Shown: piece by piece, positions 1 through 33,678 of the stretch
Position numbering within the stretch: position 1 is the first letter of the stretch
Layout of the letters: the number at the start of each line of letters is the position of its first letter
Assembly: GCA_903915665.1 (NCBI GenBank)
Contig: CAIWTT010000166.1
Coordinates: forward strand, 1 to 33,678
DNA length: 33,678 nucleotides
Source of the DNA: an uncultured Archangium sp.
Lineage (GTDB): Bacteria > Myxococcota > Myxococcia > Myxococcales > Myxococcaceae
Direction: 5' to 3'
Notes under the pieces: generated by a model
The model's input: the letters and a program-made list of their open reading frames with translations, nothing else
What the model was told of the DNA's origin: nothing
Database searches by the model: none
Program-made: the position numbers and the translations under genes

Positions 1-241
1 GAAAACCGTCGAGGGCCGACGGTGGATCAAGCAACACCGATTCGTTCCTGAAAATGGAGGCCTTGCCCCGTATTTCTGTGCGCTCGTCTCGCCCGCGCGG
101 CAGATGAGCGCTCCCCTTTCCCCGGGGGGAAAGGAAGGGATTGGGGCGATCCCCGGCACCCAAACCAACACACGACCTCTGCCGATCGCAGGAGACGCAC
201 GCCTCCCATCGAAGCCGCACCGATTCCGATTCCGAACCCCT

Positions 242-769
242 TCACGACCCAATGATGAACTCCACCCTCCGGTTCTGCTGTCGCCCCTCGACCGTGTCGT
301 TGGGCGCAATGGGCCGCGTGTCGCCGAAGCCCGCGGCGACGAGCCGCTCGGCCGCCACCCCCTTCTTCACCAGGTACGCCCGCACCCACTCGGCGCGGCG
401 TTGTGACAGGCCGAGGTTGTCGCCCGCCACGGTGTCGGTGTGCGCCTCGATGCGCAGCACTCGAATGTGCGGCGCGGTGATCATCACCACCGCCACCGCG
501 TCCAGCGTCGGCAACGAGAGCGACCGCACCTCCGCGCCCCCGCTGACGAAGAACACCCGCTCGAGGGTGTGAATCTGCCCGTCGGCGACGATCACCCGCA
601 CCGGTTCCTGCGGCGGCGGCGCGGTGCGCGTGGGCACCTCCACCTCCACCGTCACCGTACCCATCACCGAGTACGAAACGACGTCCTCCTCCGCGGCGCT
701 GGTGTTGGCCGGGGCGCAGAGCACGAGCCCGAGCCCCAACGTCATCGCGAGTCCTTCGGACTGCCACAT
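242..769 (-). CDS. OmpA-family peptidoglycan-binding protein with N-terminal signal peptide
   Basis: The C-terminal region LSQRRAEWVRAYLVKKGVAAERLVAAGFGDTRPIAPNDTVEGRQQNRRVEFII is a canonical OmpA_C domain. The ATG at 769..767 gives the signal-like N-terminus MWQSEGLAMTLGLGLVLCAPANTSA. The track ORF extends to a TTG at 802. GC3 is high. Confidence 0.8.
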   Translation of the reverse strand: MWQSEGLAMTLGLGLVLCAPANTSAAEEDVVSYSVMGTVTVEVEVPTRTAPPPQEPVRVIVADGQIHTLERVFFVSGGAEVRSLSLPTLDAVAVVMITAPHIRVLRIEAHTDTVAGDNLGLSQRRAEWVRAYLVKKGVAAERLVAAGFGDTRPIAPNDTVEGRQQNRRVEFIIGS

Positions 770-902
770 CTGGTGCCTCCCGCGGACGCACGTCAGCAGC
801 AACCTGCGCGCCAGCGCGAAGCCGGTGGAGCTGCCCGGTTCCGTCAGCAGGCAGCGGGGTCCGGCGCGACGAACGAGGCGCGCCCGACCCCGGGATGGCT
901 GA

Positions 903-1802
903 TCAACAGCCTGCCCGCGCCTCGAGCCCGTGCGCCAGCGCCGCCAGCAGCGCCCGCGCGTTCACCGTCGACAGCCCACTGCATGCCGGGTCTCCGGTCT
1001 CGATGACCCGCCACTCGCCGGTCTCCAGCTGCCCTACGTCCACGCACAGCCACGGCACGCGGGTGCGCCGCGCCACCTCGTGGGCCAGGGCGCGCATCTC
1101 CCGGTCGTCGCGCTCCGAGGGCGCGCCGTAGGGGTCGCCCAGCGGCCAGTAGTAGCCCTGGGCCACCACGTCGGCGTCGAGCACGAAGAGCCGGTACTCG
1201 CGCGAGAGGGGAAAGCCCGCGTACTCCGCGCCGGTGCGCCGCAGCGGCAGCAGCTCGCGCACCAGCACGTGGTCGCGGGACAGCGTGTGCATCGCCAGCA
1301 GCTTCGTCACCAGCGCCTCGGCCTCGCGCGCGTCGTCGGCCACGCAGGCCTTCCAGCCGTAGGACTTGCGCGAGTGCACCGTGCTCTTGATGAACACCGG
1401 CGGCTTGAGCCGGCTCAAGGCCACCGGCAGCTCCGCGAGGTGACAGACCACCTCGGTGCGCGCCGTGAGGTCTTCGAGGCGGGCCACGGTGCGGTGCAGC
1501 TCCATCGCGTCGAGGTGCTGCCCCGGGTCGTTGAGCAGCGTGATGTTCAGCGCCAGCGCCTCGTCGTGCAACCGCCGGTAGCGCCCGGGTGTGGGCGTGT
1601 CGCAGACGAGCACCCCCCACTCGAAGTCGCCCCGGGCCAGGCCCGGCAGTCGGGGCATCTCAGGCTCGAGCGACGCCTCGGGGGGAATGAGGTGCACGCG
1701 GTGGCCCAGGGCCTTCGCCGCGCTCACCAGGCCCAGGCGGTCGGCGTCGGCGCGGTCGGTGTCGAGGGGTCCTTCGACGAGTAACAGCATGGGGCCCCGC
1801 AT
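903..1802 (-). CDS. ATP-grasp domain protein
   Basis: Track ORF 903..1826 (307 aa). The ATP-grasp-like region has KPPVFIKSTVHSRKSYGWKACVADDAREAEAL followed by a C-terminal fold segment with EYRLFVLDADV...VIETGDP. In-frame ATGs sit at 1802 and 1790, and the start choice is uncertain. The gene is divergent from the cNMP gene with only about 55 nt between starts. Confidence 0.65.
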   Translation of the reverse strand: MRGPMLLLVEGPLDTDRADADRLGLVSAAKALGHRVHLIPPEASLEPEMPRLPGLARGDFEWGVLVCDTPTPGRYRRLHDEALALNITLLNDPGQHLDAMELHRTVARLEDLTARTEVVCHLAELPVALSRLKPPVFIKSTVHSRKSYGWKACVADDAREAEALVTKLLAMHTLSRDHVLVRELLPLRRTGAEYAGFPLSREYRLFVLDADVVAQGYYWPLGDPYGAPSERDDREMRALAHEVARRTRVPWLCVDVGQLETGEWRVIETGDPACSGLSTVNARALLAALAHGLEARAGC

Positions 1803-1856
1803 ACCCGGCGCGGAGCCCCGGGGCACGCATCGTGAGCGAAGCGTGCCGGGCCCGTT

Positions 1857-2312
1857 ATGCCTTTGGGCATGAGCCTCAACCCGATGTTGATCTGGTTCTC
1901 GAAAGCCACGCTGTGCGACGGCCTGGGCGAAGAGGAGATCGCCTCCTTCTATTCAAACTTCGTGGTGCGCGGCTTCGCCGCCGGCGCGCCGCTGTACCGC
2001 GAAGGGGACCCGGCCGACGCCCTCTACGTCCTGCTCGAGGGCCGCGTGGAGGTGAGCCGCGGCGGCGCGCTGCTCGGCGAGGTCGGGCCCGGGTCCACCG
2101 TCGGCGAGATGTCGTTGTTCCGCGGGAGCGCGACGCGCTCGGCGACCATCACCCCGGCCTCCCAGGTGACCGCGGTGATGCTGCTGCGCCAGCGCTTCCT
2201 CGAGTTGCTGCGCGCGCGCGACGTGCCCACGCTGGTGGTGGTCAACAACCTCGCCCACGAGCTGGCCGAGCGCTTGACGGTGATGAACGCCCGGCTCGCG
2301 AAGCCGGGCTGA
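1857..2312 (+). CDS. cyclic-nucleotide-binding (CAP/Crp-effector-domain) small protein
   Basis: The cNMP-binding motifs are present: FAAGAPLYREGDPADALYVLLEGRVEVSRGGALLGEVGPGSTVGEMSLFRG...RSATITPAS. The start is an ATG at 1857. The TGA stop forms TGATCA with the stop of the convergent gene at 2313. Confidence 0.8.
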   Translation: MPLGMSLNPMLIWFSKATLCDGLGEEEIASFYSNFVVRGFAAGAPLYREGDPADALYVLLEGRVEVSRGGALLGEVGPGSTVGEMSLFRGSATRSATITPASQVTAVMLLRQRFLELLRARDVPTLVVVNNLAHELAERLTVMNARLAKPG

Positions 2313-3584
2313 TCAGAACGGCGAGCGCGGCGGGGCCGAGGTCGGCGCGGGCGGCGGCGAGGGCGCGTTCGCCGCGGCGGTCATGGCCGGCGTGGCGCCC
2401 GACGTGGCGTGCGCGGTCGGCGGCGCGCCCACCGGCGTCGGCGGCCCACCTCCACCGGGGATCTCGCCCCCCTTCGGGTTGTCCGGGTCCGGGGGAATCA
2501 GCCCCAGGTCGGGCGGCGGCACCGGCGGCGCGTCGAAGCGGCAGCCGTGCGAGAAGCAGGGCCCCATGCTGATCATCCGGCCGCCGCCGGGCTGCTTGAC
2601 GAAGCCCAGCACGCCGTCGATGTCCTTCGCGGCCTTGAAGGCGAGGTTGGGCACCAGCGGCAGGTCACCCATCGCGTCTTCGTTCTGCTCGGTGTTGGCC
2701 GTCGGGCCCAGGGCGCCCATCGCCTGCAGCTTGCCCGCGTAGGTCTCGGCCCCGTCGACCCCCGGCCGCTCCTCGGGCACCGGCGACTGCGAGTAGTAGT
2801 AGTGCTCGACGCGCGCGTAGAAGGGGTGCGCTTCGCGCTGCCCGTCGTCCGGGAGAATGGTGGCGAGGTGGTTGAGCGCCCACGGGTCGTGCAGCACGGC
2901 GAAGAAGTCGTCGCTGCGCGTGGTGCCCGACGGCAGGTCCTCGGTCTCGGTCTGCGAGGTGCCCGGCTCGCCTTCGATCTCCGACGGCGAGCTCGCGCCG
3001 CTGCCCTGCGCCCCGAAGACCCACGCGTTCGAGGTGGACGCGCTGCTGGCGTTGCCGTGCACGTCGGTGCCCTCGAACTTCCTGGTGCGCGTCAGGTCCT
3101 GCCCCCACGAGAGGAACTTCTGCACGATGAGGTAGTTCTGCACGCCTAAGCGCGCGGTGCAGCTCAGCAGCCCGCCCCGGTTGAAGCGGTGGTTGTAGCT
3201 CTGCTCCACGTTGCCCAGCCCGGGGTTCACCCCGCACGTCACCTGCTTGCCGCCGCCCATCCAGCACTGGTGCGCGCCCAGCGCCTGGTGGTGCCGGTCG
3301 TCGGCGCAGTCCACCGCGGTGTTGAACGAGTCGTAGGCCGAGCTGTGGTCGCAGAACACCTTGCGGTCGATGGCCTGCACCCGCGCCGCGGCCTCCACCG
3401 GCCTCGACAGCGACGGGAAGTCGAGCGGCGCCGCGTCCCACGCCGGGCTGGTCACCGCCTCCTGCCAGTCGAGGTTGTAGAGCAGCAGGTCGCTCAGGAA
3501 GAGCGTGTAGAGGATCATCGGGACCAGGACGATCATCAGCAGCGCCAGCTCCACCATCGCCGCGCCTCGGGGGGCTCGCCTCAC
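2313..3584 (-). CDS. TadE-like pseudopilin (large, with Pro/Gly-rich C-terminal tail)
   Basis: The GTG start at 3584 gives VRRAPRGAAMVELALLMIVLVPMILYTLF, which matches the TadE N-terminal signature (R-R-x-x-R-G-x-A-A-V-E-F-A-L-hydrophobic stretch). The GTG overlaps the upstream TGA as GTGA at 3581-3584. The protein is 423 aa and ends in a PPVPPPDLGLIPPDPDNPKGGEIPGGGGPPTP tail. Confidence 0.75.
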   Translation of the reverse strand: MRRAPRGAAMVELALLMIVLVPMILYTLFLSDLLLYNLDWQEAVTSPAWDAAPLDFPSLSRPVEAAARVQAIDRKVFCDHSSAYDSFNTAVDCADDRHHQALGAHQCWMGGGKQVTCGVNPGLGNVEQSYNHRFNRGGLLSCTARLGVQNYLIVQKFLSWGQDLTRTRKFEGTDVHGNASSASTSNAWVFGAQGSGASSPSEIEGEPGTSQTETEDLPSGTTRSDDFFAVLHDPWALNHLATILPDDGQREAHPFYARVEHYYYSQSPVPEERPGVDGAETYAGKLQAMGALGPTANTEQNEDAMGDLPLVPNLAFKAAKDIDGVLGFVKQPGGGRMISMGPCFSHGCRFDAPPVPPPDLGLIPPDPDNPKGGEIPGGGGPPTPVGAPPTAHATSGATPAMTAAANAPSPPPAPTSAPPRSPF

Positions 3585-5224
3585 TCTGCCTCCTCGGCCG
3601 TGCAGCCCGACATCTGTCGTTGACCTTCCACCGGGGCCCGCAGCTCCCGCACCAGCGTCGCGCCCTCGACGTCACCGGCGAGCATCAGCACCTCCACCAG
3701 CTCCAGGCAGCGGAAGCGCTCGAGCTTCGCGCGGAAGAACGGGTCGAAGAGGTTGGGCACCGGGACCCGGTCGCTGCCCAGCTCGTGGAAGTAGACCTTG
3801 GCCTTGGCCACCGCCACGCCTTCACCCGGCGCGAGGTGCGCCGTGGCCTTCACGTGCGGCCCCCACTTGAGCGTCACCGTGCCCTCGTCGTTGAGCTGCC
3901 ACGGCCCCTTCTTGCCCGAGCGCAGCAGCCCCAGGTCCTGCTTCACCACGCCCCAGGCGCTGGGCAGGCCGAGATCGTTGTCCTTGAGCGAGAGCGCCAC
4001 CTCGTCGCCCCCCTTGGTGCGGCCCCGCGTGCTGGGGTCGAGGCCGCGGAAGTTGATGAAGCACGACTCGGTGCGCTGGCAGACCTCCTGGCGCTGGATG
4101 CCGCGGAACTGGTCGTGGCGCCCGCTGTGCCCCGGCCCGTGCACGCCCCCCGCCTCGTCCGAGAAGGCGTTGCTCACCAGCGACCCCGAGCCCTTGCCGT
4201 GGCGCCAGCCCACCATCAACCCGCCCGCCGTCTCCGCGCCCACCGACTCGGCCTCGAAGGTGTTTCGCGGGGGCAGGGTGTGGGCCAGCTTGGTCACCCC
4301 GGCCTTGCCGTCGAAGCCCAGGCACACGCTGCCCTCGCCGCCCATGATGCCCAGCAGGTAGGCCGAGCTCGGCTGGAAGTCGGGGTGGCCCACGGCCTCG
4401 CACTGGCCCTTGGCGCAGTACTGCTGGAACGAGCCGCGGGCGGCGTTCGACACGTCTTCGATGATCACGCTGCGCTTGGGCGGCGTCAGGCGCGGCAGCG
4501 TCAGGCCCATCAGCGTGCGGCAGTCGTCGGGCTCCTTCCACCCTTCGACGGCGCACGAGAACTCGGTGCGGTTCACGGCGTGCAGCGCGGGCACGTACTC
4601 GGACCGCGGGGCGTTGCGCTCCTTGAGCACCTTGAGCGTGCCCACGGTGGGCTGGCTGACCTCGGTGGCCACGCGCTCCAGGGTGCGCTTCTGCAGCACG
4701 TGCATCGCCGCGGCGGCCTTGTTCAGCCCGTCGACGGTCTCGTTGAAGGCGGGCTCGGTGCCGATGAGCAGGGTGTCCCACTTCTGGGCCTCGGCCCCGA
4801 AGGCGGCGGAGATCTCCCGCGCCCGGTCGGCGTCGTTGCAGCACGCGTCGCGGTCTTCGGGGGGGCTGCGGCGCCCGTGGCCGCTGCGCTCGCAGCAGGC
4901 GTCTTCCTGGGCCGCGACCTGGAGCATGCCCGCCTGGCTCGAGGCGAGGATGTTCTCGGTCTGCGAGGCGATGGCGTGCCACGCGTGCACCGACATGTTG
5001 GTCACCACCAGGGCCGCGATGGTGCGGTTGGTGTAGACCATCACGTTGAGCCCGCGGGCCTCGATGGTGGCCACCGAGAAGGCCTGCGCGTCGGCCTGCG
5101 ACTGGAGCCGGATGCGCTCGTGGATGGCGCTCGAGATGCTGAAGCTCATGGCCATGGTCAGCGCCATGAAGAGCACCGAGAGCGACGCCAGCGCCAACAC
5201 CTGTCCCCGCCGGGCGTGCTTCAC
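3581..5224 (-). CDS. TadG-like pilus-assembly protein (Tad_N-type N-terminus)
   Basis: The GTG at 5224..5222 overlaps the TGA of the upstream gene as GTGA. The N-terminus VKHARRGQVLALASLSVLFMALTMAMSFSISSAIHERIRLQSQADAQAF resembles the TadE/G-like Tad_N motif (hydrophobic helix then RxxLQxAADA). About 547 aa. The track ORF 3581..5854 has an R/G/P-rich non-coding-like 5' extension, which I trimmed. Confidence 0.7.
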   Translation of the reverse strand: MKHARRGQVLALASLSVLFMALTMAMSFSISSAIHERIRLQSQADAQAFSVATIEARGLNVMVYTNRTIAALVVTNMSVHAWHAIASQTENILASSQAGMLQVAAQEDACCERSGHGRRSPPEDRDACCNDADRAREISAAFGAEAQKWDTLLIGTEPAFNETVDGLNKAAAAMHVLQKRTLERVATEVSQPTVGTLKVLKERNAPRSEYVPALHAVNRTEFSCAVEGWKEPDDCRTLMGLTLPRLTPPKRSVIIEDVSNAARGSFQQYCAKGQCEAVGHPDFQPSSAYLLGIMGGEGSVCLGFDGKAGVTKLAHTLPPRNTFEAESVGAETAGGLMVGWRHGKGSGSLVSNAFSDEAGGVHGPGHSGRHDQFRGIQRQEVCQRTESCFINFRGLDPSTRGRTKGGDEVALSLKDNDLGLPSAWGVVKQDLGLLRSGKKGPWQLNDEGTVTLKWGPHVKATAHLAPGEGVAVAKAKVYFHELGSDRVPVPNLFDPFFRAKLERFRCLELVEVLMLAGDVEGATLVRELRAPVEGQRQMSGCTAEEAE

Positions 5225-6018
5225 GAGCCCTCCTTCTTCCACGGCACCGAGCACAGGTTGGTGTCCGGCAGCTCGAAGCCCTCGAGGTCGGGCCACAGCT
5301 TGGACTGCATGCGCATGCCCCACGAGGCGCGAATGGGGAGGATGTATTCGTGCGCGTCGGCCCGCTCCTGGATGGGGACCTTCTCGATGGTGCGCTTGCC
5401 GCCGTTGGGGTTGAGGCTCTCGCGCACCGTGCCCGGCGTCATGCGCAGCGTGCGCACCGCGTCGTCGTGCTCCACCCCGCGCGCCATCATCCACAGCATG
5501 GCGTTCGCGAAGGGGATGGGCATCCGGTAGTAGAACGTCACCTGCACCTGCAGCCGCGTGACGTTGTAGGTGGCCCACGCGTCGCCCAGCAGCCGCGGGT
5601 CGTCGAAGTCCACGCCCTTGTTGAGGTCGATGCCCGCCGCCGCCGCCTGGGCGCGCAGCCGGGGCAGCGTGGGGTTGCACACCTGCACCACCACGTAGGG
5701 GATGGGCGGTGACTGCCGGTTGTCCTTGATCTTCTCCCACGAGCGCGACCACTCCGTGGGGGTGGTCGCGGGGAACACGCGCTCGATGCCCGCCGCCCCG
5801 CTGCTGGCCATGGGCATCAGCACCGCCAGGGCCGCCGTGTCCATGTCGTTCCACGCCGCGCTGCCGATGGAGCCCGCCCGCGCCGCCTTGTACGCGGCGT
5901 ACTTGGTCATCAACCGCGCCTGGTGCACCAGCGAGAGCTGCAGCGTGCCCAGGACCAGGAACACGAACAGCGGCATCACCAGCGCCGTCTCCACCGCGGC
6001 CTGGCCCCGGCGCCTCAC
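5221..6018 (-). CDS. TadE-like pseudopilin
   Basis: The GTG at 6018..6016 overlaps the upstream TGA (6017..6015) as GTGA. The N-terminus VRRRGQAAVETALVMPLFVFLVLGTLQLSLV is a textbook TadE motif. 265 aa. The track ORF 5221..6693 has a low-complexity 5' extension, which I trimmed. Confidence 0.75.
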   Translation of the reverse strand: MRRRGQAAVETALVMPLFVFLVLGTLQLSLVHQARLMTKYAAYKAARAGSIGSAAWNDMDTAALAVLMPMASSGAAGIERVFPATTPTEWSRSWEKIKDNRQSPPIPYVVVQVCNPTLPRLRAQAAAAGIDLNKGVDFDDPRLLGDAWATYNVTRLQVQVTFYYRMPIPFANAMLWMMARGVEHDDAVRTLRMTPGTVRESLNPNGGKRTIEKVPIQERADAHEYILPIRASWGMRMQSKLWPDLEGFELPDTNLCSVPWKKEGS

Positions 6019-6845
6019 GGGTGCACCTCCCGCGAGATGACCACGTCGACGTCGCCCGGGCCGGACCGGGAGGCGAGCACCGTCTGCTGCGACTTGCCGC
6101 GCGACGCCACCAGCACCTGCAGCCCGTCCACCTGCTCCACGTCCTGCAGCGACCAGCCGGTGTCCGTGAAGTGCGCCCGGTAGAAGGCGAGCACGTCCTC
6201 GGGACTCTGGGCCGGCACCGACAACCCGATGACCTGCACCGCGCGGCCCTCGTCGAGCTGGCGGAACACGCGCGGCGGCGTACCCCGGGGCGGCACCGCC
6301 ACGTCGTCGGGCAGGGCCTCGGGCGGCGCCTGGGTCAGGGCCAGCGGGTCGTTCACCGAGAGGAACACCACCGTCTCGTCGCGTTGCCGCAGGGCCGAGA
6401 CCATGTGCAGCGCCCCGCGCCCCGGGCTGCGCACCGCGTCCGTCTCCAACCACGCCACGTAGCCCGACGACGGCGAGTAGAGGTGGCGCACCGCGGGCCG
6501 CGACAGCAGCCGGAAGTACTCCGCGTAGTAGGCGAGCACCGACTCCACCGGCCACTTCGTGGAGAACCACGCGATGCCCAGCGGCGTGCCCGAAAGGGTG
6601 CTCGAGGAGAAGAGCGCCCGGGCCTCGGCGTCGGGGAACGGGGGCAGCGCGGCCAGCGCCTCGGGGGAAGGCCGCGGCGGCGAGAGCACCCACTTCGCCG
6701 CGCCCGGGGAAGCGCTGAGCACTTCGGCCTGCGCGGCTTCCAGCGACCGGTCGTTCACCGCGCCCAGGGCCGCGCCGAGCACCGCGCCCAGCAGCGCCGC
6801 GCCCCCGAGGACCCTGCCTACGCGACTGGCTCGAGGACGACGCAC
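6015..6845 (-). CDS. membrane-anchored hypothetical protein (first gene of the GTGA-coupled Tad-like block)
   Basis: The GTG start at 6845 is followed by MRRPRASRVGRVLGGAALLGAVLGAALGAV (a signal/TM anchor) and then a non-repetitive soluble domain. The stop is coupled to the next gene through GTGA. High GC3. Confidence 0.6.
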   Translation of the reverse strand: MRRPRASRVGRVLGGAALLGAVLGAALGAVNDRSLEAAQAEVLSASPGAAKWVLSPPRPSPEALAALPPFPDAEARALFSSSTLSGTPLGIAWFSTKWPVESVLAYYAEYFRLLSRPAVRHLYSPSSGYVAWLETDAVRSPGRGALHMVSALRQRDETVVFLSVNDPLALTQAPPEALPDDVAVPPRGTPPRVFRQLDEGRAVQVIGLSVPAQSPEDVLAFYRAHFTDTGWSLQDVEQVDGLQVLVASRGKSQQTVLASRSGPGDVDVVISREVHP

Positions 6846-6895
6846 CGGCCGCGAAGGCTAGCGGATCCGAGCCGCGTTCGGCAGCGCGCTTCTGC

Positions 6896-8656
6896 CTACT
6901 TCGCGTCCTCGCTCACCTGCCGCAGCAGGTGCCGGCTCATGTCGAGGCAGGGGTGCTCCTTGCCGAAGTGCGCCGGGACGCCCTGCAAAATTTTCCGCGC
7001 CTTCTTGAGGCTGGGGTACCGCCGACTCATTTCCTGCTCGTACTGCACGAGGATGGCGGTGCACTTCTGGTCGAGCTCGGGCCGGAGGTCGCGCATGCGC
7101 GTCAGGGCGAACTGCTGCAGGGCGGCGTCGTGGTCGGCCGTGGCCTCGAGCACCAGCCAGGCCTCGCGGTAGCTCTTCCACGCGCGGAACAGGTTGATGG
7201 CGCCGATCTTCTTCAGCTCGTAGAGCTGGGTGGCCTGGTCGATGGAGTCCTGCGCCCGGGTGCTGGCCTGCTGGCTGGTGAGCTCCGGCAGGGGAATCAG
7301 CTCCACCCACAGCCCGGCGATGCGCCAGGTCTCGTCGTCGTCGCCCTGGCGCACGTTCTCGAAGGTGAGCTGGTTGTTGGCGCCCACCTTGAGCAGCCCC
7401 GAGGGCAACACATGCTCCAGCTCCACGTCACTCTGCGCGGTGTCGGCGGGCACGAAGGCCACCGGCGCGCCGTTGAGCTCGATGTGCACCTCGTTCTGCC
7501 CGCAGTCGTGGGCGCGAAAGTGCAGCACGCCCACCAGCCGGGTCGCGGCGAAGGGCGTGAAGAAGAAGGCCTTCGACTCGGCGACCTGCACCTCGGCCCC
7601 CGGGCCCGCGCCGAACGAGAGCGCCAGCGCGTCGCCGTTGGGCACCAGCTCGTCGGGCATGCGGGGCCCGGTCGGAGCCGCCGTCGGTTGCTGCACCCAC
7701 ACCACCGCGGTGAAGGTGAGCATCAGGACCACGGCGAGCGCGGCCTTCAACGCCGCTGGCACCGACGCCCACCACAGCTGCGCGCGGCCGGCGCTCGTCT
7801 TCTGCAGCGCCCGCCGCTCGCGGGCCACGTCGGCGGCCAGCAGCCGGTTGCTCTCTTCGGTCAGCGACCGCGTGGGCTGCTCGGCCAGCAGGTCCTTGGC
7901 GGCTGACGACTTCGCGAGCGCCTCGCCCGGCAGCAACTCCCGGGTCGCCGCGTCTTCGAACTTCCCGTCCCACGCGCTGGCGCCGGCGGGGGCCGGGCCC
8001 TGGAGCACCGCGCGGTTGACGAGCTCCACCGTGGGGACGTCGCTGAAGCTCTCGCTGGTGGCGACCGGGGTGGGGGGCTTCACCAGGCCCCGGTTGACGA
8101 GCTCCACCGTGGGTACGTCGCTGAAGCTCTCGCTGGTGGCCGCCGGCGCCGGCGCGGCCTTGTGCGTGCCGCTGGGCCGGGGCGGGCTGAAGGCCGGCCG
8201 CAGCACCGTCGACGCGTCGAGACCGGTGGCCGCGCCCTGTGCAGGCGGAGGGGGAGGCGGGGTGAAGGCAGGCCGGAGGGTCGTCGCCTGGTCGAGCACG
8301 CTGGGGGCGGGCCGCGCCGACTCGTCGAGCGTCGACGCGGGGTCGACCCCGGTGGTGAAGAGCACGGTGACCTGGCCGATGGCGAGGCGATCTCCCGGCT
8401 TGAGCTCGGCCCGCGCGGCGAGCCGGCCCCCGTTGAGCCGCGTGCCCGCCGTGCTCTGCAGGTCTTCGACGAAGAAGCGCCCGGCCTCGTGGAAGATGCG
8501 GGCGTGCACGCGCGAGGCGAGCGCGTCGTTGATCACCACGTCGTTCTCCGGCGCCCGCCCCAGCCGCGCCGCGCCGCTCTCGAAGGTGGCCATGACGCTC
8601 GCGCCGTCTTTGGTGACGGTGAGGGTGAAGGCGGTCTTCGCGCGCGGGGGAGCCAT
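6896..8656 (-). CDS. FHA-domain membrane protein (N-terminal FHA, central TM helix, C-terminal periplasmic domain)
   Basis: The start is an ATG at 8656. FHA motifs are present: ARLGRAPENDVVINDALASRVHARIFHEAGRFFVEDLQSTAGTRLNG...KPGDRLAIGQVTVLF. There is a TM helix LWWASVPAALKAALAVVLMLTFTAVVWV and an internal 26-aa tandem repeat. Confidence 0.85.
   Translation of the reverse strand: MAPPRAKTAFTLTVTKDGASVMATFESGAARLGRAPENDVVINDALASRVHARIFHEAGRFFVEDLQSTAGTRLNGGRLAARAELKPGDRLAIGQVTVLFTTGVDPASTLDESARPAPSVLDQATTLRPAFTPPPPPPAQGAATGLDASTVLRPAFSPPRPSGTHKAAPAPAATSESFSDVPTVELVNRGLVKPPTPVATSESFSDVPTVELVNRAVLQGPAPAGASAWDGKFEDAATRELLPGEALAKSSAAKDLLAEQPTRSLTEESNRLLAADVARERRALQKTSAGRAQLWWASVPAALKAALAVVLMLTFTAVVWVQQPTAAPTGPRMPDELVPNGDALALSFGAGPGAEVQVAESKAFFFTPFAATRLVGVLHFRAHDCGQNEVHIELNGAPVAFVPADTAQSDVELEHVLPSGLLKVGANNQLTFENVRQGDDDETWRIAGLWVELIPLPELTSQQASTRAQDSIDQATQLYELKKIGAINLFRAWKSYREAWLVLEATADHDAALQQFALTRMRDLRPELDQKCTAILVQYEQEMSRRYPSLKKARKILQGVPAHFGKEHPCLDMSRHLLRQVSEDAK
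8013..8140. repeat. 78-nt tandem direct repeat (one full copy plus a partial second copy) inside the FHA gene
   Basis: The block cggttgacgagctccaccgtggg(g/t)acgtcgctgaagctctcgctggtggc occurs at 8013 and again at 8091, encoding ATSESFSDVPTVELVNR twice in the FHA protein. The period of 78 nt is a multiple of 3. Confidence 0.8.
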
Positions 8657-8762
8657 GAAGCGCGCGAGAGTATGTCACCCGTTTCGGGGCATGGGGGCTC
8701 CAACACGGTGCGCCGTGGGCCAGGGTGGTGCAGCCTCACGCGCCGTCCCGCCGCCTTGCGCG

Positions 8763-8778
8763 TGGCACGTCTCTGGCT
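8763..8778 (+). promoter_or_regulatory. candidate sigma-54 (-24/-12) promoter element upstream of the vault-protein gene
   Basis: TGGCACGtctcTGGCT matches the consensus TGGCACG-N4-TTGCW at 15 of 16 positions with correct GG/GC spacing. It lies only about 13 nt before the ATG at 8791, so the geometry is tight and the call is speculative. Confidence 0.2.
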
Positions 8779-8790
8779 CTGCGCCTCCCC

Positions 8791-10905
8791 ATGGCCGACC
8801 GGGACAGCAGCAGGGAACGCGACATCCTCGTGGCATCGAACGAGTACGCCTACGTCCAGGACCTCACCAAGGGCGACATCGTGCTCTACGTGGGCCCCAC
8901 GAAGATCTCGCTGTCGAACACCGAGCGCCTCGTGGAGCTCAAGCTCGACCGCTTCACCCCCATGCGCGGCGAAGAGGGCAACGGCGTCCAGCCCTTCGTC
9001 ACCGCGTCCAGCGCGCAGTACCTGGTGCTCGAGAACCCCGCGAAGGACCCGGCCATGCGGCCGGTCAAGGGCAACAACTCGGCGGTGGAGCTGCGCGTGG
9101 GGCGCCGCGTGGTGGTGCCCGGCCCGGCCACCTTTCCCCTCTGGCCCGGCCAGAAGGCGCGCGTCGTCGCGGGCCACGAGCTCTCCGAAGACCAGTACCT
9201 GCGCCTGCGCGTCTACGACGTGGTCGACGGGGAGAGCGCCGCCATCGGCACCGAGCGCATCATCAAGGGCAGCGAGGTGAGCTTCTTCATTCCCCCCACC
9301 GGCCTCGAGGTGCTCCCCGACGAGAAGGGCAGCTACGTGCGCAACGCCGTCACCCTGCTCGACGGCCAGTACTGCGTGCTCCGCGGGCCGAAGGGGCGCA
9401 GGCGCTACGAGCGCGGGCCGGCCGTGGTCTTCCCCGAGGCGTGGGAAGAGTTCCTGGTGAAGAACGGCACCCGGGTGTGCGCCGCCTGGCCCCTCAAGCG
9501 CGACCGCGGGCTCCACGTGCGCGTGCTCCAGGGCTTCGAGGCCCAGGAGGGCGAGGCCGTGCCGAAGGGCCGCTACGAGCCGGGCCAGGAGCTCTTCGTG
9601 CACGCCCGCGAGGGCTACTTCTTCCCCTCCGAGGCCCTGGAGGTGCTGGGCGAGGTGGCCGCGGTGCAGCTCGCCGCGAAGGAGGCGGTCTACCTGCGCG
9701 ACCTCCACACCGGCGCGGTGCGCACCGTGGAGGGCCCGCTGGCGCTGCTGCCCGACCCCACCCAGGTCGAGCGCGTCAGCCGGGTGCTCGACCCCGAGAC
9801 GGCGAGGCGCTGGGGCCTCTCTCGCGCGGACGCCTCGCGGGCGCCCACGGTGGTGGTGCCCCCCGGCGAGGCGGTGCTGGTGACCGGCACCCAGACCCGC
9901 GAGGTGCTGCGCGGCCCGGCGGTGCGCGTGCTGGCCTTCGACGAGTCGCTCGAGGCGCTGGCCCTCTCCACCGGCACGCCCAAGCGCGACGAGGTGCTGC
10001 TGACCACCTGCTTCCTGCGCGTGGAGGGGAACAAGGTCAGCGACGTGGTGCGGGTGCGCACCGCGGACCACGTGGAGCTCGAGGTGCGCCTCTCGTACCG
10101 GGTGGGCTTCGTGCACCGCGACGGCGTCGACGACGCGCGCTGGTTCTCGGTGTCGAACTACGTGGGCCTGCTGTGCGACCACCTGGGGAGCATCGTGCGC
10201 GCCGCCGTGCGGCTGACGCCCATCGAGCGCTTCCACGCGGCCTCGGCGGAGATTCTGCGCACCGCGCTGCTGGGCGAGAAGAAGGCCGAGAAGCGCAGCG
10301 GCCGCGAGTTCGAAGAGAACGGCATGGCGCTGTCCGACGTAGAGGTGCTCGACGTGCGCATCCTCGACGAGGCCGTGGAGGCGTTGCTCACCGACGCGCA
10401 GCGCACCGCCATCACCGCCGAGGTGGCGCGCAAGGGCGAGCACCTGCGCCTGCAGACCGAGGAGACCCGCGAGGCCGTGGCCCGCGCCATCTGGGCCGCG
10501 CAGCGCGAGACGCTCGGGGTGCAGAACGAGCTCGAGCTGGCTCGCCGCACGCTGCACCTCACCCAGGTGGAGGCCCATGGCGAGGCCGTGCGTCTCGAGG
10601 CCCTGGGTCGCGCCCGCGCCGAGGCCGAGGCGCTGGCCATCACCTCCAGCGCCGAGGGCCTGGCGAAGGAACGGCGCGTGGCCCTCGAAACGCAGCGCCT
10701 GGTGGCGCGCACCGCCGCCTTCAAGGAACAGATGGCCGCGCTCCACCCCGAACTGGTGGCGACCCTCAAGTCCCTGGGCAACCAGCAGTTCGCCGCGTCG
10801 CTCACCCGGAACCTCTCGCCCCTCGCCATCCTGGGTGGAGAGTCGGTGTCGGACGTGGCGCAGCGGCTTCTCGCCGGCCTGCCGGGGATGCGCGAGGAGA
10901 AGTGA
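8791..10905 (+). CDS. major vault protein (MVP) homolog
   Basis: The start is an ATG at 8791 (the track ORF begins at GTG 8725). The N-terminal MVP-repeat signature is present: [37 protein letters not shown] vs human MVP [38 protein letters not shown], and [12 protein letters not shown] vs QDPFPLYPGEV. The shoulder and cap-helix regions align strongly: [133 protein letters not shown] and [72 protein letters not shown]. A coiled-coil follows. 704 aa. Confidence 0.85.
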   Translation: [704 protein letters not shown]

Positions 10906-10959
10906 GGCGCACCGGGCGGCCGGAATTCGGAGGCCATCGCCCTGCTGCTTCCACGGAGG

Positions 10960-11544
10960 CTACGGCACGACGACGGGGACGCGCGTGACGAACAACCCTC
11001 CGGGCCCGCCGATCCACAGCCTCCCCTCGCTCGAGAAGCGGACGATCTTCGCGTCGGCCAGCTGCAGGCCCGTGGGCACCTCCCGCAGGCCCAACAGCAC
11101 GTTGCCCACCCGGAGCCGTCCTTCACTCCACAGCACCGCCAGCGGCCCGGTTCCGGCGGGCGACCAGGACGCCGCCAGGGCCGCGCCGGCGATGGGGCCC
11201 TCGTGTTCCTCCCAGAACGCCTGGCTGTCGAACGCGCGATTCCAGACCAGCTGGTTGGTGCTCCACGAGTTCGCCGCGAGCAGGCTTCCGAACGAAGCGA
11301 AGAGGCGCCGGTTCAGCGTCCCGCCGCTCGGGGAGATCGCCAGCGCGTGGTAGCCGCCGGGCCGCCAGCTTGCCTGCGTGGTCGTCGAGGTCGGGGTGTG
11401 GAACGCCCAGTACTGGAACGTCGACGCCGGATCGAGCGAGAGCACCTCGCCCGCGGAGTCCGCGTCGTTGGCGGTGCTCACCACGATGACGCTGCCCGTG
11501 GCGTCAGTCGTGTTCTGGACCGCCCACCTGGTACCCGGCGCCAC
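10960..11544 (-). CDS. hypothetical protein (Trp/Ser/Thr-rich, probably beta-rich)
   Basis: The frame has GC3 above 90% and a complex, non-repetitive composition (WAVQNTTDATGSVIVVSTANDADSAGEVLSLDPASTFQYWAF...). The most upstream start is a GTG at 11544, only 7 nt from the divergent ORF at 11552, so the true start is probably an internal GTG. Confidence 0.4.
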   Translation of the reverse strand: MAPGTRWAVQNTTDATGSVIVVSTANDADSAGEVLSLDPASTFQYWAFHTPTSTTTQASWRPGGYHALAISPSGGTLNRRLFASFGSLLAANSWSTNQLVWNRAFDSQAFWEEHEGPIAGAALAASWSPAGTGPLAVLWSEGRLRVGNVLLGLREVPTGLQLADAKIVRFSSEGRLWIGGPGGLFVTRVPVVVP

Positions 11545-11551
11545 GCTGACG

Positions 11552-11833
11552 ATGGATCAGCTCGCGGGCAGCGGACTGCACAAGAAGAGCGAGGGCGACC
11601 TTTACGAGATCCATGCGCTCACCTCGGCCAGGCTCGAGGTCCTCGAAGGGCCGCTGAACCACCGCGAGGAGAAGCTCATCGACACCGTCGACTGGAGCGA
11701 ACAGTGGCGGCTGCGCTGGTCGTTCGAGTTCGGGGGGGGCCAGCAGCGCTGGGAAGGTGAAGACCTGGTGGGCCGCGGCCCTGGCACCGAGGTCGGCACC
11801 GACGCCTTCACGCCGCCTGATCCGAAGCCCTGA
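11552..11833 (+). CDS. small hypothetical protein (93 aa)
   Basis: ATG at 11552. The frame has high GC3 (MDQLAGSGLHKKSEGDLYEIHALTSARLEVLEGPLNHREEKLIDTVDWSEQWRLRWSFEFGGGQQRWEGEDLVGRG...). The overlapping antisense frame is P/R/S-rich junk. The ORF contains a G8 homopolymer at 11732-11739. Confidence 0.35.
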   Translation: MDQLAGSGLHKKSEGDLYEIHALTSARLEVLEGPLNHREEKLIDTVDWSEQWRLRWSFEFGGGQQRWEGEDLVGRGPGTEVGTDAFTPPDPKP

Positions 11834-11968
11834 GCGAGAGGCCGGGCAGGGAGGGACGGCCGCGGGAACCGGGGCATCGCGATCAGGGCATCGCTGTCAC
11901 GGTTCGGCCGCTGGCCGCAGGGCCTTCCGAGCGGAGGACGCCGGCGCGGCAGTGCTGTGGGGGGCCGC

Positions 11969-12346
11969 ATGCGCACTTCGCGCTGGTTGCTCGGTTCCCT
12001 GGCGTTGTTGGGTTGTGGACTCTCCAGCTTCTCCGGGGCAGGCGACGGCGCTGGCAGCAGCGTCGTCCCCGCCAACCCCGGCGCCAGCGGCACCCTCACC
12101 GCCGGCGCGTGGGACGACTCGCTGAACTTCCCGTCGCAGCGAAGCGGCGTCTGCGCTGCGGCTCGTGCAGGAGGGCGTCGGCCTCAGCGCGGGCGAGGGC
12201 AGGCTGAATGGACCACGAGCCGCCCCCGCCCCCGCGCCGGCTTCGAGGTGAGCACCGCGCTCAACCTGCTGCGGCCGCTGCTCGACGCCCTGCCTCAGCC
12301 GATACGGGGCGAGGCCGACGTCGACGAGAAGCTCACCCTGGAGTGA
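11969..12346 (+). pseudogene. lipoprotein-signal ORF that loses coding character after about 55 codons (probable disrupted lipoprotein gene)
   Basis: ATG at 11969. MRTSRWLLGSLALLGCGLSS is a good lipoprotein signal with an LLGC lipobox. GC3 is high for about 55 codons, then falls and the translation becomes R/G-rich. The 3' part carries a 33-nt exact copy of REC-domain codons from the gene at 19298. Confidence 0.3.
12229..12261. repeat. 33-nt exact dispersed repeat (copy 1 of 2)
   Basis: cccgcgccggcttcgaggtgagcaccgcgctca is identical to 19371-19403, which lies inside the REC-EAL gene and encodes RAGFEVSTAL. Confidence 0.85.
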
Positions 12347-15272
12347 TCGGAGCCAACGGGAGCGTCACGGTCGCGGTCGTTCCCTGTCCGACGACGCTGT
12401 GCACCTCGAGACCGCCGCCCAGGCCCTGCGCGATCCCCAGTGCCACCGGGAGCCCCAGGCCCTTGCCTCTTCCCACGCCGCGGGTGGTGAAGAAGGGATC
12501 GAAGATCCTCGGCATGATCTCGGGGGCGATGCCGGTGCCGGTGTCGACGACGCGCACCTTGACCACCCGCCCACTGACCTCGGCGCTGATTCGCACCGAG
12601 TGGGCCTGCGCCTGGCCCGCATTGACCAGCAGGCAGCCGAAGAGCTGGGCCAGCTCGGCCTCGCTGCCGGTCACGGGGGGCAGCGTCGCAGGCAGCTCCA
12701 CCGACAGTGCGGCGTCGGCGGCGCGGGCGTGGCGCGCGACCTGCGCCGCGCGGTCCAGCGCCGCGGCGAGCTCGCACGTCCCCTCGGAGGTGTGCTGGCC
12801 CAGGGCGAAGGACCGGAGATCAGCCACGAGGTCACGGACGCGCACCGTGCCGGCAGCGGCATCAGCGAGCGCCTCCTTCAGCTCGGCCAGGGAGAGGGGC
12901 GGGGCCGCGCTGAGCTGCTCCTGCGCGAAGCTGACGTTCGCGAGGATGATGGCCAGCGGGTTGTTCATCTCGTGGGCCATGCCCGCGGCCAGGGTGCCCA
13001 GCGAGGCCACCCGCTCGGCCCGCGCGGTGCGCACGTGCAGGTCCCTGAGCTGCTGCTCCGCCAGCTCGCGCGCGGTGACGTCCGTGGACATGCCGCACAA
13101 ACCGGTGACCCGGTCGTGGTCGTCACGCAGGGGGAACTTGATGGAGAGGAGCGAGGCCGCTCCCAGCTTCTCCAACCGCTCCACCACGGAGCCCGCCTCC
13201 ATCACCTCGAGGTCGACACTTCGAAAGGCTGCCGCGGTCGGGCCCGGAAACAGCTCCTGGTCGGTCTTGCCGAGCACGTGCTCGCGCTTCAAGCCGGTCG
13301 CGGCTTCCCAGCGGGCGTTGACCAGCCGGTACCGGCCGTCTCGCTCCTTCGCGTAGATGAGCGCGCCGCTGTTCTCGACGAGCTCGGACAGGAATCGCTG
13401 GCTCTGGCGCAGGGCCTCCTGCGTGCGCTTGCGCTCGCTGATGTCGAGGTGGGTCCCGGCGGCGCGCAGCGGCGTGCCGTCGGCGGCGCGTTGCATCACC
13501 ACGCCCGAGTCGAGGATCCAGACCCAGTGCCCGTCCTTGTGCCGGAGCCGGTGCTCGCACGCGTACGAGGCGGTCTCGCCCCGCAGGTGCGCGCCGAGCA
13601 CCGCGTTCGTCTCGGCCTGGTCATCGGGGTGCACCAGGTTCTCCCAGCTCGACACGTTCGGCGCGACCTCGGCCAGCGTGAAGCCCAGCATCTCCGCCCA
13701 GCGCTCGTTGAAGGTGACCCGCCCCGAGGGAACGTCCCAGTCCCAGAGCCCGAGCTGACCCCCTCGCAGCGCCAGGCGAAGCCTCGACTCGCTCTCCTCG
13801 ATCTTCGCCTCCGCGTCCCGATGGCTGGTGATGTCGACGCACGAGCCGATGTAGCCGACGAAGGTCTCCTGCTCGTCATGCTGGGGAGTCCCTGTGTCCA
13901 CCAGCCAGCGCCAGGCGCCATCGTGGCGCCGGAGCCGGTACTCCATGGTGAAGGGCACGCGCCGTTCGAACGAGCCCACGTAGGTGTCGAGGCACCGCTG
14001 CAGATCGTCCGGGTGAACGCCCTCGGTCCAGCCGTTGCCCAGCTCCTGCGCCATCGTGCGGCCGGTGAAGTCGAGCCAGGGCTTGTTGAACCAAGAGCAG
14101 CGCTTGTCCAGGCCCGAGGTCCAGATGAGCACGGGCGCGCTGTCAGCCATCGACCGGAAGCGCAGCTCGCTCTCCGAGAGCGCCGCGTGCGCCTGGAGCA
14201 GCTCGCGGTTCATCTCGCGCGCGGCCTCCACGGCGTGGTCCCGGCGGCGGAACAGCACCCAGACCAGGTAAGCGATGAGGAGGCTCAAGGCGGCGTCGCC
14301 CAGGGCCACCAGCGCGGGCCTGCGGCTCGCCAGCCGGGCGGCGAGCGGCGAACCGATCCGGAAGGAGAGGGTCCAGGGGTGACCGGAGACCGTGATGGTG
14401 CGCTGGGTCTCGAGCAGCGGGGCAACCCCGTCGGCGCCGGTGGACTCGTACAGCACCGCGGCGCTCGTCGAATCGCCGTCGTGGATCCGCATGAGCAACT
14501 CGTCGCTCCGCGCCCCGAGAGTGCCCGCGATGAGGTCGCCCATCCGGAAGGGCATGTACGCCCAGCCCAGCAGTTGCTCGCGCCGTTGGCTGACGTCGCT
14601 GGGCGCTGGGCCGCTCCGGTACACCGGCAGGTACATCAGGACGCCGGCCTGCACCGCGGTCTGCGTCTCCTGCACCAGCGTGACCTTGCCGGACAGCACC
14701 GCCCGGCCCTCGTCACGGGCCCTCGCCATGGCCTCCCGGCGCACGGGCTCCGAGTACATGTCGTAGCCGATGGCCTTGAGGTTCCTCCCGGAGTTCGGCT
14801 CGAGGAAGGTGATCGACGTGTAGAACTCGCGCGGCCCGGGGGGCCGGACCTGGTAGCCGGGCACCGCCTCCTGCTGCCCGCGGACGTGACCGTCGAGCGC
14901 AGCCGCGGGGACGACGAGCGCGAAGCCCACGCCCTGGATGCCCGGGTAGTGCTCCTCGAGGCGCAGCGCGGCGACGTAGTCGTGGAACGCGTGGCGGTCC
15001 ACGCGCTCCGAAGCGGAGAACAGGGCCGCCACCCCGCGGAGCACCTGCTCATGGGCCGCCATGCGCGTCGCCACGTGCTCCTCGGCGTCCTGCACGCTGA
15101 ACTCGAAGTTGGTCCGCAGCCGGTCTGCTTCGCCGGCATCGGAACGGCTCCACGCGCCCCACGTCACGCCCAGCCCCACGAAGAGCACCAGCCCCGAAAC
15201 GAGCACGGCGAGCCGACGCCCCGCAGGGCGCGCGAGCCTGGCCTGCGTCAGCGTGGATGTGGAGTCCTGCAC
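12333..15272 (-). CDS. sensor histidine kinase: N-terminal TM + CHASE sensor, three PAS/PAC domains, HisKA and HATPase_c
   Basis: GTG start at 15272, with the TM helix LAVLVSGLVLFVGLGVTWGAW. The CHASE-like segment reads EFYTSITFLEPNSGRNLKAIGYDMYSEPVRREAMARARDEGRAVLSGKVTLVQE. The PAS/PAC blocks contain WRWLVDTG, GHWVWILDSG and GLCGMSTDVT. The H-box is MAHEMNNPLAII, and the G-boxes are VVDTGTGI and GLGLPVALGIAQGLGG. Confidence 0.9.
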   Translation of the reverse strand: MQDSTSTLTQARLARPAGRRLAVLVSGLVLFVGLGVTWGAWSRSDAGEADRLRTNFEFSVQDAEEHVATRMAAHEQVLRGVAALFSASERVDRHAFHDYVAALRLEEHYPGIQGVGFALVVPAAALDGHVRGQQEAVPGYQVRPPGPREFYTSITFLEPNSGRNLKAIGYDMYSEPVRREAMARARDEGRAVLSGKVTLVQETQTAVQAGVLMYLPVYRSGPAPSDVSQRREQLLGWAYMPFRMGDLIAGTLGARSDELLMRIHDGDSTSAAVLYESTGADGVAPLLETQRTITVSGHPWTLSFRIGSPLAARLASRRPALVALGDAALSLLIAYLVWVLFRRRDHAVEAAREMNRELLQAHAALSESELRFRSMADSAPVLIWTSGLDKRCSWFNKPWLDFTGRTMAQELGNGWTEGVHPDDLQRCLDTYVGSFERRVPFTMEYRLRRHDGAWRWLVDTGTPQHDEQETFVGYIGSCVDITSHRDAEAKIEESESRLRLALRGGQLGLWDWDVPSGRVTFNERWAEMLGFTLAEVAPNVSSWENLVHPDDQAETNAVLGAHLRGETASYACEHRLRHKDGHWVWILDSGVVMQRAADGTPLRAAGTHLDISERKRTQEALRQSQRFLSELVENSGALIYAKERDGRYRLVNARWEAATGLKREHVLGKTDQELFPGPTAAAFRSVDLEVMEAGSVVERLEKLGAASLLSIKFPLRDDHDRVTGLCGMSTDVTARELAEQQLRDLHVRTARAERVASLGTLAAGMAHEMNNPLAIILANVSFAQEQLSAAPPLSLAELKEALADAAAGTVRVRDLVADLRSFALGQHTSEGTCELAAALDRAAQVARHARAADAALSVELPATLPPVTGSEAELAQLFGCLLVNAGQAQAHSVRISAEVSGRVVKVRVVDTGTGIAPEIMPRIFDPFFTTRGVGRGKGLGLPVALGIAQGLGGGLEVHSVVGQGTTATVTLPLAPITPG

Positions 15273-15694
15273 GGGAGAGTGAACGCACCGTACACGGCTG
15301 GGCGGCCCTCCCCGACAATGGTGAGCGCGGCGGATAAGCGCGCCTTCCTGCCGCCAGTGTCGACCCCGGTTGATTCACCGCGCCAGGTCCGCATTGGAGC
15401 TGACGGCGGTGGCCCTGGTGAAGCGCCGCGTGGCCCACTCGGCGTGCCGTCCTCCGCTGTCCGAAGCCAAGCTCGACGTGGCCGTCGACCGCGAAGGCGA
15501 GCGCATCGGGCGCCGCGTCCGTGCCGTCGTCACCCACCACGCCACCGCCGAGGCCCTCTCCCCTGGCCACGCACCGCCATAGCCTTCGCTCAGGCCTCTG
15601 ACGCCTCGCGGTCTGCGTGTCCCGACAGGCACGGCACGCCTCCGCCCGCGATGCTCGTGACGGCCGGGTCGGCCCGGCCGGTCGGTTGGCAGGG

Positions 15695-17530
15695 CTACAT
15701 CGACATGATGTACGAGTTGCCGGTGTCGATTTCGTACCGCACGAGCCCTGCCAGAATGACGAAGTACAAGACGTTGGGGTTGGTGGGGTCGAGCGCCACC
15801 GCGCCGTAGCCATTGTAGTTGTTGTTATCGAGCGCGCCCTTCGCGCCCTGCAGCTGCGAATACTTCCCGGGCAACACGGGCTGCGTCACCCCAATCGAGA
15901 AGAGGCCCTGCGCGGTGTTGCCGTTGGCGAGGCTGTGGACGGAGCACTTGCGCGCCGCGGACGTGCCGCACGCGAAGAGGAGCTGTCGGTTCTCGTCGAC
16001 GAAGAAGTTGGTCTCGCCGATGCCGCCAATGGTGGAGATGGTCGAGAAGGCCGTCCGGTTGCCGGTGGTGTCGTTGATGGCCAGCAGCGTGGAGTTCGTG
16101 AACGCATAGACCACGCCGCCGCGGTGGAGCAGCCCGCTGATGGTGCCGTACTGCGGCGTCAGCCCGGTACCGATGTTGGGCAGCGGCTGGGTGGTGTTGT
16201 TCGACGCCCACCGCGAGACGTGCGTGCAGGTGGTGCCGTCCGCGCTGATGCGCATCACCCCAACGCCGTCAGCCTTCCAGCCGACGAAGAAGCTGCCGTC
16301 GGTGGCCAGCGCGAAGGCGCGCTCGTCGGGCTGCACCGGGAGGAAGCCGCTGGCATACGACGTGCTCACCCGACCATCGAAGCACTGGCCGTAGGGGTAG
16401 CTGGGAGTCGAGGCCTCCGCGAGCGACTGTCGCCGCCACACCAGCGTGCGCGCGCCGGTCTGCGGGTCGACCCGGGTGATCTCCACGTTGTTCAGCGTGT
16501 CGGAGCCCATCGTGTAGATCTTCCCATCCGTGCCCAGCTTGGCGTCGACCAGGAACGGCAACGCTTCGCCCTGCGGCGTGTAGCCGCTGCCCACGTCGAC
16601 GCGACCGCTGGTCGGGTCCAGATACGAACCCGAGACCACGCGACGGTTCCCGTTGGTGAGGTTGAACGCGTAGATGGCGCCGGGCTTGAGGGTCGCCACG
16701 TTCGGGTTGGTGTAGTGCACCACCGCGTACAGCTCGCCCTGGTGAATGAAGCCGCCGCCCCACTTGGCGAGGTTGATGCCGTACGCGTTCGGCCCCACGC
16801 CGCGGCGCAGGCCCGCGGTCCACGCGTCGGATCCAGGGCGACATTCCTGCATCAGGGTGTTGGCGCGGTTGCACCGGCAATCCATCTCCAGGCTCGTGGT
16901 CGCCGCCATGTACAGGTCGTCGTCGCAGGCCAGCGGGTAGAACGCGCTCATGCGCTGCGAGGGATCCATCGACGAGGCGCAGAACTCGTTGGCCGTGGGG
17001 TTGATGCCTGCGTCGGCGTTGAAGGTGTACCAGCAGCGCTCACCGATGAGGCAGGTCTGCACCACCTCGGGCAACAGCATGCCGCAGCTGTTGACGAGCC
17101 CCAGGGTCGTCTCCGCCGGGCCGCTGACGGCCCCCGCGGTGTGACACTTGAGCTGAGGATTGGAGCCCAACGGACACACGCAGCCGACCCCTGCATCAGC
17201 CAACACGGTGCAGGGCGCCGTCGACGCACAGTTGCCGACGAGCGTGCGCCCACCGCAGCTGTCCTGGTTCACGATGGCGAGCGGGTTCGTGGCGGAACAC
17301 ACCCGCGTGACGCCGCCGTCCGGAAGACAGGTCGCTCCGCCGCCGCCCGTCCCTCCGCCGGTGGTGCCGCCGCCCGTCCCTCCGCCGGTGGTGCCGCCGC
17401 CCGTCCCTCCGCCCGCGGTGCCGCCGCCCGTCTCTCCGCCCGCGGTGCCGCCGCCCGCCCCTCCGTCATTGGCCGGTACGGGAGAGCTGCAGGCCGCCAG
17501 AACGGAGACCAGGACAAGGATCGAGCGCAT
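15695..17530 (-). CDS. secreted lipoprotein with Gly-rich repeat linker, Cys-rich module and beta-propeller-like domain
   Basis: ATG at 17530, with the signal MRSILVLVSVLAAC and an LAAC lipobox. The track begins at GTG 17539. The linker is (GGGTxGGGT)n, followed by about 20 Cys in the first 200 mature residues and then a long beta-rich domain. High GC3. Confidence 0.85.
   Translation of the reverse strand: MRSILVLVSVLAACSSPVPANDGGAGGGTAGGETGGGTAGGGTGGGTTGGGTGGGTTGGGTGGGGATCLPDGGVTRVCSATNPLAIVNQDSCGGRTLVGNCASTAPCTVLADAGVGCVCPLGSNPQLKCHTAGAVSGPAETTLGLVNSCGMLLPEVVQTCLIGERCWYTFNADAGINPTANEFCASSMDPSQRMSAFYPLACDDDLYMAATTSLEMDCRCNRANTLMQECRPGSDAWTAGLRRGVGPNAYGINLAKWGGGFIHQGELYAVVHYTNPNVATLKPGAIYAFNLTNGNRRVVSGSYLDPTSGRVDVGSGYTPQGEALPFLVDAKLGTDGKIYTMGSDTLNNVEITRVDPQTGARTLVWRRQSLAEASTPSYPYGQCFDGRVSTSYASGFLPVQPDERAFALATDGSFFVGWKADGVGVMRISADGTTCTHVSRWASNNTTQPLPNIGTGLTPQYGTISGLLHRGGVVYAFTNSTLLAINDTTGNRTAFSTISTIGGIGETNFFVDENRQLLFACGTSAARKCSVHSLANGNTAQGLFSIGVTQPVLPGKYSQLQGAKGALDNNNYNGYGAVALDPTNPNVLYFVILAGLVRYEIDTGNSYIMSM
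17338..17460. repeat. 30-nt tandem repeat x4 (imperfect) encoding the GGGT(T/A)GGGTG linker
   Basis: The unit gccgccgcccgtccctccgccggtggtgcc is repeated with point changes. Confidence 0.75.
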
Positions 17531-17661
17531 TTGGGACACGGGGACTCTTGGGAGGTTGGGACCGTGCGGGGGAGCGCGGTGTGGGAACGCTACCGGCGCA
17601 CCGTGGCGACTTCACCAACTTCTTCGCAGAACATCCCGGCCCGTCTCGCCGGCCCTTCTCG

Positions 17662-18255
17662 TCACGCGCGCGGCTTCCAGAACCGCGCAAAGTTCCCACC
17701 AGGCGCGGACACGATCTCCTCGGCGCGAGCGCGATCGCGCGCAGCTCCCTGGTGGTCGCCCAACAGCTCGCTGCACTCGGCGCGCAACCCGAGTGCCTCG
17801 GGGTGCTCCTGAAACGCGAGTAGCGCCTCGACGATGGCTCGTGCTTCGTCGAGACGTCCGACCATCGTCAAGATGCGCGCGCGTAGCAGGCGGGAAGCCG
17901 GCTCACCGCTCTCCTCGGCCAGGGCCGAGTCGACGTCTTTCATGGCATCGTCGAGTCGTCCGAGGGCGACGAAGCTCTTGGCCCGCAAGTTGAGCACGCG
18001 GCTCCTGTGCCCTTCGACTTCCAGGGGGAAAGCCTCCGTGAAGAGCTGAATCGCGGCGGCGTGCTCGTTCTCGGCACCCTTCAAGATCCCGAGCATGATC
18101 ACAGGTTCCGGCAAGCTCGGTGCACGCGCCCTCACGGTCTCGTACAACGAGCGCGCGCCGGCAATGTCGCCTTCGCGCTTCAGGCCGCCTGCGCGACGCA
18201 TCAACGCCGCAAGCTCCTCTTGATGGGGCGCCAGCTCGGCATCCTTCTTGACCAT
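17662..18255 (-). CDS. TPR-repeat protein
   Basis: ATG at 18255 (MVKKDAELAPHQ...). TPR-like helical repeats follow (GDIAGARSLYETV..., AAIQLFTEAF..., LGRLDDAMKDVDSAL..., GRLDEARAIVEALL). The track ORF extends to 18360 through R/G-rich sequence, which I trimmed. Confidence 0.7.
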   Translation of the reverse strand: MVKKDAELAPHQEELAALMRRAGGLKREGDIAGARSLYETVRARAPSLPEPVIMLGILKGAENEHAAAIQLFTEAFPLEVEGHRSRVLNLRAKSFVALGRLDDAMKDVDSALAEESGEPASRLLRARILTMVGRLDEARAIVEALLAFQEHPEALGLRAECSELLGDHQGAARDRARAEEIVSAPGGNFARFWKPRA

Positions 18256-18595
18256 CGGACGCGAGCCAGTAGCACATCCATCCCCCAACGGCCTCCGCGC
18301 ACGCCCTCGCCCCCGCTCCACCCCCTGTCCCGGAGCCACCCGTCGCCGCACCGCCGTCATCGCCGCTCAAGCGTGGCGGTGGTCAACGAAGGTCTGCTGG
18401 TCGAGCGCGAGCCGGCCTGTTCGTTTCCAGTGGTGGGGACCAACCCCACTCGAGGTCCTGGAGTTCCTGACACTTCGTCACCCGGCGGCTGCGGCGCAGC
18501 GCCACCGTGGCGGACCGCACGGCCCAGGCCCGCCCATCCCCTCGGGATCAGGAGGCAGTCCCCGCAGGCACGCCGCCTGCTCACGCCAGCCCCGG

Positions 18596-19184
18596 ATGAG
18601 AATCGAGACGTTGATTGAGAGCGCGCGGGACCAGGGCGCCAGCGACGTACACCTCGAAGGTGGGCTCCCGGCCACCTTCCGGATTCGGGGGAACCTGAAG
18701 ATCCAGGGGGAACCGCTGCCGCCTCAACGTGCTGCGCACCAGCCGCGGCGTGGGCTTCGCCGTTCGGTTGCTGACCAACTCCCACGCCACCCTCAAGAGC
18801 CTCAACCTGCACCCCGACCTGGTGCGGCTGGTCCAGCCCACGCACGGGCTGGTGCTGGTGTGTGGGCCGACGGGTGGGGGGAAGACCTCCACGCTCGCGG
18901 CGCTGCTGCAGGAGATCAACCTGCGCGAAGCGCGGCACATCATCACCATCGAGAGCCCCGTCGAGTACGCCCTCCCGCCGCGGAAGTCCTTCATCCGCCA
19001 GCGCGAAGTCGGCCGCGACACGCCGTCCTTCGAGCAGGCGCTGCTCGACCCCGAGGTCATGCGCCTCACGCTCGCCGCGGCGGAGACCGGTCACCTGGTG
19101 CTGGCCACCATGCATTCGGCCAGCGTCGCAGAGGCACTGCAGCGGCTGGTTGGCGCCTTCGCCCAGCTCGAGCAGCAGCGCTGA
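18596..19184 (+). pseudogene. PilT/PilU-family twitching-motility ATPase remnant (frameshifted, internally deleted, C-terminally truncated)
   Basis: Frame 2 from ATG 18596 gives MRIETLIESARDQGASDVHLEGGLPATFRIRGNLKIQGEPLPP, which matches the PilT N-terminus. Coding then switches to frame 0 (about 18729..19184), with Walker A LVLVCGPTGGGKTSTLAALL, then IITIESPVEYAL, then REVGRDT, then TLAAAETGHLVLATMHSASVAEAL. About 40 residues between LPP and the pre-Walker-A segment are missing. The ORF ends about 100 aa before a normal PilT C-terminus. Confidence 0.6.
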
Positions 19185-19284
19185 AGGGTGCGGCGCTGCC
19201 GGGGGGGGCGCGGCGAAAAGTGATGCGCGCCATTTTCCGCCAAGCGCCGTTTGACCGCTCCGGCCTACTCTCCTACGACGCACC

Positions 19285-19290
19285 AAGAGG
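19285..19290 (+). promoter_or_regulatory. Shine-Dalgarno (AAGAGG) 7 nt upstream of the REC-EAL ATG
   Basis: caccAAGAGGtggacccATG. Confidence 0.5.
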
Positions 19291-19297
19291 TGGACCC

Positions 19298-20446
19298 ATG
19301 GCGAGTCACGGACAGGTGCTGCTGGTCGACGACGACGAAGCGGTGCTGCAGGCCTACACCCGGGTGCTGACCCGCGCCGGCTTCGAGGTGAGCACCGCGC
19401 TCAGCGGGCAGCTCGCCCTCGAGCTGTTGCGCGACGGCCACTACGACGCGGTGGCCACCGACGTGGCCATGCCCAACATGAACGGCATCGAGTTCCTGCG
19501 GGCGCTGCGCTCGAAGGACGCCGACCTCCCGGTGCTGCTGCTGACCGGCACGCTGTCCGCCGAGACCGCGGCCCAGGCCATCGACCTGGGCATCATGAAG
19601 TGCCTGCTCAAGCCGGTGCCCGTGCCGCTCCTCATCGAGAGCGTCACCCGCGCGGTCAACGTGTACCGCCTCGGCCGGCTCAAGCGCGAGGCCCTGAGCG
19701 CCATGAACGCCAACCTCGGCGAAGCCAGCGACCGGGGCACCCTCGAGCGCGGCTTCGAGCGGGCCCTCGACTCGTTGTGGATGGCCTTTCAACCCATCAT
19801 CGAGGTGGGCGGGAAGCTGTTCGGCTACGAGGCGCTGATGCGCAGCCGCGAGCCGATGCTGCCGCACCCCGGCGCGGTGCTCGACGCGGCCGAGCGGCTG
19901 GGGCAGCTGCCGCGCCTGGGCCAGCGCATTCGCGCCCTCTCGCTGGCCGCCCTCGAGGCTGCGCCCGGCGACTTCAGCCTCTTCATCAACCTCCACCCCG
20001 ACGACCTCAACGACGACACCCTGTACCGCACCCTCGCGGAGCACCCCGCGTCCAGCAAGCGCCTGGTGCTCGAGCTGACCGAGCGCGCTTCGCTCGACTC
20101 CATCAAGGGGGTGTCCGAGCGCATCGCCCTGCTGCGCGGCTTCGGGTGCCGGGTGGCCATCGACGACCTCGGCGCGGGCTACGCGGGGCTCTCCAGCTTC
20201 GTCCAGCTCGAGCCGGAGATCGTCAAGCTGGACATGTCGCTGGTGCGCGACGTCGACAAGAGCCCGCTCAAGCGCAAGCTGGTCGCCTCGATGTCGTCGG
20301 TGTGCCGCGACCTGGGCGTGCTGGTGGTGGCCGAGGGCATCGAGACCCTCGGGGAGCGCGACGTCGCCGCCGAGCTCGGCTGCGGGCTCGCCCAGGGCTA
20401 CCGCTTCGGGCGCCCGGTGCCCGACTTCGCCGTGCCGGTGTGGTGA
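19298..20446 (+). CDS. response regulator with REC receiver and EAL c-di-GMP phosphodiesterase domains
   Basis: ATG at 19298. The REC domain shows VLLVDDDEAVL...DAVATDVAMPNMNGIEFLRALR...PVLLLTG...KCLLKP. The EAL domain has FGYEALMR, LVLELTE, IDDLGAGYAGLS and AEGIET. The TGA stop overlaps the next GTG as GTGA. Confidence 0.9.
   Translation: MASHGQVLLVDDDEAVLQAYTRVLTRAGFEVSTALSGQLALELLRDGHYDAVATDVAMPNMNGIEFLRALRSKDADLPVLLLTGTLSAETAAQAIDLGIMKCLLKPVPVPLLIESVTRAVNVYRLGRLKREALSAMNANLGEASDRGTLERGFERALDSLWMAFQPIIEVGGKLFGYEALMRSREPMLPHPGAVLDAAERLGQLPRLGQRIRALSLAALEAAPGDFSLFINLHPDDLNDDTLYRTLAEHPASSKRLVLELTERASLDSIKGVSERIALLRGFGCRVAIDDLGAGYAGLSSFVQLEPEIVKLDMSLVRDVDKSPLKRKLVASMSSVCRDLGVLVVAEGIETLGERDVAAELGCGLAQGYRFGRPVPDFAVPVW
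19371..19403. repeat. 33-nt exact dispersed repeat (copy 2 of 2)
   Basis: Identical to 12229-12261. Here it lies in-frame in the REC domain, encoding TRAGFEVSTAL. Confidence 0.85.
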
Positions 20447-20805
20447 GCCCGCTGCGCTGCCCCGACTGCGACCTGCCGCTCGAGGGCCGCGCCTGCGTGG
20501 TGGCCGGGCGCGCGGGGTCGTTGTCCGGCTGCACCTGCGGCGGGGCGTGGTTCACGTGGCTGCAGCTGGAGCAGGTGCTGGGCGGCGAGGTGGCCCTCGA
20601 GCCGCTCTCGGCGCAGACGGCGCGGCGCTGCCCCACCTGCACCCTGTCGCTGACCCCGGTGCTGCTGCCGGGCGTCATCCCCGTGGAGACGTGCAGTGCC
20701 TGCCGCGGGGTGTGGCTCGACTGGCCCGACGTGCTCGACCTGCGCCTGCCCGGGCTCGAGGCCGTGCTCCAGCCCGCGCCCGCCCAGCGCTACGCGGGCC
20801 TCTAG
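20443..20805 (+). CDS. small protein with two tandem zf-TFIIB-like zinc ribbons (CPxC...CxxCxGxWxxW)
   Basis: The GTG at 20443 overlaps the EAL stop as GTGA. The two ribbon motifs are RCPDCDLPLEGRACVVAGRAGSLSGCTCGGAWFTWLQLEQV and RCPTCTLSLTPVLLPGVIPVETCSACRGVWLDWPDVLDL. The gene ends at a TAG at 20803. Confidence 0.6.
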   Translation: MSPLRCPDCDLPLEGRACVVAGRAGSLSGCTCGGAWFTWLQLEQVLGGEVALEPLSAQTARRCPTCTLSLTPVLLPGVIPVETCSACRGVWLDWPDVLDLRLPGLEAVLQPAPAQRYAGL

Positions 20806-21042
20806 GCGCCCGACGCGCCGGCAGCGGCCGAGCAGGGGGGCTTCTGCTGCGCGAAGTGCCAGGCGCGCACCCCCTTCACCGGGGGTCACGCCACGGCCCG
20901 CGGCCTGGTGTGCGGCGCCTGCGTGCCGCAGGTGCAACCGCAGCCCCACGTGCCCGGCTTCCTGCAGGCCAGTACCCCGGCCAGCGACCCGGCCGGGAGC
21001 CTCGACGTGGTCGACCTCACGGACGCGGTGTTCGGCGACTGA
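20806..21042 (+). other. coding-like in-frame extension downstream of the TAG, containing a third CxxC...CxxC motif but no usable start codon
   Basis: This is the same frame as 20443..20805. GC3 is above 90% across 79 codons, ending at a TGA at 21040. The encoded sequence is GGFCCAKCQARTPFTGGHATARGLVCGACVPQ..., and the first in-frame ATG/GTG/TTG falls inside the Cys motif. Confidence 0.35.
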
Positions 21043-21276
21043 TCAGCGCGGCGCCTTCTTCTTCTTCTCGGCGCTCGCCCGGGCCAGCGCGGCCGCGAGC
21101 AGCGGGGCGTCGTTCACCGTGAAGATCTCGCGGCCCTCGGCCCGGTAGGCCTTGAGCGCCGACGCGGCTGCGGAGTCGAACTTCTTGAGCGTCCACAGGG
21201 CGCGCGCTTCCTGCAGCCACATGCGCACCGAGGGCGACTTGACCTTGGGTTGGAGAGACACGCCGCCCCTGTACAC
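21043..21276 (-). CDS. small hypothetical protein (59-77 aa, Lys-rich C-terminus)
   Basis: GC3 is above 90%: MWLQEARALWTLKKFDSAAASALKAYRAEGREIFTVNDAPLLAAALARASAEKKKKAPR. The ATG at 21222 is the more likely start, because the GTG at 21276 overlaps the upstream terminator's U-tract. Confidence 0.35.
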   Translation of the reverse strand: MYRGGVSLQPKVKSPSVRMWLQEARALWTLKKFDSAAASALKAYRAEGREIFTVNDAPLLAAALARASAEKKKKAPR

Positions 21277-21317
21277 CAGAAACGAAACGGGGCCCCGGGC
21301 GCTGTGCCCGGGGCCCC
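21276..21317 (-). terminator. rho-independent terminator for the upstream lipoprotein gene
   Basis: A perfect 12-bp GC stem (ggggccccgggc at 21289-21300 / gcccggggcccc at 21306-21317) with loop gctgt. On the minus-strand transcript it is followed by GUUUCGUUUCUGG. It sits 22 nt after the stop at 21340. Confidence 0.7.
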
Positions 21318-21339
21318 GCGTCAGCGAGAACTCACAGGC

Positions 21340-23640
21340 TCAGAAGGAGTAGTAGCCACCGACCGGCTGCTTGACCAACGAGAGGCTCACGTCGTCCAGG
21401 TAGATGGCGCCGTTGACGCCGTTGACGCCCGTGTTGTTGACCTCGCACAGCACGCGCACCGAGGTGCCACCCATGAGCGCCGGGTTGCCCGTGAAGCTGA
21501 ACTGGAACAACGAGTCGATCTGGTTCACCGTGTTGAAGAAGGTGTGGAGCGTGGGGGTGTTGGTGCTGTCGGTGATGCGGCAGACCTGCGACAGCGACCC
21601 CGGCACCACCGGGCCCAGCGAGTACGCGAAGCCGTTGCGGATGCGGACCTCGAAGTACGAGGTGGTGTTGGTCAGCGTGGGCAGCGACACGTCCTGGGTC
21701 AGCCGCGAGATGCCGGTGGCCGGGGTGGTGTTCAGCGGCGTGCCGATGGTCGCCGAGCAGCCGCCGGTGCGCGCGTTGGCGCCGGTGGGGCTGGGGGTGG
21801 GCATGGTGCCGGTGTTGGTGCCCGTCCAGTTGGCCAGCGAGCAGTTGCCGCTCGCGTCCTCGAAGTTGCCGTTCTGCACCAGCTCCTTGCGACCGCCGAA
21901 CGAGCCGTTGAACTCGGACCCCGTCAGCGTGTTGCCGGCCAGGTCCTTGCCGCCGCGGATGCTCCACCCGCCCGTCGCGTCGGAGCCCGGCGCGATGGTG
22001 AGGGTCAGCGTGCCGCTGTAGCTGCCGGTGGCGTACGCGTCCCACACCAGGGCCGCGGTGATGCCCGCGGGGAACGAGAACGTGGGCGGCGACGCGGGGT
22101 CGAGCGGCTCGCTGTAGTTCAGGCGCAGCACGATGGTCGTCGGCGAGGTGGTGTCGTTGATGGCGTCGACCGGCGAGGCGCTGAGCAGGTTGATGCTCGA
22201 GGCCGTGGGCACCACGTTGTCGGCGACCAGCTGCGTGGGCGCCGCGCTGAGCGGGGCGAGGTTGCCGTAGATGTCCTGGCCGACCACCGCGAAGGTCACC
22301 TTGTTGTTGAACGCCAGCGGGTACTGCGCACCACCCTGGCCCGAGGTGAAGAAGGTCGCGGGCAAGGTCGTGACGGTGCTGAAGCGCTGGGTGTTGGCGC
22401 CCACGAAGCCGATGGGGCCGACGACCTGCACCCAGTTCGGGTTGAGCTGCGAGTCACGCGCGTAGACGAAGTAGTTCACCGCGCCCGCGACGCCGTTCCA
22501 CTGCACGCGGAACGAGGTGCTGTTGAAGTCGTAGTCGTTGACCGTCTTGCCCGTGGGGGGCGCGTTGTTGGTCACCACGAGGCCGGTCGCCTGGGCAGTG
22601 AAGGGCGAGACCGTGGCCGCGCGGAGCTGGAAGCCGAGGTTGGTGGCGAAGTTGGCGCCGGTGCCGGTGTTCTGGCCGCCGGTGGTCAGCGCCACGGCGA
22701 GGTTGTAGCGGTCCCCTTCGCGCAGGGCGAAGGCCGCCGGCTTGATGGCCACCTGGGTGGTGCCCGTCCACGTCGCCGCCACGGGGATGGTGGTGCTGCG
22801 CGTGACGTTGGTGAGGATGAAGGTGCGCGAGGTGTCGAGGTTGGTGCTCAGCACCGGCATCGAGAACGTCAGCTGGATGTCTTCGGCCGGGGGCAGCTCG
22901 CCGTCGAGGATGTTGCCCGCCACGATGCGCTGCAGGCCGTTGCTGTAGGTGAGGAAGACGCGCGCGATGTTGCCGGGGAACACGCTGACGTACGAGGTGG
23001 TGGTGGCGTAGTCGGCGTTGCCGTCACCGTTGTCGTCGAACCACAGCGCGTTGACCTGGAACTGCAGGCCGTCGGGCCGCGTGGGCAGGCCGGTGAACTT
23101 GAAGGTGCCGTCGGCGGCGCTGGTCGCCACCATGGGCGCCATCTCGTACTCGGAGCCGAGGCTGTTCCGCGGGTCGATGAGCACCGTGGCGCCGGCCACG
23201 GGGATGCCGCTGGGCTTGAAGACCTGCCCGCGCACTTCGCCGTCGAGCTTGTAGAGGGTCGCCGTGACGTTGGTGACGGGGTCCGCGAGCGGCGAGCCAC
23301 CCGTGCTTTCGGACAGGGAGTTCCCGCCGGTGTGCAGCGAGGTGTAGCCGTCCTTGGAGACGAGGAACACGTAGTACGAGGCGACCACGGCCTTCTCGAG
23401 CTTGAACACGCCGTCCGCGTCGGTGGCGCCGGTGCTCGACGAGCCGAGGACCTTCACCGTCGCGCCGGCCAGCGGGCCGTTCGTCGAGCCGTCCATCACG
23501 CGCAGGTAGATGGTGCCCGTGGGCGTCACCGCGACCTGCGTGGAGTTGGTGGTCTGGGTCTGTACGTATTCCTGCGGCTTCGTTTCCGATGAGCCGCAGG
23601 CGGTCAGCGCCACGGCCGTGAGCGTCAGAATTCGGTTCAT
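21340..23640 (-). CDS. large surface lipoprotein with two carboxypeptidase-regulatory-like (CarbopepD_reg) domains, a long beta-rich region and a C-terminal CBM-like domain
   Basis: ATG at 23640, with the signal MNRILTLTAVALTACGSS and an LTAC lipobox. The CarbopepD-like motifs are GTIYLRVMDGSTNGPLAGATVKVLG...ATDADGVFKL and GEVRGQVFKPSGIPVAGATVLIDP...AADGTFKFTGLP. The C-terminus ELVQNGNFEDASGN...WTG resembles a carbohydrate-binding module. Confidence 0.85.
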   Translation of the reverse strand: MNRILTLTAVALTACGSSETKPQEYVQTQTTNSTQVAVTPTGTIYLRVMDGSTNGPLAGATVKVLGSSSTGATDADGVFKLEKAVVASYYVFLVSKDGYTSLHTGGNSLSESTGGSPLADPVTNVTATLYKLDGEVRGQVFKPSGIPVAGATVLIDPRNSLGSEYEMAPMVATSAADGTFKFTGLPTRPDGLQFQVNALWFDDNGDGNADYATTTSYVSVFPGNIARVFLTYSNGLQRIVAGNILDGELPPAEDIQLTFSMPVLSTNLDTSRTFILTNVTRSTTIPVAATWTGTTQVAIKPAAFALREGDRYNLAVALTTGGQNTGTGANFATNLGFQLRAATVSPFTAQATGLVVTNNAPPTGKTVNDYDFNSTSFRVQWNGVAGAVNYFVYARDSQLNPNWVQVVGPIGFVGANTQRFSTVTTLPATFFTSGQGGAQYPLAFNNKVTFAVVGQDIYGNLAPLSAAPTQLVADNVVPTASSINLLSASPVDAINDTTSPTTIVLRLNYSEPLDPASPPTFSFPAGITAALVWDAYATGSYSGTLTLTIAPGSDATGGWSIRGGKDLAGNTLTGSEFNGSFGGRKELVQNGNFEDASGNCSLANWTGTNTGTMPTPSPTGANARTGGCSATIGTPLNTTPATGISRLTQDVSLPTLTNTTSYFEVRIRNGFAYSLGPVVPGSLSQVCRITDSTNTPTLHTFFNTVNQIDSLFQFSFTGNPALMGGTSVRVLCEVNNTGVNGVNGAIYLDDVSLSLVKQPVGGYYSF

Positions 23641-23664
23641 TCGTTTCCCCTTGGACTGCGTTGG

Positions 23665-24360
23665 TCAGACGGCGGGCGGGAAGCTCGCATCTCCTTGGGC
23701 CGTTGTCCCCGTGGCTTTGCGGATCCACGCGCGGAGGTTCTCCGGCGTGGCCGTGGTCGAGAGCCGGTGATCATCGTTGACTTCGATCAACTCGGCGGCC
23801 GTGCCCTTGATCAGCGAACGCGAGTGGGCCGGGGGCACCGTCTCGTCTTGCTGGCCGTGCACCACCACGACGTGGGCGGCCAGCGCCGGGGGCAGGGTGG
23901 GCGAGGGGCTCCAGCCGCGGGCGGCGACCAGCCGATGCGCGGGGCACAGCAGCACGGTGGGCCCCTTCCACGCGCCGCGGTTGAGCAGCTCGAGGGCCAC
24001 CGCGCCGCCGAACGACGAGCCGACCACCACGTCCACCCGGTGGGCCTTCAGCAGCCGCTCCTGCACCGCGACGCTGCGGTGGAACATGCGGCGCATGAGC
24101 GCGGGCCGCACGAAGCGCTGCAGCACCGCGAGGCTCACCGCGGCGATGACGAAGCCCGAGGCCCCGCGGTTGAGCGCGCCGCCCACGAGGGCCGCCAGCG
24201 AGGCGACGAGCACCGCGATCGCCACCGGGTCTTGCAGGGCGCGCTTCTGGCCGCAGGGCATCTGGCCGGCCACCACCTCGAAGCCGGCGGCCTCGAGGTT
24301 CAGGGTCTTGCTACCGCGGGGGCCCGACTCGAGGCCATGGACGAAGAGCACGGACGTCAT
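23665..24360 (-). CDS. alpha/beta-hydrolase-fold esterase/lipase-like protein
   Basis: ATG at 24360. Motifs include VLFVHGLESG, the nucleophile elbow VVVGSSFGGAVAL, and a late VVVVHGQQDETVP...H. A hydrophobic insert (PVAIAVLVASLAALVGGAL...FVIAAVSLAVL) lies between strand 1 and the nucleophile. Confidence 0.75.
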   Translation of the reverse strand: MTSVLFVHGLESGPRGSKTLNLEAAGFEVVAGQMPCGQKRALQDPVAIAVLVASLAALVGGALNRGASGFVIAAVSLAVLQRFVRPALMRRMFHRSVAVQERLLKAHRVDVVVGSSFGGAVALELLNRGAWKGPTVLLCPAHRLVAARGWSPSPTLPPALAAHVVVVHGQQDETVPPAHSRSLIKGTAAELIEVNDDHRLSTTATPENLRAWIRKATGTTAQGDASFPPAV

Positions 24361-24372
24361 GGCCGGGCTGTA

Positions 24373-24768
24373 TCAGCTCCGCCCCGAGGTCTTGACGAAG
24401 GTGACGCAGAACAGCGCGCTCAACGCGCCATCGAAGCTGATGGCGCCCCACAGCAGCGGCGTGCCCAGGTGCTGGGCCAGCATCTCCAGCCACACCCCCA
24501 CCGCGACCCCCTTGCCCAGGCCGGCCGCCAGCAGCACCGAGCGCTGCAGGCCGGGGCTCCAGCCGGCGTGGGCCCAGGCGAGGCCCAGGGCGAACACGAA
24601 GAGCCACACCATCACGTGCAGGCGCAGCACCAGCGGGTCGGTGGAGAGCGGGCGCCCGTGGAACAGGGCGCCGAAGAGGTCGGGGGCGAAGACCGCGACC
24701 AGGGCGGTGACGGTCTGCAGCACGCCGGTGACCTGCAGCCCGCGCCGGCTGAGCATCTCGAGGTTCAT
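24373..24768 (-). CDS. small integral membrane protein (about 4 TM helices)
   Basis: ATG at 24768 (MNLEMLSRRGLQVTGVLQTVTALVAVFAPDLF...). It is mostly hydrophobic helices. It lies 12 nt upstream of the esterase and 34 nt downstream of the TopoIII-RecQ stop. Confidence 0.6.
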   Translation of the reverse strand: MNLEMLSRRGLQVTGVLQTVTALVAVFAPDLFGALFHGRPLSTDPLVLRLHVMVWLFVFALGLAWAHAGWSPGLQRSVLLAAGLGKGVAVGVWLEMLAQHLGTPLLWGAISFDGALSALFCVTFVKTSGRS

Positions 24769-24802
24769 GCGCGCCCTCTGGCACCTTTGGGAGACCGGCG
24801 CC

Positions 24803-28951
<4,149 letters not shown>

Positions 28952-29010
28952 CGGGCCCTTCTACCCCGAGGGACTGACAAAATGTTCAGTACCGCGCGAG
29001 GCCGCCTTCT

Positions 29011-31983
29011 TCAGCCGCACTTGCAGTGTTCGCAGGAGAACACCGTGCCGGTGGTCCGCGCCCCGCACAGGTTGACGTCCTTGAAGCGCGCCCCCGAGGT
29101 CTTCGCCTTCTCGAAGTCGGCGCCGTCTGCGTTGACGTCGGTCCACCGGGCGCCGGTGAGGTCGGCCTCGTCGAAGCGCACGCTCGCCGCGTTGACCTTG
29201 GTGAACGTGGCGCCCTTGAGGTTGGCGCTCATCAGGCTGGCCTTCTCGAGCCGCACCTCGATCAGGGTGGTGCCGGCCAGGTTCGCGCGAAACATGTTGG
29301 CCATGAGGAAGCTGGCGCTGGCGATGCTCATCGACGACAGGTTCACGTCGCTCAGGTTGGAGTTGTCGAACCGCGCGCCGTCGATGTTGGTCTTGCGCAA
29401 ATCGACGCCGTGCAGGTCCGCGGTCTGTCCGAAGTTGGCCCTGGAGAAGTTGACGTTCTCGAAGGTGCCCGCGGAGAGATCTCCGAAGATGTTGGCGCCG
29501 GTGAAGTCGGCGTCGCTCACCAGCCCGGTGCCGTAGAGGTTGATGGACGTGCCGCGGGCCTTGACCCCGGCGAGCTTCGCGCCTCGCAGGAAGGCGTCCT
29601 CCAGGTCTGCCTTGTCGAGCGTGGCGCCGCGGAGATCGACGTTGCCGAGCTTCGCCTTGCTCAGCTTCGCCCCGCTCAAGTTGGCCCCGCTCAGGTCGAC
29701 CCCGGTGAGGTCGATGCCTTCGAGCAGCTTGTTGGCGAGGTTGGCGCCCTTCAAGGTCTTCTTCGTGGCCAGCAACCGCAGGGTCTCCGCGACGTGCTCG
29801 TTCTTCAGCACGGCCACGGGCTTGTTGAGGCGCCGGTCGGCCTGGTCTCGCGCCTCGCACAGGGTGCTGGCTCGATCCCGGGTCCACGGCGACGGCTGGC
29901 CGTCGGCCACTTCCTGCGCGAGCCGTGCCGTTGCCACGTCGCAGCCGTCGCCGAGGATCTGCAGGGACAGCGCGCCGTTGGTCTCGAGCAGGCCGAACTT
30001 CTCACAGGCGGAGAGGCTCCCGAGCGCACAGCCGCGGGCCAGGTAACGCTGGTTCATCTTGGCGCGCGCGGGCTCGAGGGCCGCCATCCGGTCGTCGAGC
30101 TCGGTGCCCGACAGCCCGCGGAACTCTCCGCGGTGCAGCCGCAGCACGCCCATCGTCAGCTCGATGCCGCTGGCAAAGCAGACGCCGGTGCCCATCTTCA
30201 GCTCGTCGGCCGCCGTCGCCGCCATGCACTTGTCGTGAGCGGCGCACGCCTTGGCGTCATCCTCCAGCGGACAGGGGAAAGGGGCCAGGGGGTCTGGCAG
30301 CGCGATGCGCGGTCGCTTCGGCACCGCGGCCGGTTTCTCCGCCGGCTTCTCCACCGGCTTCTCGGCGACCACCGCGGCGGCGGCGACCTTCGCCTGGTCA
30401 CGCAGGGCGCAGGCCTCCTCGGCGCCCAGGGTGCACGCCTTGCCGTACGCCTCGAAGGCGCGCGTGAGCTCCTCCTTGCGGCTGGGGCCGAGGGCCTGGC
30501 TCGTGTGCACCTCGCCGGCGGCCACGCAGGCGCGGCGCATCTTGCCGGCGGCGCACGTCGCGTCGACGGAGGTGGTGATCTCCGCCAGCGTGATTTCACC
30601 CGCGCCCTGCTCGGGTTGGCCCGCCTTCGCGCGCGCCGCGCGGGCCTTCAACGTCGCCTCGGCCAGCAAGAAGCAACTGACCGGACGGTGGAAGTCCTCA
30701 CAGCTGAGGCGGTTGACCGACATCGCGCGCACGTCGTCCTGGGGGATGCCGGTGCCGTTGCCCAGCCACACGCCGATGGTCTCGCACGACGCCGGGTCCC
30801 GGAGGAGACAGCCATTGTCGGCCGCGGCCGCGGCGGCCTTCAGGTCGCCTTGCCCCTTGTCGTAGCCGGCCGCCAGGATGCACGCCGAGCCGTCGGAGGC
30901 ACACAGCCGCTCGAGGGTGGTGATGGCCACCTTGCGCACCGCCTCGTCCGTCGAGGCGAGGTCGGAAGACGCGGTGTACGTGCACAGGGCCACGTCGCCT
31001 CGCTCGCAGGCGGTCTCGAAGAGGGCGCGGGCCGCGACCTTGTCCTGGCGGTCGGTCACCAGCGCGGCCACCTTGCAGCTGAAGCGCCCGTCGAGCGCGC
31101 AGCTCTGCTTGAGCACTTCGAGACCCTGGGCGCGCGCTGTCTTCTTGCCGCTGTTGATCAGCGCCGTCCCGTACTGCAGGCAGCCGTAGTCGACCTTTGC
31201 CTCGCACGACTGTTGATACGAGGTCAGCGCCAGCTCCGGGTCCTTCTTCGACGCGCCGTAGTCGACCGAGCGCAGCGCGCCAAAGCCCACGCAGGTGCGC
31301 GGGTCAGCGGCGCACTTCTTCTCGAGCACCTCGAGCGCCTCGGTGCCGGCAGCGCTGACGGGACGTTCCGCGAGGCCGAGGCCCCAGGCCCCGCAGCTGT
31401 CGGGGTCGTTGAGCGCGCAGCCGGCCTGGTAGAGCGCCAGGGACGCGGCCGGGTCACCGATGAGGTCGACGAGCCGGCCGGCGCGTACGCAGCTGGGCCC
31501 GTCGCCCGCGGTGCACGCCGCCAACGACATGGTCCGCGCCTTCGTCACGTTCTGCGCCTGCCCATTGCGGCCGCGGAGGATGTCTTCGGCCAGCGCACCA
31601 CAGGCCGCCGGGTTGGCGCAGCGTGCGGGCCGGTTGCCTTTTTCCGCGAGGCGCTGTTCCAGCTTGAGCTTGAACTCCGCCAGCGACCGCTCTTTCGACG
31701 CGGGGAACTGCTCCACCAGTTGTTGGTGAAGCTTGCCGGCGACGGGGCGATTGGTGGCCCCGCGGAGTTCGGCGAGCCTCCAGAGCCGCGCGGCCGTGGG
31801 GTCGAGGTTGTACGCCGCCTGCATCTCGTCGATGGCGAGCGGGTCGTTGCCGGCGGCGTGCGCTTGCGCAGACCTCGCCTCGGAGCCGGCGGCGGCCGCG
31901 ACGTCTGCAGCACTCGCGGCGTGGCTGAGTCGAGACACCCCGAGAACCGCGATCGAGACCAGCAAGGTCAGCTTCAGGCGCAT
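29011..31983 (-). CDS. secreted protein: about 15 Sel1-like/HcpA-like Cys-pair repeats plus a C-terminal pentapeptide-repeat domain
   Basis: ATG at 31983, with the signal MRLKLTLLVSIAVLGVSRLSHAASA. There are repeated C-x6-8-C units such as CTAGDGPSCVRAG, CALNDPDSCGAWG, CAADPRTCVGFG, CEAKVDYGCLQYG and CERGDVALCTYTA. The C-terminal 250 aa consist of A(D/N)LxG pentapeptide repeats (GANLANKLLEGIDLTGVDLSGANLSGAKLSKAKLGNVDLRGATLDKADLEDA...). It ends in CEHCKCG. Confidence 0.85.
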   Translation of the reverse strand: MRLKLTLLVSIAVLGVSRLSHAASAADVAAAAGSEARSAQAHAAGNDPLAIDEMQAAYNLDPTAARLWRLAELRGATNRPVAGKLHQQLVEQFPASKERSLAEFKLKLEQRLAEKGNRPARCANPAACGALAEDILRGRNGQAQNVTKARTMSLAACTAGDGPSCVRAGRLVDLIGDPAASLALYQAGCALNDPDSCGAWGLGLAERPVSAAGTEALEVLEKKCAADPRTCVGFGALRSVDYGASKKDPELALTSYQQSCEAKVDYGCLQYGTALINSGKKTARAQGLEVLKQSCALDGRFSCKVAALVTDRQDKVAARALFETACERGDVALCTYTASSDLASTDEAVRKVAITTLERLCASDGSACILAAGYDKGQGDLKAAAAAADNGCLLRDPASCETIGVWLGNGTGIPQDDVRAMSVNRLSCEDFHRPVSCFLLAEATLKARAARAKAGQPEQGAGEITLAEITTSVDATCAAGKMRRACVAAGEVHTSQALGPSRKEELTRAFEAYGKACTLGAEEACALRDQAKVAAAAVVAEKPVEKPAEKPAAVPKRPRIALPDPLAPFPCPLEDDAKACAAHDKCMAATAADELKMGTGVCFASGIELTMGVLRLHRGEFRGLSGTELDDRMAALEPARAKMNQRYLARGCALGSLSACEKFGLLETNGALSLQILGDGCDVATARLAQEVADGQPSPWTRDRASTLCEARDQADRRLNKPVAVLKNEHVAETLRLLATKKTLKGANLANKLLEGIDLTGVDLSGANLSGAKLSKAKLGNVDLRGATLDKADLEDAFLRGAKLAGVKARGTSINLYGTGLVSDADFTGANIFGDLSAGTFENVNFSRANFGQTADLHGVDLRKTNIDGARFDNSNLSDVNLSSMSIASASFLMANMFRANLAGTTLIEVRLEKASLMSANLKGATFTKVNAASVRFDEADLTGARWTDVNADGADFEKAKTSGARFKDVNLCGARTTGTVFSCEHCKCG

Positions 31984-32034
31984 CCAGCTTCGTAGCGTCG
32001 CCCCCGGGGAGGTCAAGCGCCGTCTGGCTCGACC

Positions 32035-33180
32035 TCACTCGAACACAGACACTTCCTGGATCCGCGCCAGCCCGCCGGGGAACTCCAGCGTCACCCTCGA
32101 CGTCGGCGTGCCCGCGTCGAGCGGAATGACCAGGTAGGTGAGCTTGAGTTGACCCCACCCACCGTCCTGAAGCCGCATCTGGGGCGAGCCGCCGCTCCCA
32201 AAGGCACCCAGGTCTCCATTCCGCACCGTGCCCGTGAACGCCCCTCCGATGCCTCCGTCGTCCTGCGCGAGCACCACGCGGATCAGATCATCCCCAACCC
32301 AGGCACCGCGCAGCACCACGGCCGAGACGACCGCGGGCGTGGCCAGCTTGAACGACACCGCGTCGATCATCCCTGCATCGACCTCGGTGAGCGCGCCGTC
32401 CGTCAGCGGACACGGCGTGGCCAGCTCAGGGCACTCGAGCCCCCGGCTCAGCGGGACGCGAGTGCCTCGCAGCGCCAGTCGCTCGGCCGCCCTCATTCGG
32501 CTCGGAAGCACTCCGGAAAAGAGGAACGCAGCATCCTGATTGGGATCCAGGAGGTACGCGCTCAGGCTCAGCGTTCCCTCGAAGTCCTCGAGACGAAGTT
32601 CATCCATCACGAGAGGCTCGCGGGCGAGTTGGTAAGAACCCGGGTACTCGGCGCTCTCGTCGGGGACTTGAAAGCGATCCTCCGCCTGCCACGCCAGGCC
32701 GCCGTCGGACGTCACCAGTTGCTCGCGGTGGGTGAGCTCGACTCCCGGGGTCAGCTCGTCCGGCCAGGGAACGGGCGGGTCGAAGTGCAGTACGCCCCCA
32801 TCGAGTGACGGCGCGGCTCGCCAGTCGAGCAGCGGCGGCAGCCGGGTCTCGGGGCCGTAGAAGTCCAGGTCTGACCAGGCGTCGCTTCCCGAGGGGAAGG
32901 TGGTCTCGACCCGGAACCAGCGCGCGCGTCGCGTCTCCACCCGAAACACTTCGAAGCCGAACTTTCCTTCGGCGTCGGCGCGCGTCTCCTTCAAGGGCGT
33001 GGGCAGTGAGTCGAGCTCGCCCACCAGAAACCACGTGGGGTGCTCATCGATGTGCAGCAGCAGGCGCACCACCTGGCCATCGACTGGATCCACAGACGAG
33101 ACAGAGCCGTGCGCTGCAAGGATGTCGTCGGGGTTCGTGCAGGCAGCACACGCGAGGGTGAGCACCACGAAGCGCCACAT
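32035..33180 (-). CDS. hypothetical lipoprotein
   Basis: The ATG at 33180 overlaps the upstream stop as TGATG. The signal is MWRFVVLTLACAAC (Cys lipobox). High GC3 and complex composition. Confidence 0.7.
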   Translation of the reverse strand: MWRFVVLTLACAACTNPDDILAAHGSVSSVDPVDGQVVRLLLHIDEHPTWFLVGELDSLPTPLKETRADAEGKFGFEVFRVETRRARWFRVETTFPSGSDAWSDLDFYGPETRLPPLLDWRAAPSLDGGVLHFDPPVPWPDELTPGVELTHREQLVTSDGGLAWQAEDRFQVPDESAEYPGSYQLAREPLVMDELRLEDFEGTLSLSAYLLDPNQDAAFLFSGVLPSRMRAAERLALRGTRVPLSRGLECPELATPCPLTDGALTEVDAGMIDAVSFKLATPAVVSAVVLRGAWVGDDLIRVVLAQDDGGIGGAFTGTVRNGDLGAFGSGGSPQMRLQDGGWGQLKLTYLVIPLDAGTPTSRVTLEFPGGLARIQEVSVFE

Positions 33181-33678
33181 CAGTACACCACCTTCACGCC
33201 GAGCGTCGGCAGCACGATGGGAAGGCTGAAGGCCTCCTTCACTGGATTCGATTGTCCGGTGAAGCCGTTCGGGCCGAACCCCTGTCCGATGTCATAGCGG
33301 TACCCGTAGACCTCCGGGATGCCGAGCGTGTTGAGAATGTCGAGGTACAGCTCTGCGCTGAAGTTGCTGAAGGTGATGGTCTTCGAGGCGCGCAGGTCGA
33401 GGCGCGCGTAGGCCGGCAGTCGATCGACCTGGTTGAGTGGCACTTCGGCCCAGCCCTGGACGCCAGTCTGGGGGTTCTCCACGATCCGCGAGGTGCGGGA
33501 GCTGAACTCCCCCGACTCGGGCCGCCCGGTGTTGAAGTGGAACGACGCGCTGAGGCGATAGCCCTTGGGCAACTGGTACCCGAGCGTCAGGTTGAGCGTG
33601 TGGGTCTGGTCGAACACGAACGGCAACATCGCGGAGGTGTCCTCGGCCACGGTGAAGTCCGGCGTGAAGAGCGCGAAC
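33180..33678 (-). CDS. outer-membrane beta-barrel protein, C-terminal fragment (TonB-dependent-receptor-like); the 5' end lies beyond the window
   Basis: Alternating amphipathic beta-strands (LNLTLGYQLPKGYRLSASFHFNTG, LPAYARLDLRASKTITF, AELYLDILNTLGIPEVYGYRY) end in LGVKVVY with an aromatic terminus. The stop is coupled to the next gene. Confidence 0.5.
   Translation of the reverse strand, partial: FALFTPDFTVAEDTSAMLPFVFDQTHTLNLTLGYQLPKGYRLSASFHFNTGRPESGEFSSRTSRIVENPQTGVQGWAEVPLNQVDRLPAYARLDLRASKTITFSNFSAELYLDILNTLGIPEVYGYRYDIGQGFGPNGFTGQSNPVKEAFSLPIVLPTLGVKVVY

Follow-up and report, generated by a model that had tools for sequence, protein, structure and literature searches.

Which machine is served by a gene cluster that encodes three Tad-type minor pilins and an FHA-domain membrane protein, in a stretch of DNA where the Tad machine itself is not found? 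We examined this question for a locus in a window of 33,678 nucleotides (33.7 kb) from an uncultured Archangium sp., the whole of which was analysed. Comparison with the Tip3 operon of Myxococcus xanthus, at the level of sequence, indicates that the cluster is probably a Tip3-type kilM-kilN-kilL minor-pilin operon of a Kil (Tad-like) pilus, from an uncultured member of the Myxococcaceae/Archangiaceae. Rather than a new kind of machine, the cluster is a variant of one reported in 2025.

Gene organisation of the cluster

Codon-position GC profiles reveal five consecutive co-directional coding frames at 8656..2313 on the minus strand, with GC3 values of 0.93–0.98, which bears out the five co-directional genes of the original prediction. 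The first gene, g1 (8656..6896), encodes a 586-aa protein with an FHA domain, a transmembrane (TM) segment and a periplasmic domain, and g2 (6845..6015) encodes a bitopic membrane protein of 276 aa that resembles MXAN_1149 of M. xanthus. These are followed by genes for three minor pilins: a short TadE-type protein resembling KilM3 (g3, 6018..5221; 265 aa), a large TadG-type protein resembling KilN3 (g4, 5224..3581; 547 aa) and an extended TadE-type protein resembling KilL3 (g5, 3584..2313; 423 aa). A plain ORF listing masks g3 and g4 within longer, spurious ORFs (5221..6693 and 3581..5854, respectively), from which they are separated by frame switches in the GC profile at around 5200 and 5950. 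The g2/g3, g3/g4 and g4/g5 junctions are 4-nt GTGA start/stop overlaps, each preceded by a GGAGG-like motif. Translational coupling, originally proposed for the whole operon, thus holds for g2–g5 but not for g1 and g2, which are separated by a gap of 50 nt and hence are not overlap-coupled. Identical proteins are encoded on six independent contigs. The gene set is found again in more than 50 loci, so that the grouping is not due to chance.

To survey the window for Tad core genes, ORFs with coding-type GC3 and extra candidate ORFs were scanned for domains. No T2SSF, secretin, RcpC/CpaB, peptidase_A24 or Flp ORF was detected in the 33.7 kb, confirming that neither a Tad core gene nor a Flp pilin gene is present in the window. 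None of the genes that mark a canonical tad/cpa locus, encoding the CpaF/TadA ATPase, TadB/C, CpaC, CpaB, prepilin peptidase and Flp, adjoins the cluster. The sole T2SSE-family signal comes from the decayed remnant of a PilT-family ATPase gene (approximately 18598–19184), which is of the T4aP type and not CpaF.

The minor pilins and the relationship to M. xanthus Tip3

Using genetics, Herrou et al. (2025, Nat Commun; PMC12075869) showed that killing of prey by the Kil pilus depends on Tip3, which they modelled as the pilus cap. In the M. xanthus operon (kilM3-kilN3-kilL3-MXAN_1149-kilO, MXAN_1146-1150), which is located far from the kil core clusters, mxan_1146, mxan_1147 and mxan_1148 encode KilM3, KilN3 and KilL3, and mxan_1150 encodes KilO, a 59-aa Flp protein that is required for Tip3 (PMC12075869). 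As a reference for BLASTP with the window proteins we used an M. xanthus locus (L056) in which the genes in M-N-L order encode proteins of 260, 525 and 370 aa; its 525-aa and 285-aa proteins fall into the 90% clusters of the DK1622 proteins named MXAN_1147 and MXAN_1149, respectively. A 59-aa Flp ORF is present two genes 3′ of KilL3 in this locus, a position likewise stated elsewhere (bioRxiv 10.64898/2026.08.20.745974).

The g3 product has a TadE domain (PF07811, 4.9e-13, 49.4 bits, gathering threshold 22.9), as was originally called, and shares 41% identity with KilM3/MXAN_1146 over its full length (2e-52). Its prepilin-like motif, RRG/QAAVE, and that of g5, PRG/AAMVE, both correspond to the G/XXXXE class-III cleavage motif. 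The g4 product, which is 29% identical to KilN3/MXAN_1147 over 542 aa (E 1e-57), instead has the N-terminus RRG/QVLAL, with Leu and no Glu at position +5; KilN3 of M. xanthus (RG/QSIVL) likewise has Leu. Each of the three proteins contains a single N-terminal hydrophobic segment. The Tad_N assignment of g4 is upheld by its family, in which 18 of 22 members match PF13400 (Tad/TadG_N; best 5.4e-7), but not by g4 itself, which has no Pfam match at E≤0.1; PF13400 is also present in the precomputed annotation of two g4 homologs. The AF2 model of g4 (pLDDT 80) contains long helices at residues 4–113, 122–155 and 157–190 together with a beta scaffold, matching the published architecture of KilN (PMC12075869), and a monomer model of g3 (pLDDT 82.9) similarly combines a long N-terminal helix with a beta domain. 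No pilin was matched significantly in fold searches, and no PDB fold match was obtained for g4.

The g5 product is 31% identical to KilL3/MXAN_1148 over 373 aa (E 2e-41). Its TadE match is below the Pfam cut-off (0.029, 14.9 bits) and within the family 9 of 36 proteins match at E≤0.1, so that the TadE call fails in Pfam but stands in profile–profile comparison, where the N-terminus of the g5 family aligns with the g3/TadE family over 42 columns (hhalign, 95.9% probability, E 5.6e-9). Two regions on the minus strand are unique to g5: an acidic, Ser/Thr-containing insert (nt 2901–3014) and the predicted Pro/Gly-rich tail (nt 2316–2537), which is in frame, comprises 74 aa with 45% Pro+Gly and stands in place of the conserved C-terminus of the family (ASGW..D.R). 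A frameshift artefact was rejected as the origin of this tail, since no alternative frame restores the conserved C-terminus and the in-frame GC3 is 0.87–1.0.

Taken with g2 (see below), the window therefore encodes full-length homologs of all three M. xanthus Tip3 pilins and of MXAN_1149 (MXAN_1146-1149), although identity is only 27–41%. The two clusters share the gene order of short TadE-like, large TadG-like and extended TadE-like pilin, the G/XXXXE motif in M and L with Leu at +5 in N, overlapping gene junctions and a location orphaned from Kil/Tad core genes. They differ in the gene located directly upstream, which encodes the FHA-TM-periplasmic protein in the window and a PatA_N/TPR protein in M. 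xanthus, in the position of the MXAN_1149-like gene, which precedes kilM in the window and follows kilL in M. xanthus, and in kilO, which has no counterpart in the window. This homology, combined with the genetics and models of Tip3 (PMC12075869), supports the original prediction of an orphan minor-pilin or tip module for a Tad machine encoded elsewhere, and with it the original comparison with the Kil apparatus of predatory myxobacteria.

The trio also resembles TadE, TadF and TadG (CpaJ/K/L) of canonical tad/cpa systems: the N-termini of g3 and g5 are of the TadE type, that of the g4 family is of the TadG_N type, and the shared predicted role is that of a priming or tip complex of a Flp pilus. 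In contrast to the canonical genes, the window genes lie outside any tad locus, and their products have globular domains specific to myxobacteria as well as additional partners. Apart from the N-terminus of the TadG_N type seen in its family, no likeness of g4 to canonical TadG was detected.

Several observations run against the Tip3 assignment: neither a kilO-like Flp gene nor a Cys-rich gene is found in the window, g2 has a changed position upstream of the pilin genes, the conserved C-terminal motif is lost from g5, g4 itself falls under Pfam thresholds and the fold searches are without a significant pilin match.

An MXAN_1149-like membrane protein accompanies the trio

The g2 product has an N-terminal TM segment (aa 9–31) followed by a periplasmic domain and is 27.5% identical over 280 aa (BLASTP, E 5e-17) to the 285-aa M. 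xanthus protein that clusters with MXAN_1149. Homologs are encoded in 50 related loci, where the gene is positioned 3′ of the KilL-like gene, whereas in the window it is located 5′ of the kilM-like g3. Precomputed annotation assigns g2 to PF27226 (AF_1845); in our searches neither g2 nor 34 homologs matched Pfam at E≤0.1, and a profile of the g2 family matched no PDB sequence. We therefore reject the earlier suggestion that the 6015..6845 product is CpaB/RcpC-like, since no SAF/RcpC match was found either in Pfam, with g2 and the 34 homologs, or in the PDB profile search. An uncharacterised MXAN_1149-like membrane protein is thus present in every Tip3-type cluster examined.

Tip3-type clusters in uncultured Myxococcota

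The description of interchangeable Kil tips dates only from 2025 and is confined to cultured Myxococcales. Our locus set comprises 50 distinct genome loci and further contigs that carry the module, all from Myxococcota MAGs or metagenomes. No member of the family was seen outside Myxococcota, the sources being cultured strains and MAGs of the Myxococcaceae/Archangiaceae group. The FHA-linked, Tip3-like clusters of Myxococcaceae/Archangiaceae MAGs (L001, L003, L005, L007-L052), of which the literature searched contains no description, encode the same five protein families as the window, and the FHA proteins, including their C-terminal domain, share 31–47% identity with g1. In the related loci the module order is (FHA)-M-N-L-1149like-(Cys-rich)-Flp, the Cys-rich protein having 72–87 aa, whereas in the window the 1149-like gene comes before the pilin genes and the last two genes are missing. 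An in-cluster protein of 56–79 aa, a Flp prepilin of the KilO type that combines a basic leader with the motif RG/QAMVEY, is encoded in 46 related loci. Neither six-frame motif scans for small G/XXXXE[YF] ORFs nor tblastn with the Flp proteins of the family located a KilO-type Flp in the window, and tblastn with the Cys-rich proteins of the family detected no small Cys-rich gene there. Many of the MAG clusters have a PilT/PilU ATPase pair 4–6 kb upstream, whereas the window contains only the pilT remnant, 10 kb away. No Tad core genes were found within 10 kb of the cluster in five related contexts examined or in the window. In several MAGs the cluster is present twice, and one or both of the FHA and Flp genes are missing from the second copy (for example, L006 versus L046). 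The window and approximately 50 loci thus extend the Tip3 type into a large uncultured clade, in which the FHA-TM protein is tightly linked to it.

The FHA protein encoded by g1

As predicted, g1 encodes an FHA-domain bitopic membrane protein. The FHA domain (aa 31–94, nt 8375–8566, minus strand; PF00498, 6.4e-17, 62.2 bits) also matches Yop-YscD_cpl (PF16697, 1e-12, 48.6 bits, cut-off 33.2), both families being above cut-off, and FHA domains in the PDB match with E-values down to 2.4e-15. The phosphothreonine-binding residues G33, R34, S48, R49, H51 and N75 are invariant in 32 g1 orthologs. A Pro-rich linker with internal duplications, a single central TM segment (aa 294–324, nt 7685–7777, minus strand) and a conserved periplasmic domain of approximately 260 aa (aa 325–586) complete the protein. 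This C-terminal domain matched no Pfam family and no PDB sequence, and neither a periplasmic ring-building motif nor a TagH-type domain was detected in g1. With its cytoplasmic FHA-type domain, single TM and periplasmic domain, g1 resembles SctD/YscD/PrgH of type III secretion systems, TagH/Fha of type VI secretion systems and MXAN_4649 of kil cluster II, the genes for which are likewise linked to an envelope-spanning machine; the difference seen from the T3SS and T6SS proteins is that the corresponding periplasmic features were not detected. Kil clusters are FHA-rich, the FHA/PrgH-like MXAN_4649 being one example.

Orthologs of g1 that include the C-terminal domain adjoin the pilin trio in 40 rows of our locus table, corresponding to approximately 38 distinct loci of uncultured Myxococcota, where the FHA gene is either upstream and co-directional or convergent just 3′ of the Flp gene. 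A word-indexed homolog search with g1 returned one true full-length relative and missed the 44%-identical orthologs found by tblastn; its result is therefore uninformative on the distribution of g1. The FHA gene is missing from all three cultured-strain Tip3 loci examined, so that g1 is tied to tip function by gene neighbourhood only, and it appears to be a lineage-specific addition to the tip cluster. This absence speaks against a part for g1 in tip function, as does the lack of a kinase gene within the 33.7 kb window.

Proposed function and alternative explanations

By homology to Tip3 (PMC12075869), we propose the following course of events. The products of g3, g4 and g5 are made as inner-membrane prepilins with one N-terminal hydrophobic helix each, as their motifs and hydrophobic segments show. 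A prepilin peptidase encoded elsewhere would process the trio, the α1N helices of which would bundle into a heterotrimeric spearhead. On a Kil/Tad machine that is encoded outside the window, this spearhead may then prime assembly of a Flp filament and come to lie at the pilus tip, with the C-terminal domain of g4 exposed to the target cell, while a KilO-type Flp adapter would be supplied from another locus. From co-occurrence, the most likely role of g2 is that of a periplasmic factor, anchored in the membrane, that assembles or holds the trimer. The FHA domain of g1 would bind phosphothreonine, carried either by a substrate of a Ser/Thr kinase or by a basal-body protein of the Kil machine, and the periplasmic domain of g1 would make contact with the tip module. 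Tip loading would in this way be coupled to phospho-signalling, which is suspected to operate in the FHA-rich Kil machine.

A stronger form of this proposal, for which we see only a slim but appreciable chance, is that a phospho-switch acting through g1 determines the choice of tip for the killing pilus in the uncultured clade of approximately 38 loci; the partner recognised by the periplasmic domain would be either the tip trimer in the membrane or the MXAN_1149-like factor, and the FHA domain would read Ser/Thr phosphorylation. If correct, this would provide a mechanism for prey-dependent tip choice, which Herrou et al. demonstrated genetically and left unexplained (PMC12075869). Gating of tip loading by g1 would offer a testable link from Ser/Thr phospho-signalling to tip selection in contact-dependent predation; if g1 has no such role, the block is another divergent Tip3 operon.

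Since Tip-resembling TadE/F/G complexes are present in non-predatory bacteria and variant Tips may have an alternative function (PMC12075869), the same hardware might cap a Tad/Flp pilus for adhesion, surface sensing or biofilm formation and not for prey killing. The C-terminal domain of g4, only 29% identical to KilN3, is the exposed and variable part, and the relatives in the FHA-linked clade all come from uncultured MAGs or metagenomes. We nevertheless consider this unlikely, given that four genes are full-length orthologs of a predation-linked operon and that the Myxococcaceae/Archangiaceae strains and MAGs in which the family was seen, all Myxococcota, are a group of predators.

It is more doubtful still that the block is a rearranged secondary copy of Tip3 heading for loss, its Flp adapter and Cys-rich gene gone and its KilL C-terminus damaged. 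The atypical order, the missing kilO and Cys-rich genes, the exchange of the ASGW..D.R C-terminus of g5 for a low-complexity tail, the clearly decayed pilT-family gene nearby and the incomplete second copies in two-copy MAGs (L006 versus L046) would fit such decay. On the other hand, all five ORFs are intact with high GC3 through the g5 tail, the GTGA overlaps and Shine–Dalgarno-like motifs are retained and identical proteins occur on the six independent contigs. Moreover, one M. xanthus adapter, KilK, serves three Tips in trans (PMC12075869), so that the lack of a local Flp gene is not disabling.

That the TadE/TadG folds have been co-opted for an envelope structure independent of a Tad/Flp pilus machine, as was also raised originally, would accord with the lack of Tad core and Flp genes in the window and with conserved partners, g1 and g2, of no assigned function, but is very improbable because the cluster itself includes a canonical Flp prepilin gene in 46 related loci and, by genetic evidence, the orthologs in M. 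xanthus work through the Kil pilus (PMC12075869).

Neighbouring genes

A vault-protein gene adjoining the cluster was considered as a component of the system and rejected, as none of the related loci contains an equivalent. Another neighbouring gene encodes a cNMP-binding protein.

Identification of the pilin block as a Tip3 family member

In Myxococcus xanthus, the Kil pilus, a Tad-like prey-killing apparatus, draws on four sets of minor pilins, each encoded by one of the paralogous kilM-kilN-kilL 'Tip' clusters. Three of these clusters sit apart from the kil core, and the Tip3 cluster (mxan_1146-1148) includes kilO (mxan_1150), encoding a 59-aa Flp adapter (Herrou et al., 2025, PMC12075869). 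According to a 2026 preprint, kilO and kilL3 belong to the same operon and are two genes apart (bioRxiv 10.64898/2026.08.20.745974). A profile search with the family of g3, the first of the three pilin genes under study, found proteins of cultured Myxococcus, Corallococcus, Pyxidicoccus and Archangium. The M. xanthus locus encodes, in order, a TadE protein (260 aa) and proteins of 525, 370, 285 and 59 aa. Since MXAN_1147 and MXAN_1149 (DK1622) are named in the 90% clusters of the 525-aa and 285-aa proteins, respectively, this locus is Tip3. In BLASTP the 260-aa protein is the counterpart of g3 (41%, 2e-52), the 525-aa protein that of g4 (29% over 542 aa, 1e-57), the 370-aa protein that of g5 (31%, 2e-41) and the 285-aa protein that of g2 (27.5%, 5e-17). 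At the sequence level the block is thus shown to be orthologous to Tip3, and by sequence and gene order it is a Tip3 family member. This orthology supports the central reading of the original prediction, an orphan tip module for a Tad-like machine encoded elsewhere.

Gene models and operon layout

At a G+C content of ~71%, the window yields mechanical ORF lists full of spurious frames. Codon-position GC profiles delineate five genes in a row on the minus strand, whose GC3 is 0.93-0.98: g1 (8656..6896, 586 aa), g2 (6845..6015, 276 aa), g3 (6018..5221, 265 aa), g4 (5224..3581, 547 aa) and g5 (3584..2313, 423 aa). Longer artefactual ORFs mask g3 and g4, whose true starts were set by frame switches together with family N-terminal alignments. 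Exact copies of these proteins are also present in ENA (ERZ1426856), NCBI and Logan records, and a 93.7 kb contig carries them. GTGA overlaps at g2/g3, g3/g4 and g4/g5, each behind a GGAGG-like motif, show that g2 to g5 are translationally coupled; the coupled operon had been predicted to span all five genes, but g1 and g2 are separated by 50 nt. A convergent gene for a stand-alone cNMP-binding protein (1857-2312, +) abuts g5, and a vault-protein-like gene is divergent from g1 across 68 nt.

All three pilins carry prepilin-type N-termini. The predicted TadE label was obtained directly for g3 (Pfam, 4.9e-13), whereas the Tad_N and TadE labels of g4 and g5 hold at family level only. No Pfam domain was matched by g4 or g2; PF13400 (Tad/TadG_N) is matched by 18 of 22 g4 homologs. 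The TadE score of g5 is only 0.029, under the cut-off, and E<=0.1 is reached by 9 of its 36 relatives, but in profile-profile comparison the g5 family N-terminus aligns with the g3/TadE family (95.9% probability, E 5.6e-9). The +5 residue of the KilN-like g4 is Leu instead of Glu, as in M. xanthus KilN3. A CpaB/RcpC-like identity, which had been suggested for g2, found no supporting match in Pfam or PDB profile searches.

Absence of a Tad core and a pilT remnant

As predicted, the window holds no Tad core or Flp gene: domain scans and a search for Flp ORFs detected no T2SSF, secretin, RcpC, prepilin peptidase or Flp ORF in the rest of the window. The sole T2SSE signal (18729-19184, +) was rejected as a CpaF-type ATPase, since it belongs to a truncated, frameshifted PilT-family remnant (~18598-19184, +), in which the N-terminus occupies one frame before a frameshift or deletion, the region around Walker B carries an internal deletion and the C-terminal third is gone. 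Many related MAG loci have an intact PilT/PilU pair 4-6 kb upstream of the FHA gene (e.g. L001:1220-3788), each scoring ~435 bits against TIGR01420 and one having a 145-aa N-terminal extension. This recurrence indicates that the neighbourhood is conserved and that the ATPase was lost in the window. Directly downstream of the remnant is a response-regulator-EAL (c-di-GMP phosphodiesterase) gene (19298-20446, +), and 17662-18360 (-) encodes a TPR protein.

Related loci and lineage-specific features

Scanning genomes with the g4 family identified 50 loci, every one of them from a Myxococcaceae, Archangiaceae or 'Archangium sp.' MAG, and 157 cluster representatives reached E<=1e-30 when the g4 profile was searched exhaustively with HMMER. 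Across scan and look-up loci, tblastn synteny gives (FHA)-KilM-KilN-KilL-MXAN_1149-like-(Cys-rich, 72-87 aa)-Flp as the canonical order. At 46 loci an Flp prepilin is encoded that has a basic leader and carries the RG/QAMVEY motif, which links the module with an Flp filament and leaves the alternative proposal, that the pilin folds serve a different envelope structure, unsupported.

Orthologs of g1, including its C-terminal domain, adjoin the cluster in 40 locus-table rows (~38 distinct loci), either co-directional upstream or convergent directly after the Flp gene. The FHA gene was not found at three cultured-strain loci (M. xanthus, Archangium lipolyticum and strain JPH2), where the six-gene core is present. 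When KilN3-like proteins are placed in a neighbour-joining tree, sequences from cultured strains are the outgroup, the FHA-linked state spans most of the MAG clade and the window clusters with two related loci, L002 and L046. Several MAGs have two copies, of which one has the FHA gene and the other lacks it.

Compared with canonical loci, the window has its MXAN_1149-like gene between kilM and the FHA gene and lacks both the Cys-rich and the Flp gene. An acidic insert is private to g5, and a Pro/Gly-rich tail of 74 aa, which is in frame, substitutes for the conserved C-terminus of this protein. Relative to the M. xanthus Tip3 operon, the correspondence fails in one feature, a local kilO, and a lineage-specific FHA partner is added. 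This partner is unmentioned in the literature searched; PMC12075869 contains none of the terms 'FHA', 'kinase' and '1149'. Since M. xanthus Tip3 requires KilO, its absence is a real gap. A remotely encoded adapter is nevertheless plausible for this Tip3-like set by analogy with KilK, a single adapter that serves three Tips in trans in M. xanthus (PMC12075869).

Between the MXAN_1149-like and Flp genes, many Tip3-like clusters encode a small Cys-rich protein that resembles a secreted protein or a lipoprotein (72-87 aa; 6-8 Cys in CxxxC-type spacing; e.g. L001:13606-13845, L005:10332-10556 and L058:14319-14537); this gene is absent from both the window and the M. xanthus locus. Downstream of canonical clusters is a conserved run (e.g. 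L001:14042-19551, L003:10703-13382) encoding a 236-248 aa protein, often an ImpL63-like membrane protein of 551-558 aa, and a YcaO/TfuA pair, while upstream there is an Abhydrolase_2 gene; these may reflect clade-level synteny rather than functional linkage.

A putative phospho-signalling partner

The prediction that g1 is an FHA-domain bitopic membrane protein was borne out: its FHA domain is genuine (PF00498, 6.4e-17; PF16697, 1e-12), and the protein has a single central TM and a C-terminal domain of 260 aa. The pThr-pocket residues, R34 and S48 among them, are invariant in 32 orthologs, and T125, within a nearly invariant S-S-T-x-D-E motif of the linker, is a candidate phospho-site. This motif and Kil basal-body proteins are candidate ligands of the FHA domain. 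We propose that g3, g4 and g5 would assemble into the trimer that primes and tips a Kil/Tad-like pilus with its core encoded elsewhere, that g2 would be a membrane-anchored assembly factor and that g1 would couple tip use to Ser/Thr phospho-signalling. Such a role for g1 fits the FHA-rich Kil core, which includes the FHA-fused ATPase KilF, the FHA-TPR protein KilD and the FHA/PrgH-like MXAN_4649. No Ser/Thr kinase or phosphatase gene able to feed the FHA domain is present in the window.

The cytoplasmic linker of g1 contains two internal duplications (8012-8140 and 8180-8296), in which ATSESFSDVPTVELVNR and LD[QA][AS]T[TV]LRPAF[TS]PP each occur twice; the latter resembles the conserved DPNATxLKPP motif of the family. 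The duplications may provide repeated Thr-containing docking or phospho-sites.

Other genes in the window

The divergent neighbour of g1 (8725-10905, +) encodes a 726-aa major-vault-protein homolog (MVP_shoulder, 1.3e-29; Vault_3, 3.5e-6, slightly under its cut-off). Bacterial MVP homologs, including myxobacterial ones, have been reported (bioRxiv 10.1101/872010). As no related Tip3 locus has a counterpart, we place this gene outside the module. Minus-strand genes encode an R2K-type ATP-grasp protein (903-1826), a CHASE-PAS-PAS-PAS histidine kinase (12333-15272), a 1001-aa pentapeptide-repeat protein (29011-32016) and a 614-aa protein with no family match (15695-17539), in which a 27-bp x4.7 tandem repeat (17339-17465) encodes GGTxGGG units after a lipoprotein-like signal peptide. 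A single 1382-aa ORF (24803-28951, -) fuses a type IA topoisomerase (Toprim and Topoisom_bac, 7.8e-105) to a RecQ-type helicase (DEAD, Helicase_C, RecQ_Zn_bind and HRDC), and the linker between the two parts, where GC3 dips, contains a 78-bp tandem repeat (26808-26967, 2.1 copies, 91% match).

What the first reader, a model, noticed from the sequence alone, without database searches (positions are those of the whole stretch)
8791..10905. Bacterial homolog of the eukaryotic major vault protein
The 704-aa product aligns block-by-block with human MVP, from the N-terminal repeat signature (Y.Y..V.D......V....VGP.......ER) through the shoulder domain to the cap-helix coiled coil. Vaults are eukaryotic ribonucleoprotein shells. 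Bona fide MVP homologs in bacteria are rare and functionally uncharacterised. This one is a single gene with no vault partners nearby (no TEP1, vPARP or vault RNA). It is transcribed divergently from an FHA/Tad-pseudopilin operon, so whether it forms a vault-like shell, and what it would encapsulate, is open. At 704 aa versus about 860-890 it likely has fewer N-terminal repeats, implying a shorter barrel.
Basis: partly seen in the sequence, partly recalled or inferred. Interest (0 to 1): 0.8.

Follow-up and report, generated by a model that had tools for sequence, protein, structure and literature searches.

The report
Short bacterial major-vault-protein homolog gene
This gene encodes a real bacterial relative of the protein that builds eukaryotic "vault" particles, but such relatives are already described in myxobacteria and turn out to be common in prokaryotes, so it is a new member of a known family whose function has never been tested.

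Summary
The ORF 8791-10905 (+), 704 aa, is real and is a true MVP-family protein, not only an SPFH/flotillin relative. The similarity to rat and human MVP runs through repeats R5-R9, the shoulder and the cap helix (phmmer 7e-30; family profile 3e-53; Foldseek 3.6e-36). The region before the shoulder is 413 aa, against about 519 in rat, so it holds 7 repeats rather than 9. The cap helix is also shorter, about 122 aa. R1, the N-terminal "signature", is supported by eye only. Close homologs fill more than 500 clusters, mostly Myxococcota, with some Planctomycetota and Acidobacteriota. The wider family has 1142 clusters at 50% identity, some with archaeal gene neighbours. Myxobacterial MVP homologs were published in 2013 and 2019. 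The adjacency to the FHA/TadE operon is specific to this genome: orthologs 84-89% identical lack it, and no neighbour is conserved across 64 loci. No TEP1, PARP or vault RNA lies in the window. The most likely function is self-assembly into a shorter vault-like cage; this is inferred, and the cargo is unknown. Verdict: new member of a known kind, moderate interest.

The parts
8791..10905 (+). Complete CDS of the MVP-like protein (704 aa plus stop)
   Evidence: ORF list; GC3 0.96; identical protein in public data; MVP similarity; dN/dS 0.16-0.42 against orthologs.
8657..8790 (.). 134-bp intergenic region between the divergent FHA gene (start at 8656, minus strand) and the MVP-like gene; presumed promoter region
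   Evidence: Sequence read. No sigma-70-like consensus was found. The alternative in-frame GTG at 8725 lies here but homolog alignments do not support it.
8791..8958 (+). aa 1-56, putative repeat R1. It is the most conserved segment of the family, and its fold is not confirmed.
   Evidence: Mean column conservation 0.87, the highest of all regions; many invariant residues; pLDDT below 50 in both AF2 models; no significant match to MVP R1.
8959..10029 (+). aa 57-413, six MVP-type beta repeats: R2, one repeat of the R3/R4/R5 type, then equivalents of rat R6, R7, R8 and R9
   Evidence: Alignments to rat and murine MVP; Vault_3 at aa 367-407 and a weak Vault_2 at aa 73-122; all-beta secondary structure with pLDDT 80-93 from about aa 110; Foldseek to the R1-R7 crystal structure.
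9331..9456 (+). aa 181-222, a single copy of the unit 'YVR.A..L..G.YC.L....G..R...GP.VVFPE'. Some longer relatives carry this unit in 4 or more tandem copies.
   Evidence: Motif search; sequences of P0121 (866 aa, 4 copies) and P0124 (898 aa).
10030..10368 (+). aa 414-526, MVP shoulder (SPFH-like) domain
   Evidence: Pfam PF11978, 1.2e-29, covering 3-118 of 118 profile positions; found in 48 of 48 family members; weaker Foldseek matches to HflK/C, stomatin, prohibitin and flotillin.
10369..10734 (+). aa 527-648, cap-helix equivalent: one continuous predicted helix of about 122 residues
   Evidence: AF2 helix H527-648, pLDDT 74-88; aligned to rat MVP about 647-765; lowest sequence conservation in the family, 0.60.
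10735..10902 (+). aa 649-704, conserved C-terminal segment at the position of the cap ring
   Evidence: Conservation 0.73, with invariant P653, L655, L659, P677, G682 and P698; two short helices predicted at low confidence. Its resemblance to the eukaryotic cap ring was judged by eye only.

Best explanation
The gene encodes a cytoplasmic member of the prokaryotic MVP-like family, with no membrane anchor. Its order of parts matches eukaryotic major vault protein: a string of small beta-sheet repeats (7 here, 9 in mammals), an SPFH-like shoulder, one long cap helix and a conserved C-terminal tail.

By analogy with MVP and with all structurally solved SPFH proteins, many copies most likely pack side by side through repeats, shoulders and bundled cap helices into a hollow dome. 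Two domes may then join through the very conserved N-terminal repeat to close a cage. Such a cage would have a barrel about two repeats shorter per half and a shorter cap than the eukaryotic vault.

Shown: homology, domain order, repeat number, purifying selection, the lack of a transmembrane segment, and the lack of a conserved partner gene. Inferred: assembly, symmetry, closure into a full cage, and any cargo. The gene is inherited as a stand-alone gene within Myxococcota, not as part of an operon. The confidence given is for the assembly model; membership of the MVP family on its own I put at about 0.95.
For: Homology over R5-R9, shoulder and cap helix. MVP-specific repeat families across the clade. 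The N-terminal repeats match only MVP in the PDB. The AF2 model shows a beta-repeat string, an alpha/beta shoulder and a 122-residue helix. There is no hydrophobic segment (maximum KD19 1.09).

Selection is purifying (dN/dS 0.16-0.23 against the closest orthologs) and codon usage is native. Conservation is highest in R1 (0.87), the segment that forms the half-to-half waist contact and the first dimer contact in eukaryotic vaults: with PMC13100048 and PMC12280208 for the eukaryotic role.

The short form is a monophyletic clade among relatives of 800-950 aa. No gene neighbour is conserved across 64 loci.
Against: Nothing here tests assembly. Only a monomer could be modelled, and I found no paper reporting a purified or imaged prokaryotic vault. 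The cap helix is the least conserved region and is about 30 residues shorter than in rat. R1, the presumed closure interface, could not be modelled with confidence.

Only 3 of the 10 mapped residues that line the NAD+/ADP-ribose pocket of human MVP are retained (mapping onto the residues listed in PMC12280208). No TEP1, PARP or vault RNA equivalents lie in the window.
Confidence: 0.62

Rival explanations
1. The protein forms only a half-cage (dome) that sits on the cytoplasmic membrane, as canonical SPFH proteins do (HflK/C, flotillin, stomatin, QmcA). It would organise or sequester a membrane patch rather than form a closed soluble vault.
For: The shoulder has the SPFH fold (Foldseek 3e-8 to 1e-5 against HflK/C, prohibitin, stomatin, flotillin and QmcA). 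Every solved SPFH assembly other than the vault is a membrane-bound half-cage, and even eukaryotic vaults were recently seen bound to membranes at the shoulder (PMC13100048). One close homolog hits Pfam Band_7 weakly.
Against: There is no transmembrane or hydrophobic segment. Where canonical SPFH proteins carry their membrane anchor, N-terminal to the SPFH domain, this protein has 413 aa of MVP repeats. The query matches MVP_shoulder, not Band_7.
Confidence: 0.2
2. The protein does not build a large cage. It acts as a soluble scaffold, or binds nucleotides or other ligands, as a monomer or small oligomer, as the 2019 preprint speculated for bacterial MVP-like proteins.
For: Sokolskyi 2019 predicted GMP/CMP pockets in the shoulder region of the Enhygromyxa and Saprospira homologs and suggested function 'without necessary aggregation into vaults'. 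Human MVP binds NAD+, ADP and ADP-ribose at the shoulder. The cap helix is poorly conserved here.
Against: The human pocket lies between two neighbouring subunits, so it presupposes assembly. Its lining residues are mostly replaced here: R504>T396, P508>D400, H509>E401, R511>L403, D521>N414, F522>K415, W545>V438. K398, R399 and L409 are kept. A 122-residue solitary helix and a seven-domain beta string are hard to explain without lateral packing.
Confidence: 0.12
3. The gene is a recent transfer from a eukaryote, or eukaryotic contamination of the assembly.
For: Daly 2013 raised eukaryote-to-bacterium transfer for bacterial MVP homologs in general, most specifically for the cyanobacterial ones.
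Against: Identity to rat MVP is 26% over 429 shared columns, against 30-44% to prokaryotic representatives and 50-89% within the clade. GC3 is 0.96, like the flanking genes. Orthologs occur across Myxococcota families, with identity falling as taxonomic distance grows. The gene sits among ordinary bacterial genes.
Confidence: 0.02

Closest known systems
Eukaryotic major vault protein (rat and human MVP; PDB 4V60, 4HL8, 9BW5, 9R86)
   Same: The order of parts is the same: beta repeats, SPFH-like shoulder, long cap helix, C-terminal tail. Sequence similarity is significant from about R5 to the cap helix and the fold matches along the whole chain.
   Different: It has 7 repeats rather than 9 (413 aa against about 519 before the shoulder), a cap helix of about 122 residues against about 155, and 704 aa against 861-893. 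Identity is only about 25%. The NAD+ pocket residues are mostly not kept. No TEP1, PARP4 or vault RNA lies nearby. Assembly has not been tested.
Published bacterial MVP-like proteins of Myxococcales, Cytophagales/Saprospirales and Chloroflexi (for example Corallococcus coralloides H8MNI3, Plesiocystis pacifica A6FXM1, Enhygromyxa salina A0A0C2D5V5, Hyalangium A0A085WQF1, Saprospira grandis H6L4P8; Daly 2013, Sokolskyi 2019)
   Same: Same kind of protein in the same phylum, a stand-alone gene known only from in silico work. The Hyalangium (Archangiaceae) protein is described as matching the MVP shoulder and not Band_7, as this one does.
   Different: I could not compare sequences directly with those accessions. 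Most prokaryotic relatives in the databases are 800-950 aa with a region of about 537 aa before the shoulder, whereas this clade is the short 700-765 aa form.
Asgard archaeal MVP homologues (Nat Microbiol 2026, PMC12962969)
   Same: A prokaryotic MVP with cap helix, shoulder and a reduced number of repeats; its function is unknown.
   Different: The Asgard representative has 5 repeats and was modelled as a closed cup of 10 subunits. This protein is bacterial and has 7 repeats. Some closer relatives of the query have archaeal gene neighbours, such as eIF-1A and diphthamide synthase, or eIF-5A.
Canonical SPFH proteins (HflK/C, QmcA, stomatin, prohibitin, flotillin, erlin)
   Same: An SPFH-fold domain followed by a long helix that bundles into a cage roof.
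   Different: Those proteins carry an N-terminal membrane anchor and form membrane-bound half-cages. This protein has no hydrophobic segment and carries MVP repeats in that position.
Phage-encoded MVP-like proteins (Caudoviricetes ctOa11 and ctRi15; bioRxiv 10.1101/2023.11.10.566534)
   Same: MVP-like proteins of the prokaryotic type, with unknown function.
   Different: Those are encoded in phage genomes. This window shows no phage or defence-island signal (PADLOC none; uniform GC).

Membership tests
Major vault protein family (MVP) | MVP-type shoulder domain (Pfam PF11978) | tested here: met
   1.2e-29, 103 bits against a cutoff of 25, aa 414-526, covering the full profile; found in 48 of 48 clade members.
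Major vault protein family (MVP) | MVP-specific beta repeats N-terminal to the shoulder (Pfam Vault, Vault_2, Vault_3, Vault_4) | tested here: met
   In the query alone, Vault_3 scores 27.7 bits (cutoff 28.8) and Vault_2 only E 0.013. Across the clade, Vault_3 is found in 48 of 48 members (best 1.6e-10) and Vault_4 in 34 of 48. The profile aligns through rat R5-R9 at 3e-53. Foldseek to the murine R1-R7 crystal structure gives 1e-12. The N-terminal profile and model match only MVP.
Major vault protein family (MVP) | Nine repeats (R1-R9) before the shoulder, as in vault-forming eukaryotic MVPs | tested here: not met
   The region before the shoulder is 413 aa, giving 7 repeats. One repeat of the R3/R4/R5 type stands where mammals have three.
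Major vault protein family (MVP) | N-terminal repeat R1 that forms the waist contact between the two halves | tested here: inconclusive
   This is the most conserved region of the clade (0.87). It has no significant sequence match to MVP R1, and pLDDT is below 50 in both models.
Major vault protein family (MVP) | Long cap helix directly after the shoulder | tested here: met
   Predicted helix 527-648, aligned to rat 647-765. It is shorter than the 155-residue helix of rat; that figure comes from my knowledge of Tanaka et al. 2009.
Major vault protein family (MVP) | Self-assembly into a 78-mer (D39) closed cage | not testable with these tools
   Only monomer prediction was available. I found no paper reporting a purified or imaged prokaryotic vault.
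Major vault protein family (MVP) | Association with TEP1 (TROVE/NACHT/WD40), PARP4 and vault RNA | tested here: not met
   No such domains were found in the window's ORFs scanned with Pfam, and Rfam gave no hit. The rest of the genome could not be examined. These partners are not universal even among eukaryotes.
Major vault protein family (MVP) | Basic NAD+/ADP-ribose pocket behind the 'keyhole loop' of the shoulder (human R504, K506, R507, P508, H509, R511, L517, D521, F522, W545) | tested here: not met
   The residues map to T396, K398, R399, D400, E401, L403, L409, N414, K415 and V438. Only K398, R399 and L409 are kept (alignment; residues from PMC12280208). Conservation of this pocket also varies among eukaryotes.
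Canonical SPFH / Band 7 family (flotillin, stomatin, HflK/C) | Band_7 (PF01145) domain | tested here: not met
   The query has no Band_7 hit at E<=1, and only 1 of 48 clade members hits it weakly. Similarity exists at the fold level only.
Canonical SPFH / Band 7 family (flotillin, stomatin, HflK/C) | Membrane anchor (transmembrane helix, hairpin or lipidation site) N-terminal to the SPFH domain | tested here: not met
   The maximum 19-residue Kyte-Doolittle mean is 1.09. The 413 aa N-terminal to the shoulder are beta repeats.

The most novel reading that the evidence does not exclude
The 7-repeat Myxococcota clade assembles into a true closed, two-halved prokaryotic 'mini-vault' in the bacterial cytoplasm. 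Across the prokaryotic family, barrel length would then be tuned by tandem gain and loss of a single repeat unit: 1 copy here, 4 or more in relatives such as P0121 and P0124. That would make vaults an ancient prokaryotic compartment rather than a eukaryotic invention, with a culturable, genetically tractable phylum in which to find the long-sought cargo and function.
Probability: 0.4. Interest if true: 0.7.

Novelty: new member of a known kind. Interest (0 to 1): 0.4.

Why it matters
The function of vaults has been an open question for about 40 years, and their origin is debated. Daly 2013 and Sokolskyi 2019 argued for a bacterial or cyanobacterial source, and a 2026 Asgard study argued for an archaeal one while stating that prokaryotic homologs are known 'in only a few Bacteria'.

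This gene adds nothing categorically new. Following it up did show three things:
- The prokaryotic MVP family is large: 1142 clusters at 50% identity, found in bacteria and in contigs with archaeal gene neighbours.
- Myxococcota carry a compact 7-repeat form under purifying selection.
- Repeat number varies by tandem duplication of one unit.

A myxobacterial homolog would be a practical entry point for testing whether prokaryotic vaults exist and what they hold. This locus itself gives no hint about cargo.

Tried and rejected
1. Functional link to the divergent FHA/TadE operon: rejected. None of the window's neighbours (FHA, AF_1845, TadE, the two upstream unknowns, the two downstream small ORFs, the CHASE-PAS kinase) lies next to the MVP gene in 64 related loci. 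In L001, L002 and L003 (84-89% identical MVP) an R2K ATP-grasp gene sits 0.2-0.9 kb upstream instead.
2. De novo search for any conserved neighbour, by clustering ORFs from the 64 loci plus the window: the only 'conserved' clusters were antisense shadow ORFs inside the MVP gene itself, an artefact of high GC.
3. Vault RNA, Y RNA or tRNA nearby: none.
4. Defence-system context: no PADLOC hit for the protein or nine neighbours.
5. NCBIfam: no model matches.
6. Conservation of the NAD+/ADP-ribose pocket: mostly not conserved.
7. Confirming R1. Single-sequence phmmer of aa 1-180 finds no MVP. A second AF2 run on the N-terminal 210 aa still leaves aa 1-67 below pLDDT 50.
8. Counting repeats with one regular expression worked only for near relatives, so I measured the length before the shoulder instead.
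9. Taxonomy of the long relatives from cluster members: no organism names were returned. Archaeal origin of some was inferred from gene neighbours.
10. The afdb50 fold library was unavailable.
11. I made no broad tree with diverse eukaryotic MVPs. Only a rat fragment, taken from the output, was available as an outgroup.
Full report
**1. The observation**

The window is about 71% GC throughout. An ORF runs from ATG 8791 to the stop at 10903-10905 on the + strand and encodes 704 aa. Its third-position GC is 0.96, like the genes around it. An in-frame GTG at 8725 would add 22 residues, but all relatives align from residue 1 of the ATG form. The long antisense ORFs over the same stretch, such as 8533-10746 (-), are high-GC shadow ORFs; they recurred as spurious 'conserved neighbours' in the synteny clustering. 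The same 704-aa protein is already in public data, called from five contigs, with the same gene neighbourhood.

**2. Is it MVP, or only an SPFH protein?**

The evidence puts it in the MVP family.
- Pfam gives MVP_shoulder at 1.2e-29 (aa 414-526), Vault_3 at 3e-6 (aa 367-407, 27.7 bits against a cutoff of 28.8) and a weak Vault_2 (aa 73-122).
- phmmer against all PDB sequences finds only MVP chains, at about 7e-30. Query 188-651 aligns collinearly to rat 275-765, which is R6-R9, shoulder and cap helix.
- A profile of 48 clade members raises this to 3e-53 and extends it to profile positions 127-642 against MVP 217-777.
- Scanning all 48 members gives MVP_shoulder in 48, Vault_3 in 48, Vault_4 in 34, Vault_2 in 6 and Band_7 in 1.
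- An AlphaFold2 model (mean pLDDT 75; 80-93 from about aa 110 to 600) shows a string of small beta domains, an alpha/beta shoulder, one continuous helix 527-648 and two short C-terminal helices.
- Foldseek puts twelve MVP chains on top (3.6e-36 to 1.5e-29), then the murine R1-R7 crystal structures (about 1e-12), and only then HflK/C, prohibitin, stomatin, flotillin and QmcA (3e-8 to 1e-5).

**3. The N-terminus**

The first 180 residues alone do not retrieve MVP. An N-terminal family profile retrieves only MVP, at 2.4e-4, with positions 68-186 aligned to murine 53-175, which is R2-R3. A separate model of aa 1-210 matches only MVP chains, best E 1.5e-5 over about 150 columns. Residues 1-67 stay below pLDDT 50 in both models. 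The R1 'signature' (YAYVQDL...[15 protein letters not shown] against YHYIHVLD...[15 protein letters not shown], the rat string being from my memory) is plausible but unproven. This same segment is the most conserved in the clade (0.87, against 0.60 for the cap helix).

**4. Repeat number**

The shoulder starts at aa 414, against about 520 in rat; the domain boundaries are from my knowledge of Tanaka et al. 2009. The alignments assign query 188-413 to rat R6-R9, query about 143-187 to an R3/R4/R5-type repeat, and query 57-142 to R2. That gives seven repeats.

Among 254 relatives with an intact N-terminus, the query's clade has a median of 413 aa before the shoulder. The 135 more distant representatives have a median of 537 aa, range 349-585. 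Two longer relatives, P0121 (866 aa) and P0124 (898 aa), carry four or more tandem copies of a 47-aa unit, 'YVR.A..L..G.YC.L....G..R...GP.VVFPE'. That unit occurs once in the query, at aa 181-222.

In a rough neighbour-joining tree rooted on a rat fragment, the 700-765 aa forms are one clade. Its sister is 946 aa and all other representatives are 800-950 aa. The short barrel is therefore clade-specific and probably derived. The cap helix is also about 30 residues shorter than in rat.

**5. Distribution and descent**

Close homologs fill 525 clusters at 90% identity. A full HMMER scan of cluster representatives at 50% identity finds 1142 clusters at E<=1e-3 and 523 at E<=1e-30.

Named genomes with the short form are mostly Myxococcota:
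- Archangium, 80-89% identity
- Myxococcaceae and Archangiaceae, 66-71%
- Polyangiales, Haliangium, Labilithrix and Kofleriaceae, 49-58%

There are also Planctomycetota (51-62%), Blastocatellia/Acidobacteriota (55-56%), and single MAGs labelled Clostridia and Methanosarcinales. Two other relatives sit among archaeal genes: eIF-1A with diphthamide synthase, and an eIF-5A-like gene.

Identity to rat MVP is 26% on 429 shared columns, below every prokaryotic representative at 30-44%. dN/dS against the closest orthologs is 0.16-0.23. Taken together, this is an old, selected, native gene and not a recent eukaryotic import.

**6. Genomic context**

A 586-aa FHA protein (6896-8656, -) is transcribed divergently. 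Upstream of it lie an AF_1845-family gene, a TadE gene and two unknown genes. This block is not linked to MVP elsewhere: none of the window's neighbours lies beside the MVP gene in 64 loci. In L001, L002 and L003 the R2K ATP-grasp gene (window 903-1952) lies 0.2-0.9 kb upstream of MVP. The roughly 6.8-kb stretch 1836-8656 is thus an insertion here or a loss there. Clustering the ORFs of all the loci found no conserved partner. The window has no TROVE, PARP, vWA or NACHT domains, no Rfam family at gathering score, no tRNA and no PADLOC hit.

**7. Mechanism**

The protein has no hydrophobic segment. It has a seven-domain beta string, an SPFH-like shoulder and a 122-residue helix. In MVP and in every solved SPFH assembly, these elements pack laterally into a cage, with the helices forming the roof (PMC13100048). 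I therefore favour self-assembly into a shorter vault-like dome or cage. The very conserved R1 is the candidate half-to-half interface, because that is its role in eukaryotes (PMC12280208; PMC13100048).

This is inference; nothing here tests assembly. The NAD+/ADP-ribose pocket of human MVP is mostly not conserved, with 3 of 10 mapped residues kept. The rival readings are a membrane-bound half-cage, a non-assembling ligand binder, and recent transfer from a eukaryote, which is effectively excluded.

**8. What is known**

Daly et al. 2013 listed MVP homologs in Corallococcus, Plesiocystis, Microscilla, Saprospira, Flexibacter and Herpetosiphon. Sokolskyi 2019 analysed proteins from Myxococcales, Cytophagales and Oscillatoriales, including a Hyalangium (Archangiaceae) protein with an MVP-type rather than Band_7-type shoulder. 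A 2023 preprint reports phage copies. A 2026 paper reports Asgard copies with five repeats and states that bacterial homologs are known in only a few Bacteria. I found no paper reporting a purified or imaged prokaryotic vault.

**9. Verdict**

The claims of rarity and of a meaningful FHA/Tad context are not. This is a new member of a known kind, and interest is moderate. The family is still functionally unknown and larger than the literature implies, but this locus adds no functional clue.

Noticed in passing
window 24803-28960 (-): A single 1385-aa ORF (GC3 0.94) joins a type IA topoisomerase (Toprim plus Topoisom_bac, aa 7-599) to a RecQ-type helicase (DEAD, Helicase_C, RecQ_Zn_bind, HRDC, aa 729-1381). 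The two usual partner enzymes, topoisomerase III and RecQ, are fused in one polypeptide.
   Followed up: no
window 1836-8656: A roughly 6.8-kb block lies between the R2K ATP-grasp gene and the MVP gene only in this genome. It holds a cNMP-binding gene and a five-gene minus-strand cluster: a 414-aa unknown, a 547-aa unknown, TadE, an AF_1845-family gene and an FHA protein. In L001, L002 and L003 the R2K and MVP genes are 0.2-0.9 kb apart, so this is an insertion or deletion polymorphism.
   Followed up: partly
window 8791-8990 (aa 1-67 of the MVP-like protein): The most conserved segment of the family (0.87 mean conservation, many invariant residues) is the least confidently modelled. pLDDT is below 50 in both the full-length model and the N-terminal-only model. 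This could reflect an interface that folds only in the assembly, or a shallow alignment.
   Followed up: partly
P0121 (866 aa) and P0124 (898 aa), relatives from JGI metagenomes: These carry four or more tandem, near-identical copies of a 47-aa unit that is single-copy in the window protein (aa 181-222). Repeat number, and so presumably barrel length, changes in this family by tandem duplication.
   Followed up: partly
L066 (P0122, GCA_964354285.1), L067 (P0135) and L063 (Methanosarcinales MAG): Relatives at 38-45% identity sit among archaeal genes: eIF-1A with diphthamide synthase in L066, and an eIF-5A-like gene in L067. L063 comes from a MAG labelled Methanosarcinales. MVP-like proteins therefore seem to occur in archaea other than the published Asgard cases.
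   Followed up: partly
window 8533-10746 (-) and equivalent positions in 40-50 related loci: Long antisense ORFs (up to 737 aa here) overlap the MVP gene and appear 'conserved' across loci. They are shadow ORFs produced by the high GC content, not genes.
   Followed up: yes
window 12333-15272 (-), 18224-20446 (+) and 29011-32034 (-): Other large genes in the window are a CHASE, triple-PAS, HisKA, HATPase sensor kinase; a receiver-EAL phosphodiesterase; and a 1007-aa pentapeptide-repeat protein. None is linked to the MVP gene in other genomes.
   Followed up: no
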